Notes under the pieces: model-generated | Told to the model about the DNA's origin: nothing | Seen by the model: the letters and a program-made list of their open reading frames with translations, nothing else | The model's database searches: none | Position numbers and translations under genes: made by a program | Virus record (IMG/VR): IMGVR_UViG_3300042544_001590 | Span: 124,001 to 188,000 of that record | DNA: 64,000 nt | Direction: 5' to 3' (one strand) | Shown: positions 1-64,000 of the stretch, one piece after another | How positions within the stretch are numbered: position 1 is the first letter of the stretch | Layout of the letters: each line of letters begins with the position of its first letter

Positions 1-322
1 GCTTATATTTGATGATGCTTACAACATCATCAATGGAAATCTTTTCATTTTTCTTCTTACGCTTCAACATGAAGAACTTGAGAACCTTTTCATTCAGGGA
101 TTTCTCATAATCTTTCACAACTTGATGTTTGACTTGTTTATATTTCTCCTGAATGTTTGTCACATCTTCGGATGGAAATCCTCGTCCTCCTGACATATCC
201 CAAACAGCGTTTAGGTAATGTGTTGCCAGATGTCCAGCAATTTTTGTGGCTTCTTCTTTCTCTTCCATAGTCATCTCTTTGAGATGTTTTGCTGCGTTAT
301 TCAATTCGTTTATATTAACCAT
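1..322 (-). CDS. hypothetical protein (partial, runs off window start)
   Basis: Manual translation from ATG at 322: MVNINELNNAAKHLKEMTMEEKEE..., open to position 1; abuts stop of next ORF. Confidence 0.6.
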   Translation of the reverse strand, partial: MVNINELNNAAKHLKEMTMEEKEEATKIAGHLATHYLNAVWDMSGGRGFPSEDVTNIQEKYKQVKHQVVKDYEKSLNEKVLKFFMLKRKKKNEKISIDDVVSIIKYK

Positions 323-326
323 AATT

Positions 327-563
327 TTATCCTTCAATTACTCCCCCTTTGGGAGCAGTTCTCATATCAGCGGAATACCTCACAGCACCGCCCGTTTTCT
401 GCCCATGAAATTCGTTCAGAAGCTCTGTCATATCAATGCTCTTGGCACCAAATACATGTTGCTCGTAAATGTTTCCAATCTCTGCATTGATTCGATCCTG
501 CCCCCAAGCGTCCAAAATGGCACCAGCAGAACCCCCGTATTTTTGTGAAAAGTGTCCGCTCAT
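327..563 (-). CDS. hypothetical protein
   Basis: 78 aa ORF with TAAATA-N5-ATG motif upstream. Confidence 0.6.
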   Translation of the reverse strand: MSGHFSQKYGGSAGAILDAWGQDRINAEIGNIYEQHVFGAKSIDMTELLNEFHGQKTGGAVRYSADMRTAPKGGVIEG

Positions 564-567
564 ATTT

Positions 568-1359
568 TTATTTATTATTATTCACCAAATTTTCAATGAT
601 GTTCTTACATTCAGCCGAATAACCAGCCTCGATATCATAGATTTTAGCATCTAAATCCATCAGACAAACGAAAGGGGAATGAGTTGCCACGATGATCTGA
701 TAATCTTTAGACATGCGCTTCAGAAGAGCAAACAGTTCCATCTGCTTGGGCAACGACAATGCCCTCTCAGGCTCATCCAGAAGCAATGTAACCCTACCTG
801 TGCGTGGGAGAGAGCGAATGTAATCAACTTCTCCGACTTGGGCGGGATGGGAAGAAACATACTTGGTAAGATCGGGAGGGGTCTTGAGCATGTTGAAGAG
901 CTTATTGAGCTTTTTCATTCGATACTGGCCCGATGACGGCTTCTCAATCATGGCATCCATGTGTTCCTCTTCCGTGGTCATACCATCTTCCGATGAAATT
1001 TCCTTATGGGTAAACCAAGCCCATTGGTCAATCTTCACATCTCCCTCGTTATAGAATGTGGCAGTTCCGTCCCATCCCACGATACAATCGGATTGACCGG
1101 GAGAATATGCGCGATACACATAAGGAAAATGACTTTTCTGTTGCGCTCCCAAAGCAAGTTCAGAGGAAATCCTTGACCATCCTGCAAATCCATTGGGAAT
1201 GCCACAATATGCTTTGAGCATTTTTAGAACACTGGTCTTACCTCCCCCGTTACTCGATGATAAAATATTTAGTCCTTCCGTGAAATGAAACTCAATACCC
1301 GGATGAAAATTCGGGAGTTCCGTGGCGTATCCGTTTAGTATTTTAATACTTGAAATCAT
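568..1359 (-). CDS. ABC/SMC-type (AAA_21-like) ATPase
   Basis: Walker A-like SSNGGGKTS, signature-like PSSGQ, Walker B LLLDEPE, H-loop IIVATHSP. Confidence 0.8.
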   Translation of the reverse strand: MISSIKILNGYATELPNFHPGIEFHFTEGLNILSSSNGGGKTSVLKMLKAYCGIPNGFAGWSRISSELALGAQQKSHFPYVYRAYSPGQSDCIVGWDGTATFYNEGDVKIDQWAWFTHKEISSEDGMTTEEEHMDAMIEKPSSGQYRMKKLNKLFNMLKTPPDLTKYVSSHPAQVGEVDYIRSLPRTGRVTLLLDEPERALSLPKQMELFALLKRMSKDYQIIVATHSPFVCLMDLDAKIYDIEAGYSAECKNIIENLVNNNK

Positions 1360-1360
1360 A

Positions 1361-1756
1361 TCATTTCACTCCCCAAGATGTTCCATTAAACCACTCATGT
1401 CCCGATGGGTTATTCAGCGTTGCTTCCCTACGTTTGAAAGGTTCCGGTTGAACGGGTTGTTGCGCGATTTGTTCAGCCTTCAATCTTTCAATTGATTCTC
1501 TTTTCATTCGCTCCATTTCACTATCAATTTTATTGATTTCTTCTTGGTATTCTTCGGTTGTTAAATATTCACCAAAAAGAGGATACCAATCTCTTCCAAC
1601 CAATACATCATCATCGTCATTGTTTACAGAACTGACATGGGAATCATCTTTAAGATCATCCGTTTCGTCCGTTGTTGTAAACCTGAAATTCTCATCCTCC
1701 TGTGCTTTGATTTCCACTTGCATGATAGGATTTATGGAGACGTTTAGGAATGTCAA
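1361..1756 (-). CDS. hypothetical acidic protein
   Basis: 131 aa ORF tightly packed in minus-strand cluster. Confidence 0.55.
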   Translation of the reverse strand: MTFLNVSINPIMQVEIKAQEDENFRFTTTDETDDLKDDSHVSSVNNDDDDVLVGRDWYPLFGEYLTTEEYQEEINKIDSEMERMKRESIERLKAEQIAQQPVQPEPFKRREATLNNPSGHEWFNGTSWGVK

Positions 1757-2460
1757 GGAATTGATATTTGTTCAGTGGAAGGATTATAAATAAAATGTTG
1801 TAAAGTCCGTTGTAAAGTCCCATTATTATTAGTTAATATATATACGTCCACATTTATAGTACCATCTCGATTATTTCCAGTAATTTTAATACTTCCCACA
1901 GTATTATAACCAGCATCTTCCAATGCATACCTAATTTGGTCGGTGCTGGAAGCAAGCTGTCTGTCTGGTCCTCTAACTCTTTTAGCTGTCCTAGTTTTCG
2001 GATCAAATTTAACAATATATGTCGATTTATCAGCAGAGTATGTTCTACCCAATTTAGGATCACCCGTCTGTGGATCATTTACCAACTCCCCCACTTTAAT
2101 GGTTGCGGTATATGTCCCATCAGCGTTTCGTTTCGGATTCCAATTGAGCTTTTCACCTCGCTCTTCGTGGAATCCATCTTCATGAATGTAATCCAATGTA
2201 ATTTGATCTTTAGTCATTGAAGCCCTTTGACCTTTTTCAGCGGCATTTCTTCTCCATTCCGTTCCTTTCCTTATAGGATTCATTATTTCCGGTGCTACCG
2301 TATCAGCAATGGAACCAGCCCAAGATAATGCTTTAGTAGTATTTGGAAATTTTTTTATTAATTTTTCCTTCCCCTTTCCGATATTATCCATAATACCGCT
2401 TGCAGTAAAATTATTCCAAAATCCCTCGGAAAGTAAATCTTTTTGACTGATTTTATGCAT
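1753..2460 (-). CDS. hypothetical protein, putative head-internal
   Basis: 235 aa ORF; N-terminus ...DLLSE-G resembles prohead-protease processed leader. Confidence 0.65.
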   Translation of the reverse strand: MHKISQKDLLSEGFWNNFTASGIMDNIGKGKEKLIKKFPNTTKALSWAGSIADTVAPEIMNPIRKGTEWRRNAAEKGQRASMTKDQITLDYIHEDGFHEERGEKLNWNPKRNADGTYTATIKVGELVNDPQTGDPKLGRTYSADKSTYIVKFDPKTRTAKRVRGPDRQLASSTDQIRYALEDAGYNTVGSIKITGNNRDGTINVDVYILTNNNGTLQRTLQHFIYNPSTEQISIP

Positions 2461-2911
2461 CGGTTGCTAGGTGTTGGTCTGCCACATTTCGCAATGCAAC
2501 GTCGATGAGAGCATCAAGCTCATTTTTTATAAATCCCTTCCCAATTAAAACCTTATGATCGTTGTCCGCTCTATTACCAATTGAAAATGGTGTGTTTGGA
2601 AATTTCTTACCGCCAATCATACAATCAAATAAACAGATTGGACGTTCCTCCGTATTACCAGCCCCGAGATTGATGGTGATGGTATCTTTGACTGGTTTTT
2701 CTAAGCGTATGGAATTCATGGTTGTAAATCTTACTATGGGTTGGTTTGTTTGGCGATCTTTTCCGAATTCAAGGTCTTCCCCGTGTAAAACATTGTAAGC
2801 ACCATTACCCGTATCCAATTTGGCGGATATGGTTCCAACACCATCAACTATGATGTCCTCTTCCAAACCGAGGATGTTTTTTTCCACAAAGAATTGCTTG
2901 AAACTTCTCAT
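2453..2911 (-). CDS. retropepsin-like aspartic protease (RimK-associated 'ATP-dependent zinc protease' type)
   Basis: Catalytic-type AKLDTG motif and C-terminal FSIGNR...VLIGKGF pattern typical of this family. Confidence 0.75.
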   Translation of the reverse strand: MRSFKQFFVEKNILGLEEDIIVDGVGTISAKLDTGNGAYNVLHGEDLEFGKDRQTNQPIVRFTTMNSIRLEKPVKDTITINLGAGNTEERPICLFDCMIGGKKFPNTPFSIGNRADNDHKVLIGKGFIKNELDALIDVALRNVADQHLATDA

Positions 2912-2915
2912 TCAT

Positions 2916-3182
2916 TTAAATTACTGGTTTTTCATTAACATCAACACCCATGCTTTCGTAAATTCGTTTCACGTTTCTATGTGCGGATGAAATCTCCCCA
3001 ATGTTTGGGAATTTTGGTTTAGGTTTATCAGGAGTGCTATGGAACATTGAATAATTATTAATTGTTTTTATCATATGTTCAATCATGTGTTTGGAATCCA
3101 TTAGAAGAGACAAATGATCTTGAGAAGAATCTGTTTTCAAAGATTCCCACATGATTTCATTTTCTTCTAATTTTGATATCAT
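2916..3182 (-). CDS. hypothetical protein
   Basis: Likely start MISKLEENEIMWES at 3182 within tracked ORF 2916..3320; N-terminus resembles the neighbour's EENAVLWES. Confidence 0.55.
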   Translation of the reverse strand: MISKLEENEIMWESLKTDSSQDHLSLLMDSKHMIEHMIKTINNYSMFHSTPDKPKPKFPNIGEISSAHRNVKRIYESMGVDVNEKPVI

Positions 3183-3192
3183 ATTAAAATTG

Positions 3193-3645
3193 TTAGTAGT
3201 CGTCGGCTTGTTCAAAACCAGTGTTGGCGAAATCTGCCTTGGCATCCAGACGATGCCAAACATCGGAAACATATGTGGATGCAATCGTGATGGCGGAAAC
3301 CATCCAATCCTCAAATTCACATTCGTTTTTCATGTCATACAAACGATCTGCGTATTCAGCGAGTTTTTTCAACTCTGCCACAAGAACTTCATTAACTTCA
3401 TGCTTCTCGACATGACCAACTGGTTCAATTTCCATAACCATTCCATGTGCTTCAGGCTCATCGTCGTCACCGAAGTCATCGTCGTCACCAAAATCTGGCA
3501 TCATTCCATAATCATCATCGTCATCAAAATCATCACCCATATCATCACCAAAGTCATCATCCATCTCGTCATCGAATCTTTTGTTCATAACTCCACTACG
3601 GAAAGATTCCCAAAGCACGGCATTTTCTTCTCCTTTGAATTTCAT
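3193..3645 (-). CDS. acidic hypothetical protein, putative head-internal
   Basis: Asp-rich; C-terminal EDWMVSAITIASTYVSDVWHRLD recalls a segment common in large myovirus proteins; TAAATA-N5-ATG. Confidence 0.7.
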   Translation of the reverse strand: MKFKGEENAVLWESFRSGVMNKRFDDEMDDDFGDDMGDDFDDDDDYGMMPDFGDDDDFGDDDEPEAHGMVMEIEPVGHVEKHEVNEVLVAELKKLAEYADRLYDMKNECEFEDWMVSAITIASTYVSDVWHRLDAKADFANTGFEQADDY

Positions 3646-3653
3646 AGTAATAT

Positions 3654-4055
3654 TTAGTCCATCTGATCTAAATTATCCCGAATGTCCTGTCCTTGTTGTG
3701 CGGGACGGATGATTGGGAGGACTTTTGATTGATATAAATCCTTGGCGGTCTGTCCCGATGCTTGGATTTTCTTGATATTATCAGGTCTGCGTAGTAAATC
3801 TAAGATGTTTTCCAGAGCGATGCGATCAGTGCCGCTAGGAGGTTCCATGAGAGCCGCCAGAACCACATCCTCCATGTATCGGATTTCAGCGGGAGAACTC
3901 AGGGGGATCGTCTCCGCTGGCTCTTCTGGGGGCATCTCAGGTGCAGGAGCTTGACCTTCTTGGGGTGCCTGTTCCATACCAGCTTCAGGATTTTGTTCAT
4001 CCTGTTCCAGAATGGATTGATATCTTTCGATAAGTTGTAAGGTTTTTGATTTCAT
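3654..4055 (-). CDS. hypothetical protein
   Basis: ORF MKSKTLQLIERYQSILEQ...; packed cluster. Confidence 0.65.
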   Translation of the reverse strand: MKSKTLQLIERYQSILEQDEQNPEAGMEQAPQEGQAPAPEMPPEEPAETIPLSSPAEIRYMEDVVLAALMEPPSGTDRIALENILDLLRRPDNIKKIQASGQTAKDLYQSKVLPIIRPAQQGQDIRDNLDQMD

Positions 4056-4056
4056 A

Positions 4057-4503
4057 TTAAACAACGTTAAATTTCTTCGTTTTGGATTTTTGAACTGCTT
4101 TTTTCAAGCTATCAGTATTTCTTTTATATGCGTCAATCGCTTGTCCAGCAACATTTTCACGTTCTTTTGCAACCCTTTTGGCTTTTTGAGCTTTGGTCAT
4201 AGCAAGTGGCCCAAGATTCGGTAATGAAGACTTGGCACCAAGTTTTTCAACTTCAGAATCAATATCATATGAACCAACCGTTTGTTGTTCTTCCTCTGGG
4301 AGATCACCCATATCTTGACGGGCTTGCATACCCACAGCTTCCAGAATGATATCCCCTTGTTCAGCATGAAGGATGATTTGGGAACCTTTGGAACTGAATG
4401 GAACTTCCTGTTCATATAGGAAGAATTTTGCCTGAAATGCGGCATCCATCTTGGATTGGTTCGCAGGATCGTGTTGTTCAAGAATCTCAAGAAATTTGCT
4501 CAT
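4057..4503 (-). CDS. hypothetical protein
   Basis: 148 aa ORF with TAAATA-N5-ATG. Confidence 0.7.
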   Translation of the reverse strand: MSKFLEILEQHDPANQSKMDAAFQAKFFLYEQEVPFSSKGSQIILHAEQGDIILEAVGMQARQDMGDLPEEEQQTVGSYDIDSEVEKLGAKSSLPNLGPLAMTKAQKAKRVAKERENVAGQAIDAYKRNTDSLKKAVQKSKTKKFNVV

Positions 4504-4507
4504 GACA

Positions 4508-5008
4508 TTATTTAGTGAAAATTATCATTTTGTTCACCACATCCTGAAAGTATTTCTCATTTAGGAATGTAAGACCTTCTTTTTCCAAATATTTGTAAAT
4601 CTTGCGAAATGATGGTGGTTTGCGATTGAGGAAAGCCATCTCCAATCCAGAGATGGTTGAGCATTCCCTAATATCGATCAGGTATTCCAGATGTTCCAAA
4701 TCATAATTGGCATCCCAAATCCTGATCTTGAAGATTCGCCGGATTTTAGCCAAAAGCTGGTTGCGGAACTTATCCTTGGTAAGAGCATTGGAAAAGAAAA
4801 TGAAATCCGTGTGGGTATTGTATTTCAGGAATTGTGTCGTGGTCTTTATGAACTCATGGGTGTAGAGTTTCTTGTTATTCCGCTTGGAGAAATCAAAGGT
4901 GGTGATCAATCCAAGGGATTCCAAAAGGATTGCGAAGTTGGTATTCGTATCCCGAAATATCTCATCAATATCGATGATCTTTCTATTTTCAAATTGAATC
5001 CTTGTCAC
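4508..5008 (-). CDS. hypothetical protein
   Basis: 166 aa ORF, 4-nt overlap with upstream gene. Confidence 0.65.
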   Translation of the reverse strand: MTRIQFENRKIIDIDEIFRDTNTNFAILLESLGLITTFDFSKRNNKKLYTHEFIKTTTQFLKYNTHTDFIFFSNALTKDKFRNQLLAKIRRIFKIRIWDANYDLEHLEYLIDIRECSTISGLEMAFLNRKPPSFRKIYKYLEKEGLTFLNEKYFQDVVNKMIIFTK

Positions 5009-5466
5009 AGTTTCAAAATAGCAGGATCACGTTCAATGTCAACAAATCCTTTTGGGATTACGCCAATGCGACAATTTAAAATGCCATTGTAAAATCTCTT
5101 GTCCAGTAAAGCATTACATTTGATCTGCCAAATTAGCTCACTGTATGTCATATGGAATTTTGAGTGACACACCTCTATCACTTCCCTTGAAAAATGCTCA
5201 ATCCCGTATTTCTCAATATCCGATAGCAATTCCTTGGACGATCCCCAATACTTCTCCACATCATTATCCACAAATGAAATGCGATTGCGTGTCTTACCTT
5301 TCAATGGTTTGCGCTTCACGCGCTTCAACAATTGCTTTTTCCCAATGTAAAAACGTCTGCTTCCTTTGTTTTGGATCACATCTGGATGATTGTTGCGGAT
5401 GAGGTAAACGAAGCCCACAACACCTTCCGTATCGGCTGGGAAATTTTTCCATGTGGTTTGCTCCAT
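5005..5466 (-). CDS. GIY-YIG (Seg-like) endonuclease family protein
   Basis: GFVYLI...FYIGKK and YWGSSKEL motifs; start at 5466 supported by TAAATA-N5-ATG. Confidence 0.75.
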   Translation of the reverse strand: MEQTTWKNFPADTEGVVGFVYLIRNNHPDVIQNKGSRRFYIGKKQLLKRVKRKPLKGKTRNRISFVDNDVEKYWGSSKELLSDIEKYGIEHFSREVIEVCHSKFHMTYSELIWQIKCNALLDKRFYNGILNCRIGVIPKGFVDIERDPAILKL

Positions 5467-5729
5467 TTTCCTATTTAGTGGCACGAATCCAGCTATAAAG
5501 CTTATCATAAGCTTTGGTGAGAAAATTAATTTGATTGATTTGTTATCTTGTAATGTTTCTATTTTTATTCTCTTAACAAGTATTAATTATAACGATTTCT
5601 AATTAATATCTGATAATAAGCTGATTGATTTCAATTAATTTTTATTTCTTTTGTTTCTTTCTTTAGTTATCTTTAATCATAGTTAATATCTAATCAAAAA
5701 CTAATAGTAAGAAAATTAATTATAAGGTA

Positions 5730-5757
5730 TTGACTTTTGAAATAGTCGAGTTAAAGT
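5730..5757 (+). promoter_or_regulatory. sigma70-like promoter TTGACT-N16-TAAAGT
   Basis: Direct motif match. Confidence 0.55.
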
Positions 5758-5832
5758 AACAGGGTGGAGGGAGGGCTATGGTCTTATGTACAAACAATAA
5801 TAAGAAAATTGAAAATAATTCATATTACACTA

Positions 5833-5859
5833 TTGACAAACTAATATGGCGAGTATAAT
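5833..5859 (+). promoter_or_regulatory. sigma70-like promoter TTGACA-N15-TATAAT
   Basis: Perfect consensus hexamers, short spacer. Confidence 0.6.
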
Positions 5860-5894
5860 TAAGGGTGGCGGGTGGGCTTGGTGTACAAACTTTA

Positions 5895-6140
5895 TTACTT
5901 CCGAACACGCTTTTTCTTCCGCTTTTTACCCGATTTCGCGCTCAGTCGCCCACTTCTCGTGCTGATTCCCAACCCATACGGATTTCTGGCATCCCCCGGA
6001 GCAAACCAATCCGTGTTTTCAATTCCAGCATGTCCAGCAATATCACCCCCGAACGCACCTCCGCTTGTCATATCCTCATTCAACATGGTTTGATAAATAT
6101 TAGCAATTTCAATCTTGTCATTGACAAAGGGATGGTTCAT
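5895..6140 (-). CDS. small protein with basic C-terminal tail
   Basis: Start MNHPFVND at 6140 (TAAATA-N5-ATG); ends KSGKKRKKKRVRK. Confidence 0.65.
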   Translation of the reverse strand: MNHPFVNDKIEIANIYQTMLNEDMTSGGAFGGDIAGHAGIENTDWFAPGDARNPYGLGISTRSGRLSAKSGKKRKKKRVRK

Positions 6141-6155
6141 GTTATTATTTAGTAA

Positions 6156-6512
6156 ATGATCCGAGTAGTGAACAAATCCAAACATAAACCAACTCCCGAT
6201 GATTTCTACATCGGGCGCGGTTCCGTCATGGGTAATCCTTATCACCACAAGGAATCCAATCATCCCCAAGCCCTGTATAAGGTGGATACGGTGGAAGAAG
6301 CGATTGAGGGATATGAATCATATTTTCAAAATTGTTACTTTTCCACAGATGAAGGATTCAGGCGACAAGTTCAAAAATTGATTGATCGGGAATCAAACGA
6401 TCAAAACACTAATCTCGTCTGTTATTGCGCTCCCGATAAATGTCATGGGGATGTTATCAAAAAATTTGTAGAGGACGCAGCAAGCCAAATTAAGTGGGGA
6501 GCTTTCATGTAA
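6156..6512 (+). CDS. DUF4326-like protein
   Basis: IGRGSVMGNPY and LVCYCAPDKCHGDV motifs. Confidence 0.8.
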   Translation: MIRVVNKSKHKPTPDDFYIGRGSVMGNPYHHKESNHPQALYKVDTVEEAIEGYESYFQNCYFSTDEGFRRQVQKLIDRESNDQNTNLVCYCAPDKCHGDVIKKFVEDAASQIKWGAFM

Positions 6513-6516
6513 AATT

Positions 6517-6915
6517 ATGAGTTTAGAATTAATTAAAAGATATCAAATACAGTTTGAAGAGTTCACCAAAATAACGGACTTCAACCTTGAGGAAATTACG
6601 AAGAGAGTTCCAGCAGAGAAGCATTTCTGGGTATGCCGTCTGATTGATGCGAAGATCGAGAAGGACAAGCTTTACAAGATCAAGGCATCCACCAAGCATA
6701 CCTTACAGAAGAAGCTGATGGAAGAGTCTCCCGTGGCTCTCAACAAGCAAGTGATGGACGATCTGGACAAGACCCCCTCGCTGGAGAACATCAACCAGAA
6801 GATCAAGGAACAAGAGTATCTGGTAGAATATCTGGATCGCGTGGTAGGATTAATCACTTTTATTTCCCAAGATATTAAAAATATTTTAAGTCTTAAACAA
6901 TTGGAGGAGCATTAA
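6517..6915 (+). CDS. uvsY: UvsY-like recombination mediator (putative)
   Basis: Helical 132 aa protein just upstream of UvsW, T4-like synteny. Confidence 0.5.
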   Translation: MSLELIKRYQIQFEEFTKITDFNLEEITKRVPAEKHFWVCRLIDAKIEKDKLYKIKASTKHTLQKKLMEESPVALNKQVMDDLDKTPSLENINQKIKEQEYLVEYLDRVVGLITFISQDIKNILSLKQLEEH

Positions 6916-6918
6916 ATT

Positions 6919-7170
6919 ATGAAAATTAAACCAAAATTTGATTATGTTACAGGGGAATTTGATACTGATATTAATAAATTAATATGCGTCAAATCCCCAA
7001 AATATGGTATTGTTGATTTATGTTTTGATAATGAGGGTGGATTTAATCTACCATTCGCAAGAATCAAATTACATTCCAGCGATAAAGCGGTGGATGCTAA
7101 AAATGTTGTAGAAGATGCGTATGCGTTAGGTGAAGAAATAGCGAGAAGATGGAATGAATTTAAAGAATGA
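6919..7170 (+). CDS. small AT-rich accessory protein
   Basis: 83 aa ORF coupled to UvsW start. Confidence 0.6.
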   Translation: MKIKPKFDYVTGEFDTDINKLICVKSPKYGIVDLCFDNEGGFNLPFARIKLHSSDKAVDAKNVVEDAYALGEEIARRWNEFKE

Positions 7171-8579
7171 TTATTTTTGACTATAAACCATCCAAACGAC
7201 AAGGACAGATCATTACCGATTCTGAAACCCTTGGTATGATTCGTAGTCATTTTTCAGTCAAGAATGACGGGGCATTTTTCGCCAAGAAGAAAGGACATAG
7301 ATTTGTCAAGGATCGAAAGTATGCCATCACTGCCACCGGATTGTTTGATTTTGGATTTCATGGGGAGATTCTGAAATATCTCAGAGACAATCAGATCACC
7401 GACATATCCCTAACGGATGCTTTCAAAAAGAGATTGAAATGTGGTGTGGGAATCGAGGAATTTTGGAATGATTTGAAATATGATGCGCGGTATTACCAGA
7501 AAGATTCAGTGATTGCTGGTCTGAAAAAAGGATTCGGGACATTTCTATTAGCCACATCTGCTGGGAAAAGTTTGGCTCAAGCCTTACTCATTGAAAATTA
7601 CACTCGAAACGTATCATTTGATACTTTCAAATGTCTCATAGTAGTCCCCGGTTTGTCTCTTGTGAACCAATTACAGGGGGATTTTGAGGATTATGGCGTG
7701 ACATTCACGTATTCAGGATGGACGGGGGGAACAGAACCTCAAGATACTCAAGTTGTGATATGCAATTCTGAGAACCTTCTTTCTCAATTTACCAACAATC
7801 CGTGGATTTTGAGCGTGAATCTGCTCATAACAGATGAGTGTCACAAGGTAGCAAGCGAGAATCAGATTTCCAAAATCATAAACAAAATCCACACACCCAA
7901 CAAATTCGGATTCACGGGAACGCTTTCCGATAAACCCATCGACCAATGGAAAACAATCGGGACATTTGGCTCCGTTATATATGAGAAGAAATCCAAGGAA
8001 CTTAGGGATGAGGGTTATATTTCCGATGTGGAAATCACAGCCCTGCAACTCAATCATCCCAAAACGATAAAATTTAAATATAAAGATGAACTGGAATATC
8101 TATACAAACACGAAAAAAGAAATCAGATCATCGCTAAATTGGCTGATTCAATCAGTGGTAATGTCCTTATCATGGTTAATCATCTTGATCACGGAGATAG
8201 TCTATTATCTCTTATGTCTTCCCGATCTGATAAAAGAGTGTTCTTTGTTAAAGGGGAAATGGAAGTGGAAAAAAGGAAAGAAATAATTGACATGATGGAA
8301 AAGAATGATAACATCATTTGTATTGCCATGGCATCCATCTTTTCAACTGGTATCAATATCAAGAATCTCCCCAATATCATATTTGCGGGACTTGGGAAGT
8401 CATTCATTCGGGTTGTACAATCCATTGGTCGGGGACTCCGGTTGCATGATAACAAATCCAAGCTACGCATCATTGATGTTTCGGATAATTTGAAGTATTC
8501 CATGTCCCATGCGTTACACAGGCAGGAAATATACGATCAAGAGCAAATTTTATGGAAAATTAAGGAGGTGTCGCTGTGA
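7167..8579 (+). CDS. uvsW: SF2 DNA helicase UvsW
   Basis: LATSAGKS Walker A, DECH box, QSIGRGLR motif VI; T4-like synteny. Confidence 0.92.
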   Translation: MIIFDYKPSKRQGQIITDSETLGMIRSHFSVKNDGAFFAKKKGHRFVKDRKYAITATGLFDFGFHGEILKYLRDNQITDISLTDAFKKRLKCGVGIEEFWNDLKYDARYYQKDSVIAGLKKGFGTFLLATSAGKSLAQALLIENYTRNVSFDTFKCLIVVPGLSLVNQLQGDFEDYGVTFTYSGWTGGTEPQDTQVVICNSENLLSQFTNNPWILSVNLLITDECHKVASENQISKIINKIHTPNKFGFTGTLSDKPIDQWKTIGTFGSVIYEKKSKELRDEGYISDVEITALQLNHPKTIKFKYKDELEYLYKHEKRNQIIAKLADSISGNVLIMVNHLDHGDSLLSLMSSRSDKRVFFVKGEMEVEKRKEIIDMMEKNDNIICIAMASIFSTGINIKNLPNIIFAGLGKSFIRVVQSIGRGLRLHDNKSKLRIIDVSDNLKYSMSHALHRQEIYDQEQILWKIKEVSL

Positions 8580-8845
8580 TCGAACGTAGTAAGGAAGACA
8601 TTCAAAAGATCGTTGAAAAGTGGAGTTATCTTTTAAATGCACCGTTATCTGGTAACAAAACAGCAATGTTGATTGAATCACAAGAAAAAACATATACGCT
8701 GGATCAGGTAATAGAAAGTATTGAAGATAAAGTGTTTAAACAATATGTTGAAAATTTCAAGCACGACAATGATCATTATAATCCCGATGGATATATTTCG
8801 GTTTTAGTCAAACATCACATTAACAAACACAATATCAATTTATGA
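8576..8845 (+). CDS. small accessory protein
   Basis: GTG start with AAGGAGGT upstream; coupled on both sides. Confidence 0.6.
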   Translation: MIERSKEDIQKIVEKWSYLLNAPLSGNKTAMLIESQEKTYTLDQVIESIEDKVFKQYVENFKHDNDHYNPDGYISVLVKHHINKHNINL

Positions 8846-9291
8846 CAGAAAAAAATGCCAAGAAACCACATTATGTTAATTCCAAGCTGTTCAAACAGCA
8901 ATTGGTGGAATACTATGAGACGGGAGCAAATCTGGACGAATTGGGAGTTCATCTGATGAACATTGCAGAGGGTTTGTCATATAAAATTAACTTTATTAGA
9001 TATTCTCAAAGCTGGAAATCTGAAATGATCGGGGATGCAGTTCTGAAAATGTATGCGGCTCTGGAAAAGAAATTGTATAACATCGAATCAGACTTCAACC
9101 CATTCTCATATTTCAACCGCATTGCTTGGAATGCTTTCTGCAACCGCATCAAGAAGGAGAACGGACAACACAAGGGTCTGGAGGACTACAAGGAGATGGT
9201 GTATATGGAAAGCATGAGTGGGCCAGATTCCATGGGACATGTTTACGTGAAACCGAATTTGGAGGGGGATGAATATGATGACAATGATTAA
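8842..9291 (+). CDS. gp55: late-transcription sigma factor (T4 gp55-like)
   Basis: HYVN...NIAEGLS..NFIRYS..EMIGDA...NPFSYF..IAWNAF.NRIKKE pattern; position between UvsW and gp47. Confidence 0.88.
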   Translation: MTEKNAKKPHYVNSKLFKQQLVEYYETGANLDELGVHLMNIAEGLSYKINFIRYSQSWKSEMIGDAVLKMYAALEKKLYNIESDFNPFSYFNRIAWNAFCNRIKKENGQHKGLEDYKEMVYMESMSGPDSMGHVYVKPNLEGDEYDDND

Positions 9292-10303
9292 GAAACCTAA
9301 AATAGCACTATTTTCAGACCTTCATTTGGGTCTGTATGGAAATTCGACAGAGTGGCATGAAATCGCCTTGAAATGGGCTGATTGGATTGTGTCTGATCTG
9401 AAGAAAAAGAAGATTACGGATATATTTTTCCTTGGTGATTTCTTCCACAATCGTTCGGAGATTTCAGTCCAGACAATACATGTTGCATCAGAATTGATTG
9501 CCAAGTTCAAGGATTTCAACCTCTTGATGGTGATAGGAAACCACGATGCGTTCTACAAGAACCGTTCCGATGTCCATAGCTTGGGATTCCTCAAGGGACA
9601 TGATAACATCACCATCATTGATCAGAACTTGGAATTTGATGCATTTAATAAGAAATTGCTATTTGTCCCATGGAATCACGAATTACCCGAAGGTAAATTT
9701 GACTACATCTTTGGTCATTTTGAAATTCAAACATTCCAAATGAACAATTATAAGGTATGTGATCACGGATTCCAAGTCATGGATTTTCTAGCATCCCGAA
9801 CGACTAATGTTTGGAGCGGTCACTTCCACACCAAGAGCATCAAGAAATACAATGAAGGAACGATTCGATATATTGGCAACACATTCCACCACGATTTCAA
9901 CGATTGTGGAGATGACAAGGGTTATCACATTCTGAATCTGGAAGATGATTCCGTCGAATTTGTGAAAAATACGGTGTCTCCTGAATTTATTAAGATTCCC
10001 CTGTCCAAGATCAAGGACTACAAAGCGGAGGATGTGGAAGGAAACATAATCAAGCTAATCATTGACAAAGATGTGGAAGATGATAAGGTGGAGAAGTTCA
10101 AGATTTACCTGTCCAACTTTGCTCCTTTCCGTCTTACCACGGAATACAACGTGGCAACAAAGACAATTGGGGATGTTGAACAGGTGGATTCCATTGATAT
10201 TGTTGGTATGTTTGACGAATTTTATGAACAACTCAAGCTGGACGACGAACAATTAGTAAGAGTGAAGAAAATTAACGATGAATTGTATGACAAATGTAAG
10301 TAA
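9284..10303 (+). CDS. gp47: recombination endonuclease subunit gp47 (Mre11/SbcD-like)
   Basis: Metallophosphoesterase motifs SDLHLG, GDFFH, GNHD, GHFH. Confidence 0.92.
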   Translation: MIKKPKIALFSDLHLGLYGNSTEWHEIALKWADWIVSDLKKKKITDIFFLGDFFHNRSEISVQTIHVASELIAKFKDFNLLMVIGNHDAFYKNRSDVHSLGFLKGHDNITIIDQNLEFDAFNKKLLFVPWNHELPEGKFDYIFGHFEIQTFQMNNYKVCDHGFQVMDFLASRTTNVWSGHFHTKSIKKYNEGTIRYIGNTFHHDFNDCGDDKGYHILNLEDDSVEFVKNTVSPEFIKIPLSKIKDYKAEDVEGNIIKLIIDKDVEDDKVEKFKIYLSNFAPFRLTTEYNVATKTIGDVEQVDSIDIVGMFDEFYEQLKLDDEQLVRVKKINDELYDKCK

Positions 10304-10541
10304 TCCCCTGTTAAGAGCTTTCAAACATACAATAAAAATATCGGAACGCGAAAGAGATGTTCCCATGGAGGAATATATACACAAATATATATTAATGCAT
10401 GGAAGTTGTCTCATAATGGATAGAATCTTGAAAAGAGTTGGCGATAAGGATTCATTAACATTTGATGTTACATATATTTTCAATGATAATCCAACAGATG
10501 ATAAAATTGTCGAAGCTTTGATAAAAATAAACGCATTATAA
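10287..10541 (+). CDS. small accessory protein
   Basis: Starts at the ATG inside junction copy 1. Confidence 0.55.
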   Translation: MTNVSNPLLRAFKHTIKISERERDVPMEEYIHKYILMHGSCLIMDRILKRVGDKDSLTFDVTYIFNDNPTDDKIVEALIKINAL

Positions 10542-10554
10542 TGAAACGAATTGT

Positions 10555-10791
10555 ATGAAAAGTGTAAGTGATTTTGATTTGAAAAAGGTTTTTGTCGAAG
10601 AGGTCACTGAGCGTATTGGTCAACATGTTTTGGCAAGTAAGGTCAGAGATGCTACGATAGAAGATATTGAAAAAGAATTGGAAAATCATAAAAATGGTAA
10701 ATGTGGACATTCTATTGTTGAAGACACATATGGGTGGTTGTATGATTTTAGGGGGTGTGCTATTTGTGGAAAGGGACTTGGAACTGTATGA
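10555..10791 (+). CDS. small Cys/His (Zn-binding-like) accessory protein
   Basis: CGH...CAICGKG; starts at the ATG inside junction copy 2. Confidence 0.6.
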   Translation: MKSVSDFDLKKVFVEEVTERIGQHVLASKVRDATIEDIEKELENHKNGKCGHSIVEDTYGWLYDFRGCAICGKGLGTV

Positions 10792-11708
10792 AAAAAATAA
10801 TTTATAAAAAATTAAAAGGTCAAAATTTCCTTAGCATTGGCAACGATCAGATTGTGATTGATTTTCAATCTGGTTTCAATCTGATCACTGCTAAGAATAT
10901 CGACAACCCTGATCGCCAAAACGGGGGAGGCAAGTCAACATTGGCGGAACTTTTCTATTTCGCCCAATTTGGTAAAACCATCCGTGAAATTAAAAAGGAT
11001 TTCATCATCAACAATATCACCAAAGGAAAAGGTGCTATTGAATTGACGTTTGACGTAGAGACTGATAATGACACTCAGACATACACAATCAAGCGACAAC
11101 TCAAACCAAGCTCTGTAACTCTCTTAAAAGGAGATGAAGATATCACTAAGGATTCAATTGCCAATACTGATAAATTCATCTGTGATCTGATCGGTTCCAA
11201 TCCTGTGATCTGCCGTAGTTGTGATATTCTATCTCTTTCCGATAACATCCCGTTCATGGCGAAGAAACCAGAGGAGAAGCGCAAGTTTATCAATGATATT
11301 TTCTCTTTGGAAGTCTTTGGTAAGATGAGTAATGAATTGAAGAATCTGATTCGTGATAATAAAGGGGAGATGAACATTTCCACTGCAAGATTGGAAGAAC
11401 TTAACCACACTCTGGAAACGCTGAATGATCAGCAAGCGGATTATCTGAAGAAAGTCCAAGAACGGGAAGCAATCCTCGAACAAAAGCGTAAGGAGATCCA
11501 AGAGAAGATCGACGAAACGGAGGAAAAGATTGCTAAAATATCCATAACGGATGTCTCAACAATACAATTGGAGCAAGAGAAGTATCATGAAGCTTGGAGA
11601 AAATTGGATGGGAAGATCGGTCATGTGAACGATGCGATTTCATCCAAGGAGACTTTGAGAAAGTTGAAGGTGAAAGAAATTGAACAAATTGAGAAAGTAA
11701 CAAAATGA
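10788..11708 (+). CDS. gp46: gp46 (Rad50/SbcC-like) N-terminal half
   Basis: GQNFLSIG, Walker A QNGGGKS, Q-loop region then coiled coil; ends EKVTK-stop. Confidence 0.9.
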   Translation: MKKIIYKKLKGQNFLSIGNDQIVIDFQSGFNLITAKNIDNPDRQNGGGKSTLAELFYFAQFGKTIREIKKDFIINNITKGKGAIELTFDVETDNDTQTYTIKRQLKPSSVTLLKGDEDITKDSIANTDKFICDLIGSNPVICRSCDILSLSDNIPFMAKKPEEKRKFINDIFSLEVFGKMSNELKNLIRDNKGEMNISTARLEELNHTLETLNDQQADYLKKVQEREAILEQKRKEIQEKIDETEEKIAKISITDVSTIQLEQEKYHEAWRKLDGKIGHVNDAISSKETLRKLKVKEIEQIEKVTK

Positions 11709-12031
11709 ACACGGAATGTGAAAATTTATCTGGAAGTATAGATATTGGAGAATACCAGAAAATGTTGGCAAGTGTCCCCAAAGCAGCTAAAGAATGTGGG
11801 ATGATTCAACATGAGGATGGATTGTATAAAATGTGGGTTGATTGTAAAGTGATTGATAAATTCACCAAAAACAAATTGTTTGGGGGTAGAAAATATTATT
11901 TTGTTCTCAATATCATGGGAATAACCAAAGAAATTCAAGTGGATGAAAATAATTACTACAATCAATCAGAGATGAATAGAATACATATGTATTCTGAAGA
12001 CCGTAAAACATGGTTCCCAACCAGACAATAA
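11705..12031 (+). CDS. inserted ORF splitting gp46; paralogue of 18603..18935
   Basis: 61 of 72 C-terminal residues identical to the 18603 protein; many DNA differences are synonymous. Confidence 0.8.
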   Translation: MNTECENLSGSIDIGEYQKMLASVPKAAKECGMIQHEDGLYKMWVDCKVIDKFTKNKLFGGRKYYFVLNIMGITKEIQVDENNYYNQSEMNRIHMYSEDRKTWFPTRQ

Positions 12032-12033
12032 AA

Positions 12034-12906
12034 ATGATTAAATGCGACAAATGCCTCCAAGATATTCCCCATACTCATGTGGAACATCTGGAGAAGATGA
12101 AAGAACAATATCAATCGGAATTGGATGATATTGTCAAGGAAATTGATGAATTGAAAGAACAAAAATCTCAATTCCATTCGAAAAAAGAAAAGGTTCAAGC
12201 TAAGGTAGCTGAGTTTCAGGATCAAATCAATGAATCGAAAGTCACCAAACAAAAATTGGAAGGTCTGGAAAACAGTCTCAAGCAATACAAAGATTCTTTG
12301 AACAACTTGAAGCTGGAAGAATTACCTAAACCAAATTTTGAGGAAAGTATTCAAAATACTTGGGTGAGACAAAATACTGAGAATGATAATTTCCGAATGC
12401 TTAAACAGAAATCAGATGATTATGAAATCTGTAAGTTCGTTCTTGGTGAAGAAGGTGTTCGTAGCTTTGTGGTGAAGAGACTTCTTTCCATGATGAACGC
12501 AAGCATTCAGCAATACATCAACGATCTTGGTATGTCCATCCGTTGTAAATTTGACGAATACTTTGATGAGCAGCTTTCCAATGACAAAGGTAAGGAGATT
12601 TCCTACTGGAACTTGAGCGGTGGTGAACGTAGAACAGTTGACCTCGCGTGTGCGTGGGCGTTCAAGGACTTGAAAAGGAAGATTTCGGGAGTGTCATCCA
12701 ATGTGGAATTTTTTGATGAATACCTCGATTCCACCCTAGATTCCACAGGAATTGATAAGTTGATCGAACAAATCAAACAACGAATTGATAGATTTGATCT
12801 TTCTGTTTATGTGATTTCCCATAGAACAGAAACCGCCAAACATGTTACAGGATCAGTAATTGAACTCGCTAAAGAAGGTGGAGTTACTAGGAGAATTTAT
12901 AATTGA
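12034..12906 (+). CDS. gp46: gp46 (Rad50/SbcC-like) C-terminal half
   Basis: Begins MIK-CDKC (zinc hook), coiled coil, LSGGE signature, FFDE Walker B, VISH H-loop. Confidence 0.9.
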   Translation: MIKCDKCLQDIPHTHVEHLEKMKEQYQSELDDIVKEIDELKEQKSQFHSKKEKVQAKVAEFQDQINESKVTKQKLEGLENSLKQYKDSLNNLKLEELPKPNFEESIQNTWVRQNTENDNFRMLKQKSDDYEICKFVLGEEGVRSFVVKRLLSMMNASIQQYINDLGMSIRCKFDEYFDEQLSNDKGKEISYWNLSGGERRTVDLACAWAFKDLKRKISGVSSNVEFFDEYLDSTLDSTGIDKLIEQIKQRIDRFDLSVYVISHRTETAKHVTGSVIELAKEGGVTRRIYN

Positions 12907-12930
12907 CAAATGGAAAAACATGAATAAATC
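12903..12930 (+). promoter_or_regulatory. TTGACA-N16-TAAATC promoter, 5 nt before ATG
   Basis: Direct motif match. Confidence 0.55.
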
Positions 12931-12935
12931 TCTTC

Positions 12936-14129
12936 ATGTTTCAAAAGTCTCCGTTTCCATCTCCTTTTGCTAAGAATCCCTATGCTGTAAAAAACACCAC
13001 CCAAGAACCCCCTAAAAAGGGCAACACTTATTTAAACTTCGGAGCCGATAGAGGGGGTTGTGGACAATGGCGCATAGGTTGGCCTGAATTACATATCAAT
13101 ATGTGTGGATTGGGGGATTCTTCCACCATTACCAAGATGGTTCTCAACAAGGATTGGTATCGGGATGTGAAAACCATCAAGCTCCAACGCCAATGTTCGA
13201 CTCAACAGAAAGAATTCTTTAAATTTCTCAAGAGTATCCAACCAGAATGCGGTTTCAAAATCATCTATGAAGTGGATGATGTGGTATTCCACGAAGAGAT
13301 TCCCGATTACAATTCCTACAAACACGCATTTGCTTCCGATGAGATTCGCCAGAACTGCGTGGACATGATGAACATGGCAGATGAGGTGACGGTGACATGT
13401 AAATACATGCGCGATCTTTTCATTGAGAAAACAGGACAACAAAAGACTTCCGTGATTCCCAACTTCCCTCCCGAATGGTGGATTGGTTCTCATTACAATT
13501 ATGGGAAGGTTATCCAGAACTTTGATAGGAACAAGAAAAAGCCGCGCATCCTCTATTCAGGATCGGGAGCGCACTTTGATGTGAAGAATGTCACGGGACA
13601 GCAAGATGATTTTTCCCATGTCCTGAAATTCATCATCGATAACCGTCATAAATATCAGTTCATTTTCATTGGTGCTTACCCACCTCCCCTGCATCCATAT
13701 ATCGAAAGTAAGGAAATAGAATTTCATCCATGGCAATCCCTGATGGATTATCCGAAGTTCATTGCTTCTTTGAATCCCCAATTGCTTCTTGCACCCCTGA
13801 AGGATATTCCGTTCAACAGGTCAAAGTCTGATATCAAATATATTGAGGGAGCTTGTTTGGGTATCCCCTGTATGGTTCAGGATATGGTGACGTATCAGGA
13901 TGCTCCCGATTTCCTAAAATTCACGGATTCCACCGATTTGGAACAGAAAGTGGAGACAATTCTGAATTGGAAGAACCGTTTCAAGTATTACAAGCTGGTT
14001 CCCGAGTTGAGAAAGCTTGGGGAAAGCAGATTCCTTGAAAGACCGGAGAATATCGGAGCGTTTATGGAAGCCCTGAATACACCATTCGGTGATCCTTCTC
14101 GCAGATTCATGAAATATTGGAATGATTAA
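12936..14129 (+). CDS. glycosyltransferase (GT-B-like, phage type)
   Basis: IIYEVDD, ADEVTVT, LAPLKDIPFNRSKSDIKYIEG patterns. Confidence 0.75.
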   Translation: MFQKSPFPSPFAKNPYAVKNTTQEPPKKGNTYLNFGADRGGCGQWRIGWPELHINMCGLGDSSTITKMVLNKDWYRDVKTIKLQRQCSTQQKEFFKFLKSIQPECGFKIIYEVDDVVFHEEIPDYNSYKHAFASDEIRQNCVDMMNMADEVTVTCKYMRDLFIEKTGQQKTSVIPNFPPEWWIGSHYNYGKVIQNFDRNKKKPRILYSGSGAHFDVKNVTGQQDDFSHVLKFIIDNRHKYQFIFIGAYPPPLHPYIESKEIEFHPWQSLMDYPKFIASLNPQLLLAPLKDIPFNRSKSDIKYIEGACLGIPCMVQDMVTYQDAPDFLKFTDSTDLEQKVETILNWKNRFKYYKLVPELRKLGESRFLERPENIGAFMEALNTPFGDPSRRFMKYWND

Positions 14130-14407
14130 TTCTTACCAAATTGGGAATATTGAGCGAGCGTTGGGCGGAGCCTTTCAAACATACCTTTTAAGTTTTCAAA
14201 GCTATTCATATTCGAAGGATTATTGAAAAAGGCTTTTTTATTGTTTTGGTAAAAATTGATAGTTCCTTTTAGATAATTTTCAATATACGAACAAAGTTCA
14301 TGCGCCTTTGCCTTGACTTTTTCTGTCTGTGGGTCATAATCATCGTAGGATGATTCCATATCAAGATTTTCGTAAATCATACTCAAGTCTTTGAAATAAT
14401 TATCCAT
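14126..14407 (-). CDS. hypothetical late protein
   Basis: TAAATA-N5-ATG; N-terminus YFKDLSMIYEN. Confidence 0.65.
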   Translation of the reverse strand: MDNYFKDLSMIYENLDMESSYDDYDPQTEKVKAKAHELCSYIENYLKGTINFYQNNKKAFFNNPSNMNSFENLKGMFERLRPTLAQYSQFGKN

Positions 14408-14442
14408 AACAATATTTAGTGAATGATGTGGTGAATTATAAT

Positions 14443-15843
14443 TTATCTACTTATTTCTTCCCAGTCTATTGAGCCATGAACAAATTCTGTGTTTGTGCTT
14501 GCTGTTACAGCTAATGTTAATTCATAAGGTGTGCTTGTAAAGCTATTTCTCTCAAGTTGAAACTTGAACAGAGCTTCTTTAAGAATGTCTATCGATGTTG
14601 CTCCCTGAGCATTGGAAGTAAAATATCCTGATGCTAATACTCTACCTCCCGATAGACTGGTTCCATCTAGTTTATATTCCACGGAGGAATTAACTCCTGC
14701 ATCAGTCCATGTACCGCCAGAAGTCGTTCCAGATGCAACCACTTGCCACTTGTAGATACCCGTATTGACCCCCATTAGCGACAACGCAGTTAGAATTACA
14801 ATACCATCTAATCTTGTTGATTTTAACCGTATGGAAACGATAGGATAAAAGGTTCCTGCTGTTGTAAGAGCTTTGGGAGCAGTTATTGTCGTACCTGCTG
14901 CTTGTTGCAATCCTCTTAACTCATAACCACCCTCCGAAATAACTGTACTACAAACTTGTTTTAATTTACTTGAACCTGAAGTTGCAGCTTTATTTTCAAT
15001 TTCATATCTAAGCGGCAGTGACCCCGTTGTAATGTATGTCGTGTCAATCAAGTTAGCGTGATGGAAGTAATGACAAGGTACAAACTGACCATTGATAACA
15101 AATCCTGTTCTCACAGAGCCTAATCCGAGCCATTCGATGTCAATCCATAGAATTTGAGCCTTTGTAATATCAAGTGTGATACCAGATGAACCCGACCCAT
15201 CCAAGCGATCTACATTCCATTGCGATTGTGGGACACGAGTTTCAGTGAGCGAGCCTGATGTAATGCTACGTTCAACCACGTAAAGGGTATTGTCATCCAA
15301 TTCCAAGTAGATACCATTATCAGTGCCAAAATACCCAACACGTTGTCTAAGATTTGTTTTAGCTTGGTTAAAAGTAAATGTGCTTAAAATTTGTAAACTT
15401 TTACCGGGTTGATAAGCAAACACTTTTGTGGTTTCACGATATATTTTAGAACCGCTTAGAGCATCAACTTTCAATTCAACAATACCTTGCGTTTGGATAA
15501 ATTGTGCAGAAGCGGAGGTTGTTGTAGTTCCTCCTGATAATGTTGACCAGAGATTATTATCTGCATACCTATGAGACGAATCGAAAAGAGTCAAAGGACT
15601 TGATGTTCTCGTTCTTCCAAATGCATCACTCGCCATGTTGTAATTACCGCTAAAGTTGGTCGAAGTGTCATCGATATTTTTCACCAAAACCGCATATTTC
15701 GGATATTCGACTATTTGAGTAGAGCCAAAAGATGGATCGGACACTGCCGATGTTGCTGGGAATCTGGCATCATTTACGATCTCAACAAATTTTCCGCTTT
15801 CGGTATTTGCGGCATTTGTCCACACTTTAGTATTAATTGCCAT
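14443..15843 (-). CDS. probable virion structural protein (beta-rich)
   Basis: DAFGRTRTSSPLTLFDSSHRYADN pattern of a family recurrent in large myoviruses; Ser/Thr/Gly-rich; TAAATA-N5-ATG. Confidence 0.65.
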   Translation of the reverse strand: MAINTKVWTNAANTESGKFVEIVNDARFPATSAVSDPSFGSTQIVEYPKYAVLVKNIDDTSTNFSGNYNMASDAFGRTRTSSPLTLFDSSHRYADNNLWSTLSGGTTTTSASAQFIQTQGIVELKVDALSGSKIYRETTKVFAYQPGKSLQILSTFTFNQAKTNLRQRVGYFGTDNGIYLELDDNTLYVVERSITSGSLTETRVPQSQWNVDRLDGSGSSGITLDITKAQILWIDIEWLGLGSVRTGFVINGQFVPCHYFHHANLIDTTYITTGSLPLRYEIENKAATSGSSKLKQVCSTVISEGGYELRGLQQAAGTTITAPKALTTAGTFYPIVSIRLKSTRLDGIVILTALSLMGVNTGIYKWQVVASGTTSGGTWTDAGVNSSVEYKLDGTSLSGGRVLASGYFTSNAQGATSIDILKEALFKFQLERNSFTSTPYELTLAVTASTNTEFVHGSIDWEEISR

Positions 15844-15879
15844 ATTTTTATTTAATCATTCGATGAAGTTAATATTGTA

Positions 15880-15907
15880 TTGACTTTGGCATTTTATGGT
15901 TTATCAT
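15880..15907 (+). promoter_or_regulatory. TTGACT-N16-TATCAT promoter, 6 nt before polymerase ATG
   Basis: Direct motif match. Confidence 0.6.
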
Positions 15908-15913
15908 TTTTTT

Positions 15914-18418
15914 ATGTATAGAAATTGTGTGTATGATCAAAAAAATCGTAAAATTTTTATTTGGACTTGGGACGAAAACGGGGAGCGAATCCGCGAAGAA
16001 CATGATTTCAAGCCATACATCCTTTTGGAAGATAAAAAGGGAACGGAGAAGTCCATTTATGGCACGGCTCTCAAAAAACGCGAATTTCAATCCAGCTATG
16101 ACAGGAATAATTTCGTCAAGGATAGTAATATCAAGCGAATTTACGAGAACCTACCACCATATCAACAATTCCTAATTGACAATTATTGGTCGGTTTGTGA
16201 GAATGATAATTTCTCCCAATATCCCCTGAAGGTGGCTTTTTTTGATATTGAATGTCCCGGAATATCCTTTCCAGAACCAGAATTGGCGGAATCAGTGATT
16301 AACCTGATCACGATCTATAATTCTGAGTCCAAGATGTATCATGTATTTGGTTTGAAAGATTTCCACACCATGAGAGATGATGTGAAGTATTATCGGTGTA
16401 AATCCGAAGAGGACTTGTTGAAATCGTTTATCAAATACCTTCAAAAGGAAGGTTTTGATGTTCTCAGTGGATGGAACATAGCAGCATTTGATGTTCCTTA
16501 TCTTGTAAATCGAATCACTTTCCAATTGGGAAAGGAATGGGCTGATAAGCTGTCCCCAACGGGTAGGATTTACGAAAAGACCAATCCAAATGGTAAATTT
16601 GGGATGCCTTCCAAGGAGTATGTGATTGAAGGGCTATCAATTTTGGATTATTATGTGATTTATCAGAAGTTCAATTTGGAGAAACAGGAATCGTATAAAT
16701 TGGATAATATTGGGGAAGTTGAATTGGGAATCAATAAGATTCAACACGAAGGCAATCTATGGGAACTCATGAAAAATGATTGGAACACTTACACGGATTA
16801 CAATATACGTGATGTGGAAATCGTTGTGGGGTTAGATCAGAAAAAGGGGTATATTAATCTAATCCGATTCCTTGCATATACTGGATTATGTGATCTGGAA
16901 AGCGCGATTAGAACACTCCCGGCAATGAACGGGGCAATTGCCATACGCGCCCGTATGCGGGGGGAATACATTCCTACGTTCATTCGTCCCGTGACGGACT
17001 ACCGCGCCCCCGGTGGGTATGTGGCAGAGCCAAAAATAGGTTTTGCGGAGAATATCGTATCCTTTGATGCCAACTCTCTGTATCCATCGGTTATGATTTC
17101 CCTGAATCTCTCCCCCGAAACGAAAATCGGAAGGGTTGAGAAGGATGGAGATAAAGTGAAAATCCATCATGTATCAGGTAGATTGTTTGAGATGACTCCT
17201 GAGAACTTCAAGAAATTTATTGATGAGGAGCAAGCGGCATTAACTAAAGCAGGATTTCTCTTCTCTCAGAAGAAACGTGGTCTGGTTCCCGAATTCCTTG
17301 ACAATCTTTACACCAAACGGAAGGAAATGAAGAGTAAGATGATGGAATGCCGCAAGAAGGGGGATAAAGAAGGGGAGCAGAAATTCGACAGCATCCAATA
17401 TGCTTACAAAATCCATCTCAATTCCCTCTATGGATATATGCTCAACAAATACGCTCCCCTTGGAGATGAGGATATTGGAACATCGGTGACACTGACGGGA
17501 CAAGCGGTAATCAAGAAGAGTAATGATCTGTTTCAGGATTATGTGAGGGAAAATCTACCGGATTTGTCAGAGTCCTTATTGCAACAAAGTTGTGTTTACG
17601 GTGATACGGATAGCTTTTTCGTTTCCTTGAAAATGTTTGGCATGGATGCTAAATCTGATGAATTTTATGAATTATGTGAAGATATTGAAAATTATATCAA
17701 TGAACGAATCATTGAATGGGCTAGAAAAGCTCTGAGAAGCACTGATCCTCGCTTCGTATTCAAGCGGGAAACCATCTGTGACGCGGGAATCTTCATTGGT
17801 AAGAAATATTATGTCCTTCATGTTCTGGACGATGAGGGAACCAAGGTGGATAAGTTCAAGTATCGGGGGGTTGATGTCGTAAAAACCACAATGCCCAAGA
17901 AGGTGAAGCCTTATGTCAAGAAAGTCATTGAACATATGATCATGTCCCAATCTTTGAAGGAAACCAATGACATGTTCAACGAGGCTTACGAGGAATTCAA
18001 GAATCTGTCCATTGCGGAGATTTCCAAGATTTCGGGTATGAACAACTTTGCGGAATATTCGGCTAGGTGTAATGGTATGAACACCGTGAAAGGTATGCCA
18101 TCCCATCTCAAAGCTGCTTATTTTCATGACATGATCATGGAACAGAACGGATGGGGTTCCAAATACGAGAAATTCAAGACGGGGGATAAGGTTCGCATGG
18201 TTTATGTTAAGAAACCCAACAAATACAATTTGGAAATGATCGGATTCAAGGGTGGTTGGCCGGAAGAATTTGATAACATTTTCACTGTTGACTTTGAAAA
18301 GATGTTTAGTAAAGTCTTCTATGCAGCGATTGAGAGATTTTACGAAGCGGTCGGTTGGAAACTCAGAAAACCTAGCGAAAATCTCACCGTAGAATTGGAC
18401 GACTTGTTTGGCGAATGA
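15914..18418 (+). CDS. gp43: family B DNA polymerase (T4 gp43-like)
   Basis: Exo I FFDIE, FDANSLYPS, KIHLNSLYG, YGDTDS motifs; uninterrupted. Confidence 0.96.
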   Translation: MYRNCVYDQKNRKIFIWTWDENGERIREEHDFKPYILLEDKKGTEKSIYGTALKKREFQSSYDRNNFVKDSNIKRIYENLPPYQQFLIDNYWSVCENDNFSQYPLKVAFFDIECPGISFPEPELAESVINLITIYNSESKMYHVFGLKDFHTMRDDVKYYRCKSEEDLLKSFIKYLQKEGFDVLSGWNIAAFDVPYLVNRITFQLGKEWADKLSPTGRIYEKTNPNGKFGMPSKEYVIEGLSILDYYVIYQKFNLEKQESYKLDNIGEVELGINKIQHEGNLWELMKNDWNTYTDYNIRDVEIVVGLDQKKGYINLIRFLAYTGLCDLESAIRTLPAMNGAIAIRARMRGEYIPTFIRPVTDYRAPGGYVAEPKIGFAENIVSFDANSLYPSVMISLNLSPETKIGRVEKDGDKVKIHHVSGRLFEMTPENFKKFIDEEQAALTKAGFLFSQKKRGLVPEFLDNLYTKRKEMKSKMMECRKKGDKEGEQKFDSIQYAYKIHLNSLYGYMLNKYAPLGDEDIGTSVTLTGQAVIKKSNDLFQDYVRENLPDLSESLLQQSCVYGDTDSFFVSLKMFGMDAKSDEFYELCEDIENYINERIIEWARKALRSTDPRFVFKRETICDAGIFIGKKYYVLHVLDDEGTKVDKFKYRGVDVVKTTMPKKVKPYVKKVIEHMIMSQSLKETNDMFNEAYEEFKNLSIAEISKISGMNNFAEYSARCNGMNTVKGMPSHLKAAYFHDMIMEQNGWGSKYEKFKTGDKVRMVYVKKPNKYNLEMIGFKGGWPEEFDNIFTVDFEKMFSKVFYAAIERFYEAVGWKLRKPSENLTVELDDLFGE

Positions 18419-18606
18419 TAACACAATTAAATCCCACGATACCAGTAGTCACCCCAAAAGGGAAGGGTTACGCACATCTGGTCATAGATTATTCCCAAGA
18501 ACATGATTTATATTGGGTTTGTTTTATAAATGATACGAAAGAATGCTGGACATTTGGGAATTCTGAGATAAGAATAGATGACAACATAACATTACAGAGA
18601 AAATGA
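18415..18606 (+). CDS. small conserved phage protein
   Basis: QLNP.IP..TPKG.G.AH..IDY..EH.L.WVCF pattern recurrent in phages. Confidence 0.7.
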   Translation: MITQLNPTIPVVTPKGKGYAHLVIDYSQEHDLYWVCFINDTKECWTFGNSEIRIDDNITLQRK

Positions 18607-18935
18607 AAATTGAAACGAATTATCAGTGCATTTCTGGAGTATGTGATGCAAGTCATTTTGATCACTATTCCAAAGACTCAATCCAATTGGCACAAGAACG
18701 AGGACATTGGCCATACGAAGATGGTCTATATAAAATGTGGGTTGATTGTAAAGTGATTGATAAATTCACTAAGAACAAATTGTTCGGGGGTAGAAAATAT
18801 TATTTCGTTTTGAATCTTATGGGAACGACGAAAGAACTTCAAGTCAATCAAAGCAATTACTATAATCAATCTGAGGTGAATGAGATACATGTGTATTCCG
18901 AAGACGGTAAAACATGGTTCCCAACCAGAATATAA
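18603..18935 (+). CDS. hypothetical protein, paralogue of the gp46 insert
   Basis: Shared 72-aa C-terminal core with 11705..12031. Confidence 0.8.
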   Translation: MKIETNYQCISGVCDASHFDHYSKDSIQLAQERGHWPYEDGLYKMWVDCKVIDKFTKNKLFGGRKYYFVLNLMGTTKELQVNQSNYYNQSEVNEIHVYSEDGKTWFPTRI

Positions 18936-18938
18936 ATT

Positions 18939-19475
18939 ATGATGAACGAATATAAAATAATGTGGGAGCAATTCTTGAAAGAATCTCCATGGGCGACTTC
19001 ACCGACACCCAATTCATTCAATGATAGAATGGAAAATTTCGACACCAATATTATCGGATCATATGATAATATTGGTAATTTTGAAGATTATGAGGTTTAT
19101 CAAAATGATAACGGGAACGAATTATTCTTCATGCTTGGGGATGATTTTGTTGCTTATTATCGATACGAGATTGATGATAGAAATGTTTGTCACACTAAAA
19201 TGACTTGGAATCACAAGAACCACCAAGGAACGTTTCTCAAGTTGTTTGGGGAATACTTGATACCGAAATTTAAAATAATTGAATCTGATGATATGATGAC
19301 ACCTCAAGCATTTTCCATGTGGCAGAAGTTGATCGGACATTATACGGATTATAAATATTACGTTAAAACCGGAGACGAACTTATACCAATTGACAATCCA
19401 TATGAAGTGCATAATTATTCAGAGAAATTGGCGATAAACGGAAAATCAAACTCAACATTTTTAGTAACTGTATGA
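18939..19475 (+). CDS. hypothetical protein
   Basis: 178 aa; N-terminus MWEQFLKE-SP. Confidence 0.65.
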   Translation: MMNEYKIMWEQFLKESPWATSPTPNSFNDRMENFDTNIIGSYDNIGNFEDYEVYQNDNGNELFFMLGDDFVAYYRYEIDDRNVCHTKMTWNHKNHQGTFLKLFGEYLIPKFKIIESDDMMTPQAFSMWQKLIGHYTDYKYYVKTGDELIPIDNPYEVHNYSEKLAINGKSNSTFLVTV

Positions 19476-19729
19476 ATATTACACCACAGCAAGCATATTT
19501 AAAAGGGTTGACGGATGCCGAAGACCGAATCATCGACAACCTGATCAATCTCCTAAATGATTCCAAATATGACGTTCCGTTTCCCAACCCCAAGTTGGAA
19601 ATCGTGAGACATATCATCAAGGATCGCTCGGATTATTATCACAATCTTGCCAAGAGAATTAATAATATGGGTGGATCATTTAGAAAAAAATTGGCACAAC
19701 AAAAGGATTATCTTGACAACGCCAGATAA
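19472..19729 (+). CDS. hypothetical protein
   Basis: 85 aa coupled ORF. Confidence 0.65.
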   Translation: MNITPQQAYLKGLTDAEDRIIDNLINLLNDSKYDVPFPNPKLEIVRHIIKDRSDYYHNLAKRINNMGGSFRKKLAQQKDYLDNAR

Positions 19730-19740
19730 ACAATTAAATC
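19713..19740 (+). promoter_or_regulatory. TTGACA-N16-TAAATC promoter, 7 nt before ATG
   Basis: Direct motif match. Confidence 0.55.
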
Positions 19741-19747
19741 TACACAT

Positions 19748-20104
19748 ATGAAAGAAAACAAGCACATCGTAATCATCGACAATATTGGGCGCAACATCAT
19801 CGGCAAGCTGGTGAACGAAACCGACACCACCCTGACACTCCATAATCCGGTGATCGTATTTGTCCAGCCAGAACAAAGCGGACAGATTCAGGTTCAGAGC
19901 TTCCCCGTATTCTTCTTTGAGTTCATCAACAAGGACTTCAGGGGGCAAAACAATTGGACTTATCAGAAGGCTAATATCACCACAAGTGATGTTGTTCTAG
20001 ATGATAGGATTCTCATTCAATATGAGAAGATCAACACTCCTCCGGAGGAACCACAGGCGGCTCCAAGCGCATCGCCTAAAATTATTTCAATCGATTCTCT
20101 GTAA
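19748..20104 (+). CDS. hypothetical protein
   Basis: 118 aa, core-like codon usage, own promoter. Confidence 0.7.
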   Translation: MKENKHIVIIDNIGRNIIGKLVNETDTTLTLHNPVIVFVQPEQSGQIQVQSFPVFFFEFINKDFRGQNNWTYQKANITTSDVVLDDRILIQYEKINTPPEEPQAAPSASPKIISIDSL

Positions 20105-20370
20105 TGTCACCTTCTGATTTCGCATACTGGTTGACCGGATACTTTGAAATCTCCGATAGTAATAATCTGAGTCCTCAACAGGTTCAGATTATTCGGGATC
20201 ATCTGGCTTTGGTATTTGAAAAGGTTACACCCGATAGAAAGGGATATGAACCGTTGGATACCAGATCTACCGGATTATCAGCTATAGGATTGTGTGGACA
20301 ACCGCAAGAGATTGATTGGACGAAATTACCGAAAATGAAATCATATAAAGTAGAAACAAGATACTGTTAA
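20104..20370 (+). CDS. hypothetical protein
   Basis: 88 aa, FAYWLTGYFE N-terminus. Confidence 0.65.
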   Translation: MSPSDFAYWLTGYFEISDSNNLSPQQVQIIRDHLALVFEKVTPDRKGYEPLDTRSTGLSAIGLCGQPQEIDWTKLPKMKSYKVETRYC

Positions 20371-20373
20371 ATT

Positions 20374-21498
20374 ATGTCAAAAGAAATAGATAAAGAATTA
20401 TTCGCCTCCCTGAAATCGTTGGATGATGTGGTGCCTTATGCATCGTTCCTAAGTGAATCCACGCTGTCATCGGTTGATGATTGGATTGATACGGGAAGTA
20501 TGGTGTTGAATGCCCTGATTTCCGGTTCTCTATATGGGGGTGTCCCCAAGGGACGATTGGTGCAATTTGCGGGTCCATCAATGTGTGGAAAATCATACTT
20601 CGCATTGCAAATCGCCGCAAATGCCCAAAAGAAAGGTATGATTCCCGTCATCTTTGATTCGGAAGGTGCCATTGATCCTGAGACTGCCAAGAACTTCGGT
20701 TTGGATACCACCAAGGTCAAGTATGTGGGCTGTGAATCGGCGGAACAAACAAGAAACGCTATTTTCAAGTTCCTGACAAGTGTTAGGGAGAAGAAACAGA
20801 ATGGTAAGTTTATTATCATCATTGACTCTCTGGCAAACCTCAATTCTGAGATGGAATTGAAGAGGATGGATAAGGATTCCACTTCTGCTGACATGGGAAC
20901 CTTCGCCAAATCGGTGAAGAGTCTGTTGAAGACTTGCACCAATATGGGAACCTTAACAAAGACTCCGATCATCATCACCAACCATGTGTATGATGATCCT
21001 AGCCAAATGTATCCATCATTGGAGAAGAACATGTCGGGTGGTAAGTCCGCTGTTTATCTTCCATCGGTGAACGTGCAGCTTGCCAGAGAATTGGTTCGGG
21101 ATGAGAAAAATACCCAAGTTGTGGATAAGCTTTCCGCTTCCCAGAAGAATTACTCCGGTGTCGTGCTACACGCTCTGATCACCAAGAACCGCTTTGCCAA
21201 ACAATATCTGGAAGGTAAGATTTATCTCTCCTTTAGCAAGGGTCTGGACAAGTATTTCGGTCTTCTTGATATCATGAAGGGTATGGGTGTTGTCACATTG
21301 GATGGACAGACATACAGCGATTGGGAGAAGAATAAAATCGGCAAATATAAAACATGGTCGAAGGACATTGATTTATGGGAAAATAGATTGCTTCCAGAAC
21401 TTGAGAAGCGCATCAAAATCCATTGGGCATATGGTTCTTCTCCTGAAGACGATGATCTGGTGGCATTGGAAGAGGATGATGAATTAGATGCAGATTGA
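20374..21498 (+). CDS. uvsX: RecA-like recombinase UvsX
   Basis: IDTGS, GGVPKGR, AGPSMCGKS Walker A, IIIDSLA Walker B. Confidence 0.92.
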   Translation: MSKEIDKELFASLKSLDDVVPYASFLSESTLSSVDDWIDTGSMVLNALISGSLYGGVPKGRLVQFAGPSMCGKSYFALQIAANAQKKGMIPVIFDSEGAIDPETAKNFGLDTTKVKYVGCESAEQTRNAIFKFLTSVREKKQNGKFIIIIDSLANLNSEMELKRMDKDSTSADMGTFAKSVKSLLKTCTNMGTLTKTPIIITNHVYDDPSQMYPSLEKNMSGGKSAVYLPSVNVQLARELVRDEKNTQVVDKLSASQKNYSGVVLHALITKNRFAKQYLEGKIYLSFSKGLDKYFGLLDIMKGMGVVTLDGQTYSDWEKNKIGKYKTWSKDIDLWENRLLPELEKRIKIHWAYGSSPEDDDLVALEEDDELDAD

Positions 21499-21604
21499 AA
21501 AAGGTATCCACTTGTTTCATGGTGATTGCTTGGAAGTCCTCAAAAAGATTCCAAGCAATTTTTGTAATGATCACCAATCGCTATTAAGATTATCTTTCGG
21601 GTAA
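21488..21604 (+). pseudogene. truncated N-terminus of an N6/N4 DNA methyltransferase
   Basis: MQIEKGIHLFHGDCLEVLKKIPSN matches the typical GDCLEVL...IP start of beta-class MTases, then loses similarity and stops. Confidence 0.6.
21525..21563 (+). terminator. possible intrinsic terminator after uvsX
   Basis: 11-bp inverted repeat ATTGCTTGGAA/TTCCAAGCAAT followed by T run. Confidence 0.45.
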
Positions 21605-22215
21605 GGCATTGGTTTGTGTTTCAATTCACTTATTATTCTTTTACGGTCTTTTTTATGTAGAATGTAAACGTATCTATGTTTTTTCTTTATTTTGACCCTT
21701 TCATAATTGGGATCAATTTTAAGCAATTCTTCGCGTTTAATCGTGTTATATACAACACAAACACTTCTTTGATTTGTGAGTTTTCCATTTATTCTATGTA
21801 AATAACCTTGTCCAAGCGAAAGGTTATTACCTTGATATATCCAATTCGTTGCTTGATAAATAGTTCCTAAATGATTCGCCATTGGATCGGAATAACTGAC
21901 CAAAACTTTTATATTGGTATTTTTTCTCAACCAATCAAAGGTTTTGCCTATGAAATAGCTTTCACTATTTTTAGGTGCTTCATCAACAAGCCACAATCTT
22001 TTCAGTTCCAAAACATCTTTATTCTCTAAATTGGGGGTAATGGATTTAACAGTTTGTCTGCCAACGGGAAACCCATACACGGCAACACCGATCAAATTAT
22101 CCTCATCAAATAATCCCAATGAATACCTAGAAGGAGTCCAACTGTGGGAATAGTGGTTTTCCTTTATTAACTTTTTCGCCAAGTTTGTATCTATTAAATC
22201 AATCGTGTAATTCAT
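21571..22215 (-). CDS. Mom-like (GNAT-fold) DNA modification protein
   Basis: NHYSH, LIGVAVYG, LELKRLW, PKNSESYFI, VSYSD...H.GTIYQATNWIYQG motifs. Confidence 0.8.
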   Translation of the reverse strand: MNYTIDLIDTNLAKKLIKENHYSHSWTPSRYSLGLFDEDNLIGVAVYGFPVGRQTVKSITPNLENKDVLELKRLWLVDEAPKNSESYFIGKTFDWLRKNTNIKVLVSYSDPMANHLGTIYQATNWIYQGNNLSLGQGYLHRINGKLTNQRSVCVVYNTIKREELLKIDPNYERVKIKKKHRYVYILHKKDRKRIISELKHKPMPYPKDNLNSDW

Positions 22216-22226
22216 GATTCAATTTA

Positions 22227-23876
22227 TCACTCATTCAAAAACAACCAATGAGCATAATTTATGGGTTTTTTAAATCCACGATCTCTATACTCTCCGATGT
22301 TGTTGAGATGTCTGTCTTTATTGACCTGTTCGGTCATGTAACCCATGACACCTTCTTCATCTTCGGGATTATCTTTTTTGAGTTTGATTAGATATTTGGA
22401 TATGGCATCAATTTTTTCATAATCTGGATCATCATCATCCATCATTTCTCTTAATTTTTCTTCAATTTCTGGTGCCGACAATCCAGCAACTTCACCTTCA
22501 ATATTAATCTTCGGTTTCTTTACACCCTTTTCCTTTAATTTTTTTTCAGCTTCCCATTTCTTACCTCGTTTTTCATATTCTCCTTGACGAATCATTCTCG
22601 CGTCTTCTCTAGATTGAGCTTTTTCAGCCTTTTCATCATCTCTTGAAGATTTACTCACTATTGATAGTTTAAGTTTCGATAGAATATTTCTCCAGTTTGA
22701 TAATATTCCACTTTCTTCGTCAGTTATAATCCCCTCATTAACCAAATCATCCAGAAGACCATCATCCAAAGTATCATATACAGATTGATATCTGTCTTTC
22801 TTGAGTAGCATTTCCGCTTCGTTTTGGTATGAAGAAGTCTTTAAATTTCTTTTATAATATTTTAAAACCACTCCACCCGCATTACCCATAACATTAATTA
22901 TAAATTTTTGAATTTTTTCATCGGTGATGTCTTGATTAGATTCAATACGAGCCTCAATATTTCTCAGTACTTCATTAAATGTTGCTTGGGGGGTATTCTT
23001 CAACAAGTCTCTTTCATATTTGATGTTTTCTTGAGTGTCTAAACCCACACCTCTCATCTCTTCATCATTATCTTTATTCAAATTTGCAATTTGTTGTTTA
23101 TATGAAATCAACTGTTTTAGAGTATCCCTAAATATAGTAAGGGGAGTGTTGTTATCAACATCGAGTTCTGGTTGAACGAAATTTGTATCGGCATGATAGA
23201 TAGACGAAGTTATACCTTTTGGTAATTTTTTAGATTTTTTAAGTTTTTGAATTATTGAACGGGCTTTATTTTGAATAATATAAGCCTCTTCCATACTCAT
23301 ACCAAACATTTCTTCTTTTTTTGCTGTTGTTCCATATGCGAAATTGGAGCTTCCTCTTTTTTGGAAGTGCTTATCAGCATAATCATAAATATTTTTTTGA
23401 TTTAATAATTTTTTTGCAAATTGCTGGGACAACGCAATTTCTGGATACGCTTTCACTATCAATCTCAACATAAATTCTTGTTGTAATTGTGTATTATCTG
23501 CATTTTTTGGAGCAAATTTAGCATATTCGGGTGTATATGCTCTTGTTTTTCTACTTCCTATTCTTTCTTCCGGCGTGAGTGGTCTGATTGCTAAATCTTG
23601 AACACTTTGGTCAAACCCAACACTTTTATTAATTCCAATCTTTGCAAGATTCTCCGCAGATAAAAAATTGAATAAAGATTTGGTCACGTATTCCAACCTT
23701 CTATGTCCGAGAGTTGGGCTAGGTGGTGCTTTTGGGTGTCCTTTCATTATTCCCTGCACCTGTAAATATAAATTTTCAAAGTCTGGAAATTCATTTCTCC
23801 AAAAGGGACTAAATCGAGCCATTTCGTTCAATACCTGCACTTTTTCCACTAGATAATCAAAGCCGTAATTTCTCAT
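22227..23876 (-). CDS. large hypothetical late protein, putative head-internal
   Basis: TAAATA-N5-ATG; N-terminus ...VLNE-MAR. Confidence 0.7.
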   Translation of the reverse strand: MRNYGFDYLVEKVQVLNEMARFSPFWRNEFPDFENLYLQVQGIMKGHPKAPPSPTLGHRRLEYVTKSLFNFLSAENLAKIGINKSVGFDQSVQDLAIRPLTPEERIGSRKTRAYTPEYAKFAPKNADNTQLQQEFMLRLIVKAYPEIALSQQFAKKLLNQKNIYDYADKHFQKRGSSNFAYGTTAKKEEMFGMSMEEAYIIQNKARSIIQKLKKSKKLPKGITSSIYHADTNFVQPELDVDNNTPLTIFRDTLKQLISYKQQIANLNKDNDEEMRGVGLDTQENIKYERDLLKNTPQATFNEVLRNIEARIESNQDITDEKIQKFIINVMGNAGGVVLKYYKRNLKTSSYQNEAEMLLKKDRYQSVYDTLDDGLLDDLVNEGIITDEESGILSNWRNILSKLKLSIVSKSSRDDEKAEKAQSREDARMIRQGEYEKRGKKWEAEKKLKEKGVKKPKINIEGEVAGLSAPEIEEKLREMMDDDDPDYEKIDAISKYLIKLKKDNPEDEEGVMGYMTEQVNKDRHLNNIGEYRDRGFKKPINYAHWLFLNE

Positions 23877-23912
23877 ACTGTTATTTAGTCATAATAATTA
23901 AATAATGTTATG
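23874..23912. promoter_or_regulatory. bidirectional late promoter cassette CAT-N5-TATTTA-N11-TAAATA-N5-ATG
   Basis: Direct reading; same geometry recurs at 40374, 60227 and nearly at 56590. Confidence 0.7.
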
Positions 23913-24641
23913 ATTTCATTCTCACAATACTTTCTAATCAAAGAAGCGTTTGATACTGTCACCGAATTCATGTTAAATCCTGAAAATTCAGATAAGGATT
24001 ATGATGAACTTATTGCAGAATTCGAGGCATCAGGTGGGGAGGTCATCGGTTCCGGTTCGTTTGGTATCGTGTATTCCCATCCTAAGTGGCCGTATGTTCT
24101 AAAGGTTTTCTCTTGGGATGATCCTTACTTAAAATTCGCTAGATATGCTCACGATAATCCTCATCCATCTTTTCCCAAATTCTTCGGCAAACCACAAAGA
24201 GTAGTCCCCCAATTCACACGATACAAGGACGAAGCAAAACAATATTTGGCTAGAATTGAAAGGCTTAATCCGACTCCTGTTAATGTTTTGGGACTAATAG
24301 ATAATAATCTGATGCTTTATTTTCATTTGAAAGAAAATCCTAAATTAATACAAGATAGGACACAATTCATGAAATTGTCTTCCAAAGTTAAATCTTTACC
24401 AAAAGCTGTTTATAATCTGTTGGAAGGATGGTATCTGCTCCGCAGAGATTTACCTGATCTGAATCCCGATTTACACGGAGATAATGTGATGATGCGAGAT
24501 GATGGTCAATATGTTTGGGTTGATCCGGTCTGGACAGGAGATGAGAATATTGATAATCCTCTGACTGCCGCTATGACATCCAAGGATTACGAACCTAGTA
24601 ACATGCTTAAAGGAGGGAGAACAAAGTTGACTTCCCGATAA
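23910..24641 (+). CDS. protein kinase-like protein
   Basis: Gly loop IGSGSFGIVY, VLKVF lysine, catalytic DLHGDN, WVDP. Confidence 0.8.
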   Translation: MISFSQYFLIKEAFDTVTEFMLNPENSDKDYDELIAEFEASGGEVIGSGSFGIVYSHPKWPYVLKVFSWDDPYLKFARYAHDNPHPSFPKFFGKPQRVVPQFTRYKDEAKQYLARIERLNPTPVNVLGLIDNNLMLYFHLKENPKLIQDRTQFMKLSSKVKSLPKAVYNLLEGWYLLRRDLPDLNPDLHGDNVMMRDDGQYVWVDPVWTGDENIDNPLTAAMTSKDYEPSNMLKGGRTKLTSR

Positions 24642-24654
24642 GACATGGTAAGGT
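24627..24654 (+). promoter_or_regulatory. TTGACT-N16-TAAGGT promoter, 6 nt before ATG
   Basis: Direct motif match. Confidence 0.55.
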
Positions 24655-24660
24655 AATTCC

Positions 24661-25341
24661 ATGGAAAATACTAACGTCTCGTCCAACATCGCCATTTTTA
24701 CGGCAACAAAAGGTAATAACGGACAATTCCCATTAGCCCAAACAGCGTTGAAATTGAATCTGGATGAATTTATTCACCCAAAATTCAACAATCGCCAAGG
24801 ATTACCCAAGGTTTACAACGAATTCCTAGACTTGGCTATTAGGGAGAAATTTGAATACGTCATGTTCATCCACGATGATGTCCATCTGGAACACGATCCC
24901 CGCCCAAAGCTGGAGAAGCTGTTTCAGGAATACGATATCGTAGGTGTGGCAGGATGTTCCAAAGCAGAAATAGAGTCCCCCGCACTTTGGCACATCATGG
25001 GTGGGGGGTTTGGAGGTGGCTTTCTACATGGTGCGGTAGCTCACGGCAACGCTGATAGGAAGCACATGACGAGCTTTGGTGTATATCCCCATCGCGTGGT
25101 GATGATTGATGGTGTTTTCATGGCATTTAATCGGAAAGCGATTGAAACGGTGAGATTTGACGAGGCTTGCCCATCAAGCTTTCATTTTTACGATCTTTGC
25201 ATGTGTGCTTCAGCTTTAGAAAGAGGCTTGAAAATTGGGGTGGGGGATGTTATGATAACTCACGAGTCACCGGGATTGCGAGAATTTACAGAGGATTGGA
25301 AAGCTGGGGAGTCTTACTACCTAAACAAATATGGAAAATAA
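24661..25341 (+). CDS. GT-A (family 2-like) glycosyltransferase
   Basis: MFIHDDV, IVGVAG, IDGVFMA, RFDE...FHFYD pattern. Confidence 0.78.
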   Translation: MENTNVSSNIAIFTATKGNNGQFPLAQTALKLNLDEFIHPKFNNRQGLPKVYNEFLDLAIREKFEYVMFIHDDVHLEHDPRPKLEKLFQEYDIVGVAGCSKAEIESPALWHIMGGGFGGGFLHGAVAHGNADRKHMTSFGVYPHRVVMIDGVFMAFNRKAIETVRFDEACPSSFHFYDLCMCASALERGLKIGVGDVMITHESPGLREFTEDWKAGESYYLNKYGK

Positions 25342-25711
25342 AGAAGAAATAGTCCTCATTAAAGGAGAAGAGTGGAAGATGACGATGATTGATGCTCCTG
25401 ATTATACCGGAAAGTCTGATAGACTCAACCCCAAGTATAATTTTGAATACAAATCGGATTTTTCGTGGGGGGATTACACGAAAGTTATTTACGATTTTAT
25501 TAATGATAATTTGAAATCCGCACTGAAGAAGGATAATGTTGAAGACCTGACAGATGATGAGAAATTTGCCATTGCCCAATCAGCGGGAGTTCGTATGAAT
25601 AATTTGATGGTTGATGATAAATTCAAATTGCAAACAGAAAAATGTGGCATCATTAAGGATGGTGATAAGTGGGTGGTATTAACTGAAAATGAAGGATGGA
25701 TAATGAGATGA
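25331..25711 (+). CDS. hypothetical accessory protein
   Basis: 126 aa coupled ORF. Confidence 0.6.
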   Translation: MENKEEIVLIKGEEWKMTMIDAPDYTGKSDRLNPKYNFEYKSDFSWGDYTKVIYDFINDNLKSALKKDNVEDLTDDEKFAIAQSAGVRMNNLMVDDKFKLQTEKCGIIKDGDKWVVLTENEGWIMR

Positions 25712-25920
25712 GTGAAAAATTTGAAGAACCGGAATGGTCGAAGGAAGCATCGAAAGAATTTTCTAAAGAATATTGTGAAAAAGTTGACAAGTCATTTGTA
25801 GAAGCCATTAATCATTATTACAATATTCTCGGAGAAACTGATAAAATTGACATCAAAAGGTGTTTACAACAGTGTATAGATAATACCACCAAGAGTTACG
25901 GATTTAAAGTGAATGAGTGA
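25708..25920 (+). CDS. small accessory protein
   Basis: ATGA overlap start MSEKFEE; overlaps helicase start. Confidence 0.55.
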   Translation: MSEKFEEPEWSKEASKEFSKEYCEKVDKSFVEAINHYYNILGETDKIDIKRCLQQCIDNTTKSYGFKVNE

Positions 25921-27229
25921 AATTGATTTTGATTATTTTGAGAAAGTTCTGGTGAAGAACGCGATCACAAATGGGTCTTATCTCGCTTCCATCGCTGATT
26001 ACGTCCAACCAAAATATTTTACTGATAAAAATATCGCAAAATATTTTGAGATTGTCGCGGATTTCTATGAGAAACGGCAAGCTCTTCCCACATTTTCAGA
26101 GGTTAAAACGTATCTCACCACTGATGAACTCAAGACCAACTTCAAAAAGCTGATTGAGTCTTTCAAGGAGATTGATTCCAACCACAATGAGGATGAATTA
26201 TACGAGAATACGGAAAGATTTCTCAAGGAACGGGGGATGTATCACTCCATTTTGGAGTCAGCGGAAGAAATATCGGAAGGAGAAGCTGATACTGCCAAGA
26301 TCGTGGAGAAATTTGAGAAGATTGCGGGTATTAATCTCAATGTTGACAAGGGAATTGAGCTTTATGGTGATGTTGAGAAGGTTATTGATGACATTCTGAG
26401 TGATGAAGCTACCATTTCTTCCAAATGGCCATGGTTGGATGAGGCTCTTGGTGGAGGATTTCAAGAAGCTGGTAAGGCTCTGTATGTGTTTGCTGGACAA
26501 TCCAACATTGGTAAGAGTATCTTCCTTGGTAACGTTGCTGCAAACATGGCATCCCAAGGTAAGCATGTGCTTGTGGTGACTTTGGAGATGAGTGAAACGC
26601 TCTATGCCAAGAGAATTGCGTCCAATGTGACGAAGATTCCCATGAAGGAGTTCCGAAATTGTGTTCCCACGCTTAGACATGCTCTGGAAGAGGAACATAA
26701 GAACACTGATGGTAGAATTTACATCAAGGAATTTCCCCCATCAACGATTACTCCCAAGCAATTGGGAGCGTTCATCAAGAAGATGAAGGATTCTGGTATT
26801 AGGATTGATGCTATTGTTCTTGACTACATCACCTTGATGACTGCTGCTGGTGTAAATTCCTATGAGAAAGGCAAGAACATCTGTGAACAGATCAGAGCGT
26901 TGACGTATGTATTTAAATGCCCTATAATTAGCGCATGTCAGCTAAATCGATCTGCTGTGGGGCAAAATAACCCTGATATGTCGGGTGTTGCAGAGAGTTT
27001 GGCAATTGTCATGACTGCTGACGTTATCACATCCATCTTCCAGAACGAGGAAGATCAGGAAATGGGTATTATCCGTCTGGGAATGATGAAAAACCGATTT
27101 GGTATGCGGGGAATGGTTCAAGCCATGAGGATTGACTACCAAACGCTCACCGTTTATCAATCGGAGGAAGATGAGGAAGAGTTGATGAACGATGAAGAAC
27201 TTAGTCTGCTTGAGAAGCTTTCGGAATAA
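25913..27229 (+). CDS. gp41: replicative DnaB-like helicase (gp41)
   Basis: AGQSNIGKS Walker A, VTLEMSE, IVLDY, SACQLNR, MKNRFG. Confidence 0.92.
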   Translation: MSEIDFDYFEKVLVKNAITNGSYLASIADYVQPKYFTDKNIAKYFEIVADFYEKRQALPTFSEVKTYLTTDELKTNFKKLIESFKEIDSNHNEDELYENTERFLKERGMYHSILESAEEISEGEADTAKIVEKFEKIAGINLNVDKGIELYGDVEKVIDDILSDEATISSKWPWLDEALGGGFQEAGKALYVFAGQSNIGKSIFLGNVAANMASQGKHVLVVTLEMSETLYAKRIASNVTKIPMKEFRNCVPTLRHALEEEHKNTDGRIYIKEFPPSTITPKQLGAFIKKMKDSGIRIDAIVLDYITLMTAAGVNSYEKGKNICEQIRALTYVFKCPIISACQLNRSAVGQNNPDMSGVAESLAIVMTADVITSIFQNEEDQEMGIIRLGMMKNRFGMRGMVQAMRIDYQTLTVYQSEEDEEELMNDEELSLLEKLSE

Positions 27230-27253
27230 AAAACAATTTTACTAAATAATTAA

Positions 27254-27751
27254 ATGAATAATTATTTCAAAGAATTGGGTTTAATTTATGAAAATATTTT
27301 ATTAGAGGCAAATTTATCAAATAAAAATCTTTTTTATGGCTTAAAAAGTATGCTGGATGGTGGAGATGATTTTGTATTGTTGACTGATAGAAACATCGAC
27401 ACGGACAACCAACAAACTATGAGTTGTCAATTTATTTATAAAGGAACTAGACATATTAAAGTTTTCACAGGAGCATTTTTTGAAAATAAAAATTATAATA
27501 ATGTTTCACATATTACTGTTACTATATTTGAAGTAACCCCAGAGGGTAAAACAATATCTAAATTGGATACTAATGTATTCTATAATAAAGGTGGACACCT
27601 TGATCTTTCACACGATCCAGTAATATCTACGGTTGAGAATTTTGTAAAATATGTAAAATCAGTATTGGATAGGTCTGATAGGGATGGTGATGATGAAATA
27701 TTACCACCGAAATCTCCAAGCCCGATGAGTAAAAAATTGTTATCAGTTTGA
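27254..27751 (+). CDS. hypothetical late protein
   Basis: TAAATA-N5-ATG; N-terminus ...IYENILLE-A. Confidence 0.65.
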   Translation: MNNYFKELGLIYENILLEANLSNKNLFYGLKSMLDGGDDFVLLTDRNIDTDNQQTMSCQFIYKGTRHIKVFTGAFFENKNYNNVSHITVTIFEVTPEGKTISKLDTNVFYNKGGHLDLSHDPVISTVENFVKYVKSVLDRSDRDGDDEILPPKSPSPMSKKLLSV

Positions 27752-27765
27752 TAGTGTCCTTTGTA

Positions 27766-27793
27766 TTGATTTGTCCTGATCCCATGCTAAGAT
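27766..27793 (+). promoter_or_regulatory. TTGATT-N16-TAAGAT promoter, 6 nt before ATG
   Basis: Direct motif match. Confidence 0.5.
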
Positions 27794-27799
27794 TCCTAC

Positions 27800-28699
27800 A
27801 TGGAATCACCCCTTGACAAATTCATAGAGAATACTAATTATAGTATGTCTCGCGTATTTGCTTGGGTCAACTCAGATTTAGATGGAATTGGATCAACAAT
27901 TCTATTGGGAAACCTTTTCAAAAATTTTGAGTATCGCCACTGTTTCTTCGGTAAATTTGAGGAGCAATACCTACCATGGGCGAAGGAAAACGCGGATGAT
28001 TATGATAAAATCTTCATCGTTGGCATGGTCTTGGATCAAAATCTAATCAAAAAGATTGATGATCACCGTGTCGTGTTCGTTTCAGACCGTCCCGATGACT
28101 TCAAAACATGGGATTCCACCAAGATTCAGGAAGAATGTTCATCTTGCACCAAGATGTTATATAAAAAATTCAAGGAAAAGGTGGAATTTACTAAAGATTT
28201 GAAGAAATTTTTCCTTTACGTTGACGATTATAATTCATATGATCTGAAACATGAGGAAACCAAGTATCTTAATGCTCTTTACCGCAAATCAGGGGGAAAT
28301 CGCTTTATTAATTTTGTAAATCGCTTCTGGAACGGGTTTGATGGGTTCACCACTACCGAAGTTAAGCTTGCTGAAGATTTTTTTGAGAGATTAGACGATG
28401 AATTGGTTGATATTACATTATATTCAGGAGAGTGGGAAGGATATAAGGTCATCTCCACGATTTCCAAGTTCTCCGTGAATGAATTATCCCATGCCATCAT
28501 GGAAAATTACCAAGGAGACGCTGTGATTGTAATGAATGCGGATACTCAATTTGTATCTTTTAGGAAATACAAAGGATCAGAGGTTGACATTGCGAAAATG
28601 GCTGGTAATCTGTGTGACGGTGGTGGCGGCGAATGGGCTGCTGGTGGAAAAATCACCAAGGAATTTTTGAAATTTAGTGAAACATTGAGAGAAATATAA
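27800..28699 (+). CDS. DHH/DHHA1-like phosphoesterase-fold protein (degenerate motifs)
   Basis: SDLDGIGS motif I, DDYNSYD, C-terminal GGGGEWAAGG (cf. GGGHxxAAG). Confidence 0.65.
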   Translation: MESPLDKFIENTNYSMSRVFAWVNSDLDGIGSTILLGNLFKNFEYRHCFFGKFEEQYLPWAKENADDYDKIFIVGMVLDQNLIKKIDDHRVVFVSDRPDDFKTWDSTKIQEECSSCTKMLYKKFKEKVEFTKDLKKFFLYVDDYNSYDLKHEETKYLNALYRKSGGNRFINFVNRFWNGFDGFTTTEVKLAEDFFERLDDELVDITLYSGEWEGYKVISTISKFSVNELSHAIMENYQGDAVIVMNADTQFVSFRKYKGSEVDIAKMAGNLCDGGGGEWAAGGKITKEFLKFSETLREI

Positions 28700-29088
28700 A
28701 TTATGGAACAGATACAATACCCAATTAAAGTTTATGGTTATACTATAAAAGGATTTAATATTGATGGATTTAATATATTTGAAAGAATTTTTGATCATCC
28801 ATCAGATGGAATCGTAGATGAAATAGATGATGGTAAATTTATTAGAAAAACACCAGAGGATGTTGTAAAATTTAAATCTGATAATATGTTTAATTATAAA
28901 AGTTATTGGGTGAATTTTGACGAATTTAAATTATTTATGTGTGAACAAATTAAAGATTTTAAATTGAAGGCTGATGTAGAGTATAAAAATAAAATTGAAA
29001 ATATGAATGAATGTATGGTGGAATTGGAAAAAATAACACCAAGGAATTTTTGAAATTTAGCGAAACACTGAACGAAATTTAAATTATG
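28654..29088 (+). repeat. 52-bp imperfect direct repeat (28654-28705, 29037-29088) flanking ORF 28703..29053
   Basis: 47/52 identical; both copies encode TKEFLKFSETL(R/N)EI-stop-ATT-ATG. Confidence 0.85.
28703..29053 (+). CDS. AT-rich accessory protein between direct repeats
   Basis: 116 aa ORF, AAA/TTT-rich codons. Confidence 0.6.
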   Translation: MEQIQYPIKVYGYTIKGFNIDGFNIFERIFDHPSDGIVDEIDDGKFIRKTPEDVVKFKSDNMFNYKSYWVNFDEFKLFMCEQIKDFKLKADVEYKNKIENMNECMVELEKITPRNF

Positions 29089-29373
29089 AGTAATCCTTCT
29101 CCATCTTCTGCAATTATAGAAAGCGAAAGCGATCACCTATTCCTTTGCTATTGTTCCTTCGTGAACCATCTCAAGGGCAAGAAATTGTCCATCCAGAACG
29201 TTTTCGTGACCACTCTCCAAGAGGAGAAGCTGAAAACGATCCTGAAAACGATATTGTCTCTTGACTCTGATCAGGAACTTGTTAAGGTTTTCCTAGACCA
29301 AGACAACGCTCTTGCAAAGTCGAAATACGTTACGAAATTTATCAGGGGGGAACAGAAGAAGAAAAAGAAATGA
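29086..29373 (+). CDS. hypothetical protein
   Basis: 95 aa, core-like codon usage. Confidence 0.65.
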   Translation: MSNPSPSSAIIESESDHLFLCYCSFVNHLKGKKLSIQNVFVTTLQEEKLKTILKTILSLDSDQELVKVFLDQDNALAKSKYVTKFIRGEQKKKKK

Positions 29374-29669
29374 AATACACATACTCAATCCAATGCCCAT
29401 GTCTAAACGATTGGAACTCTTTCATCAAAGACGAAATCAAATCTTATTGCGATGGCTACATGGATGCCATGAAAGGAGAGATGCCACGGATTCACCTGAG
29501 AATGGTTCGTTCAGATGGTAAGATCATCAGAGAAATAACAGAACACGATGATGTGGGTATTGGCATGATCGCTGGATTTCCCACTGCCGAACAATATGAA
29601 CGGGCTGCGGAGAGGGCATTGGAGAGAGCAAGGAAAATTAGGGAAAATCAAGAGAAGAACAGACGATGA
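29370..29669 (+). CDS. hypothetical protein
   Basis: 99 aa coupled ORF. Confidence 0.6.
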   Translation: MKYTYSIQCPCLNDWNSFIKDEIKSYCDGYMDAMKGEMPRIHLRMVRSDGKIIREITEHDDVGIGMIAGFPTAEQYERAAERALERARKIRENQEKNRR

Positions 29670-29986
29670 TTACTAATTTAGGCGATACTGGTTCACAACA
29701 TTCCCATCGCAATTATTATTGTCCAACATGTAAATGTTTTGGTTGGAGAACACCACACGAAGAAGGCTGCGTTGGGGAGAAGGTTATGATTTCAGCCACC
29801 GCTAGAATACCGAGAAAAAATGCTTCTAAAAAGACATGGGATGAATTTTATGATAAGTTCGTCCTCCAGAAAGATTTGAAAGAATTTTTATCAAAACCTA
29901 AAAAAGAATCCAAATCAATGAAGACTTGGAGAATACGGAGAAAGTTGAAATCATTCGACGTTAAAACCAATAAATGGTATGACTGA
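29666..29986 (+). CDS. hypothetical protein with CxxCxC motif
   Basis: CPTCKC...H..C. Confidence 0.6.
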   Translation: MITNLGDTGSQHSHRNYYCPTCKCFGWRTPHEEGCVGEKVMISATARIPRKNASKKTWDEFYDKFVLQKDLKEFLSKPKKESKSMKTWRIRRKLKSFDVKTNKWYD

Positions 29987-30605
29987 TTTTCAAAAAAGAA
30001 TATATAACTCCCATCTCGCCATCTCCCGCAAGATGCGTGACAAACCATTTCGGATTAGAAAAGATTTCTCCGATATGGATCAAACCAAGCTGGATTACCT
30101 TGCTTCTCTGGAAAGGTTCTTCAATAGTTATAATAATATTAAAATTGATGATTACTTCTCTGCTCCTTATAGGATTTTTGAGGACACTGATTATTTTGAT
30201 TTGGAATTCTACTTGACTTCCAAGGCGAAGAAGGCATACTCCCAATATATGAAGAAGATTGAGATGGACGATCCCGATTCCGAAAGCTCTCTCAAGCGAT
30301 TGGCAGATAGTCTCAAATTTGTCAAAAATTTCTGCAAAGAAAAGGGCTTGACTTTGGAAGAATATCCACTATATATAGAGGTATCGCTGCCGAACATGAT
30401 TGAGCATCTAAAGAACCATCACATTAATATGTATTGTTTGCATTCTTTGGGTGTCTCAAAAATCGAGGTGGATAATCGGATTTTGGATTTCATATTCTCG
30501 GATTTTTGGATTACATTCCAGAAGACGAAGAATAAATACTTTCTCAGTAAGAAAATGAAGGATTTTGGGAAAAAAGCAATAACAAAAATACGAACACAAT
30601 TATGA
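29979..30605 (+). CDS. hypothetical protein (possibly gp59-like helicase loader)
   Basis: 208 aa basic helical protein just upstream of gp32; function from synteny only. Confidence 0.5.
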   Translation: MTDFQKRIYNSHLAISRKMRDKPFRIRKDFSDMDQTKLDYLASLERFFNSYNNIKIDDYFSAPYRIFEDTDYFDLEFYLTSKAKKAYSQYMKKIEMDDPDSESSLKRLADSLKFVKNFCKEKGLTLEEYPLYIEVSLPNMIEHLKNHHINMYCLHSLGVSKIEVDNRILDFIFSDFWITFQKTKNKYFLSKKMKDFGKKAITKIRTQL

Positions 30606-30844
30606 ACATGCGAGCTAAATTCAGAGTAACAGAAGTTAAAACACCATACGAAGGTCAGGAAGAATTACATTGGGTTCCCGTGACGGAATCTCCATTTAAT
30701 GAGCATGGTATTAGTGAAGATAATACTTATTCAAAATGGACACCCAGCGGTGAACTTAGAATGGTAATCACTAATCCAGCACTACTTGGAAAATATGAAG
30801 TCGGGGATAAATATTATCTCGACTTCATAAAAGCAGAACAATAA
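30602..30844 (+). CDS. small conserved phage protein
   Basis: RAKFRV...SKWTPSGELRMVITNP...YYLDF pattern. Confidence 0.65.
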   Translation: MNMRAKFRVTEVKTPYEGQEELHWVPVTESPFNEHGISEDNTYSKWTPSGELRMVITNPALLGKYEVGDKYYLDFIKAEQ

Positions 30845-30877
30845 TCTCACAACAAAAACAAACAAAATAACTAAAAT

Positions 30878-31792
30878 ATGAGCAATACAAAAACAAAAAG
30901 CAAATTCGGCGCAGCTATGTTCGATTCGATCAAAGCAGCATTAAACAAGAGCAACGATTCATCGGGAGGTCAATTCTCCAATATCATGAGTTTCCCCGCA
31001 GGACACACCTACACGCTTAGGTTGATCCCCAACGTGGAAAACTTTGAGAAGAGCGTCTTTGCTCATTGGGTGCATGGATTTACCAGCAAGGCGAGTGGTA
31101 AATACATGAGCTTTCTTGGTCTTCAAACCATGGGAGATCGTGATCCGATTTCAGATCTTCGTTGGAAGCTTTTCAAAAGCTGGAAAGAAGCAAATCCCAA
31201 GGCTGAAAACAAAGAATACAAGGCGGAAATCTCTCAAAAGGAGCAATGGCTTGTGAATGTCTATGTGATCAACGATCCCGCAAAGCCTGAGAACAATGGC
31301 ACGGTGAAGATTCTTCGCATGGGTCCACAACTCAAGAAGATCATTGACGATGCTACCGAAGGGGAGCGTTCCGATGAACTTGGATGGGATATCTTTGATC
31401 CTACCAAGGGACATGATTTCAAGATCGTGGCAGAGAAGAAAGGTGATTACACCACGTTTGAATCTTCGTTCATCACCACCAAATCCAAGACTGTTCTGGA
31501 TGAGGAAGAGATTGAAAAGATTTGTTCGGAAATCCATGATCTGGAAGCTGTGTATTCCGTGAAGACTTATGATGAGCTTCAGGAAGTTCTCAATGAACAC
31601 TTCTTCGTTGGCGAGGAAAAGGAAGAGCGTAAGCCTCTTAAACAAGCCAAGCAGGAAGCAGCTAAAGTTGAGGACGACGATGACGACATTCCCATGGTTC
31701 ACGAAGAAAAGAAATCAGCGGCAAAACCCAAGAAAGTGGAAAAGCAAGAGGACGATGAAATTGACGAACTCCTTGCAGGACTAGATGACTAA
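30878..31792 (+). CDS. gp32: single-stranded DNA-binding protein (gp32-like)
   Basis: LRLIP, NVYVINDPAKPENNGTVKI, FDPTKGHDFKI; acidic C-terminal tail. Confidence 0.88.
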   Translation: MSNTKTKSKFGAAMFDSIKAALNKSNDSSGGQFSNIMSFPAGHTYTLRLIPNVENFEKSVFAHWVHGFTSKASGKYMSFLGLQTMGDRDPISDLRWKLFKSWKEANPKAENKEYKAEISQKEQWLVNVYVINDPAKPENNGTVKILRMGPQLKKIIDDATEGERSDELGWDIFDPTKGHDFKIVAEKKGDYTTFESSFITTKSKTVLDEEEIEKICSEIHDLEAVYSVKTYDELQEVLNEHFFVGEEKEERKPLKQAKQEAAKVEDDDDDIPMVHEEKKSAAKPKKVEKQEDDEIDELLAGLDD

Positions 31793-31799
31793 CCCGATT

Positions 31800-31836
31800 C
31801 CCTCCCCATCAAGTCGGTGGGGAGGGTTTCCTTTTT
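31800..31836 (+). terminator. intrinsic terminator after gp32
   Basis: CCCTCCCCA/TGGGGAGGG stem followed by TTTCCTTTTT. Confidence 0.8.
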
Positions 31837-31842
31837 AATAAT

Positions 31843-32259
31843 ATGAATCCAGAAATTCCAGAAGAATACAAAACGATGGCTGCTCTGCTTGGGGAGAGTG
31901 CTGCCATTGATTCGTTGATGATTAATAATCCAACGACATTGGCTACCAATACCAACACCCTCAAACGAGGCATTGCTGAATACCAAGAGCAACAGAAGCG
32001 GGAACGTATGCAACCACAACAACCCGTTCCAACCCATTATTATGGTGAAACTGCAACAGCGGTTCCCGTTTATATCCCACCCCAACCTCTTCCACAAGCT
32101 CCCCAATATGCTCCCATGCCCCAAAAAGTGGATGATGGACAATTGGAACTGAATCTGGAACCATCCAAGGCGGATATCATCATCAATCTGTTGAAAGAGA
32201 TTTCCGTAAAGTTGACAAAACAAAATAGTATGTTAGAAAAAAAACAAACCGGAAAATAA
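31843..32259 (+). CDS. Pro/Gln-rich hypothetical protein
   Basis: 138 aa ORF. Confidence 0.65.
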   Translation: MNPEIPEEYKTMAALLGESAAIDSLMINNPTTLATNTNTLKRGIAEYQEQQKRERMQPQQPVPTHYYGETATAVPVYIPPQPLPQAPQYAPMPQKVDDGQLELNLEPSKADIIINLLKEISVKLTKQNSMLEKKQTGK

Positions 32260-32261
32260 TT

Positions 32262-32390
32262 ATGGGTGATTGGATAGCTTTTATTTCATTTTGGGTGGTT
32301 TTCACAGTTGGATTGATAGTATCAATTTGTGGTATTTTATCATTTTTAATTAAAATTTTAAACAAATTTACTGATTGGGAGAGACGATGA
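32262..32390 (+). CDS. small single-pass membrane peptide (42 aa)
   Basis: Manual translation MGDWIAFISFWVVFTVGLIVSICGILSFLIKILNKFTDWERR; ATGA overlap with clamp gene. Confidence 0.55.
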   Translation: MGDWIAFISFWVVFTVGLIVSICGILSFLIKILNKFTDWERR

Positions 32391-33094
32391 ATTTAAATCT
32401 AAAGAAAAAAGAATTTCAATATCTCCTTCAAAGCCTCGCCCAAATCCATGACACGTGTGTTCTGGAACTGAGGGAAGATGGTATCCACGGGATTGCCTCC
32501 AGCGAGGATAATTCCATGTTTGCCCATGCTTATCTGTCAGGAGAGTATGAGGATCAGAATCTCAATCTACCTTCTCTGAAGAAGCTTTCCAAAGCTTTGG
32601 ATATGATTTCTTCCGATGATATCAAGCTCAAGCTGAATAATAATCATCTGGAATACAAGAACAAGTCTCTGAAGTTCAAGTATCATCTCCATGAAGATGG
32701 GGTGATCACCAAACCGAAGTTGTCTCTGGAAAAGATTCGTAATTTTGAATACAATCTCCAATTTGATCTGGATTTTGAGTTCCTTTCCAATGTTCTCCAA
32801 AAATCATCCATCACAAATACCAACAAGCTCTATCTATTTACTGAGAACGATTCTCTGGTGTGGAAGCTGGGGGATGAGACGGTTCCCAATAGTGATACTC
32901 TGAGCATCGTGGGAGATGAGGTGGATTTTGAATTGGAATCTTTTATTCTAAAGATCGATAATCTAAAGCTGCTGTCCAAGGTATCCAAGACGGGAAACAT
33001 TTTCAAGATCAATTCCAAGCTTGGGGTCGGCTGCATCATCACGAAGAGTGGAGATTTTGAGATGGAATACATTTTATCGAGCCTTAAAAACTAG
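32387..33094 (+). CDS. gp45: sliding clamp (gp45/PCNA-like)
   Basis: About 235 aa with alternating beta/alpha clamp pattern; replication cluster context. Confidence 0.7.
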   Translation: MNLNLKKKEFQYLLQSLAQIHDTCVLELREDGIHGIASSEDNSMFAHAYLSGEYEDQNLNLPSLKKLSKALDMISSDDIKLKLNNNHLEYKNKSLKFKYHLHEDGVITKPKLSLEKIRNFEYNLQFDLDFEFLSNVLQKSSITNTNKLYLFTENDSLVWKLGDETVPNSDTLSIVGDEVDFELESFILKIDNLKLLSKVSKTGNIFKINSKLGVGCIITKSGDFEMEYILSSLKN

Positions 33095-33102
33095 AATACA
33101 AT
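33084..33102 (+). promoter_or_regulatory. TTAAAAACTAGA-N-TA(C/T)(A/C)(A/C)T motif, copy 1
   Basis: Identical 12-mer at 33084, 34269, 38162, 39609, 40757. Confidence 0.65.
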
Positions 33103-33223
33103 GAATGACCTTGAAAAAATATTGGATGATATTTTGGAAATTACCGAAAGGAAATATATCATTCCTGAAATTGAAGATTATTACAACGATTTGAAAGAAA
33201 TTAAACAACGAATTGAAAATTAA
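33101..33223 (+). CDS. small helical protein (40 aa)
   Basis: Manual translation MNDLEKILDDILEITERKYIIPEIEDYYNDLKEIKQRIEN. Confidence 0.45.
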   Translation: MNDLEKILDDILEITERKYIIPEIEDYYNDLKEIKQRIEN

Positions 33224-33224
33224 C

Positions 33225-33437
33225 ATGCAACAACACAGATTCAGGATTGAGGAGACTAAAGCAGTCATTGAACAGCTTCAACAAGCACAGAATAATCTCT
33301 ATGATGCGCTAATCGATATGATCGAACCAACAGAAGAACAAGAGCCTTGGTTATGGGATTACGTGTTCAACACATACCCCAAGGACAATTCGGAATACAA
33401 CCAGATGGTGGAAAGGGGAATTTACGGTGAGCTATAA
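33225..33437 (+). CDS. hypothetical protein
   Basis: MQQHRFRIEE... coupled ORF. Confidence 0.6.
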   Translation: MQQHRFRIEETKAVIEQLQQAQNNLYDALIDMIEPTEEQEPWLWDYVFNTYPKDNSEYNQMVERGIYGEL

Positions 33438-33675
33438 CGATATAACTTTGAAAGCAATAAAGACTGGCATCCAGAACAAAGCCTATGATGAGGGTTGGGA
33501 GCGCATCTTCGCCAAGAAGACCGCTCATGAATGGCTTGAAACAATGCCCGATATTCGGCTGCTTGATCCTGATGGATGGAGATGGGATGATGGGGTGACT
33601 ATGGATACTCCTATCAAATGGTCGGATTTCAATAATCGTTTGAACCACTCAACGCTCACTGGATTGATTAAATAA
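33427..33675 (+). CDS. hypothetical protein
   Basis: 82 aa, LLDPDGW motif. Confidence 0.6.
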   Translation: MSYNDITLKAIKTGIQNKAYDEGWERIFAKKTAHEWLETMPDIRLLDPDGWRWDDGVTMDTPIKWSDFNNRLNHSTLTGLIK

Positions 33676-33679
33676 GTAA

Positions 33680-34279
33680 ATGCGTCCGTTTTACGATTTT
33701 TATCTAGAGAAATTTTCTGATTTGGGTAAATTATCCCCCGAACAATTGAGAAAAGGTCAGAGACTTGATCCAAACAACCCCGATAACTTCCAACAGGTGA
33801 GCGGGAGGGTGTTTTCTCAAGCCCTTACCAACATCACAAAGAATGATGAATTTCGCCGAACGGTAAATCCAAAGTTTTTCAAGAATATCAAGAACAATCT
33901 CAGTGTTTATAAAGTTGAAGAATATCAGCGCATGAAATGTTTCCTTGGAAAGAACAATTCCAGTGGTTTTGCCATCAAGGATGGGGATGAATTGGTGTCA
34001 GTATTCTCTTCTCAAGAATCTTCTGGTAATGCGCTGGTTCAGGAAGCGATTCGGCAAGGTGCCACACGATTGGATTGTTTTGCCACACAAGATGAAAACG
34101 GTAATATCAAGGATGAGGGTTTATACAGGCTTTATAGTAGGAATGGGTTTGTGATTGACAAAACGCTGAACATGGACGGAGAATATCCTGTCAAGAATGG
34201 GATATCCTACTTCGTGGACGAAAATGGAAATGTTGATCCCACCAATCCTACCGTGGTGATCTTCATGGTTAAAAACTAG
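33680..34279 (+). CDS. GNAT-fold-like late protein
   Basis: GFAIKDGDELVSVFS...GNALVQEAIRQGATRLDCF...LYRLYSRNGF; TAAATA-N5-ATG. Confidence 0.6.
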   Translation: MRPFYDFYLEKFSDLGKLSPEQLRKGQRLDPNNPDNFQQVSGRVFSQALTNITKNDEFRRTVNPKFFKNIKNNLSVYKVEEYQRMKCFLGKNNSSGFAIKDGDELVSVFSSQESSGNALVQEAIRQGATRLDCFATQDENGNIKDEGLYRLYSRNGFVIDKTLNMDGEYPVKNGISYFVDENGNVDPTNPTVVIFMVKN

Positions 34280-34287
34280 AATACAAT
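34269..34287 (+). promoter_or_regulatory. TTAAAAACTAGA motif, copy 2
   Basis: 19/19 identical to copy 1; TACAAT ends 7 nt before ATG 34295. Confidence 0.65.
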
Positions 34288-34294
34288 TTAATCA

Positions 34295-34591
34295 ATGAAG
34301 ATACTTTATCCTGAAAAATATCAAGAAAACGCGCCAAAATCAGAAGATGTTGATTTTGATAATATCGTCAATTTTCACATTGGAAATAATTTGTCTGGTT
34401 TTTTAGATACTGTTGTGATTGTGGTGGAACACTGTGTAAATGTTCATTATTTGAATTTTGAATCTTGGATTGAAGGAAGGGCGAATACCATTTATGTGAA
34501 AACATTGGTTGATTGTAGATATCACTCTGATAATCTCAAGTTCTTGATTGAGAAATTTAGAAAAATTGAGGAGGTTTGGAATGAAGGATGA
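34295..34591 (+). CDS. hypothetical accessory protein
   Basis: 98 aa ORF. Confidence 0.55.
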   Translation: MKILYPEKYQENAPKSEDVDFDNIVNFHIGNNLSGFLDTVVIVVEHCVNVHYLNFESWIEGRANTIYVKTLVDCRYHSDNLKFLIEKFRKIEEVWNEG

Positions 34592-35399
34592 TTTAAACAT
34601 ACGGGAGCTTTACCAAAAGATAATTGAGGAGAGGGCGGCAGCTAGAGGCGTGATCTTGATGGAAAATGTGAAGATTCCTTCCAATAATTCCAGTCCCGAT
34701 CAGGTCAATTTTGATGGAAAGTCATATTCTTATGAATTGGGGGACGCTTTTTCCCTCATAGGAGACACACTTTACCATACGGAGAACACCCACCCATACA
34801 TTTTCAATTCACTTTTAAAAATTAAAAACGATCCAAAGGATTTTAAGAGGATATTAAAATCGTATTATGTGGAAATATGTGGAAAATTCAACAAATCCGA
34901 TTTGGAATACTTTTTCAATAACCAGAAAGCGGAAAGCATGGGAGATACCAGAATCAACACTCAATCTGGAAGAATCTGGAAAGATATCACCTCAACATCC
35001 GCTAAAAAGGATGTGTCGGTGGTGGTGTTTTGGTGTAGGGAGAAAGATATCCAACCGGACACGCTTAAAAAAATCAAGAAGTGTTTTACTAAAAATGATA
35101 TTTTTTGGGCTGCAACCGATTCCAAGAATTTCAACCATTTTGGGGATTCTTATCAAGACACTCCATCTGGAGAAATCAAGGAATTGAAAAGTAAAATATA
35201 TCCAGAGCTTTCTCACGAAGATATTGTGGATATCCTGATGAGAGCGCATTCAAATTTCAAGATATCTCCCTTTGAGAAGAAGGTGGTGTGGGAATTCCGA
35301 GGAATCAACCCAGAAGATTTGAAAGTTATTGATGGAGGATACCCATCGGTGGCGGAATTCAGGGATAAACAAAAATTTAGCGAAAATTATGAAAAATAA
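34581..35399 (+). CDS. hypothetical protein, putative head-internal
   Basis: Start MKDDLNIRELYQKIIEE at 34581. Confidence 0.65.
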   Translation: MKDDLNIRELYQKIIEERAAARGVILMENVKIPSNNSSPDQVNFDGKSYSYELGDAFSLIGDTLYHTENTHPYIFNSLLKIKNDPKDFKRILKSYYVEICGKFNKSDLEYFFNNQKAESMGDTRINTQSGRIWKDITSTSAKKDVSVVVFWCREKDIQPDTLKKIKKCFTKNDIFWAATDSKNFNHFGDSYQDTPSGEIKELKSKIYPELSHEDIVDILMRAHSNFKISPFEKKVVWEFRGINPEDLKVIDGGYPSVAEFRDKQKFSENYEK

Positions 35400-36048
35400 A
35401 TTTGATGAATTGTATGAACAGGTGATTATTGAAAGTGGTCTTTCAAGAGTATGGAGAAAGATTCAAAATCATTCTTCTGGCACCATCACGGCTTTTAGGG
35501 GTGATGTCCCATATCAGCAGAATATTAGAAATAATAAAAAGATACTTGCTTATCTACAATCTAAAGGATATTCGGTGACATCTATTATGGGGACATACAT
35601 TGAAAATTTTAGAGATGAAGAAAAAAAGGAGGAGATTCACGCTAGAAATGCTGGAGGTGATCCATATGATCCCGAAGAAAGACATGTTCAAGAAAGATCA
35701 TTTTTAGTAGTAAATGATAGGGTGGAAGGTGATGATGGTGGTAAATTGGCGCACGATCTTTTTAAATTGGGGGTAGCTTTTGATCAGGATTCGGTTATGA
35801 TTATTCCCGTTGGTGGTAATAACGCATATCTGTGGGGAACATCCAAAAGAGAAGAATCGTATCCCGGTTACAATATCAAAGCTCCAGTTGGTAGTGGTAA
35901 ATATGGAAAAACATCAGGAGCATTTTTATCTAAGATTAAGGGGCGAGAATTCGCGTTTGAGGCTATCAAATCACCACAAACCATAAATGGCAAGCGTGGT
36001 CAAATGATTTCGTTGAAAGAAGTTAAGAAACAACTCAATGAAATATAA
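35389..36048 (+). CDS. hypothetical protein, putative head-internal
   Basis: MKNKFDELYEQVIIE-SGLSRV...ITAFRG...E.SFLV...DQDSV pattern. Confidence 0.65.
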   Translation: MKNKFDELYEQVIIESGLSRVWRKIQNHSSGTITAFRGDVPYQQNIRNNKKILAYLQSKGYSVTSIMGTYIENFRDEEKKEEIHARNAGGDPYDPEERHVQERSFLVVNDRVEGDDGGKLAHDLFKLGVAFDQDSVMIIPVGGNNAYLWGTSKREESYPGYNIKAPVGSGKYGKTSGAFLSKIKGREFAFEAIKSPQTINGKRGQMISLKEVKKQLNEI

Positions 36049-36439
36049 TATTTTTCTGGACGACATTCGGTTTCCCAAGGATGCTTTTCTCCAAAAAGAA
36101 TTGGCATATCTCACGGAATATTCTAAAATTCCTGAAAACGAATGGGTGATCGTGAGGAATTATGAGGATTTTGTGAAAACGATTGAAGAACGCGGTATTC
36201 CAGCGGCAGCGAGTTTTGATTGTGATTTAAATTCTGAACATTTTAGACATTATGTTAAGGATAGTATTAATTCCGGTATTTATGAATGGGAAAATTTCAA
36301 ATCTAAATGTGGAATTCATTGTGCTTTATATTTGAAATCTTTATTGTGTGATGGAGATGACACAAAAGTTTTTATACATAGTGCTAATATTATTGGTAGT
36401 ATGATTATTAGAGAAATGATGAGGGCATATTTATTTTAA
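36038..36439 (+). CDS. cyclic-phosphate-processing receiver-domain-like protein
   Basis: IFLDDIR.P, WVIVRNYEDF, SFDCDL, IHSAN..G motifs. Confidence 0.75.
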   Translation: MKYNIFLDDIRFPKDAFLQKELAYLTEYSKIPENEWVIVRNYEDFVKTIEERGIPAAASFDCDLNSEHFRHYVKDSINSGIYEWENFKSKCGIHCALYLKSLLCDGDDTKVFIHSANIIGSMIIREMMRAYLF

Positions 36440-37398
36440 ATATTTTTATTTTTTGGGATTAAAATCCATCCTTTATGTATTCCTGTTTTTGATGGTTTGT
36501 TTTCTTTTCCAGCTTTTGCTAAAAAATTAAAATCCAAATTTTTTTCTCTACAAAATTCCGCGACATTATGTATTAAATATTCCTCTCCAGTGTAAATATT
36601 TTTAATAATTCTTTTAGTTTCTTGAAAAGAATCAATATTTTTTATAAATTTTTCATATTTTCTATCTAATCTAATAGATTTTGTAGAATCTTTATAAATC
36701 CATTCCAAAAATTTGAATGCATCTTTTTGAATTGATATACTACAAAGGTTTACATATTTAGTATAATATATTTCTTGAGTTGTTATCTCTATGGTTTTTA
36801 GATAATCTTTAATAAAAATTAGACATTCTGAAGTGCTTAGAAGATTTATTCTGTATCTGTTATTGATAATAGTAACATTACCATCTCCATCAAATATACC
36901 CCTAACGAAGTGTGAATAATATTTTTCTTCGATAATTGGAAATTTAAAAGATTTTGATTTATTTTCATCAACACCGTGATTTTTTATATATTGGCAAAAT
37001 TCTTTAGAATTGACTTGTAAAAATTCTATATCATAGGTTTTTCCTGTACGTTTGTCATATCTATTGATACTTGAAATTGGACTTCCAGAATCTATAGCCT
37101 TTTTAAATTTTGGTAAAACATCTTTATCCTTTACACCAATAGTTAATTTATAGCCAGATTTTTGAATACATCCATCTGCAACAATAAAACCCAACCAGTA
37201 AGCTTTTTCGGCAGAATCAATTTTTTCGAAATATTTTATATCTAATGATCTTTTTCTCATAGGTGTTGGAATTCCATTAGAATCTAATATTTTTTTGATA
37301 TGTCTAACTGTTATGTTTAAATTCTTAGAAACCTTACTCAAACTTTGGAGCTTGAGGTATTCATCTATAACTGTTTGATGTTTTATAAATTCTTTCAT
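36436..37398 (-). CDS. free-standing LAGLIDADG homing endonuclease with N-terminal HTH
   Basis: AYWLGFIVADG and FVRGIFDGDG; very AT-rich; inverted relative to neighbours. Confidence 0.85.
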   Translation of the reverse strand: MKEFIKHQTVIDEYLKLQSLSKVSKNLNITVRHIKKILDSNGIPTPMRKRSLDIKYFEKIDSAEKAYWLGFIVADGCIQKSGYKLTIGVKDKDVLPKFKKAIDSGSPISSINRYDKRTGKTYDIEFLQVNSKEFCQYIKNHGVDENKSKSFKFPIIEEKYYSHFVRGIFDGDGNVTIINNRYRINLLSTSECLIFIKDYLKTIEITTQEIYYTKYVNLCSISIQKDAFKFLEWIYKDSTKSIRLDRKYEKFIKNIDSFQETKRIIKNIYTGEEYLIHNVAEFCREKNLDFNFLAKAGKENKPSKTGIHKGWILIPKNKNI

Positions 37399-37513
37399 AA
37401 TTATTCGGGTGTATGTTTATACTTAGTCTCCTAATCTAAAAAAACGCGTATTATCCGTGATATTATGAAAGAATATCTTGCTTGACATCCAAAATTCTTC
37501 ATTAAGTATTAAC

Positions 37514-37864
37514 ATGAAGAACAACGTAAGCACACAGGGGTATTTCATCAAGAGACTTAGAGATTCTGGATTCGCTACCATCAAGCTGTTTGACAATTAT
37601 GCACAACACGATCCTCGCAAGTGGTCGATCATGGTCGATCCCAATAATACTTCCGTGATCATCACTTGTTACCAGAACAAGGAAGCTGTGGGTGATGTGA
37701 TGTTTGAGTTCAATGATGGGGGTAATCGCTTCATTAAGAACTTTAATCTCAAGACGCAGAGCATGGAAATCGTTGTCACCACCCTGATTGAAAAAGGGGT
37801 GGAGCAAATGAATATCAACTCTGAGTATGTAAAGTCTAAGTATGAATATGGCCAAGAAGGATGA
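37514..37864 (+). CDS. hypothetical protein
   Basis: MKNNVSTQGYFIKRLRDSG; TTGACA at 37482 and TAAGTA-N5-ATG. Confidence 0.7.
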   Translation: MKNNVSTQGYFIKRLRDSGFATIKLFDNYAQHDPRKWSIMVDPNNTSVIITCYQNKEAVGDVMFEFNDGGNRFIKNFNLKTQSMEIVVTTLIEKGVEQMNINSEYVKSKYEYGQEG

Positions 37865-38165
37865 TGATCAACCGGAGGAAATCTTCAAGGATGAGCAGGT
37901 TTTGGAAGTTCTTCGGGAATCCCTGAAAAAGAAGCTTAGGAATGAGCGTAAGAAAGGTTCTCCACCACTGACAAATGATGCTCTGAAGGCTATTTTAAAG
38001 GAGTTCATGGTTTGTGGGAAACTTTTCGGATATGATCTGGATGGGAATGTCGTGGAAATCGCATTCCACGACAATAAGATGGAGGATAATGCCATGCAGA
38101 ACCTTTTTATTCAGAAATTTGGAGAGTTCATGGCTGGTAGGATGAATATTTTGGATGATTTTTAA
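37842..38165 (+). CDS. hypothetical protein
   Basis: 107 aa ORF. Confidence 0.65.
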   Translation: MNMAKKDDDQPEEIFKDEQVLEVLRESLKKKLRNERKKGSPPLTNDALKAILKEFMVCGKLFGYDLDGNVVEIAFHDNKMEDNAMQNLFIQKFGEFMAGRMNILDDF

Positions 38166-38180
38166 AAACTAGATTACCAT
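38162..38180 (+). promoter_or_regulatory. TTAAAAACTAGA motif, copy 3
   Basis: TACCAT ends 6 nt before ATG 38187. Confidence 0.6.
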
Positions 38181-38186
38181 CCACGT

Positions 38187-38345
38187 ATGGGAAATTACAA
38201 CATATACGAAATCGAAACATTTGACGATAAGTGTCCGAATTGTGGATTGGATATTTACCAATTATTACACGTTGAAGAGTGGGGTAGGACTTTTTGTGTC
38301 GATTGTTTGGACAGAGAACTTGAAAAATATGATAAACATTTTTAA
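38187..38345 (+). CDS. small CxxC...CxxC zinc-finger protein (52 aa)
   Basis: Manual translation ...KCPNCG...FCVDCL... Confidence 0.6.
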   Translation: MGNYNIYEIETFDDKCPNCGLDIYQLLHVEEWGRTFCVDCLDRELEKYDKHF

Positions 38346-38604
38346 AAAACAAAAGATCAAAAAAGGTGACGTTTACGCAGTCCAAACTGGTGATTTCGTT
38401 GGGCAGCTATTCAATTTCATTAAAAAAGATGGGGATGATTACGTGTTTCTCTCCGTTCCAGATATAAAAATCCAAAGGGTTCCGATAGAAAAATTTGACT
38501 TTGGCAAAGAACATGAGATTATCGAATTCGTTGAACATCTCCCAAAAAATATCCGCCGCGTTATCGAAGCCCAATACGAAGTCCTTGCAAAAGAGGATGA
38601 TTGA
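38329..38604 (+). CDS. hypothetical protein
   Basis: MINIFKKQKIKKGDVYAV... Confidence 0.6.
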   Translation: MINIFKKQKIKKGDVYAVQTGDFVGQLFNFIKKDGDDYVFLSVPDIKIQRVPIEKFDFGKEHEIIEFVEHLPKNIRRVIEAQYEVLAKEDD

Positions 38605-39619
38605 GTTTCCCACGGATTATGTGGTGTCCAAATTCTACGAATATGGATATAAAGTTTCTTTTAGCTCCCATAATGGAAATTATAATTGCTGTTGCCCCAT
38701 ATGCAGAGAGGGTAAAAGCTGGGGCAAAAAGAAAAGATGTTTCTACATTCCCGAAAATGACAATATCTTCTGTCATAATTGCGGTTGGTCGTCCAAACCT
38801 TTCAAATGGATTAAGGAAGTGTCGGGACTGTCATTCAATCAGATGGTGGATGAAATCGAGAAAGGTAATTACGGGATGATAAATGTCATGGACATGGAGG
38901 ATAAGCAGGAAAAGCCCAAATCAGCATCCCTACCCATTGATAGTATCAACTTATTTGATAAAACCCAGACGGATTACTACAAGAACAATAAGATCGTCCA
39001 AAAAGCTCTGGCTTACATCAAGGAAAGACGGCTGGATACCGCTGTAAATCGACCAGATGCCTTCTACATCTCTTTGAAGGATGAGAAGCATGATAAGCGT
39101 CTGGTGATCCCCTTCAAGGACGAGACGGGCAAGATTGTTTATTACCAAAGCAGACGATTGATGGATGATGAATCTCCTTCTTATCTCTCAAAAGATGGGG
39201 GTGACAAGAGTATCTTTGGAATTGAGCGCATATCCCCCGATCTGGATAAGGTTTTCCTTATTGAAGGTCCATTGGATGCCTGTTTTGTTAAAAATGGGCT
39301 TGGTCTGGGGGGTATTACTAAGGGAGATCAGCTTTTCACCGCATATCAACAGGAACAGATGGATGGTCTGAAGTTCTTTGAGCGTATTTGGGTGTTGGAC
39401 TCGCAGTGGATAGATGAAACGGCGCGAAAGAAGACCCTAAAGCTCATAGAAATGGGGGAAAAGGTGTTTATCTGGCCTGAATACGATGGTAAACGCTTTA
39501 AAGACATAAATGCCGTGTGTATGGCTTATGAAATGAACGAATATCCCACAGATTTGATTTTAAAAAATAGCTGCAAAGGTTTGGCAGCTACGGTAAAAAT
39601 GAAAATGATTAAAAACTAG
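38597..39619 (+). CDS. gp61: DNA primase (gp61-like)
   Basis: Zn-binding CPIC...CHNC, IPF.D..G.IVYYQSR, TOPRIM IEGPLDA. Confidence 0.9.
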   Translation: MIEFPTDYVVSKFYEYGYKVSFSSHNGNYNCCCPICREGKSWGKKKRCFYIPENDNIFCHNCGWSSKPFKWIKEVSGLSFNQMVDEIEKGNYGMINVMDMEDKQEKPKSASLPIDSINLFDKTQTDYYKNNKIVQKALAYIKERRLDTAVNRPDAFYISLKDEKHDKRLVIPFKDETGKIVYYQSRRLMDDESPSYLSKDGGDKSIFGIERISPDLDKVFLIEGPLDACFVKNGLGLGGITKGDQLFTAYQQEQMDGLKFFERIWVLDSQWIDETARKKTLKLIEMGEKVFIWPEYDGKRFKDINAVCMAYEMNEYPTDLILKNSCKGLAATVKMKMIKN

Positions 39620-39627
39620 AATATACT
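39609..39627 (+). promoter_or_regulatory. TTAAAAACTAGA motif, copy 4
   Basis: TATACT ends 6 nt before ATG 39634. Confidence 0.65.
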
Positions 39628-39633
39628 ACGATT

Positions 39634-39966
39634 ATGGAAATTGAAATTTTTGACCAACAAATTATTCAAAAAAAGTGGAAAAATTATGATGCTCATACGC
39701 AAGATTATTTACCACATATTGGTTACGGTGCGTCTGGTACATATGACTCTATAACAAAAAAGGGAACGATTAGATCGTATATGAAAAAATGTAAGGAACT
39801 TGAAAAGGCAGGTTACAAAAATTTAAAATTTTGTAACGGGGGCGATGACGACTGGTTGGTGGTAGATCACGATGCCAAAGAATTTGGATTTTTTGAAGAT
39901 TACGCTCCCTCTTTAGAAAGGGCTGTGAAATTTGACAACCTCACCACACTTTGGAATAATCATTGA
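39634..39966 (+). CDS. hypothetical accessory protein
   Basis: 110 aa ORF. Confidence 0.6.
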   Translation: MEIEIFDQQIIQKKWKNYDAHTQDYLPHIGYGASGTYDSITKKGTIRSYMKKCKELEKAGYKNLKFCNGGDDDWLVVDHDAKEFGFFEDYAPSLERAVKFDNLTTLWNNH

Positions 39967-40376
39967 GACTTTTTAGCAGTCATAAACGATTGTTGAAGAG
40001 CAGCAAGATCAGAAGCAATGCGACCAATCTTCACTTGTTGATTCTTCAGATTGCCCAACATCGACTCAGGATTGGCGGTAGCCAGAACGCTCTGAATGCT
40101 GTTTGGTTGATCACCATTGAGATAACCAAGGAACTTATCAATATTTGCATTCCACTTATCAACAACACTAACCATTTGCTCATTCTGACGAGCCATAGCA
40201 TCCCCAATCTCATCAACAGCGGATGGATCAACTTCCATATCCACATCATAATCATCCATGGCAACATCGTCGTCTAAGGACATCTCAGCAGCATCGCGCT
40301 CCAAATCAGGATCGATGTCAAGTTGGGGAGCTTCTTGGAGAATACGGAGGAATTTAGCGTGGAATTTATTAGCCAT
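39960..40376 (-). CDS. acidic late protein, putative head-internal
   Basis: TAAATA-N5-ATG; N-terminus ...ILQE-A. Confidence 0.7.
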   Translation of the reverse strand: MANKFHAKFLRILQEAPQLDIDPDLERDAAEMSLDDDVAMDDYDVDMEVDPSAVDEIGDAMARQNEQMVSVVDKWNANIDKFLGYLNGDQPNSIQSVLATANPESMLGNLKNQQVKIGRIASDLAALQQSFMTAKKSQ

Positions 40377-40412
40377 ACCTTTATTTAGTCAAAAGTGTTA
40401 AATATCTATATG
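40374..40412. promoter_or_regulatory. bidirectional late promoter cassette
   Basis: CAT-N5-TATTTA-N11-TAAATA-N5-ATG. Confidence 0.7.
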
Positions 40413-40760
40413 TCTGCTTCAAATTCTCCCTATTCCACCGCAATCGCCTCTGGTGCCATTGATTTCGACTTTGAAAGTTCGTTGAATCCTTCGGAACAGA
40501 TGCGAAAATACAAGACGGATGAGAAAGAAGCCAAGGCTCCCCACACTTTACCGTTTGAATTCGGAGAATTGCCCCAACAAATGGCAAATATCGTGGATAA
40601 TGCGTTTGCAGCGTCCAAAAATCTGGAAAATCTCCTGAAAATGGAGGAATTCCAGAAAAACGGGGAACTCATCAAGCTCAAGGGTAATCTGGAGAAGATG
40701 ATCATGTATTTGATGCAGAACGGGGATAAAACGCTTGAGAAATTCACGATTGGTGTTTAA
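40410..40760 (+). CDS. hypothetical late protein
   Basis: Start MSASNSPY at 40410 by promoter rule. Confidence 0.65.
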   Translation: MSASNSPYSTAIASGAIDFDFESSLNPSEQMRKYKTDEKEAKAPHTLPFEFGELPQQMANIVDNAFAASKNLENLLKMEEFQKNGELIKLKGNLEKMIMYLMQNGDKTLEKFTIGV

Positions 40761-40775
40761 AAACTAGACTACAAT
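40757..40775 (+). promoter_or_regulatory. TTAAAAACTAGA motif, copy 5
   Basis: TACAAT ends 5 nt before ATG 40781. Confidence 0.65.
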
Positions 40776-40780
40776 AGGGT

Positions 40781-40951
40781 ATGACTTCAAAAACACTTCA
40801 AGACTTCCCCAGAGATGAGCAACTTGCGATTCTGAAAGATATCTGTAACAAAATTTATATCGCTCGGAACATTTCAATGTCTCCTGACACGATTATTGAG
40901 AATCTGGAAGAGATTGATAGGCTTTTTCGAGATAACGAAAATTATAATTGA
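40781..40951 (+). CDS. small hypothetical protein (56 aa)
   Basis: Manual translation MTSKTLQDFPRDEQLAILKDICNKIYIARN... Confidence 0.55.
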   Translation: MTSKTLQDFPRDEQLAILKDICNKIYIARNISMSPDTIIENLEEIDRLFRDNENYN

Positions 40952-40960
40952 TGGTAATAA

Positions 40961-41368
40961 GTGGCACATATCCAAGGTAAAATAATGAAAAATCAGCAAA
41001 AATGGCTAACATCCAAGCTCAAAGGTTCTTGGGTGGACAAGGATGGACTATTGGAAATATGTATTTTTGAATCTCTTGTTCATTTTGTGGAGAAAGAGCG
41101 TGGTCTTTGTGATAATCTTGATGAATTATACAAAGAACAACTTGAGAAAGGGTATGTGACGCAAGAGACTGTTGATCTAATCAAGACCAGAGAAGGATTA
41201 CTCAAACATTGCTACGATTGGATTAAAGTGGAGCGGGTTGAAATACAAAAATTGCTTGACTCTATTGAGGATTGGAGAGAATATGAGCGGATTGAACAAG
41301 AACTTTATGATGAGGATTCAGCGGTAATGAAAATTATCATTGAACAGCGCGGATACCTCTGGACATGA
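40961..41368 (+). CDS. hypothetical protein
   Basis: 135 aa ORF; start uncertain. Confidence 0.6.
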   Translation: MAHIQGKIMKNQQKWLTSKLKGSWVDKDGLLEICIFESLVHFVEKERGLCDNLDELYKEQLEKGYVTQETVDLIKTREGLLKHCYDWIKVERVEIQKLLDSIEDWREYERIEQELYDEDSAVMKIIIEQRGYLWT

Positions 41369-41907
41369 AAATTATGAACGAAAAAACAAAAAGAATAGGA
41401 TTGCAAATATTGGGAGGAATTGGCATTTCCCTCGGATTGGCATTCGGGTTGACTACAAATGAGACAGATTTCCTACGGTATTTCGTATTATCTATGATTG
41501 GATGTGTAGTGGGAATGTTCTGGTGGGACAACCGCAAGCAAAAGGATGACAGGGTTGCCGATTTAGAGAACCAGCTTGAGAAAAAGCAGACTGATGAGCG
41601 TGTGATTGCTCTGGAAAAGATGCTTCAGGAAGCGGATGGCGTGATGGTTGAACAGGAGGATGTGATTAAAAACTACGAGAGTATGTTGGACGAAGCGACT
41701 GTTAGATTTCCCTGCAATTGTGGACAGAACATGTTTGAGGGGATATTCAAACCGGAGGAGGAATATGAAGTGAAATGTGATGCCTGTAACAACACGTATT
41801 CCGTCACTCTAAAGATTGATAGCATACTAATTACCGAACCAATTGAAGACTTGAACATAGATAATCTAATTAAAACAAAACTGAATGATAACAATAAAAA
41901 CAAATAA
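41365..41907 (+). CDS. membrane protein with coiled coil and C-terminal Zn ribbon
   Basis: Two hydrophobic helices, heptad region, CNC...CDAC. Confidence 0.65.
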   Translation: MKIMNEKTKRIGLQILGGIGISLGLAFGLTTNETDFLRYFVLSMIGCVVGMFWWDNRKQKDDRVADLENQLEKKQTDERVIALEKMLQEADGVMVEQEDVIKNYESMLDEATVRFPCNCGQNMFEGIFKPEEEYEVKCDACNNTYSVTLKIDSILITEPIEDLNIDNLIKTKLNDNNKNK

Positions 41908-42115
41908 AAAGGGGTTGGTCAAAATGACCATGGAGGAATTTGCAAAATGGGCTTGCTTGGTGGAAGCATTCCATTTCATTCAACAGAGGGCGGAAGAGCT
42001 TGAAGTGAATCCAATCAACATGATCAAACCAGCAGCAATCGAAAAGTATATTGAGGAAAGATTTGAGGCAATGCTTTGGGACACTCGGATTGAACATCAA
42101 TTAGGAAATATTTGA
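41885..42115 (+). CDS. hypothetical protein
   Basis: 76 aa ORF; start uncertain. Confidence 0.55.
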   Translation: MITIKTNKKGLVKMTMEEFAKWACLVEAFHFIQQRAEELEVNPINMIKPAAIEKYIEERFEAMLWDTRIEHQLGNI

Positions 42116-42940
42116 TAACATAACAGCTTCCACTTCAATCTTGTTCATATCATCCACGGATACAACACTTTTGAACTGTTCCTTGAGAACTTTGGTATCC
42201 TGTCCCAATTCGTGGTGTCCAATCATGTAATTGCGGAAGCGATCCTTTAGGTCGTTCTTGTATGGAATGCCAGCGGGACGTTCAAAGCGGTGTAGCCAGC
42301 GCAGGAAGGGCAAGCAGAGCGTCTTCTTACCGTGTTGGCGATACTTCTCATGGATATACTTCTCCTCGCCTCCAAAGCCCCGAAACGCCTTGTTAAAGCC
42401 CAACCATGAGTCTGTTCTACAAGAGAACAATCCCATGCCTTGGGCTGGTATTTCAAATGGGGGAGCATCAACATCCTTTCCTCTTTCATCTGTTTGCCAA
42501 GTTCCCCACATGTGGGAACTCCAAGTGTCGTCAAAGTGGGTGGAATAATGATGGAAATCGTCATATAGTAATGGACCTTGTAAAAGATTTCCAGCATCTC
42601 CCCCACAATCATACAAATGAATCAGCTTTTTCAAAGCACCGGGGACGATCATCACATGACTGTCCATGCAAAGGGTGTATGGGGTATCGGACAGGGAAAA
42701 AACCTTATTTTTAACGGTTGATGCGTTGTATTTGGTGAATGGTAGATACTGATAGGGTTCCTTGATCCAATTTGTCAGATTTCTATTTGATTGTCCATGG
42801 GGGGAATCTGGATTATTATCAATGATAATAAATTCAATATTATTTAGGACTTCTCGATGATATGTTCTAATGGCTTGAATGCTGAAATATAATCCGTCGT
42901 AATCATTGTAGGTGGGAATACCAATCGTGAGTTTTCGCAT
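42101..42940 (-). CDS. GT-A glycosyltransferase with ppGalNAc-T-like motifs
   Basis: LTIGIPTYN, MDSHV (DxH), GFGGEE...PFLRWLHRF. Confidence 0.8.
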   Translation of the reverse strand: MRKLTIGIPTYNDYDGLYFSIQAIRTYHREVLNNIEFIIIDNNPDSPHGQSNRNLTNWIKEPYQYLPFTKYNASTVKNKVFSLSDTPYTLCMDSHVMIVPGALKKLIHLYDCGGDAGNLLQGPLLYDDFHHYSTHFDDTWSSHMWGTWQTDERGKDVDAPPFEIPAQGMGLFSCRTDSWLGFNKAFRGFGGEEKYIHEKYRQHGKKTLCLPFLRWLHRFERPAGIPYKNDLKDRFRNYMIGHHELGQDTKVLKEQFKSVVSVDDMNKIEVEAVMLSNIS

Positions 42941-42951
42941 GTGAATAATTA

Positions 42952-43437
42952 TCAGAACCCAAGCTTTTTACAATAACTTTCACATTCAATAGGCACAACT
43001 GTTCCAGTTCTTGGAACAGTTGTTGTGGTCGTTGTGGTCGTAGTCGTTGTTGTGGTGGTCGTAGTTATTTGAATGGTGAATGGATTGAGAGATGTCGGGG
43101 GTATTAGATCAATAACTAACGGGGGAATGGTTCGTGTTGTAAAGTTCGGAATGACGGGGGAATTGATTACTGGTGGGTTTGGAGGGGGCGCACAGCAATC
43201 ACTTAAAGATGGTGTCGTGGAAGAACCTGATGGTGTTGTTCCAGTGGTGCTTGTGGGGGGTTCTGGCGTGGTGGTGCCTGAGAGAGTAGTGGTGGTGCTT
43301 GTGGGGGGTTCTGTAGTGATGGGGGGTTCTGGCGTGGTGCTGGTAGTACTCGTGGTGCCTGAGAGAGTAGTGCTGGTGCTTGTGGTGGGTTCTGGCGTGG
43401 TGGTGCCTGAGAGAGTAGTGGTGGTGCTTGTGGGCAT
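42952..43437 (-). CDS. mucin-like Thr/Pro/Ser-rich protein
   Basis: Repeats of TSTTTTLSGTTTPEP, long poly-Thr run, Cys-containing segments. Confidence 0.7.
   Translation of the reverse strand: MPTSTTTTLSGTTTPEPTTSTSTTLSGTTSTTSTTPEPPITTEPPTSTTTTLSGTTTPEPPTSTTGTTPSGSSTTPSLSDCCAPPPNPPVINSPVIPNFTTRTIPPLVIDLIPPTSLNPFTIQITTTTTTTTTTTTTTTTVPRTGTVVPIECESYCKKLGF
43258..43433 (-). repeat. coding tandem repeats in the mucin-like gene
   Basis: Three near copies of ggttctggcgtggtg...gtgcctgagagagtagt...gtgcttgtgg. Confidence 0.8.
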
Positions 43438-43460
43438 TACAGTGTCAAAGTATATTTACA

Positions 43461-43928
43461 TTATACGATCATATAATTTACATCGGAAACGATGTAAAAA
43501 GTGTTGGAATCGTTGGAAGCCGATAGTGTTGACCACTCAACCGAAGTGACCCGAACCAGATTATCAATCTGAACACCCCCCAGAGCTTGGTTTGTATCAC
43601 TAATCACACCAGAACCTCCAATTTTTTCCCAATCGGATAATAGAGAACCATCATTTACAGATAGGCGATATAATACATTCGCATCACTATTATATGCTAG
43701 ATCGCCAATTTCAGCAGGGGCAAAGATAGTAACATCTGGATTCGATCCTTTAAACACATTACCTGTCAACACTCCCCCATTATCAGCACCATTCCCGATG
43801 AAAAGACGTTCGGTATCGGTGGTGAATGCGAATTCCCCGGAATTTAAAAGGACATTTAAACGTTCTGCGTTAGTTCCTTGACGGGCAAGCAACTTTAAAA
43901 GGGTGTCGTTGGTGATTGATATTGACAT
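43461..43928 (-). CDS. tail-fibre N-terminal (Mtd_N-like) module protein
   Basis: RQGT.AER......GEFAFTTDTERLFIGNG motif. Confidence 0.65.
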   Translation of the reverse strand: MSISITNDTLLKLLARQGTNAERLNVLLNSGEFAFTTDTERLFIGNGADNGGVLTGNVFKGSNPDVTIFAPAEIGDLAYNSDANVLYRLSVNDGSLLSDWEKIGGSGVISDTNQALGGVQIDNLVRVTSVEWSTLSASNDSNTFYIVSDVNYMIV

Positions 43929-43929
43929 A

Positions 43930-44988
43930 TTAGTATGTGAAGATTGGGATTGCGAATCTATTTACCGTTTTTCCGGTTTCGGATGTATTCCCCGCAAATG
44001 TGATGAATCCAGCGGAAGATAAGGTGATTGATATGGAAGAAAGACCATTGGAAGACAGTGCTGTGAAACTTGTCAATTGTATTCCGGGAACCACACCATC
44101 CGTGAGTTGTGATGGACTACCATTGAATAGTGTGGATAGGGAATTATTGGTGGAATTTCCAGTCAGAGTATCATAAATTGTCAGCGCGTCCTTGGAAATG
44201 GCTTCCCAATTTGATAATGCCGTGGATGGCAATGATTGTAATTGGTAGATTACTTTATCAACCGATGCAGTGTTCCCTACTTTGGCGGGAAGTCCACTGA
44301 GGGCATTATAGGCAGACACGGGGAGGTGTGATTGGGTGTTTAGACCATAAGCTGAAATTCTGGCGTAATTTGCCGAAAGTATTCCAGACTGGAATGTGAA
44401 ATCGGTGGGGGAAACGGTCAGAGATATCGGTCTTCCATTACCACCACTCAATCCATTGCTAAATGAAGACGATAAAAGTTCTCTTGTAGTGATTCCACCA
44501 GTCTTGATTGAAAGTTGGTTGGATGATATTTCAAAAAAGTTTGTTCTATAATTTAGTTGGATTTTTCCATCAATGATATTGACACCATTTGTAACGGTGT
44601 TTGGGTTAATTTTGGAAGCGGATAATCCACTAACAGCCATATTAACGGTGGAAGACGAATCATATATAAATTCGGAAGAGAATTTGGTTCTCATGTCCCC
44701 CCAATTTGTTATGACACTATAAGGGGATGCTGTAAGCTGATACCAGATGGAATTAACGGAAACTAAGTCTCCAACTTCAGCCAAAGTGGTGCTAAGGCTA
44801 TAATAATTATTCAGAGGGGGGTGAATTTTGCTGGAAACTGGATTACCCCCACTCAACACTCCATTACCAACGAATAGACGTTTGGAATCTGTTGCGTGAA
44901 CAAGTTCTCCTTGGTCGAAACGGGTTGAATTGATCTCAGCGTTTGTTCCTCTACGAACTTTGATTTTTGAAATGTAAATGTCTGCCAT
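43930..44988 (-). CDS. tail-fibre-like protein with Mtd_N-like N-terminus
   Basis: IKVRRGT...QGELVHATDSKRLFVGNG; Ser/Thr/Asn-rich beta body. Confidence 0.65.
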   Translation of the reverse strand: MADIYISKIKVRRGTNAEINSTRFDQGELVHATDSKRLFVGNGVLSGGNPVSSKIHPPLNNYYSLSTTLAEVGDLVSVNSIWYQLTASPYSVITNWGDMRTKFSSEFIYDSSSTVNMAVSGLSASKINPNTVTNGVNIIDGKIQLNYRTNFFEISSNQLSIKTGGITTRELLSSSFSNGLSGGNGRPISLTVSPTDFTFQSGILSANYARISAYGLNTQSHLPVSAYNALSGLPAKVGNTASVDKVIYQLQSLPSTALSNWEAISKDALTIYDTLTGNSTNNSLSTLFNGSPSQLTDGVVPGIQLTSFTALSSNGLSSISITLSSAGFITFAGNTSETGKTVNRFAIPIFTY

Positions 44989-45000
44989 GGTTCTATTTTA

Positions 45001-45630
45001 TTATGTTAAGCGTTTCCATATATAAACACCAAAAGACGGTGGGGTGATGTTATGTGCTAATGATCCACCCGTTTCTTCTATAATATTACTGTAAGAACCA
45101 TATTCCAAAATGCTGTCCATACCAGAAAAACCGTTTCCGTCTCTGAGTGTGTCGGTGTTTTCTCCCCCGGTGCCGTTCCTTACTCTGTGGCTATGTGCTG
45201 GAATTTCATTTGTTGTTAATGTGTGTTGATATTCTCCAGCATTTGATCCGGGAGATATCGTTTTATTTACCCCGTTGGTATCCGTTCCAGTGCCAACTCC
45301 CGCCAAGAATACACCATCAGAAATTTTAACCCAAGTGGTTCCCACAAATCGAGTTTGGGGATTGACATCTAAAGTATCAAGATAAACTGCCCCGACCGGA
45401 TAAAGATAATCGATAATACTGGGATAACCAGTCAATGTGAGACAATCCGCTGATAAACACCCACTAACAGATGCACCGTTTCCAGCAGAACCCAACCTTA
45501 AAGAAGATTTGTTACCCAATCCATCATAAACAGGGGGTAAATTTGCTTCAGATAGTGGAACATTTGCAGTGTGTAGAACACCTTTGTAACTATCAGCGAC
45601 GAATAAATTGGTTAAATCTGGTAAAGCCAT
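45001..45630 (-). CDS. baseplate/tail-collar protein (gp10 C-terminal-like domain)
   Basis: YPVGAVY...NP...GTTWVKI...HTLT.NEIPAHSH...HNITPP..VYIWKR. Confidence 0.7.
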   Translation of the reverse strand: MALPDLTNLFVADSYKGVLHTANVPLSEANLPPVYDGLGNKSSLRLGSAGNGASVSGCLSADCLTLTGYPSIIDYLYPVGAVYLDTLDVNPQTRFVGTTWVKISDGVFLAGVGTGTDTNGVNKTISPGSNAGEYQHTLTTNEIPAHSHRVRNGTGGENTDTLRDGNGFSGMDSILEYGSYSNIIEETGGSLAHNITPPSFGVYIWKRLT

Positions 45631-45638
45631 ATTGTTAT

Positions 45639-47417
45639 TTATTCGGTGGATGTTAAGTTGGCAACTAATTGTTTTTGCAAGTTTGTCAATAATGTTAAAA
45701 TTCTTTGTAACATTAAAACGTTGATTGTTTCATTACCATTCATATAAAGATTGTTAGTGTCATATGTGATTTCCTGAATTTTGTTCAAAAACACATCATT
45801 TTTACCAATTGAATAGGAATTGGTGGCTTTGGTGTAAAGGGTTAATACATCTTTTAAAATATATGAGATGGTTTTATTTAAAAACAGACCAAAAGATGTG
45901 TCTGAACAACGGATACCGTCATATGTTTTCACCAAATCCAATGAAACGGATGCAAGATATGAATTTAATATATTTTGACGAATTGGATAGATTCTACCGG
46001 AATTTAGAAGAAACAAATAATTTTTATCTGATTTAGTAATACTATCAAACATATAATTAGTGAAAAAATTGGAATCCGTTGTTTCGGTGTTCCATTTTAA
46101 TACTCCATCACCGAATTTTTGTAAATAATTCTTGAATGTCTCTTTCTTCACATATTTTAGATTGTTTTCTCTCATTTGTCCCACTGGATATGTGGGGTTA
46201 GATATCATACGAGTGTGAGATTGCATAGTGCTATTCAAATAAAACACGTTTGAATCATAGGTTGAAAACGAAATTCTATAATTATCACTATCATTAAACT
46301 CGAAAATTTCCTGATCCAATAAACTGTTCTCTATATCAAGAGGGTCAAAAAATGTCACATGGAATTTTTCAGATTTTTTATGCAGGATGAGAACACAATC
46401 ATCAATAACCCTAATATTAACGTCCAATAGTTGATTAATACCAAGGGATTCTAAATTAAAGTCAACAATTTTATCAGTTGAATACTTATTTCTAAGAGTG
46501 AGGTTATCCCCTTCAATGGATGTTCTGTAATTATTGCCAAACCGTATGAATTCCGTGGAATATTCTGTGAGGTTATAAAATTTACGATTCCATTTACCAA
46601 TTAAATTTTTATATGCTTTTTGAGTTCCCCAAGTGAGAATTTCAGAATCAACATCCCCCAATTTAATACTGTCAATCAATACCAGAGTATCACATGTGAT
46701 ATAATTGATTGAATCATACACCAACAATTCCCCAAGAATGATGATTGTTATTTTATTTTCAAATTCATCATAATCAATCCCATATATCTCTTGCCCAAAT
46801 TCCAATTCTTGAATGGAATATTCAATATACCCCTCATCTGTAAATGATCCTTTAAGTGTATATAATTCAAATCCGGTGGAACAGAGGTATTTGAAAGTTT
46901 GATCCGAGCTAACGAATAATGCACCATATTTAATTTTTTCCAGAAATGCCCATTCCGGGGAATATCGAAATGGATCAATGTGGGAGATGTTTTTCTTCCC
47001 AAGCATGAGATCGTCATTTCTCATGTCAACGATGGTGGATGACAACCCGTAATAATGGGAGTCGTTTTCCGTGAAATTGATGATTTGAGGATTATTAACA
47101 ATCAGAGATTTGAAAACAATTAGATTATTCTGGTTGATGATGGATAATAATCTTTCCATCTCAACCTTGTTGAGAACATCAAAAACATTGGCTGTTATAT
47201 CGGATGTTTCCGTGATTGAATCAAATTGATTGTCAAATTCCATTTTATTGAGATAGAAATCTGAAATGAAAGTGTTCTTCGGAGTAAGTTGCTCAGAAGT
47301 CTCGCTTTTTTTGCGTTCCGTATATGCAACCCCTTCTTCAACGTGGAAGAATCCAGAGTAATCGGCACCATTTAAGGTAAATGCTTCACCGGATGTAAAT
47401 TTGAAATAGGAAATCAT
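45639..47417 (-). CDS. large structural (baseplate-region) protein
   Basis: 592 aa in tail operon. Confidence 0.65.
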   Translation of the reverse strand: MISYFKFTSGEAFTLNGADYSGFFHVEEGVAYTERKKSETSEQLTPKNTFISDFYLNKMEFDNQFDSITETSDITANVFDVLNKVEMERLLSIINQNNLIVFKSLIVNNPQIINFTENDSHYYGLSSTIVDMRNDDLMLGKKNISHIDPFRYSPEWAFLEKIKYGALFVSSDQTFKYLCSTGFELYTLKGSFTDEGYIEYSIQELEFGQEIYGIDYDEFENKITIIILGELLVYDSINYITCDTLVLIDSIKLGDVDSEILTWGTQKAYKNLIGKWNRKFYNLTEYSTEFIRFGNNYRTSIEGDNLTLRNKYSTDKIVDFNLESLGINQLLDVNIRVIDDCVLILHKKSEKFHVTFFDPLDIENSLLDQEIFEFNDSDNYRISFSTYDSNVFYLNSTMQSHTRMISNPTYPVGQMRENNLKYVKKETFKNYLQKFGDGVLKWNTETTDSNFFTNYMFDSITKSDKNYLFLLNSGRIYPIRQNILNSYLASVSLDLVKTYDGIRCSDTSFGLFLNKTISYILKDVLTLYTKATNSYSIGKNDVFLNKIQEITYDTNNLYMNGNETINVLMLQRILTLLTNLQKQLVANLTSTE

Positions 47418-49639
47418 GGAATTGTTAAATTATTTATCTCTGTTGTAATCGGAGAACGATCAACAATCTCTGAAGATATACGATTATGAAGTCCAACCAT
47501 ATCAGAATCTTCCAATTCAACATTTTTGATGAATATATTAACAAAATTCGATTTATAAGCTTGATTGCTGCACACGCTTTGAAGGTATTCAACCGTGTCG
47601 GTGCTGTTCCTCATACCGCAAGGTAAAGTAATTGTAATTGGGTCTATTTTAGATTCCCCATCAAGCATTGGAGTGATAAATGCGAGATTTTCTGATGTAT
47701 ATTCTGTGGTTACACCAACTTTCAACAAGGTATTTTGGTTAAAAATGTCCTCATCATTCACCACAAAATCTCCAAACACCAATCTTTTCCCATAAAATTG
47801 GTAAATATCAAAAGTGTAATACCCCACAATTTGATTATTGAGAAAGAAATATAATTGTCCGGTCACAGTATCAATTGAAACACAAACAAAATTGCGCTGG
47901 GATGGTTTATACACAACCGTTTCCGTGAAAGTGGTGGTTTCAACGAATCCGGGATTATAAAGGTTCATTTCAAATATCAGATTATCACCTCTTTTTTCAA
48001 TGGTGAGTCCTCCATTGGTATTATTTCGTTTGCTTTTGAATTTCCAATTTTGTCTATTACCATCAAAATAAAATTTTACGGTGAATTTACCAGCATCATT
48101 CAATTGTTTGAAATAATTAATATTATTTCCGGTTGTTATTAGGGATTGACAGGGTGTTATCACCACCGGATCGGTTATAGATTCTTCCGCTTTAATTCTT
48201 TCATATGTATATTTTCCATTTGGAATGAATACCATATCGCTTTTTTTATCAAACACTGTGAAAGATGAGAGACTGTCTTGTATCGAGGTGTTTGCCGCCA
48301 CCAATTCCTCCACCACATCATCATATGTAGGATTGAATGAATTATCTCCCATCAGTGCTAAGGATTTTTCAATCAAATCGGGGTAATAGTAACGATCCAC
48401 CCAAACTTTTTCACTACCAAGGGGGGAACCGGACAACCAAGTGCATAGATATGTTTGCCCATCATCATAGCTCACTGAAACATCGGAGCGATATACCTTA
48501 TCTGCATATTCGGGCGTTGGATATCCAAATGCCCCCGATTCCACGAATTTTGTATCATTGATATTGATCCTGCTGAATGGGGACATGTTATCCGGCGCAG
48601 TAAAACGATTCAGTCCGGGAAGAATTTCATATGATTTGTTGTAAAGAACATAATTTAGAGCTAAAGTCTCATCTTTTTCAGTGTCAATATCATTGAAAAT
48701 GGATGTATAATTTCGCATACCATCAACGAAAAATTTCAGGTCTTGAGAAGATAGTAATGTGTTGCCCGATGTGAACGTATTGTCTTGGGTGAGTTGATTC
48801 TTTAGAACAATGATATCAGTTGAATCGTTTTCACGGTGTAACAGATAGTTATTCTCCAAATCCTTTAGTATTCCGTTTTCCGATATGGTATTATCGTCCT
48901 CATATTCGACATAAGAAGTATTTGGATTGATATTGAAATCGGAATATATGTCTTTGCTCAGATAAATGGGATTGGCATACACACTCGCTTTATTTGCGGA
49001 TGTAGATGGGGATAGTGTGAGGAGGTTTCCGGTTTTTCTGACAAAATGAGTAATCCCTGATAAGGTTTGAAATAGAAATATTGCCTTATTTGGGCGAGAA
49101 TATATGTATTTGAAATTAGATGCAGTTAATCCCAGATTTTGAGTGTAAAAATTTAATTCATCATTAGCATTTCTAGTCAAATAATACTTTTTGTAATCGT
49201 AATATTGGTAAATATCGCAGACATTATCAGATTTTAGTGTGATGACGAAATTGGTTGACAAAGTATCACCGTTGGTTGTGAAATTATAATTGCCATAGTA
49301 TTCACTCTCATTGTAAATACCCAATAATCCCAATTGTCTATTATCAGCATTTTGAAACGCCAAAAAATTACCCCCAAAGTTCAGATTGGTCAACAACGAA
49401 TCGGATTTCAGAATTTGATCTTCCTTTTCGAGAATGTTCGATACTTTGGTGTTTCTAGTCAGTAAGAAATTGGTATAATTCTTATTTTTGACATCAACGA
49501 TACCCGAAAGAGCGTTGTAAAACGTCAGAGTATAATCTCCTTGATAATATCTTGAAAAATTCTGAAACCTTACATCCTCCAAATTTGAGGAAAGGGGAAC
49601 AGATTCACAGGATGATAATTTATCAAACAAAATAGCCAC
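47414..49639 (-). CDS. large baseplate-region protein with C-terminal LamG/ConA-like segment
   Basis: GTG start at 49639 predicted by TAAATA-N5 rule; FTVKFYF...FVCVSID..TGQLYFFLN pattern. Confidence 0.65.
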   Translation of the reverse strand: MAILFDKLSSCESVPLSSNLEDVRFQNFSRYYQGDYTLTFYNALSGIVDVKNKNYTNFLLTRNTKVSNILEKEDQILKSDSLLTNLNFGGNFLAFQNADNRQLGLLGIYNESEYYGNYNFTTNGDTLSTNFVITLKSDNVCDIYQYYDYKKYYLTRNANDELNFYTQNLGLTASNFKYIYSRPNKAIFLFQTLSGITHFVRKTGNLLTLSPSTSANKASVYANPIYLSKDIYSDFNINPNTSYVEYEDDNTISENGILKDLENNYLLHRENDSTDIIVLKNQLTQDNTFTSGNTLLSSQDLKFFVDGMRNYTSIFNDIDTEKDETLALNYVLYNKSYEILPGLNRFTAPDNMSPFSRININDTKFVESGAFGYPTPEYADKVYRSDVSVSYDDGQTYLCTWLSGSPLGSEKVWVDRYYYPDLIEKSLALMGDNSFNPTYDDVVEELVAANTSIQDSLSSFTVFDKKSDMVFIPNGKYTYERIKAEESITDPVVITPCQSLITTGNNINYFKQLNDAGKFTVKFYFDGNRQNWKFKSKRNNTNGGLTIEKRGDNLIFEMNLYNPGFVETTTFTETVVYKPSQRNFVCVSIDTVTGQLYFFLNNQIVGYYTFDIYQFYGKRLVFGDFVVNDEDIFNQNTLLKVGVTTEYTSENLAFITPMLDGESKIDPITITLPCGMRNSTDTVEYLQSVCSNQAYKSNFVNIFIKNVELEDSDMVGLHNRISSEIVDRSPITTEINNLTIP

Positions 49640-49643
49640 AAGA

Positions 49644-50129
49644 TTATTTAATGAGTAATTCCAATAGATAACCACCTTCATCAGTCACCAACTGATGAAT
49701 CTTTGAACCGCTCTGTAAATAATCTGTATTTACAAGCTTAACATCTCTCACTGATGTCGCATAATCATAGTTGGTGATGGATAAAGGTAATGTAAAAGTT
49801 GATATATCAGTATTGGTATAATATAAGGAAACCGTCGCTGTCAGTGTTTGGCTTGTGGAGATGGCAGATGGGAAGTATTCGTGTGTGTAGGTGGTCATCA
49901 GAAGAGATGAAAACACGTTGGATGCAATGTTTTGATTCTGTAGTATATCATTTTCAAAGAAATCTTCCACATTATCTCCCCAATCAATGGTTAGGTGTGT
50001 GGGAAAAATTCGTTCAGTGGCTCCCGATAACGATAATGTCAACAAGGTATGATCAACCACACCTATTGTTGAATAGGTGGTGGTTTGATTGGTGTTTGTT
50101 GAAGACAAGGATAGGAATTTGGTGTTCAT
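49644..50129 (-). CDS. Ig/PKD-like structural protein
   Basis: LTIDWGD motif, beta-rich. Confidence 0.6.
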   Translation of the reverse strand: MNTKFLSLSSTNTNQTTTYSTIGVVDHTLLTLSLSGATERIFPTHLTIDWGDNVEDFFENDILQNQNIASNVFSSLLMTTYTHEYFPSAISTSQTLTATVSLYYTNTDISTFTLPLSITNYDYATSVRDVKLVNTDYLQSGSKIHQLVTDEGGYLLELLIK

Positions 50130-52690
50130 CGTTGTTTGATTTGCTTATGGTTAATCATGGAGAACGGATTCAATTTGAAATCGAATTCCTGAATGATGAA
50201 TTGATTGTCCACGGTTTTCATGAGGAATGATATATTATATTGATCGGAGCGATTATCATAGGTGAACATGGGTTCTTCCGCCTTGATGTATGCTTCCGAT
50301 CCTCCCGACACAGCATAGAAGTTGGTCAAACCTCCCACTAAATGAATTTTTCTAATATGTTTGGTAGTATCAATTTCATAAATTGTTGGATATATTTTGA
50401 AATCGTTACCCACCACTGGATAAGTCTCAACATCCAATCTTGCGTAATACACCTTATCTTTTTTCTTATATCTCTTGGATATCTTTTGGTAAGGATTATC
50501 GTTGAACGATGTGACATATGTAGATTCTTTGGGATTTACAAATTCCCCGTTCTCGAAAAGGATTTTTTGGACGATTAGATTGTTATCGGTTTGGATAAAC
50601 ATGGTGTCACCCACCACTTCAAACGATAAAACACCTGACAATTCATTGTAAACGGAACTCAACAAGGTTGTTGAGAGATAACCGAATGTTGTTTGGAGTG
50701 GTTTCACTTCTTTGGTGTATGCATTTCTAACATACATGGTGCCAGTAGATGACAATCTTGTGAAATAATTCTCAGTGGGGGAAGATGAAAGATTGTAAAC
50801 GCTGGTTTGCAGCACTGTAGGATCGTAGTAGATGGATGGAAGCTGGAATTGTATATCACATAGCGAATTTGTTACTTTACCACCATCAATCATGAAAGTC
50901 GTTGTTTCATCGGGAACAATTTCTTGGGTAGCGTTTGCAGTCAGGGTTGGATACGAAGGATCAACCAAGGCTCTTTGCAGGGGGGACGAGTCATGAACAC
51001 CCCCTTCGATCAAACGGGAGTAATAGTAAGTGCCACTGAGAGGATAGCCACTCAAATCAGATGAAATGGTATCGGTCGCGGGAACTCCATTGCGGAAAAC
51101 ATTATAACCTTCCAGAATTTGACAACTTGGATAAAAATCGGGAGGATATACGAACTCATCAGTGAATTTACCACCAAAGAGGATATAATGACGGGAGAAA
51201 TCCGTGGTGAAACCTCCAGTGTATGAGGATAACCCCGATCTTGTGGTGTATGGGAAGGTGGAATCATCAACTGTTGAATAATCGAAGGCATATCCTTCCC
51301 CATATTTGAAATCGTAAAATGTGTGACCATCCAGAATGATATATTGTTTTTCCGTTTCGGGAATTACCTTGATGGTTTGCTTGAAGCTTCCATCATTTTT
51401 AAACAAACCATAGAGATTGTTATAGATATCCTCCTTGGCATCCTGAATGTAACCCGATTCAAACACCTTATCCAGATATTTGGAAGGTGTCGTCTCCGTT
51501 TGGGATATATAACCGTAATATTGGGAATCGCTTTTATTACTAATCGGTTGATTTTTGGCTTTTCCCGAAGAATCATTGCGTTTCAGGAACAAATCGTTGT
51601 TCACAAACGTGAGAACACCATCATTATTACCTCTGATATCAGGATCAGGAAAATAATAGATGGTATTTGGTTCCAAATTATTAAAATTGAAGGAATATGA
51701 AGGTCTTTCCCCATCAATTAAAATAATGGATAGCTTGTGGGGGCGAAAGAACCCCATTTCCATGGGTGTTTTGAACTCTTTTCTCTGCGTGGAGGCTGTT
51801 GTGGGGTATTTGGTATTGAAAAAAGAAGCTGCCGGATTATCAGCGTCCAACATCTTACCAGAAATAAAATCATATACAGTGGAACCCGTGGAAAGATAAT
51901 AATAATTGGAGGAAATATATTTTTCCGTCAATTTTCTTTTATTATCCAATAAGGAATCCCCTTCTTTCAGTTCTATCAGGGGAGCGGATACACCCGCGAA
52001 GATTTCAGGAATGAGTTCCGCATTGGTTTTGAGGAAAATATCCAACCCATAATCCAAATCCTTGTTGTCATATATCTGATCATTGGGAGTCTGATTGAAG
52101 TATTCAGGATATGTTTCATACAATTCTTCAATTTCAACTTCCAAATTGTTTTTCAGATTGGAAAAGTCATAATTGATCTTTCTGTTATCAATATTTTCCA
52201 GATAATTTATGGTGATATCCTTGATATCCTTGGTCAATCCAAAATTTGTTCCTGAAATTCGCTTCTTGGTGATCTGAAATTTGGCTTCTTCCCGTTTTTT
52301 ATTGTAATATTCCGAAATTTCAATCAATTTACGGGAATAAAACGGAATGGCAATATCAAGGTCAAGCGGATCATTGAAATCTAGCTTGGAAAGGAATTTC
52401 TGTTCCTCCAAAGTGGTGTATTCCAGATTGACATCCTGAATGAATTCCCGATAACGCTCAATGATTACGGAATTAGCATCAACAGTCTTGGTATTCTTTA
52501 CAAAATTCCATACCTTGAGATATGCTGTGTAATAATCCTGATTCTTGGAAGGATTGAACGACGCATCCATCGTTTTGATGAATTGTAGGAAAGAAAGGGG
52601 AGTATTCGCATCCAGAGCATCACGAACCATCACATTTGGATTGGTGATGGACTTGGGAATGTTCGGATAACCTAATGATGTTAGAGTCAT
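50126..52690 (-). CDS. large structural (baseplate-region) protein
   Basis: 854 aa; TAAATA-N6-ATG. Confidence 0.7.
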   Translation of the reverse strand: MTLTSLGYPNIPKSITNPNVMVRDALDANTPLSFLQFIKTMDASFNPSKNQDYYTAYLKVWNFVKNTKTVDANSVIIERYREFIQDVNLEYTTLEEQKFLSKLDFNDPLDLDIAIPFYSRKLIEISEYYNKKREEAKFQITKKRISGTNFGLTKDIKDITINYLENIDNRKINYDFSNLKNNLEVEIEELYETYPEYFNQTPNDQIYDNKDLDYGLDIFLKTNAELIPEIFAGVSAPLIELKEGDSLLDNKRKLTEKYISSNYYYLSTGSTVYDFISGKMLDADNPAASFFNTKYPTTASTQRKEFKTPMEMGFFRPHKLSIILIDGERPSYSFNFNNLEPNTIYYFPDPDIRGNNDGVLTFVNNDLFLKRNDSSGKAKNQPISNKSDSQYYGYISQTETTPSKYLDKVFESGYIQDAKEDIYNNLYGLFKNDGSFKQTIKVIPETEKQYIILDGHTFYDFKYGEGYAFDYSTVDDSTFPYTTRSGLSSYTGGFTTDFSRHYILFGGKFTDEFVYPPDFYPSCQILEGYNVFRNGVPATDTISSDLSGYPLSGTYYYSRLIEGGVHDSSPLQRALVDPSYPTLTANATQEIVPDETTTFMIDGGKVTNSLCDIQFQLPSIYYDPTVLQTSVYNLSSSPTENYFTRLSSTGTMYVRNAYTKEVKPLQTTFGYLSTTLLSSVYNELSGVLSFEVVGDTMFIQTDNNLIVQKILFENGEFVNPKESTYVTSFNDNPYQKISKRYKKKDKVYYARLDVETYPVVGNDFKIYPTIYEIDTTKHIRKIHLVGGLTNFYAVSGGSEAYIKAEEPMFTYDNRSDQYNISFLMKTVDNQFIIQEFDFKLNPFSMINHKQIKQR

Positions 52691-52699
52691 TTATCTTAT

Positions 52700-54784
52700 T
52701 TAAGCCGAATGGAATAATGATAAAGACTGATAAAGAGTATCCCGCAAAGAAATGTTCATCATTTCCGAGTTATAATCAAAATCAAATTCCTCAAAGATCG
52801 GTTCCGATGTTTCAGTGAGAATTGGATCACCATTCTCATCCCTCAGAACATGTTTGGATGAAAGGTTATCATAGAGGGTGTAATCATACACAATGCTATT
52901 GTCAACGAGGGTGTTTTCATATCCTGATTGATATTCAAAGAACAGATAATACTTCTCCAGATCAGAATATTGGTATGTATCGGGAAGAACCAAAGGCCAA
53001 CCCCAATTTGCATTGTATCCAGATAGCATGTAAGCACTCAGTCCGGTTGATTCCGTGGGTTGCTCGGTGTTTAACAACACATAGCGGTTGGAGAATTTTT
53101 CGAGGGCTACAATGGGAGTTCCCGCTGATATGATGTAGGTATCAGTGTTTATCTCATCCCCCAGATTGGTTCCAAAGATTTCTTTGGAGGAGAATCCCTT
53201 GATATCAAAATTCTCCTTAAATTTGTTATTATATCCAATCAACTTGTTCTTGCTGATTGATCCCAAGTCCAGAATACGCTTGATTTTCTCAGGATATGTG
53301 AAAAGGTTGGATTCAAACACATCATTGTCAACTCCCGTCATTTTCATTTGGGAAATCAGGGAGAATATTTCTCCTCTATCCACATCTTGGGTGTTTTCCA
53401 CGAAATTGGTGATCTTTTCATAGATTTTCTTACCAAGGGTGTCATAAGAAGAACTAAGTGTTCCAAACGCCGATCCCATAAAATCATCAAACAATACCGT
53501 CTTATCCAAAAGGAATTCTTGGAATCTCAAACCCTTAAATGTCTCTTGGGCATCAAAATCTTCATTTCTCTTTTCAATGGAAATATAATTTTTAGGATAT
53601 ACGTCGAAATAATCGGTGACACCAGCCAAGGAATAAGAAGTTCCCTGATCGTTAGTGGTAGTGAGGGAAGCACTCAACTGGACATAATGAACAACACTAT
53701 CGATGTTGAATTTCACCTTACCTCTGGCCGAACCGTAATAAGCTCCCACATCTTCCAATTCATAATAGGAAGAATTCATAACATCGCCGCTTGACAATAC
53801 TATAACATTGACATCAGAAGCGGAAAGCAAGGGGAAGTTCTTGACGCTGAAATTCTCCGAATCCTTGATCTTGACTACAAATGGGATATCAACTTGAGCA
53901 AATTTTCTCCCATCAATGTTGAAAGAATCAATCTCATAGAATTCCCCATCCAGACCATTGCTGGTGATGGACAAATCTTCAACTTCATCATTATCCACGA
54001 TAAGAGCCGATAGAGAAATCTTGGCATTATTCCGATTGTTGAGATATTCCACACTTCTATCGAAAAACAGGTCAATGTTGATTCGGTTGATGGAATCATC
54101 CTTGAAATGGATATCCTTGGTTCCCGATACCCCCACAAAAAATGAATTGTTGTCGCTTTCCGTGGCATTTATCAGATTGGTTCCCGATATCTTGGCATAG
54201 ACGGAAGTATTTTCAGTGGTAATGCGATCAATCTCCTGATATTGGTAGCTTGAGAGATAATTATTATAAATTTTCTCGTGGAAAGCATAGGTCTTATCCA
54301 AATGACGGAATTTATCCACATCATCGAAGTAATAATCGCTGTTGCTGCCACTGATACGATAGAATAGGCTTGTGATGGGAATGGTGGGGGGATAATATGC
54401 TCGTATTGTGATAGGATCACTAATTTGCCCCAATTTCCATGAAATATTATCATAATAGGTGGGACTATCAAAATCTACGGTGAACGTGTGCTTGAGATAA
54501 TCAATGATGTGGATGATCTTGTATTCTGTGGAAATCACAGCATTGGAATAGCAATCATAGAGGGTGAAATTGACGACATATTTACCCGGATTTTCCCAAT
54601 ACTTCTGAGCAGTCAGAGAAGAGGAAATCGTACCATCTCCAAAGTCCCATAAGACCCGAACATAGCTGAAATCATCCAGATCGGGAATGAACCGAAGCGG
54701 TGTCTGTTCCAAAGCATAGGAACTCAATACATTTTCGTTCTTCCAATCCAGAACATCAAATTCAATATCGCTAAAAATGCTCAT
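52700..54784 (-). CDS. PKD-domain baseplate-region protein
   Basis: VLWDFGDGT...H.W.NPGKY.V PKD-like motif; follows gp6. Confidence 0.7.
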   Translation of the reverse strand: MSIFSDIEFDVLDWKNENVLSSYALEQTPLRFIPDLDDFSYVRVLWDFGDGTISSSLTAQKYWENPGKYVVNFTLYDCYSNAVISTEYKIIHIIDYLKHTFTVDFDSPTYYDNISWKLGQISDPITIRAYYPPTIPITSLFYRISGSNSDYYFDDVDKFRHLDKTYAFHEKIYNNYLSSYQYQEIDRITTENTSVYAKISGTNLINATESDNNSFFVGVSGTKDIHFKDDSINRINIDLFFDRSVEYLNNRNNAKISLSALIVDNDEVEDLSITSNGLDGEFYEIDSFNIDGRKFAQVDIPFVVKIKDSENFSVKNFPLLSASDVNVIVLSSGDVMNSSYYELEDVGAYYGSARGKVKFNIDSVVHYVQLSASLTTTNDQGTSYSLAGVTDYFDVYPKNYISIEKRNEDFDAQETFKGLRFQEFLLDKTVLFDDFMGSAFGTLSSSYDTLGKKIYEKITNFVENTQDVDRGEIFSLISQMKMTGVDNDVFESNLFTYPEKIKRILDLGSISKNKLIGYNNKFKENFDIKGFSSKEIFGTNLGDEINTDTYIISAGTPIVALEKFSNRYVLLNTEQPTESTGLSAYMLSGYNANWGWPLVLPDTYQYSDLEKYYLFFEYQSGYENTLVDNSIVYDYTLYDNLSSKHVLRDENGDPILTETSEPIFEEFDFDYNSEMMNISLRDTLYQSLSLFHSA

Positions 54785-56592
54785 TATTCGCTATCCGTGA
54801 TTAGGATTCTATCTCCGATTGTTTGTGGTCTATAAAAATATGGGAACTTGAAAAATGGAAGTGTTGTGGTTTGGTTCACAAATTCCTCATCAACCCCCTC
54901 ATAGACAGGATTCCAGCTTATGAAGGAGATTCCGTTGAAAATCTCGTTTCCGTTGCGGGTTCTGATCTTGTCAACACCTTCCAATCCAAGAATTGTGGAT
55001 GTCAGGTCTGATAGATCAAGTCTTTGTCCCAGAGAATTGTTGAGAGGATTGAAGAAATCCAGAATAATATTAATAATTCTCTTTTTCAGGTTTTCCTTGT
55101 TGATCTTGGAATTGGATGTGCGAACGATTTCCAGCTTGGATGTCAAATACACATCCTTATCAGCAGCTTGAGCCGAATATCCAATATCAAATGCCGTGTA
55201 GATCGGATCACGGGGAACAACTTCATGACTAAGCATCTTTTTATCGGAAGTGGAGTCGATGATTAGGTTTTTCAGGCTGTTTGAAAGGAATGGGGGATAC
55301 TCCGCATCCGTTTGAACCACGAATTTGGGAACCACGAAGATATTCACATTGTTGAAGTCACAAGAATCCGCAAAATTCACCTGATTTAGTATAACCCTGT
55401 TCGATTTGTTGGGGTCAACGCAGATACGATAAAAATAATCAATATATTCCCCAATGAATCGCTTGTTATTCACCACTTCCACCGATTGGAGAACATTGGA
55501 AAGGTTTTTGGTGAGATATGTATCATAATCCACCTCAGTCACAAGCCTAAGCTGGGAACTGAGATACTTGGGAACATTCTGGCGAATCTGATCCACTGTC
55601 TCCCCATCGGAGATTGCCGTGGAATTGGCAGTATTGGAGAAATTCAGGGTAGCATTGTTTGTCAGGTCAATTATGGATGAAGGATCGACGGTAATCACAT
55701 CATTGTAGATTGCCGTGAATTGGGAAGTGTTGAAATTGAACAATTTGTTACCATTGATGACGTTCTTGCTGATAATACCCTTGTTATTATCACTCAGGAT
55801 ATAATAAACGGCAACCTGATCACCTTCGGCAAGTTTCTTACCAAACACATCATTACCGAACTTGATTTCATAATGACCATTCTCATTGAGACGAACGCTG
55901 TAATATCTATCGGAATCGGGAGTGAGGAACAGATTGTCAATCTCTTCCCATTCATACCAAGTGGCATCTCCGATTTCTTTCACATAAACACTGAGAGTTC
56001 CATGGGCAATGAAACGGTCATCGTTCTCATCCACCAGATTATCCACAACAACAGGGAACGTTTCAAATTCCTTACCTTCCGCTGTGTAGATGGGGTATTC
56101 CTGAACGGTTCCCTGATACAGAATGAGATTATTTTCAATGGAATCAATTTTCTCCGATCCGCTTGTGGTTTTCTCAAAGGAGAAATCGTTCAGGACGGTG
56201 TATTGGATGTTATTGACAAGGAAATAGGAATACTTGCGGAGAGTGTAGTTCCCCGCTGCTAGAGAGGCACTGGCGGTGCAAGTAACGGGAACAAGGGACG
56301 TTTGCTTGCCCGTAGGATTGTAACCCACAAGGTTCACAATCTTGTTCATGTTTTCATAGAGCGATGTCTGGGAGAAAAGGGCTTCCGATCCCGTCTGGTT
56401 CAAATAGAAAAGCAGGGTGTGGTAGCTGTAAGCGATAATGTCGATGAAAGAAGCCAGATTACTCCCCTCGTAATTCTGATCCGTGAATTTGGGATTCTCA
56501 TTCAACCGTTGAATGATGAAATCTTTCAGGGACAACGCATCAAAGTTGATATAGGCGTTTTTGGGCAGGTTATACTCAAGAGAATCATTCAT
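54784..56592 (-). CDS. gp6: baseplate wedge protein (T4 gp6-like)
   Basis: FDALSLK..I..RL....FTDQNYEGSNLASFIDIIAY; KFGNDVFGKK; ETVDQIR...RLVT..DY. Confidence 0.85.
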   Translation of the reverse strand: MNDSLEYNLPKNAYINFDALSLKDFIIQRLNENPKFTDQNYEGSNLASFIDIIAYSYHTLLFYLNQTGSEALFSQTSLYENMNKIVNLVGYNPTGKQTSLVPVTCTASASLAAGNYTLRKYSYFLVNNIQYTVLNDFSFEKTTSGSEKIDSIENNLILYQGTVQEYPIYTAEGKEFETFPVVVDNLVDENDDRFIAHGTLSVYVKEIGDATWYEWEEIDNLFLTPDSDRYYSVRLNENGHYEIKFGNDVFGKKLAEGDQVAVYYILSDNNKGIISKNVINGNKLFNFNTSQFTAIYNDVITVDPSSIIDLTNNATLNFSNTANSTAISDGETVDQIRQNVPKYLSSQLRLVTEVDYDTYLTKNLSNVLQSVEVVNNKRFIGEYIDYFYRICVDPNKSNRVILNQVNFADSCDFNNVNIFVVPKFVVQTDAEYPPFLSNSLKNLIIDSTSDKKMLSHEVVPRDPIYTAFDIGYSAQAADKDVYLTSKLEIVRTSNSKINKENLKKRIINIILDFFNPLNNSLGQRLDLSDLTSTILGLEGVDKIRTRNGNEIFNGISFISWNPVYEGVDEEFVNQTTTLPFFKFPYFYRPQTIGDRILITDSE

Positions 56593-56630
56593 TGTTATTA
56601 TTTAGGAGGATGATATTAAATAATCATATG
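56590..56630. promoter_or_regulatory. bidirectional late promoter cassette (variant spacing)
   Basis: CAT-N6-TATTTA-N12-TAAATA-N5-ATG. Confidence 0.6.
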
Positions 56631-57908
56631 GAATTTGATAAGCTGTATCGTGAATTGATGTTGGAGTTCTCGGAAGGAGCGATCCGTAACATTGTGAAGA
56701 AATTCCAAAACGATGCCACGGAACAAGAAATCCGTAGAGAGGTTCAGGATTTTGAAAAGTATAAGAACGCTTTACAAAAGAAAGACCCTTTCCAATATAA
56801 ATCGTGGATAGAGTTCACGGAAGCGATCCATGCTGCAAAGGGTAAGGCTGAATTTAAAAGGAAAAAAGCACCAACCCAAGATGTTGTTGCCAATCAGGAT
56901 GATATCATAGCCGATGATGAGAACGTGACCATCTATCGGGGAGATTCCCAAGACAAGTGCGTGTTATATGGAAAGGGTTATTCTTTCTGTATCTCAAGAC
57001 AGGTTGGAGGTAATATGTTCTCTAACTATCGTTTGGGTAAAGAATCTACATTCTATTTCATATATTTCAAGAAGAAACCGAAGAGTGCGGTTGACCATAT
57101 TATGGTGTTGGATCATACCAAGCATGGGTATGAATGGACTTTTGCCGATAATGATACTAAAAAGGTGAATGGTGGGTGGGATGAGGTGGTGGGTAAATAT
57201 CCAGAATTAAAGAAATATGAAAAATTATTAGTTAATAAAAAGTTGGATGATGAAGAGAGTGAATTTATAAAAGTGTTAAAGAATTTTTCTAAAAATCCAA
57301 GATTAGAAAATTTTAATAAATTCTCTTATGAACAAAAAGCACAAGCTCTTAAAAGTGTTGTTGATTTAAGTGATCAAATATGGAACGCTTTAGATTCTAC
57401 TTTGAGAAATGAATTTTTGAGCATAGGTCCAAATTTAACAAAACATCAAGCATTTAATCTTAAACCTAATGAAATTGAACGGTATAAAAAAACAAGAAAT
57501 CTTTCCAGACAACATTTAATTGATGATTATAAATATAAGGAAAATATATTTGATTTTTCAGATGATGAAAGATTGGCATTGGAGTATATGGAAAAAGTTG
57601 GAAGTTCAAAATTTTTCAAAGATGATAGATTATCTAATAAAAAATTAAAGTTTGAAACATCTAATGATTATGAAAGGTCTATTTATGACTTGGTTTTTGA
57701 TGAAAACGGTGCATTAGTGACATATCAAAATATTGTAAGAGATGTTTTTGGGGGGAATCCAGATGATGTTTTATACATAAAGTATGATACGAATGGAAAT
57801 ATTATTAATATTGAATCAAGCTATGATGATATTGAAGATACTTCAAATTATAATGAATCTATCCATTTTGATAAATATTATCAAAAGATAATGTCAAGTC
57901 TCTTTTAA
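56628..57908 (+). CDS. hypothetical late protein, putative head-internal
   Basis: MEFDKLYRELMLE; KCVLYGKGYSFCISR recalls a PcfJ-like motif; AT-rich 3' half. Confidence 0.65.
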   Translation: MEFDKLYRELMLEFSEGAIRNIVKKFQNDATEQEIRREVQDFEKYKNALQKKDPFQYKSWIEFTEAIHAAKGKAEFKRKKAPTQDVVANQDDIIADDENVTIYRGDSQDKCVLYGKGYSFCISRQVGGNMFSNYRLGKESTFYFIYFKKKPKSAVDHIMVLDHTKHGYEWTFADNDTKKVNGGWDEVVGKYPELKKYEKLLVNKKLDDEESEFIKVLKNFSKNPRLENFNKFSYEQKAQALKSVVDLSDQIWNALDSTLRNEFLSIGPNLTKHQAFNLKPNEIERYKKTRNLSRQHLIDDYKYKENIFDFSDDERLALEYMEKVGSSKFFKDDRLSNKKLKFETSNDYERSIYDLVFDENGALVTYQNIVRDVFGGNPDDVLYIKYDTNGNIINIESSYDDIEDTSNYNESIHFDKYYQKIMSSLF

Positions 57909-58390
57909 ATAATTGAATAACCCGTGGAATTCAGCTTCGATTTCAGGGAAAGCCCCTTGACACCCAGAGATGGAACATCAATTTGCAGAGACACATCATA
58001 TTCCTGCGCGTCCTCATTACCCACAACACTCACGTTTCTCACGACAATGCGTGGTTCCGAACGGGGTAATTTCCGTTCAATGTCATCCTGAATGTCTTCC
58101 GCTGTGAATTCATCCACTGGTTCAAACAGATAGCGTCTCAGATCAATGCCAAAGGTTGGATTGAGTATCTTTTGACCGGGAGATGTAAGGAAAGCATTGG
58201 AAATGCTTGTCTTGATGGCTTCCACATCGAAAATAGCCTGAATATCCTTCAGTTGCTCTTTGCGATTGAGTTGGTTGTTGAAAGAATACGAAGGTTCCAG
58301 ATCAAACGACACATCCTTGTAGAGATAATCGTTTTTCAGGGATACTTCATCAATCTTGGATGCTTGAAGTGATTTGATTTTGATGTTCAT
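57905..58390 (-). CDS. gp25: baseplate wedge subunit gp25-like
   Basis: AIKTSISN.FLT.PG.KILNPTFG.DL..YLFEP...EPRI. Confidence 0.88.
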   Translation of the reverse strand: MNIKIKSLQASKIDEVSLKNDYLYKDVSFDLEPSYSFNNQLNRKEQLKDIQAIFDVEAIKTSISNAFLTSPGQKILNPTFGIDLRRYLFEPVDEFTAEDIQDDIERKLPRSEPRIVVRNVSVVGNEDAQEYDVSLQIDVPSLGVKGLSLKSKLNSTGYSII

Positions 58391-60229
58391 TTACCAATTC
58401 TTGCAGCTTTCGGCTTTGGGGGTTCCGGGTTTCGCTTTATCGCAACCATGTCTTGCTCGAAATGCTTTCTTTCTATCAGTGTTTCCACTATCACCAGTTG
58501 CTTTCACACCTTTTTGTCCAAAATGGATTCTTTTATAACCCGAACCATCGGGGTCTTTTACACATTTAGTATATTTTTTACCCTTACGATCACTGGATGC
58601 TTTTTGAGTAACTTTGGTGCATTTCTTGGATTTTTCTAAGAACACGGCAACTTCCTGAAGATCAATCATGAAGTCGTTGATATCAACATTGAAAGATGAT
58701 GCGTATTTGTTTGCCAATTCATCAAAGGATTCGTTCACCGTTCCTTCATCTCTCATTCCTTGCACGGTGGACAACAATTGCGTTGCACTGTTAGCACCAC
58801 TTCTGGTTATAGACCAAAATCCCTTGAGTCGTGAATTGATAATATCCTTGGATGTTTTATTAAATGGTAAATTCTTGACAAGTTTCTTTAATTCTGGGAT
58901 GGCGGCATTCCATTGATCCTTTGACTTGATTTCTTCCAATTTCTTGATGAACTCTTCCATTGCCATATAACGGGGATCAACATCCAAATTCTCCAAAGGA
59001 ATGGTTTTTCTTTCCATACCTCGACCCGCAATGGAATTGAAGAATTTTTGTAATGATTGTGCTGGAAGTTCTCCGACTCTCCGCATCACTCCAATGTTTA
59101 TGTTGCGATTCAATGTGCGGGGATCAAAATTTTCCAATCCTCTATCGAATCGATTTACATGATAATCAATAAATGAAAATATGGGATTATCATCAGTTGT
59201 TAATTTTTTCAATAATCCCAATTTATAAAGAAAATCTGTTTTATTAACATTTAAAAAATCAACCCCGGTGGGTATTTCACTATCTGATATTCCATGCTCT
59301 ATTTTTAACATATCCAATATCCCTGCTGCTTTGTTGTTGATTAAACTTTTCACCTTCGCCAATACAGTATCATTGGATTTCATATTGTTGGATGTTTTTG
59401 TTTCTATTTTTGAATTTATTTCTTCAAATCGTTCATCCGCAGCGTTTGAAGCCTTTATAGCATTTATCAATTTTTTTTCAGCATCTTCTAATTTACTTTG
59501 AACGGAAGATAATTTTTTAACATCTTGTAAAAGAATAGATAATTCTATCTCCGCTTGCTGGATTTGACCGCTTAGGGTTTCCTTTTTTTCTTTAATCCTA
59601 GTATTCTTTTTTTCGGTTTTTTTTCTTTGGATAAAGGATTTGATTTGATCGATTCTATCACTACCATATAAAGAACTATCAAGAATTTCTTTGAGTCTAT
59701 TCACTTCGTCTCTCGCATCCGAAGCTTGTCCCGCTCTTTTTTGTTGAGAGACGAGAGCATTATTCCACTCTTTTTCATTATCATCATTTATAGTATCTAT
59801 TCTTAATCCTCCTACCAGTTTAATTTTACCATCTATATCTTCTTTCTTTTCACCGCTGTATATTTTTTTAAAATCTTCAAAGAATGTTTTGGAATTGAAT
59901 AGGATTGCAAAAGCATTAGCCATTTCTCTATCTCGCGCAGCTTTCAATTCATAGGTATCCTGTTGACTAACACCTTTGGAGGTGTCATAAAGATATTTTT
60001 TCATCTGATCTATTGGTTTTTGCTTTTCAAAATTGTCAACTTTGCCAACAGGACTGGACGAATAACCAGAGGAAGTTGATGCTCCAGCAACTCCCCCATC
60101 GGCTGTAATACCAGCTTGTTGCCCACTGATATTCTGTGGTCCTATATTTCGTTGCGCCCTAAAATACGCATCTCCCCCGCGAGTTCCCTTTGCTTCCAGC
60201 GCCAAATTATATAAATCATCAAAGTTCAT
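58391..60229 (-). CDS. large late protein with basic Cys-containing C-terminal domain
   Basis: TAAATA-N5-ATG; C-terminal KRIHFGQKG...RKKAFRARHGC...SCKNW. Confidence 0.7.
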   Translation of the reverse strand: MNFDDLYNLALEAKGTRGGDAYFRAQRNIGPQNISGQQAGITADGGVAGASTSSGYSSSPVGKVDNFEKQKPIDQMKKYLYDTSKGVSQQDTYELKAARDREMANAFAILFNSKTFFEDFKKIYSGEKKEDIDGKIKLVGGLRIDTINDDNEKEWNNALVSQQKRAGQASDARDEVNRLKEILDSSLYGSDRIDQIKSFIQRKKTEKKNTRIKEKKETLSGQIQQAEIELSILLQDVKKLSSVQSKLEDAEKKLINAIKASNAADERFEEINSKIETKTSNNMKSNDTVLAKVKSLINNKAAGILDMLKIEHGISDSEIPTGVDFLNVNKTDFLYKLGLLKKLTTDDNPIFSFIDYHVNRFDRGLENFDPRTLNRNINIGVMRRVGELPAQSLQKFFNSIAGRGMERKTIPLENLDVDPRYMAMEEFIKKLEEIKSKDQWNAAIPELKKLVKNLPFNKTSKDIINSRLKGFWSITRSGANSATQLLSTVQGMRDEGTVNESFDELANKYASSFNVDINDFMIDLQEVAVFLEKSKKCTKVTQKASSDRKGKKYTKCVKDPDGSGYKRIHFGQKGVKATGDSGNTDRKKAFRARHGCDKAKPGTPKAESCKNW

Positions 60230-60265
60230 ACTATTATTTAGAACAAATGACTAAATAATCCTATG
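60227..60265. promoter_or_regulatory. bidirectional late promoter cassette
   Basis: CAT-N5-TATTTA-N11-TAAATA-N5-ATG. Confidence 0.7.
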
Positions 60266-61030
60266 GGCAAGAAATTTGATGCTATCTATGAAGCTGTTGT
60301 GAGTCGTTCCGAAGTGGGGGGTTATCTTCCCGGCGATATCATAAAATTTAGGGATGGATATAAAAACACGGAAACTTACAAGTATATGCCATTCACTCTC
60401 AGGAAAGAAGTGGATGAATTGGCGACTTGCGGATTGAACATCAAAGTCGTTCAGGTTGGAGACAAACAATCAGGATATTCCATTGGAAATCAATTCAAAC
60501 CAGCATCCCAGATCGTTCTCACCATTGCTGCTGATCATGGTGGTGGTAGAACTTATGGTAGAGTGGTTGTCTGTCCCGCCATGGTTGATATGGTGGATGT
60601 GAGCGCAGGAGTTCCGGTTCCCGATCAATTCAAGCGCAAGGATACTGTCATCATCAAGCCCAAACCCTTAAAAATTGATCCAAAGATCATCACCAATGTC
60701 ACTGACAAGGGAAATGGTAAGAATACCCCCACCGATCTGAAATTGGCGGGAGAATCCAAGGCTTGGGAATCCACCAAGGAATTGGCTGATTTGTATATGG
60801 AATCTTTGGGGGAGGTTCCCCTGAGAAATATGCCTCCAGAAAAATCTTTAGGGGAGGTTCCTCGGCGTGATCCGAACACACAACCCCCAACAAAAAACAG
60901 ATTGAATTTGCTTTATGATAGATTACCAGAACTTAAAAAAGCTATAGAAGATGTGAGGTATGGTTCTTTTAAAGAGTTCTATAACAAAATTTCAGAGTTT
61001 AAGGATTTTCTTGATAACGAGTTTGTTTAA
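60263..61030 (+). CDS. hypothetical late protein
   Basis: 255 aa; internal duplication SLGEVP x2. Confidence 0.7.
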   Translation: MGKKFDAIYEAVVSRSEVGGYLPGDIIKFRDGYKNTETYKYMPFTLRKEVDELATCGLNIKVVQVGDKQSGYSIGNQFKPASQIVLTIAADHGGGRTYGRVVVCPAMVDMVDVSAGVPVPDQFKRKDTVIIKPKPLKIDPKIITNVTDKGNGKNTPTDLKLAGESKAWESTKELADLYMESLGEVPLRNMPPEKSLGEVPRRDPNTQPPTKNRLNLLYDRLPELKKAIEDVRYGSFKEFYNKISEFKDFLDNEFV

Positions 61031-61058
61031 AAATAACAATCAAATAATAAATAACATC

Positions 61059-61775
61059 ATGGCACAATATAATAACAAAGATCAGCGCAATCTGGAAGAA
61101 CTCCTTGAAGAAGGGTGGATGGATCGTCTCAAGGCACGGGGAGCCGAAGCTTTGGGTTCCGTCAAAGGAGTGGGGCAACAAATCAAAGGTGGCTTTCAAC
61201 AAGCTGCTGGCAGTGGCTTGAGTAAGGCTGGAGATTGGCTTGAAAGCGATAAGATTTCTCGTAAAGGGGATAAATACACGCAACAAGGTCAAAAAAGTGA
61301 GCGAGAAGGAAGCGTCTCTGGTCACAATGCCAAAGTCCAGTATCTTCAGAAGAATATTGACAAACGTATTGACTCATTTGTTGCCGATATCAAAAATGAT
61401 ATTAAAAAGCTTGGTCTGGACATTGGTAACATTGAAATCGTGTCTGGTATCAATGCTGCTCTTGGACAACTCAAGAAAAGCGTGAGCGGTGCAACACCTC
61501 CTCCTTTACCACAACAATCTGGCGCAACACCTCCTCCTTTACCCCAACAATCTGGCGCAACACCCCCACCACTTCCAAAACAACAAACACCGGAGCCAGA
61601 AGAGGATGAGCCGGAAAATCCCGTGGAATACTCTTACAGAAAAGCTATTAGTAGGAAGAAAAAAACACAACCAAACACTAATCCCCGTAAAAGTAAGGTG
61701 AGAAAAGACCCATTTGCAAAATATGCCGCTCCCGAACAGGAAGAGGATTTGGACAAGATGTTTTGGGAACGCTAA
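61059..61775 (+). CDS. hypothetical late protein with Pro-rich repeats
   Basis: Start MAQYNNKD by TAAATA-N5 rule; GATPPPLP(Q/K)Q x3. Confidence 0.7.
   Translation: MAQYNNKDQRNLEELLEEGWMDRLKARGAEALGSVKGVGQQIKGGFQQAAGSGLSKAGDWLESDKISRKGDKYTQQGQKSEREGSVSGHNAKVQYLQKNIDKRIDSFVADIKNDIKKLGLDIGNIEIVSGINAALGQLKKSVSGATPPPLPQQSGATPPPLPQQSGATPPPLPKQQTPEPEEDEPENPVEYSYRKAISRKKKTQPNTNPRKSKVRKDPFAKYAAPEQEEDLDKMFWER
61488..61586 (+). repeat. 33-bp coding tandem repeat x3
   Basis: gg(t/c)gcaacacc...ccacaacaatct units. Confidence 0.8.
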
Positions 61776-62686
61776 AACAATTCCTCAAGCTGTAACAAGC
61801 AAGCAATACCACAAATCTCCCTGTCCGTAACGGATATCATCTTAAACAGGTTCTCCGCAATGATAAGGATAGCCTGTTTTTTTGTGGTATCATCCAAGGA
61901 TAAATCATAAAAATAGTTCAACAGGTCTTTCAGAAGGGATTCGTGATCGGAATCGAACAATTCCTCGTTCTCAATCAGAAATTTGCGTGTTTTCAGGGTA
62001 TCTCCCGATTTGAGATTGGTGTAAATCAAATCCATCACCTGATTGGTGTCTTTTTTCGTCTCAATGGAGAGAATCCCTGATTTTGAATATTTTTCCAATT
62101 CATTGATACATTTCCTGATATCGGGATAATGGCTTTTGATCAGGGCAACCAATGGTTTCTTCTGATCATCAGGAATCTCAATTTCCTCTTTTTTCAGAAT
62201 CTCCAGACACCTACGAGTAACATCTTTCAGGGATGTGTGGAGTGTGAGACTCTGGCAACGCGATTGGAGGGCGGGAATGATGCGATGCTTGTAATTGCCC
62301 GTGAGAATGAAACGTGTGGTGGATGAATAGGATTCCATGACATTCCTCAAAATTGCCATGGAACTTTTTGATAGATAATCAGCCTCATCCAAAATGACAA
62401 TTTTCAATCCCCCGTCAAAGCTCTTCGTTTGGGAGAATCCGATAACTTTATCCCTGATCGTATCCACCCCATTCTCATCGGAAGCGTTAATGTAAAGATA
62501 ATCACAATTTAGGATATCCTTTGCCAATATTTTGGCCAATGTTGTTTTACCAACACCACAAACCCCCGTCAATAATAGATTTGGAACATCTTTACCAAAA
62601 TCTTCGATGATTTTTCTGGTGGTGTCATCCACCATTAAATCGTCTAGCGTCTGTGGTCTGTAACGTTCTGTCCAAGGATTGCTCAT
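61772..62686 (-). CDS. gp44: clamp loader AAA+ subunit (gp44/RFC-small-like)
   Basis: WTERYRPQTL, GVCGVGKTT, INASDENGVDTIR, ILDEAD, ALQSRC. Confidence 0.92.
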   Translation of the reverse strand: MSNPWTERYRPQTLDDLMVDDTTRKIIEDFGKDVPNLLLTGVCGVGKTTLAKILAKDILNCDYLYINASDENGVDTIRDKVIGFSQTKSFDGGLKIVILDEADYLSKSSMAILRNVMESYSSTTRFILTGNYKHRIIPALQSRCQSLTLHTSLKDVTRRCLEILKKEEIEIPDDQKKPLVALIKSHYPDIRKCINELEKYSKSGILSIETKKDTNQVMDLIYTNLKSGDTLKTRKFLIENEELFDSDHESLLKDLLNYFYDLSLDDTTKKQAILIIAENLFKMISVTDREICGIACLLQLEELF

Positions 62687-63435
62687 ATGCCTACCAAACC
62701 AATAGCATGGTTTGAGCGATTGTCAATAGTCCGAACCAAATTTGCACAATCCAATAGACTGTCATATGTGCCAACGTCGAACCAAAATCCATCCAATTTC
62801 TCAACACCAACACCTTCTTTATCATTCATCATGCGAATCAGGTCAACAATTTCCAGTTCTCCTCTAGCAGATGGTTTGACTTTTTTAGCCATTTCCACAA
62901 CTTCATTGGAAAACACATAAAGACCAATCACTGCATCTTCGGAAATAAATTCTTTCGGTTTCTCCACAATTTGAATAATATTGCCATCTTCATCTGTTTC
63001 AACCACACCATAGGCGGATGGGTCTTTCACTTTATATGTGTAGATGGTGTTCGGTTGTGGTTGTATTGGGGAATTACCAATAATAACATTATCACCAAGA
63101 ATCAGGCAGATTTCATCTGCATCTTTGACAAATTCTTCCCCAACGATAAAAGCATCGACTAATCCTTTGGGAGAATCTTGGATTGCGTATGATAGATTTA
63201 ATCCGAATTTACTCCCATCTCCAAGTAGAATCTTGAATTGTTTTTGTTGATCCTCGTCGGCATTAATGATGAGGATATCAACATATCCCATATCTTTCAG
63301 CGTTTGAAGTGGAAATGCGATGCAGGGCTTGTTGAAAATTGGTAAAAGTTGCTTTGATATAACCTTGGTAATCGGGTATAATCTCGTAGCTTTTCCGCCC
63401 GCCAAAATTAGACCACGTTTAATCGTTTCTTGCAT
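62683..63435 (-). CDS. rmlA: glucose-1-phosphate thymidylyltransferase (RmlA/RfbA)
   Basis: GLILAGGKATRLYP.T...SKQLLPIFNKP, Q..PKGL..AF, LILGDN, SARGELEI. Confidence 0.9.
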   Translation of the reverse strand: MQETIKRGLILAGGKATRLYPITKVISKQLLPIFNKPCIAFPLQTLKDMGYVDILIINADEDQQKQFKILLGDGSKFGLNLSYAIQDSPKGLVDAFIVGEEFVKDADEICLILGDNVIIGNSPIQPQPNTIYTYKVKDPSAYGVVETDEDGNIIQIVEKPKEFISEDAVIGLYVFSNEVVEMAKKVKPSARGELEIVDLIRMMNDKEGVGVEKLDGFWFDVGTYDSLLDCANLVRTIDNRSNHAIGLVGI

Positions 63436-64000
63436 ATTTCTCCTCTATTTCGTTTTTAATTCTCTTATCTTCCGCTTGTTTCTCAAGCATTTTCTCAAAA
63501 CATTCCTTCATCACATCCTTCTCAAATCGCATCTCATAGATTTCCTTTGATTTGGAGCCATCCAGAACACAATTGCTTCTTCCAGTGGCAATGGGAAGAT
63601 CGGCAAGATATACGAATTTCCAATTATCGTTGTGGAATCCGTATTCTTTCATGACATCACACACTTCCTGTGTGGTTAATGCCTGTGGATTGATGACATT
63701 GTAGATGTTCTGTCCTTTCCATTTACCGACTTTTTTAATCAAAAGATTCTTCACAAATTCGCAGAAATCGGGGATATATGTCTTGGAGTTCTTGAAATTG
63801 ATCAAATCGTCGTATTGTCTAATTTTGTTCAAATAATTCCTATTAGATGATTCGTAATGGAATGGCATACGAACCCTCAGAATGATATTATCCATATTTT
63901 TTGATAAATTTTCAAAAGCGTGTTTTGATTTGGAATAAAATGAAGCCCTATTACAGAATAATCCATAATTTGGGGAATCTTCCTCGTTCCACACTTTCTC
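63419..64000 (-). CDS. RmlD-like SDR reductase/epimerase (partial, 5' end outside window)
   Basis: YSKSK (YxxxK), IILRVRMPF, IYNVINP; adjacent to rmlA; frame open to window edge. Confidence 0.7.
   Translation of the reverse strand, partial: EKVWNEEDSPNYGLFCNRASFYSKSKHAFENLSKNMDNIILRVRMPFHYESSNRNYLNKIRQYDDLINFKNSKTYIPDFCEFVKNLLIKKVGKWKGQNIYNVINPQALTTQEVCDVMKEYGFHNDNWKFVYLADLPIATGRSNCVLDGSKSKEIYEMRFEKDVMKECFEKMLEKQAEDKRIKNEIEEKYARND

What the first reader, a model, noticed from the sequence alone, without database searches (positions are those of the whole stretch)
28654..29088. Accessory gene bracketed by a 52-bp duplication of the upstream gene's 3' end
Seen: 28654-28705 and 29037-29088 match at 47/52. 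The first copy encodes the real C-terminus TKEFLKFSETLREI-stop. The second is an out-of-frame relic TKEFLKFSETLNEI-stop, with AGT/AGC and TTG/CTG synonymous differences, followed by the next gene's ATG. Inference: the incoming cassette carried its own allele of the gene end, as in att-type integration into a 3' end or recombination with a relative. The cassette could be excised by recombination between the repeats. No integrase is visible in the window. Together with the gp47/gp46 case this points to a recurring junction-duplicating insertion process.
Basis: partly seen in the sequence, partly recalled or inferred. Interest (0 to 1): 0.6.

Follow-up and report, generated by a model that had tools for sequence, protein, structure and literature searches.

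The report
Recombination scar flanking phage accessory gene
A small accessory gene in a lake-water T4-like phage sits between two copies of the last 52 bases of the neighbouring gene; comparison with about 50 related phage contigs shows this is an ordinary scar of misaligned recombination between related phages at a gene-swapping hotspot, not a site-specific insertion.

Summary
Window 28654-28705 and 29037-29088 match at 47/52 (self-BLAST E about 1e-12), and independent lake metagenome assemblies show the same structure. Copy 1 is the true 3' end of a DHH-family phosphoesterase-like gene. Copy 2 is a non-coding relic placed just before the next gene's ATG.

The window belongs to a complete 207-kb virus record with terminal repeats and T4-like replication and recombination genes. 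It encodes no integrase. Many relatives have the DHH gene directly abutting the next gene, four of them with the identical TAAATTATG junction. Others carry at least six unrelated inserts at the same slot.

One relative (L046) keeps a longer, apparently native C-terminus of the accessory gene. In the window, homology to it stops and DHH-end homology starts at a shared 5-nt CACCA. Two diverged lineages share this breakpoint. One of their relics is identical over 43 nt to a real DHH end of an empty-site relative.

Best explanation: a microhomology-mediated, out-of-register crossover between related phages truncated the accessory gene and joined it to a relative's DHH end. Homologous exchange through the relic followed. 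The gp47/gp46 junction shows the same kind of scar. This is a clear example of a known process, of modest interest.

The parts
27800..28699 (+). Anchor gene: 299-aa DHH-family phosphoesterase-like protein, conserved in all relatives
   Evidence: ORF. Both family hits are weak: Pfam DHH E 9e-4, below the gathering score, and PHROG 26954 'DHH phosphoesterase' E 8e-6 over residues 27-290. 43 related loci at 81-100% aa identity.
28654..28705 (+). Repeat copy 1: the true last 14 codons of the DHH gene, stop TAA, ATT spacer, and the ATG used by the accessory gene
   Evidence: The same TAAATTATG junction precedes next95 in the empty-site relatives L018, L024, L039 and L040.
28703..29053 (+). Accessory ORFan (116 aa), C-terminally truncated; its last 5 codons and stop are read from the relic in another frame
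   Evidence: No Pfam or PHROG family. Relatives P0002 and P0003 are 83% identical. dN/dS is 0.21-0.24. L046 has a tail about 17 residues longer, apparently native.
28706..29036 (+). Cassette-specific DNA (331 nt), absent from empty-site relatives
29037..29041 (+). Breakpoint microhomology CACCA: last bases shared with the full-length accessory gene of L046 and first bases shared with the DHH 3' end
   Evidence: Junction sequences compared. All DHH-end duplicates start at this base.
29037..29088 (+). Repeat copy 2: non-coding relic of a DHH 3' end (TKEFLKFSETLNEI-stop) plus TAAATT and the ATG of the next gene
   Evidence: The nearest real allele is that of L024/L039 (4/43 differences, with the identical following 15 nt).
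29086..29373 (+). Downstream anchor gene next95 (95 aa, unknown function), conserved in relatives

Best explanation
The space between the DHH-family gene and the next conserved gene (next95) is a hypervariable slot in a recombining population of lake T4-like phages. Different lineages carry nothing there, or one to several unrelated small genes. The bracketing repeat is the scar of one misaligned (out-of-register) crossover between two related genomes. One parent carried DHH followed by the full-length accessory gene. The other carried DHH followed directly by its own downstream neighbour. The join formed at a 5-nt microhomology (CACCA) between the accessory gene's 3' region and the partner's DHH 3' end. 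This removed about the last 20 codons of the accessory gene, which now ends after 5 codons read out of frame from the relic. It left 52 nt of the partner's DHH end, with its native stop-spacer-ATG, in front of next95. The relic is homologous to every relative's DHH end. It has therefore since recombined or been converted with real DHH ends, so the truncated gene plus relic now sits in front of different right-hand contexts in different lineages. Shown: the repeat, the empty sites, the alternative inserts, the shared breakpoint, the longer tail in L046, the absence of an integrase, and purifying selection on the accessory gene. Inferred: the direction and order of events, a single origin, refreshment of the relic by homologous exchange, and that the relic itself has no function.
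For: Empty sites: about 20 loci have DHH abutting next95, four of them (L018, L024, L039, L040) with exactly ...TLREI TAAATT ATGAGTAAT. Same slot, other contents: inserts of 488, 537-572, 688, 870, 2255 and 2624 nt carrying unrelated genes. Truncation: L046 reads ...EEITP then 19 further residues and overlaps the next gene by ATGA, whereas the window, P0002 and P0003 read ITP(R/K)N(F/L)-stop. That tail has no other match among the loci. Breakpoint: every DHH-end duplicate (window, L047/48, L049/50) begins at the same base, the C of CACCA. Age and function: dS among the three truncated alleles is 0.34-0.43 and dN/dS 0.21-0.24. Relics look like real alleles: the window relic differs from copy 1 at 5/43, within the 3-8/43 range among real ends, and the L049 relic equals the real end of L042 at 43/43, including its ATGA-type junction. 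The three right-hand contexts behind the relic each match what follows DHH in some relative: next95 with TAAATTATG (window), a TGAG junction at the contig end (L049), and a truncated L014-type gene start (L047). The recombination machinery is present and the population is mosaic: UvsX, gp46/gp47 and gp32; best neighbours change tile by tile; and ORF 29666-29986 is 100% identical to L047 amid flanks of about 88%. No integrase or resolvase in the complete genome. No promoter or terminator signal above shuffled controls. The same kind of scar occurs at gp47/gp46: a 25-nt gp47-end relic joined to the first 11 nt of a gp46 start.
Against: The full-length parent arrangement rests on one lineage (L046 and L052-L054). 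All its contigs begin inside the accessory gene, so its left junction with DHH was never seen. The exact relic allele of the window was not found as a real DHH end in IMG/VR. A single origin followed by exchange cannot be strictly separated from repeated formation at the same microhomology. A 5-nt microhomology is short and could be coincidental. The 21-nt relic in L047 is a weak match (E 0.28 in a small database).
Confidence: 0.75

Rival explanations
1. Site-specific (att-type) integration: a mobile cassette carrying its own copy of the DHH 3' end integrated into that end, as integrative elements do at tRNA or gene 3' ends.
For: The insertion leaves the DHH reading frame intact and is flanked by direct repeats.
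Against: The complete 207-kb genome has no tyrosine or serine recombinase. The element is 331 nt with one ORF that was truncated at the joint. The repeats differ at 5/52. No terminal inverted repeats were found. Other inserts at the same slot lack such repeats.
Confidence: 0.03
2. Recurrent independent formation: the CACCA site is a hotspot (for example for template switching) and the same joint arose separately in the window, L047 and L049 lineages.
For: Each relic resembles local or contemporary real alleles rather than the other relics. Window and L049 relics differ at 6/43 by direct comparison of the sequences. L049 equals the real L042 allele. In the window allele a weak hairpin ends at the breakpoint.
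Against: Three lineages with exactly the same breakpoint are more simply explained by one event. The hairpin is absent from the DHH alleles of the relatives. Full-length donors would be needed in each lineage, and only one was seen.
Confidence: 0.1
3. The relic is kept by selection, either as the native translation-initiation context of next95 or as a homology arm, rather than being a neutral scar.
For: The relic retains the exact stop-spacer-ATG context of empty-site relatives. It has stayed allele-like although dS among the truncated accessory-gene alleles that share the breakpoint is about 0.4. In the gp47 slot the relic carries the start codon of the inserted ORF.
Against: In relatives with other inserts, next95 is preceded by unrelated sequence, so the DHH end is not required for its expression. 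In L047 the relic is cut to 21 nt.
Confidence: 0.1
4. Assembly artefact or chimeric contig.
For: This is metagenome-derived sequence. Repeats can mislead assemblers.
Against: Independent runs X3 and X4 give contigs that bridge each copy into unique flanks without differences. Diverged lineages L047-L050 from other samples carry the same architecture.
Confidence: 0.01

Closest known systems
PeSL-mediated modular shuffling in T4-type phages (Arbiol et al. 2010, PMC2839356; Comeau et al. 2014, PMC4122927)
   Same: An ORFan in a T4-like genome is flanked by direct repeats of tens of bases. Relatives carry a single copy at the empty site. Recombination between the repeats would delete the ORFan and could release a mini-circle of about 400 bp, the size class of the ORF210 mini-circle described there.
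   Different: PeSLs are intergenic regulatory cassettes (an early promoter plus a stem-loop) repeated many times in a genome. Here the repeat is the coding 3' end of the upstream gene, it occurs only twice, and it has no promoter or terminator signal. No mini-circles were tested. PeSL-like upstream cassettes do exist elsewhere in this genome, but not at this slot.
Illegitimate or homeologous recombination model of phage mosaicism (Hendrix/Hatfull model, from my own knowledge; lambda Red homeologous recombination, Martinsohn et al. 2008, PMC2327257: title and abstract seen, paper not read)
   Same: Joints at very short homologies between related genomes, survival of joints that keep genes functional, relics of genes at module boundaries, and later spread by homologous recombination in flanking conserved genes.
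   Different: This is an instance, not a departure. What is unusual is only that the parent-like arrangements (empty site, full-length gene) and several descendants of the same joint can all be seen in one population.
Integrative elements that duplicate the 3' end of their target gene (att sites in tRNA or protein genes)
   Same: The target gene stays intact because the element supplies or duplicates its 3' end. Direct repeats flank the insert.
   Different: There is no integrase, no self-contained element and no identical core, and the insert's own gene is damaged at the joint.
Morons of lambdoid phages
   Same: A single extra gene of unknown function sits between two conserved genes.
   Different: Morons carry their own promoter and terminator. 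None is detectable here, and the gene is start/stop-coupled into the surrounding gene array.

Membership tests
Microhomology-mediated (illegitimate) recombination joint between related phages | The joint lies on a few bases shared by the two otherwise unrelated parental sequences | tested here: met
   CACCA is shared by the full-length accessory gene (L046) and the DHH 3' end. Homology switches there.
Microhomology-mediated (illegitimate) recombination joint between related phages | A truncated gene and/or a gene relic is present at the joint | tested here: met
   The accessory gene lacks about 20 codons present in L046. A 52-nt DHH-end relic is present.
Microhomology-mediated (illegitimate) recombination joint between related phages | Both parental arrangements exist in the population | tested here: inconclusive
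   The empty-site parent type is clearly present. The full-length-gene parent type was seen only from mid-gene onwards, so its DHH junction is unseen.
PeSL regulatory cassettes (T4-type modular shuffling) | The flanking repeats are intergenic promoter plus stem-loop cassettes | tested here: not met
   The repeat is coding sequence of the DHH gene. Promoter and terminator scans are at the shuffled expectation.
PeSL regulatory cassettes (T4-type modular shuffling) | Relatives show a single repeat copy where the ORFan is absent | tested here: met
   Empty-site loci L018, L024, L039 and L040, and about 16 others.
PeSL regulatory cassettes (T4-type modular shuffling) | Excision products or mini-circles are formed | not testable with these tools
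   Only Logan contigs were available. They showed no joints, but contigs cannot reveal rare forms.
att-type site-specific integration | A tyrosine or serine recombinase is encoded by the element or the genome | tested here: not met
   PF00589 and PF00239 are absent from the complete 207-kb genome, while the control genomes were positive.
att-type site-specific integration | An identical core sequence is present at both ends of a self-contained element | tested here: not met
   The copies differ at 5/52. The insert is one truncated ORF.
Transposon or IS insertion with target-site duplication | A short identical duplication, terminal inverted repeats and a transposase | tested here: not met
   No inverted repeats at the insert ends. 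The insert ORF has no family hit.
Homing-endonuclease-driven insertion | The insert encodes an HNH, GIY-YIG or LAGLIDADG nuclease | tested here: not met
   No Pfam or PHROG hit for the 116-aa ORF.
Moron | Own promoter and terminator flank the gene | tested here: not met

The most novel reading that the evidence does not exclude
The truncated accessory gene plus relic behaves as a homology-armed cassette. The DHH gene lies on its left and a 52-nt DHH-end copy on its right. It could therefore be copied by ordinary phage homologous recombination into the end of the DHH gene of any relative, whatever lies downstream, and be lost again precisely. The relic is continually re-templated from real DHH ends. 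Coding gene ends would then play the role that PeSL regulatory cassettes play elsewhere. Stacking of cassettes with anchor-gene relics (also seen at gp47/gp46) would be a general way in which T4-like phages build accessory gene arrays.
Probability: 0.3. Interest if true: 0.5.

Novelty: new member of a known kind. Interest (0 to 1): 0.3.

Why it matters
The finding gives an unusually complete natural record of how accessory genes are gained, stacked and trimmed in large lytic phages. The empty site, the alternative occupants, the apparently intact version of the gene, the exact microhomology joint and several diverged descendants of that joint are all visible in one lake population. It supports the view that misaligned recombination between co-infecting relatives, followed by homologous exchange, is enough to build hypervariable slots without dedicated integrases. 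It does not reveal a new mechanism. For annotation, it warns that the C-terminus of the 116-aa ORF is a fusion artefact, and that short 'extra' gene ends in such genomes are scars, not genes.

Tried and rejected
- BLASTN of 27800-29700 against the GenBank phage collection found no match.
- A protein-pattern scan of JGI metagenome contigs for the accessory gene found nothing. A profile scan of IMG/VR added no loci beyond L045 and L046.
- I tried to obtain the DHH junction of the full-length lineage through its neighbouring 177-aa gene. All three contigs start at the same place inside the accessory gene.
- The window's exact relic allele, searched as a real DHH end in IMG/VR, matched only the window's own lineage.
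- Function of the 116-aa protein stayed open. There is no Pfam or PHROG family. The AlphaFold2 model has mean pLDDT 54.6, too poor for fold search. The ESM Atlas gave no usable hit. The exhaustive representative-protein search was not run, so 'ORFan' means only that no relatives were found beyond this phage clade in the searches made.
- Own promoter or terminator (moron, PeSL): not above shuffled expectation.
- A hairpin at the breakpoint (28642-28658) as a functional element: rejected, because it is specific to the window's DHH allele and absent from relatives.
- A -1 frameshift on the A-run before the relic, fusing the accessory protein to the DHH tail: rejected. The run is not in a slippery register and is not conserved in L049.
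- Excision: no joint skipping 28706-29088 appeared in four runs. These were contigs only, so this is not evidence of absence.

Full report
**What is there.**
The window is bases 124001-188000 of a complete 207,489-bp IMG/VR virus record with direct terminal repeats. Sequencing runs that hold it are lake and freshwater metagenomes. Around the finding lies a tightly packed plus-strand array:
- DnaB-like helicase, 25913-27229
- a 165-aa ORF
- a 299-aa DHH-family phosphoesterase-like gene, 27800-28699 (both family hits are weak)
- a 116-aa ORF, 28703-29053
- a 95-aa ORF ('next95'), 29086-29373
- several small ORFs
- a gp32-like ssDNA-binding protein, 30878-31792

Upstream lie gp47/SbcD-like, gp46/SbcC-like, family-B DNA polymerase and UvsX-like genes. 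This is a T4-like replication and recombination module.

**The observation.**
Bases 28654-28705 and 29037-29088 match at 47/52. The repeat finder reports 58 nt at 88% with spacing 383. Self-BLAST of the genome gives E = 9.8e-13. It is the only long dispersed direct repeat in the window.

Copy 1 is the real end of the DHH gene, followed by TAA, ATT and an ATG that starts the 116-aa ORF. Copy 2 encodes the same 14 residues with one replacement (R to N) and three synonymous changes. It is out of frame with the 116-aa ORF, which terminates inside it. It ends with the same TAAATT and the ATG of next95.

Independent runs confirm the structure. An X3 contig of 14,976 nt spans 28312-29700 without a difference. 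X4 contigs bridge each copy separately.

**Relatives.**
The DHH protein retrieved 43 related IMG/VR loci at 81-100% identity. Mapping the neighbouring proteins onto them and printing the junctions shows three things.
- About twenty loci have DHH directly abutting next95. Four of them (L018, L024, L039, L040) show exactly the junction expected if the 383-bp unit were removed: ...TLREI, TAAATT, ATGAGTAAT.
- Other loci carry different inserts at the same point, of 488, 537-572, 688, 870, 2255 and 2624 nt. These encode unrelated small proteins.
- The 116-aa gene itself is rare. Besides the identical contig L001, it was found in L046 and, through two 83%-identical proteins, in L047/L048 and L049/L050.

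**The joint.**
L046 carries a version of the accessory gene that continues after ...EEITP for 19 more residues. It ends in an ATGA overlap with a 177-aa gene, followed by next95. That 177-aa gene is the same one that forms the 537-572-nt insert in L004, L010 and L028. The tail has no other match among the loci, so it looks native.

In the window, similarity to L046 runs to ...ATAACACCA (29041). Similarity to the DHH end starts at CACCA (29037). The two parental sequences therefore overlap by five bases.

A BLAST of the DHH end against all loci finds second copies only next to this accessory gene. All of them start at that same base.
- L049 has a full relic. It is 1 difference in 43 from its own DHH end, but it is followed by a TGAG junction instead of TAAATTATG.
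- L047 has only about 21 nt of relic. This is fused to the first 23 codons of the gene that follows DHH in L014, then the first 15 codons of the gene that follows DHH in L005, then the 195-aa homologue of the 177-aa gene, then next95.

The slot is thus a patchwork of whole and truncated cassettes.

**Age, selection and behaviour of the relic.**
The three truncated alleles differ at dS 0.34-0.43 with dN/dS 0.21-0.24. The ORF is therefore a functional gene, and the shared joint, if single, is old.

Yet the relics are not decayed. The window's relic differs from copy 1 at 5/43 coding positions, and real DHH ends of relatives differ from copy 1 at 3-8/43. The window relic's nearest real allele is that of the empty-site loci L024/L039 (4/43), with an identical following 15 nt. 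The L049 relic is 43/43 identical to the real DHH end of the empty-site locus L042, including its ATGA-type junction.

I infer that relics are re-templated from real DHH ends by homologous exchange or conversion. The alternative is that some joints are recent and independent.

The population is strongly mosaic. The best-matching relative changes from tile to tile. ORF 29666-29986 is 100% identical to L047 while its flanks are about 88% identical.

**Mechanism.**
One misaligned crossover explains the structure. One parent carried DHH followed by the full-length accessory gene. The other parent had DHH next to its own downstream neighbour. They joined at CACCA.

The product keeps an intact DHH gene. 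The accessory gene loses about 20 codons and gains five out-of-frame codons and a stop. The partner's last 52 nt of DHH come with the native start context of the downstream gene.

A purely intragenomic event would not place next95 directly after the relic, so a partner with an empty site, or later exchange, is required. T4-like recombination proteins are encoded in the window.

Site-specific integration is not supported. There is no tyrosine or serine recombinase in the complete genome. There are no terminal inverted repeats. No nuclease or other family hit lies in the insert. There is no promoter or terminator signal above shuffled controls.

The relic is not needed for next95 expression in general, because relatives with other inserts have unrelated sequence in front of next95.

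**Is the process recurrent?**
Yes, in the sense of repeated misaligned recombination, not of a dedicated insertion machine.

At gp47/gp46 (window 10278-10805), many relatives have gp47 overlapping gp46 directly (L059, L064, L068, L082, L088). L063 has one small ORF there and L057 has another, whose start codon lies inside the gp47 3' end. The window stacks both. Between them lies a 25-nt gp47-end relic (10548-10572), joined at a GAAT microhomology to the first 11 nt of a gp46 start.

Relatives show further relics:
- A next95 N-terminal fragment cut by a reverse-strand TnpB-like ORF (my reading of its C-terminal motifs, no family scan run), in L029.
- A DHH N-terminal fragment fused to a DnaB C-terminal relic, in L030. 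This junction is also seen as a loose end in run X6 at 28062.

**Comparison with known systems.**
The nearest described system is PeSL-mediated modular shuffling in T4-type phages. There, ORFans flanked by repeated promoter and stem-loop cassettes are deleted, form mini-circles and may reinsert (PMC2839356; PMC4122927).

The present case works like that in outline: a repeat-flanked ORFan and a single copy at empty sites. It fails the defining feature, because the repeat is a coding gene end and not a regulatory cassette. PeSL-like upstream cassettes do occur elsewhere in this genome.

The origin of the repeat fits the general illegitimate or homeologous recombination model of phage mosaicism. 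That model is from my own knowledge; for PMC2327257 I saw only the title and abstract.

**Verdict.**
It is partly wrong: no att-type integration, and the gene end belongs to the partner genome rather than to an incoming cassette.

This is a new, well-documented member of a known kind, with interest about 0.3. The most novel reading still open is that the relic makes the gene a homology-armed, portable and precisely excisable cassette. I put that at about 0.3 probability.

**Limits.**
Only contigs, not raw reads, could be laid, so excision or circles could not be tested. The left junction of the full-length lineage is unseen. The accessory protein's function is unknown. The exhaustive protein search was not run.

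Noticed in passing
window 10278-10805: The gp47/gp46 junction is a second variable slot. The window stacks two small ORFs (10278/10287-10541 and 10555-10791) that occur singly in relatives (L063, L057). Between them is a 25-nt relic of the gp47 3' end (10548-10572), joined to the first 11 nt of a gp46 start. Many relatives have gp47 directly overlapping gp46.
   Followed up: yes
window 10791-12906: The gp46/SbcC-like gene is in two ORFs (about 10791-11708 and 12010-12906), separated by a 108-aa ORF (11705-12031). In several relatives (e.g. L068, L078, L088) the two parts are contiguous. Others have a gap of about 300 nt.
   Followed up: partly
G000:C1 about 47,000-67,200 (outside the window); related motif at window 33084, 38162, 39609, 40751: More than 20 copies of a roughly 35-nt element lie directly upstream of the ATGs of small ORFs. 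It has two variants beginning ATAAAAACTAG... and ATAAAAACTAAACCATAAT..., and looks like a PeSL-like promoter/leader cassette family in a hyperplastic region. A TTAAAAACTAG core also recurs in the window.
   Followed up: partly
L029:6026-7195 (also L016, L032, L038, L043): A 41-aa N-terminal copy of next95 is interrupted by a reverse-strand 359-aa ORF. Its C-terminal zinc-ribbon and RuvC-like motifs look like TnpB/IS605 OrfB; this is my reading and no family scan was run. A second, complete next95 follows about 1.3 kb further on.
   Followed up: no
L030:2973-3293 (also L013); run X6 loose end at window 28062: A fragment of the DHH gene (residues 1-86) is fused to a relic of the DnaB helicase C-terminus. 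It lies upstream of about 700 nt of inserted DNA and the complete DHH gene. The same junction appears as a contig loose end in run X6.
   Followed up: partly
window 29666-29986: The 106-aa ORF is 100% identical in nucleotide sequence to L047, while the neighbouring genes are about 88% identical. This indicates a very recent exchange of a single gene between lineages.
   Followed up: partly
L052, L053, L054 (same lineage as L046): Three separate assemblies of the full-length accessory-gene lineage all break at the same place inside that gene. This suggests population heterogeneity or a repeat just upstream.
   Followed up: no
L046:2109-3032: A 307-aa GIY-YIG/NUMOD3 homing-endonuclease-like gene sits between the 208-aa ORF homologue and gp32 in L046. 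In the window an 80-aa ORF (30602-30844) lies between those two genes instead.
   Followed up: no
window 3139-3191 and 3602-3654 (minus-strand genes): Two adjacent minus-strand genes share a similar upstream region and first roughly 14 codons (53 nt, 75%). This may be tandem paralogues or another junction duplication.
   Followed up: no
window 43245-43434 and 61488-61586: Tandem repeat arrays with periods of about 48/33 nt and 33 nt lie inside ORFs. The second encodes a proline-rich repeat.
   Followed up: no

Follow-up and report, generated by a model that had tools for sequence, protein, structure and literature searches.

A tail-module glycosyltransferase gene of a T4-like phage lies next to a gene for a threonine-rich protein

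At the end of the tail-fibre genes of a lake-water T4-like phage, a gene for a protein made up largely of threonine, serine and proline is followed immediately by a glycosyltransferase gene. This arrangement raises the question of whether the two form an enzyme-substrate pair, that is, whether the phage sugar-coats one of its own tail-module proteins. An earlier note on this DNA, drawn from the sequence alone, had proposed just that, in the form of a mucin-type O-glycosylation system. To explore the proposal, we analyzed a 64,000-nt stretch of the phage genome, hereafter the window (IMG/VR record IMGVR_UViG_3300042544_001590), together with related phage, metagenome and bacterial loci.

We first asked whether the two genes are as the note described them, and they are: its observation of a Thr/Pro/Ser-rich protein followed 11 nt downstream by a GT-A enzyme holds. 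In the 161-aa protein, Thr accounts for 0.37 and Thr+Ser+Pro for 0.65 of the residues. It contains four Cys, three TSTTTTLSGTTTPEP-type repeats and a 16-residue poly-Thr run, and ends in ...PIECESYCKKLGF. Its stop codon lies at 42952-42954 and the next ATG at 42938-42940. The 279-aa enzyme contains MDSHV (residues 92-96), GFGGEEKYI (188-196) and PFLRWLHRF (211-219). The two genes are the last of the minus-strand tail/baseplate run, toward which plus-strand genes converge at 42115. The Mtd_N fibre modules mentioned in the note were likewise confirmed, along with a Gp10_C domain.

Given its extreme composition, the absence of any database family and an open reading frame (ORF) of equal length on the opposite strand, the 161-aa ORF might be suspected of being a low-complexity artefact. 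We consider this very unlikely. The frame, its C-terminal module and its position are kept in more than 30 lineages at 26-92% identity, and the opposite-strand ORF is the predictable Val/Gly mirror frame of the Thr codons and overlaps the end of the upstream gene. Moreover, the poly-Thr run uses all four Thr codons, so that selection is on the protein rather than on a DNA slippage repeat; Tandem Repeats Finder returned only weak 9- and 15-nt periodicity.

Table 1. Coordinates of the gene pair, its segments and other features of the window.
Feature	Position (strand)	Description	Basis
Glycosyltransferase	42101..42940 (-)	279-aa soluble GT-A enzyme; D41, D93-x-H95, GFGGEE (188-193) and H217-R-F invariant or nearly so across the family; predicted fold closest to GT27 catalytic domains; no lectin domain, no membrane segment	Pfam; two family alignments; AlphaFold2; Foldseek and profile searches against PDB
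Thr/Ser/Pro-rich protein	42952..43437 (-)	161 aa; presumed acceptor; minimal carrier of the conserved C-terminal module	ORF calls; homologues directly upstream of the enzyme gene in 33 enzyme lineages
Repeat region	43207..43437 (-)	Residues 1-77; variable mucin-like TS/TP repeats, differing in number between near-identical phages (proteins of 113, 158 and 161 aa; 149 against 215 aa in another lineage); replaced or preceded by globular, Cys-containing domains in relatives	Comparison of related loci
Pro-rich segment	43066..43197 (-)	Residues 81-124; CC pair (81-82), then a conserved segment (PPxxPPxxPxFTTxTxPPL...NPF/L); predicted extended, not globular	Module alignment; AlphaFold2 of the module
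Poly-Thr run	43018..43065 (-)	Residues 125-140; 16 Thr in mixed ACN codons; most likely glycosylation target	Sequence; poly-Thr conserved in phage homologues and in partners of bacterial relatives
C-terminal Cys tag	42955..42993 (-)	Residues 149-161, PIECESYCKKLGF; general form C-x(2-9)-C-x(1-2)-L-x-[FYW]-COOH; the two Cys and the Leu are the only invariant columns of the module	Survey of related loci; module alignment
Mtd_N protein	43461..43928 (-)	155 aa; fibre N-terminal module; syntenic with the pair in related phages	Pfam; related loci
Mtd_N protein	43930..44988 (-)	352 aa; syntenic with the pair	Pfam; related loci
Gp10_C protein	45001..45630 (-)	209 aa; baseplate/fibre domain; places the pair in the tail module	Domain searches
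Mirror-frame ORF	43073..43549 (+)	Gly/Val-rich; mirror frame of the Thr codons, not a gene	ORF calls
RmlA-like protein	62683..63435 (-)	Sugar-1-phosphate nucleotidyltransferase, about 20 kb away; possible donor supplier, by conjecture only	Pfam PF00483
ORF next to RmlA-like gene	63419..63994	No Pfam match	Pfam
Second glycosyltransferase	24661..25341 (+)	Glyco_tranf_2_5; could extend the glycan, no link shown	Pfam

To assess what kind of enzyme the 279-aa protein is, we predicted its structure with AlphaFold2 (pLDDT 95.8) and searched the model against PDB with Foldseek. The top 37 hits were polypeptide GalNAc-transferase (GT27) catalytic domains from animals and Toxoplasma (E down to 6e-14; TM 0.65-0.73 over about 300 aligned columns), whereas the first GT2 enzyme, TarP, followed only at TM 0.52. 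This comparison of GT27 against GT2, like the co-occurrence analysis below, had been named in advance as a test of the proposal, and both came out in its favor. In an alignment of 44 sequences down to 42% identity, D93, H95, H217, R218 and F219 were invariant, and G188, E192 and E193 nearly so, consistent with a GT27-like arrangement of DxH plus a distal His as putative metal ligands.

At the sequence level, by contrast, similarity to GT27 was not significant: phmmer and hmmsearch against PDB returned GalNAc-T7 as the only GT27 member, at E 0.24-0.29, and identity in the structural alignments was about 15%. A 96-residue profile of the C-terminal region found nothing in PDB. A longer profile of the C-terminal half hit only GalNAc-T7, and at E 0.29 aligned GFGGEEKY with WGGENFE—the Asn being replaced by Glu—and WlHRF with RVGHIY, thereby placing H217 on the His of RVGH. 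Glyco_transf_7C was the second most frequent Pfam match among family members, below threshold, and PF02709 was below threshold in 7 of 44 members. Pfam assigned only the generic GT2 family PF00535 (34.5 bits against a cut-off of 23.3, residues 5-143 only), which matched all 44 members. Yet the DxD motif of that family is absent, the position being invariantly D-S/C-H. The enzyme also lacks the ricin-type lectin domain and type II membrane anchor of GT27 members: it is a single domain whose first strand starts at residue 4, with no further Pfam domain.

We next set out to determine how strictly the pair co-occurs, and found the co-occurrence to be very strong. A word-indexed homologue search with the C-terminal module of the 161-aa protein returned only one protein, owing to its low complexity, and we therefore collected the module from the loci themselves. 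This revealed that the conserved partner is not the mucin-like protein as such but a C-terminal module, namely a Thr/Pro-rich tract followed by a Cys tag of the form C-x(2-9)-C-x(1-2)-L-x-[F/Y/W]-stop, carried by very different proteins of about 100 to over 1300 aa. Among 6376 open frames in 107 related phage and metagenome loci, 66 end with the tag, and 65 of these lie on the enzyme's strand, directly upstream of it or in tandem arrays there. In 33 of the 64 enzyme lineages (90% clusters) with enough upstream sequence to judge, the tag ORF stops 11-30 nt before the enzyme's start, although shared ancestry inflates these synteny counts. About half of the assessable lineages have no tag ORF, and some sit next to replication genes (as at related loci L021 and L149). 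The tag-linked enzymes form one subtree (4 changes against a shuffled mean of 24). Pfam searches of ten carrier proteins gave a single hit, a beta-helix domain typical of tailspikes in one large carrier.

These data bear on the possibility that the enzyme acts on a non-protein acceptor—host envelope polysaccharide, LPS precursors or phage DNA—and lies beside the Thr-rich gene only because the end of the tail operon is a common place for accessory genes. In favor of this view, Pfam sees only generic GT2, the N-terminal half of the enzyme resembles TarP and chondroitin synthase, most phage glycosyltransferases described so far modify DNA or host surface glycans, some relatives lie among replication genes, and the window has another glycosyltransferase and an RmlA-like gene. 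However, chance insertion does not explain the 11-30 nt spacing to a tag-ending ORF in 33 separate lineages with very different carriers, and the enzyme has no membrane segment, which lipid-linked acceptors would usually require. Together with the poly-Thr partners and PqqD fusions of the bacterial relatives described below, which point to peptide substrates, this leaves a non-protein acceptor unlikely.

Closer inspection of the module showed the tag to be more constant than the poly-Thr run. In some marine lineages, the last 30 residues before the tag contain few Thr, although Thr/Pro tracts lie within about 40 residues. AlphaFold2 of the 90-residue module gave no fold (pLDDT 68, no secondary structure), implying that it does not conceal a globular domain, at least as a monomer. 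The invariance of the two Cys suggested an alternative in which the enzyme S-glycosylates a Cys of the tag and the Thr tract is only a spacer. SunS-type GT2 enzymes S-glycosylate Cys in small Cys-rich peptides, and in glycocin F the modified Cys is C-terminal. We regard this alternative as improbable. The partners of bacterial relatives have poly-Thr tails but no Cys tag, making Thr the shared feature; the nearest folds are Thr/Ser-directed GT27 enzymes, with no SunS-type structure among the top 50. Further, no double-glycine leader, peptidase-transporter or immunity gene was seen among the ORFs listed within about 2.5 kb upstream and 1.5 kb downstream of the enzyme gene, which are fibre proteins and convergent unrelated genes.

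A further alternative is that the pair acts in fibre assembly rather than in decorating the virion. The gene directly downstream of a fibre gene is the usual chaperone position in T4-like phages, the tag lies at the extreme C-terminus, where fibre folding often starts, and the window's protein has no globular domain. In this view, the module would be a folding or registration element that may be removed, the enzyme would help assembly with or without catalysis, and the 161-aa protein itself would not be in the virion. This too appears unlikely, as residues of catalytic type are invariant from phages to bacteria, arguing for a working enzyme, and tandem arrays of small tagged proteins with different heads (related loci L005, L018, L114 and L120) look like exposed, diversifying parts.

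Independent support came from bacterial relatives of the enzyme at about 50% identity. In 32 of 80 loci these lie near ORFs with poly-Thr runs, and in 18 of these a conserved Tat-like leader precedes the Thr tail of a small protein. Thr, with its mirror-frame Val, was the only strongly enriched homopolymer of 8 or more residues (12 loci, against 0-5 for the other residues tested). The bacterial enzymes are fused to PqqD peptide-recognition domains and HprK-related kinase A domains. Cultured bacteria with the related cassette include Bradyrhizobium diazoefficiens, Oricola indica and Desulforhopalus singaporensis.

Taken together, these findings favor, somewhat more likely than not, a reading in which the two genes form an enzyme-substrate pair. 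The enzyme would be a soluble, metal-dependent GT-A transferase with D93, H95 and H217 as its likely metal ligands and with the GGEE loop apparently sitting where the Gal/GalNAc-T motif sits in GT27. Late in infection, in the host cytoplasm, it would transfer a sugar from a nucleotide sugar to Thr hydroxyls in the Thr-rich tract of the protein encoded 11 nt upstream, above all those of the poly-Thr run, yielding a stiff, extended, mucin-like glycosylated stalk. The Cys tag, specific to the phage version, most likely serves as a handle that docks the enzyme, or as the piece that joins or registers the chain on the tail or baseplate. Since in related phages the same module ends large fibre- or spike-like proteins or small proteins with globular heads, it would represent a portable stalk-plus-tag for tail-module proteins. 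What our analysis shows is the gene anatomy, the predicted fold, the conservation of catalytic-type residues, the synteny and the poly-Thr link in bacteria; catalysis and metal binding, the transfer to Thr, the role of the tag and incorporation into the virion are inferred from sequence and predicted structure alone, without biochemical, proteomic or transcript evidence, and leave the sugar and its anomeric linkage undefined.

The interpretation offered in the earlier note is thus supported only in part. Its enzyme-substrate pairing stands as the favored reading, yet the 161-aa protein is a minimal carrier of the conserved module rather than the conserved partner itself. The 'mucin-type' label (alpha-GalNAc from UDP-GalNAc) has no support, as membership of GT27 fails by sequence, the lectin domain and membrane anchor are absent, and the conserved second acidic residue of GGEE resembles inverting GT7 as much as retaining GT27. 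The proposed glycosylated bristle on the virion, its role in adhesion or shielding, and the supply of donors by RmlA are inference only, and the RmlD named in the note was not found next to the RmlA-like gene.

Among known systems, the GT27 enzymes (e.g. human GalNAc-T2 and Toxoplasma GalNAc-T3) are the best structural neighbors over the whole enzyme and share the DxH motif plus a distal His, a GGE-type loop, only marginally aligned by sequence, 25 residues before that His, and acceptors—presumed ones in the phage—that are Thr-rich, Pro-containing, unstructured tracts. They differ in having a stem in addition to the lectin domain and anchor, in working in the Golgi rather than, as we infer for the phage enzyme, in the cytoplasm, and in carrying Asn after GGE. 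Generic GT2 enzymes such as TarP, a wall teichoic acid GlcNAc-transferase, and the chondroitin polymerase K4CP match the N-terminal nucleotide-binding half by sequence (E 1e-6 to 1e-4), but not the C-terminal half or the metal site (DxH...H rather than DxD), and their acceptors are polymers, not proteins. In mycobacteriophages, phage-encoded glycosyltransferases reportedly decorate the phage's own structural proteins at C-terminal regions (Freeman et al. 2023, as cited in PMC12619734). The pair described here likewise ties a phage-encoded glycosyltransferase genetically to a structural-module protein with a presumed C-terminal acceptor region. The targets there are reported to be capsid and tail-tube subunits of siphoviruses of Actinobacteria, whereas here the context is the tail-fibre module of aquatic T4-like myoviruses, with a different enzyme family and a dedicated Thr-tract-plus-Cys-tag module. 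Glycocin S/O-glycosyltransferases (SunS type, GT2) share the arrangement of a small GT-A enzyme encoded next to a Cys-containing peptide substrate, but the presumed substrate here is Thr-dominated, can exceed 1300 aa and lacks the leader, transporter and immunity context. The bacterial 'HPr-rel-A' type cassettes (HprK-related kinase A TIGR04352, PqqD, PF14907 nucleotidyltransferase), to which the bacterial relatives are fused or adjacent and which are, as far as we could find, uncharacterised, share the enzyme family and the poly-Thr partner. The phage version has no kinase, PqqD or nucleotidyltransferase, and its partner carries the Cys tag instead of a Tat-like leader.

It is possible, albeit only tentatively so, that bacteria and aquatic T4-like phages share a previously unrecognised protein glycosylation system in which a GT27-like cytoplasmic enzyme family coats poly-Thr tails. 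Bacteria would mark the substrates with a Tat-like leader and recruit the enzyme through the fused PqqD and HprK-like domains, whereas phages would have captured the enzyme and coupled it to the portable module, placing it on tail fibres, spikes and small head-bearing bristles. If so, this would be the first virion glycosylation system of aquatic myoviruses and a prokaryotic counterpart, possibly a relative, of the enzymes that start mucin-type glycosylation in eukaryotes. Literature searches on poly-Thr together with glycosyltransferases, PqqD or HPr kinase, and on GT27 in phages, found no description of such a system.

Phage glycosyltransferases are usually read as DNA or host-surface modifiers, and glycosylation of the phage's own virion proteins is documented only in mycobacteriophages. 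The present enzyme family has more than 1500 members at 90% clustering, on contigs of up to about 200 kb from lakes and oceans, and a simple sequence signature for its partner, making for a directly testable system of one enzyme and one short peptide. Should the reading be confirmed, many abundant aquatic myoviruses would carry glycosylated stalks on their tail appendages, with consequences for adsorption, stickiness to particles and grazing. It would also provide a compact soluble enzyme for making mucin-like glycopeptides, allow testing of whether GT27-type enzymes have prokaryotic or viral relatives, and suggest a candidate function for the uncharacterised bacterial cassettes with poly-Thr-tailed, Tat-leader proteins.

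Neither megablast of the region nor tblastn of the enzyme returned a match among GenBank phages, leaving no cultured relative, and PHROGs and NCBIfam gave nothing for either protein. No metatranscriptome run contained the locus, and scans for the T4 late-promoter consensus, sigma-70 promoters and terminators were uninformative. With respect to sugar supply, the RmlA-like gene of the window matched its family profile at E 2e-54.

The uncultured T4-like myovirus from lake water that harbors the window (IMGVR_UViG_3300042544_001590; roughly 207 kb) has a DNA polymerase that is only about 30% identical to those of cultured T4-like phages, and more than ten lake metagenome runs contain the region. 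A long minus-strand run of baseplate and fibre genes ends with a Gp10_C protein, two Mtd_N proteins and then the two genes of interest, with plus-strand genes converging just beyond. The first of the pair encodes a protein that is 37% Thr and 65% Thr+Ser+Pro, contains four Cys, and returned no match in Pfam, PHROGs or NCBIfam. The second, beginning eleven nucleotides further on, encodes a glycosyltransferase. The observation made in the earlier note, namely a mucin-like protein gene next to a polypeptide GalNAc-transferase-like gene in the tail module, is confirmed. Every detail it listed is present in the sequence, except that of the RmlA and RmlD genes it had named as possible sugar-donor suppliers we could confirm only an RmlA-like gene.

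Positions of the features in the window and in related loci (L numbers denote collected phage, metagenome and bacterial loci that encode relatives of the enzyme).
Location	Strand	Feature
window 42101-42940	-	279-residue glycosyltransferase
window 42952-43437	-	161-residue Thr/Ser/Pro-rich protein
window 43073-43549	+	158-aa Gly/Val-rich ORF opposite the Thr-rich gene
window 43461-43928	-	Mtd_N protein
window 43930-44988	-	Mtd_N protein
window 45001-45630	-	Gp10_C protein
window 24661-25341	+	second glycosyltransferase (Pfam Glyco_tranf_2_5, E 1e-9)
window 36001-38000		lowest-GC stretch of the window (0.307)
window 36436-37398	-	LAGLIDADG homing-endonuclease-like ORF
window 52700-54784	-	tail-module protein with a PKD domain (residues 27-82)
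window 58391-60229	-	another tail-module protein, with a C-terminal DUF5754 match (27.2 bits against a Pfam cut-off of 27.4)
window 61772-62686		clamp-loader gene
window 62683-63435	-	RmlA-like sugar-1-phosphate nucleotidyltransferase (PF00483, E 2e-54)
window 63419-63994		ORF without a Pfam match, adjacent to the RmlA-like gene
L005:3014-4989; L018:3-2002; L114:2228-3987; L120:1834-3990		tandem arrays of two or three tagged proteins in related phages
L145, L151, L155, L157, L158, L161, L168, L172, L173: about 3107-3970		upstream ORF of a marine sub-lineage (287-aa protein)
L038:4131-4896; L050:7421-7933; L046:6951-7881; L031:4514-4906		small proteins with a Tat-like leader and a poly-Thr tail in bacterial loci

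At the sequence level, Pfam assigned only the generic GT2 domain, covering the N-terminal half of the enzyme. The family is large, comprising more than 1500 clusters at 90% identity, mostly unnamed and many on contigs of 100-200 kb, and about 1700 clusters at 50%. Across 44 sequences down to 42% identity, D41, D93, H95, H217, R218 and F219 are invariant, and G188, E192 and E193 of the GFGGEE loop are nearly so. An AlphaFold2 model of high confidence (pLDDT 95.8, pTM 0.92) was compared with the PDB, where its 37 best neighbours are all polypeptide GalNAc-transferase (GT27) catalytic domains from human, mouse, fly and Toxoplasma, with E-values down to 6e-14 and TM 0.65-0.73 over about 300 columns at about 15% identity. 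The first other family, represented by the GT2 enzyme TarP, follows at TM 0.52.

By sequence, the N-terminal half resembles TarP and chondroitin polymerase, whereas a profile of the C-terminal half returned a single, weak PDB hit, GalNAc-T7 (E 0.29), in an alignment that places fGGEEgY on WGGENFE and LPfLrWlHRf on VPCSRVGHIY. In GalNAc-T2, D224, H226 and H359 bind Mn2+ and E334 lies 25 residues before H359; here, E192 lies 25 residues before H217. The enzyme is therefore predicted to be shaped like a GT27 catalytic domain and, as inferred from its conserved residues, would work like one. It is nevertheless not a member of GT27 by sequence, lacks both the lectin domain and the membrane anchor, and carries a second acidic residue in its GGEE loop, as in inverting GT7 enzymes.

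To explore the genomic surroundings of this family, we collected 27 viral and 80 metagenome loci encoding relatives of the enzyme. In the closest lineages (63-100% identity), the ORF immediately upstream is always Thr/Ser/Pro-rich (0.45-0.78, apart from one array member at 0.29 in locus L018) and ends in the same way, with a module consisting, in order, of one or two Cys, a Pro-rich segment, a poly-Thr run of up to 19 residues, a few residues, and C-x(2-9)-C-x(1-2)-L-x-[F/Y/W]-stop. When this last motif was generalised, 66 of 6376 open frames of at least 40 codons in the 107 loci were found to end with it, of which 65 lie on the enzyme's strand, directly upstream of it or in tandem arrays there. 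Clustering of the enzymes at 90% identity yielded 72 lineages, and in 33 of the 64 with enough upstream sequence to judge, a tag-ending ORF stops 11-30 nt before the enzyme's start codon. Such spacing in 33 lineages is hard to reconcile with a non-protein acceptor and an accidental adjacency of the two genes. On a tree of the enzymes, the tag-linked ones fall in one subtree, in which 32 of 37 rows carry the tag, and the label needs 4 changes against a shuffled mean of 24, although shared ancestry contributes to this clustering. One marine sub-lineage of the enzyme (nine loci, L145 to L173) has no Cys-tag ORF and instead a conserved upstream protein ending ...NPNTSFTTVSNITAIPA.

Inspecting the carriers of the module revealed that they differ widely. 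Some are minimal mucin-like proteins, as in the window; some are proteins of 270-330 residues with Cys-containing globular heads, sometimes two or three in a row (L005, L018, L114 and L120); and others have 680 to more than 1300 residues, one of which has a beta-helix domain typical of tailspikes. In the tandem arrays, the N-terminal Cys-containing globular domains differ while the C-terminal module is the same, resembling a diversifying set of heads on a common stalk. Likewise, the number of mucin-like repeats changes between near-identical phages while the module stays the same. The module is predicted to be extended rather than globular, and the two Cys and the Leu are the only invariant columns in its alignment. 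The conservation of frame and module, together with the mixed Thr codons, excludes the possibility that the Thr-rich ORF is spurious. In contrast, the Gly/Val-rich ORF on the opposite strand is the mirror frame of ACN codons, overlaps the end of the upstream gene, and is an artefact; the same Val-run mirror effect appears in the bacterial loci.

An independent line of evidence comes from bacteria, where relatives at about 50% identity are common in Alphaproteobacteria, Desulfobacterota and other phyla. There, the enzyme domain is usually part of a larger protein, fused to HprK-related kinase A, PqqD (a peptide-recognition element), GT25, GT4, methyltransferase or epimerase domains, and lies beside a PF14907 nucleotidyltransferase. 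In 32 of 80 such loci there is an ORF with a run of five or more Thr, and in 18 the run forms the tail, in some cases almost pure poly-Thr, of a small protein that begins with a Tat-like twin-arginine leader and a conserved W-x-K-P-V-V...V-P-A-H-A segment, often in two tandem copies. Thr, along with its mirror-frame Val, is the only homopolymer of eight or more residues that is strongly enriched in these loci (12 loci, against 0-5 for the other residues tested). These small proteins, examples of which lie beside multidomain HprK-rel-A/PqqD/GT/GT25 proteins, are unannotated, and our literature search returned no paper describing the arrangement. What the phage and bacterial arrangements share is this enzyme family plus a poly-Thr tract, which makes the Thr tract the most economical candidate for the acceptor. 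S-glycosylation of a Cys within the tag would be an alternative, given that the tag is more constant than the poly-Thr run, but the bacterial partners have no such Cys.

We propose that, late in infection, the soluble enzyme would add sugars, of a kind that cannot be inferred from the sequence and with equally undefined stereochemistry, to the Thr tract of the upstream protein in the cytoplasm, turning it into a stiff, mucin-like stalk. The C-terminal Cys tag is specific to phages and, in this view, would be either the docking handle for the enzyme or the element that attaches or registers the chain on the tail. Its constancy next to variable N-terminal parts suggests the C-terminus to be the fixed end and the N-terminus the exposed end. 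While the predicted fold, the conserved residues, the synteny and the bacterial parallel emerge directly from our analysis, the transfer to Thr, the role of the tag and incorporation into the virion are inferred, and an assembly or chaperone role without virion decoration remains a rival reading.

The interpretation offered in the earlier note is partly supported: its core inference, an enzyme-substrate pair with a polypeptide GalNAc-transferase-like enzyme, passed both computational checks that the note itself had proposed, the structure search and the co-occurrence analysis. Its labels ‘mucin-type’ and ‘virion bristle’ and the suggested link to sugar supply are, on present evidence, conjecture, and the partner is better described as a portable C-terminal module than as one mucin-like protein. 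Among known enzymes, GT27 polypeptide GalNAc-transferases are the closest; the predicted fold, the metal-site pattern and the inferred acceptor type are the same, whereas the sequence family, domain architecture, presumed cellular compartment and possibly the stereochemistry differ. The closest known biology is virion glycosylation in mycobacteriophages, which reportedly involves other enzyme families, other target proteins and no dedicated tag. No GenBank phage carries this enzyme, and the open literature searched here does not describe the pairing. Phage-encoded glycosylation of the phage's own structural-module proteins has a precedent, to which the present candidate would add a new enzyme lineage and a new, easily recognised putative substrate module.

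With respect to possible hosts, a short contig of 3613 nt binned with a Flavobacterium genome (L028) carries the phage-type enzyme at 69% identity. This is probably phage DNA in the bin and could be either a weak hint at the host or mere contamination. Elsewhere in the window, the second glycosyltransferase sits among replication genes, the RmlA-like gene lies next to the clamp-loader gene, and the LAGLIDADG homing-endonuclease-like ORF, located in the lowest-GC stretch, is probably a mobile insertion.
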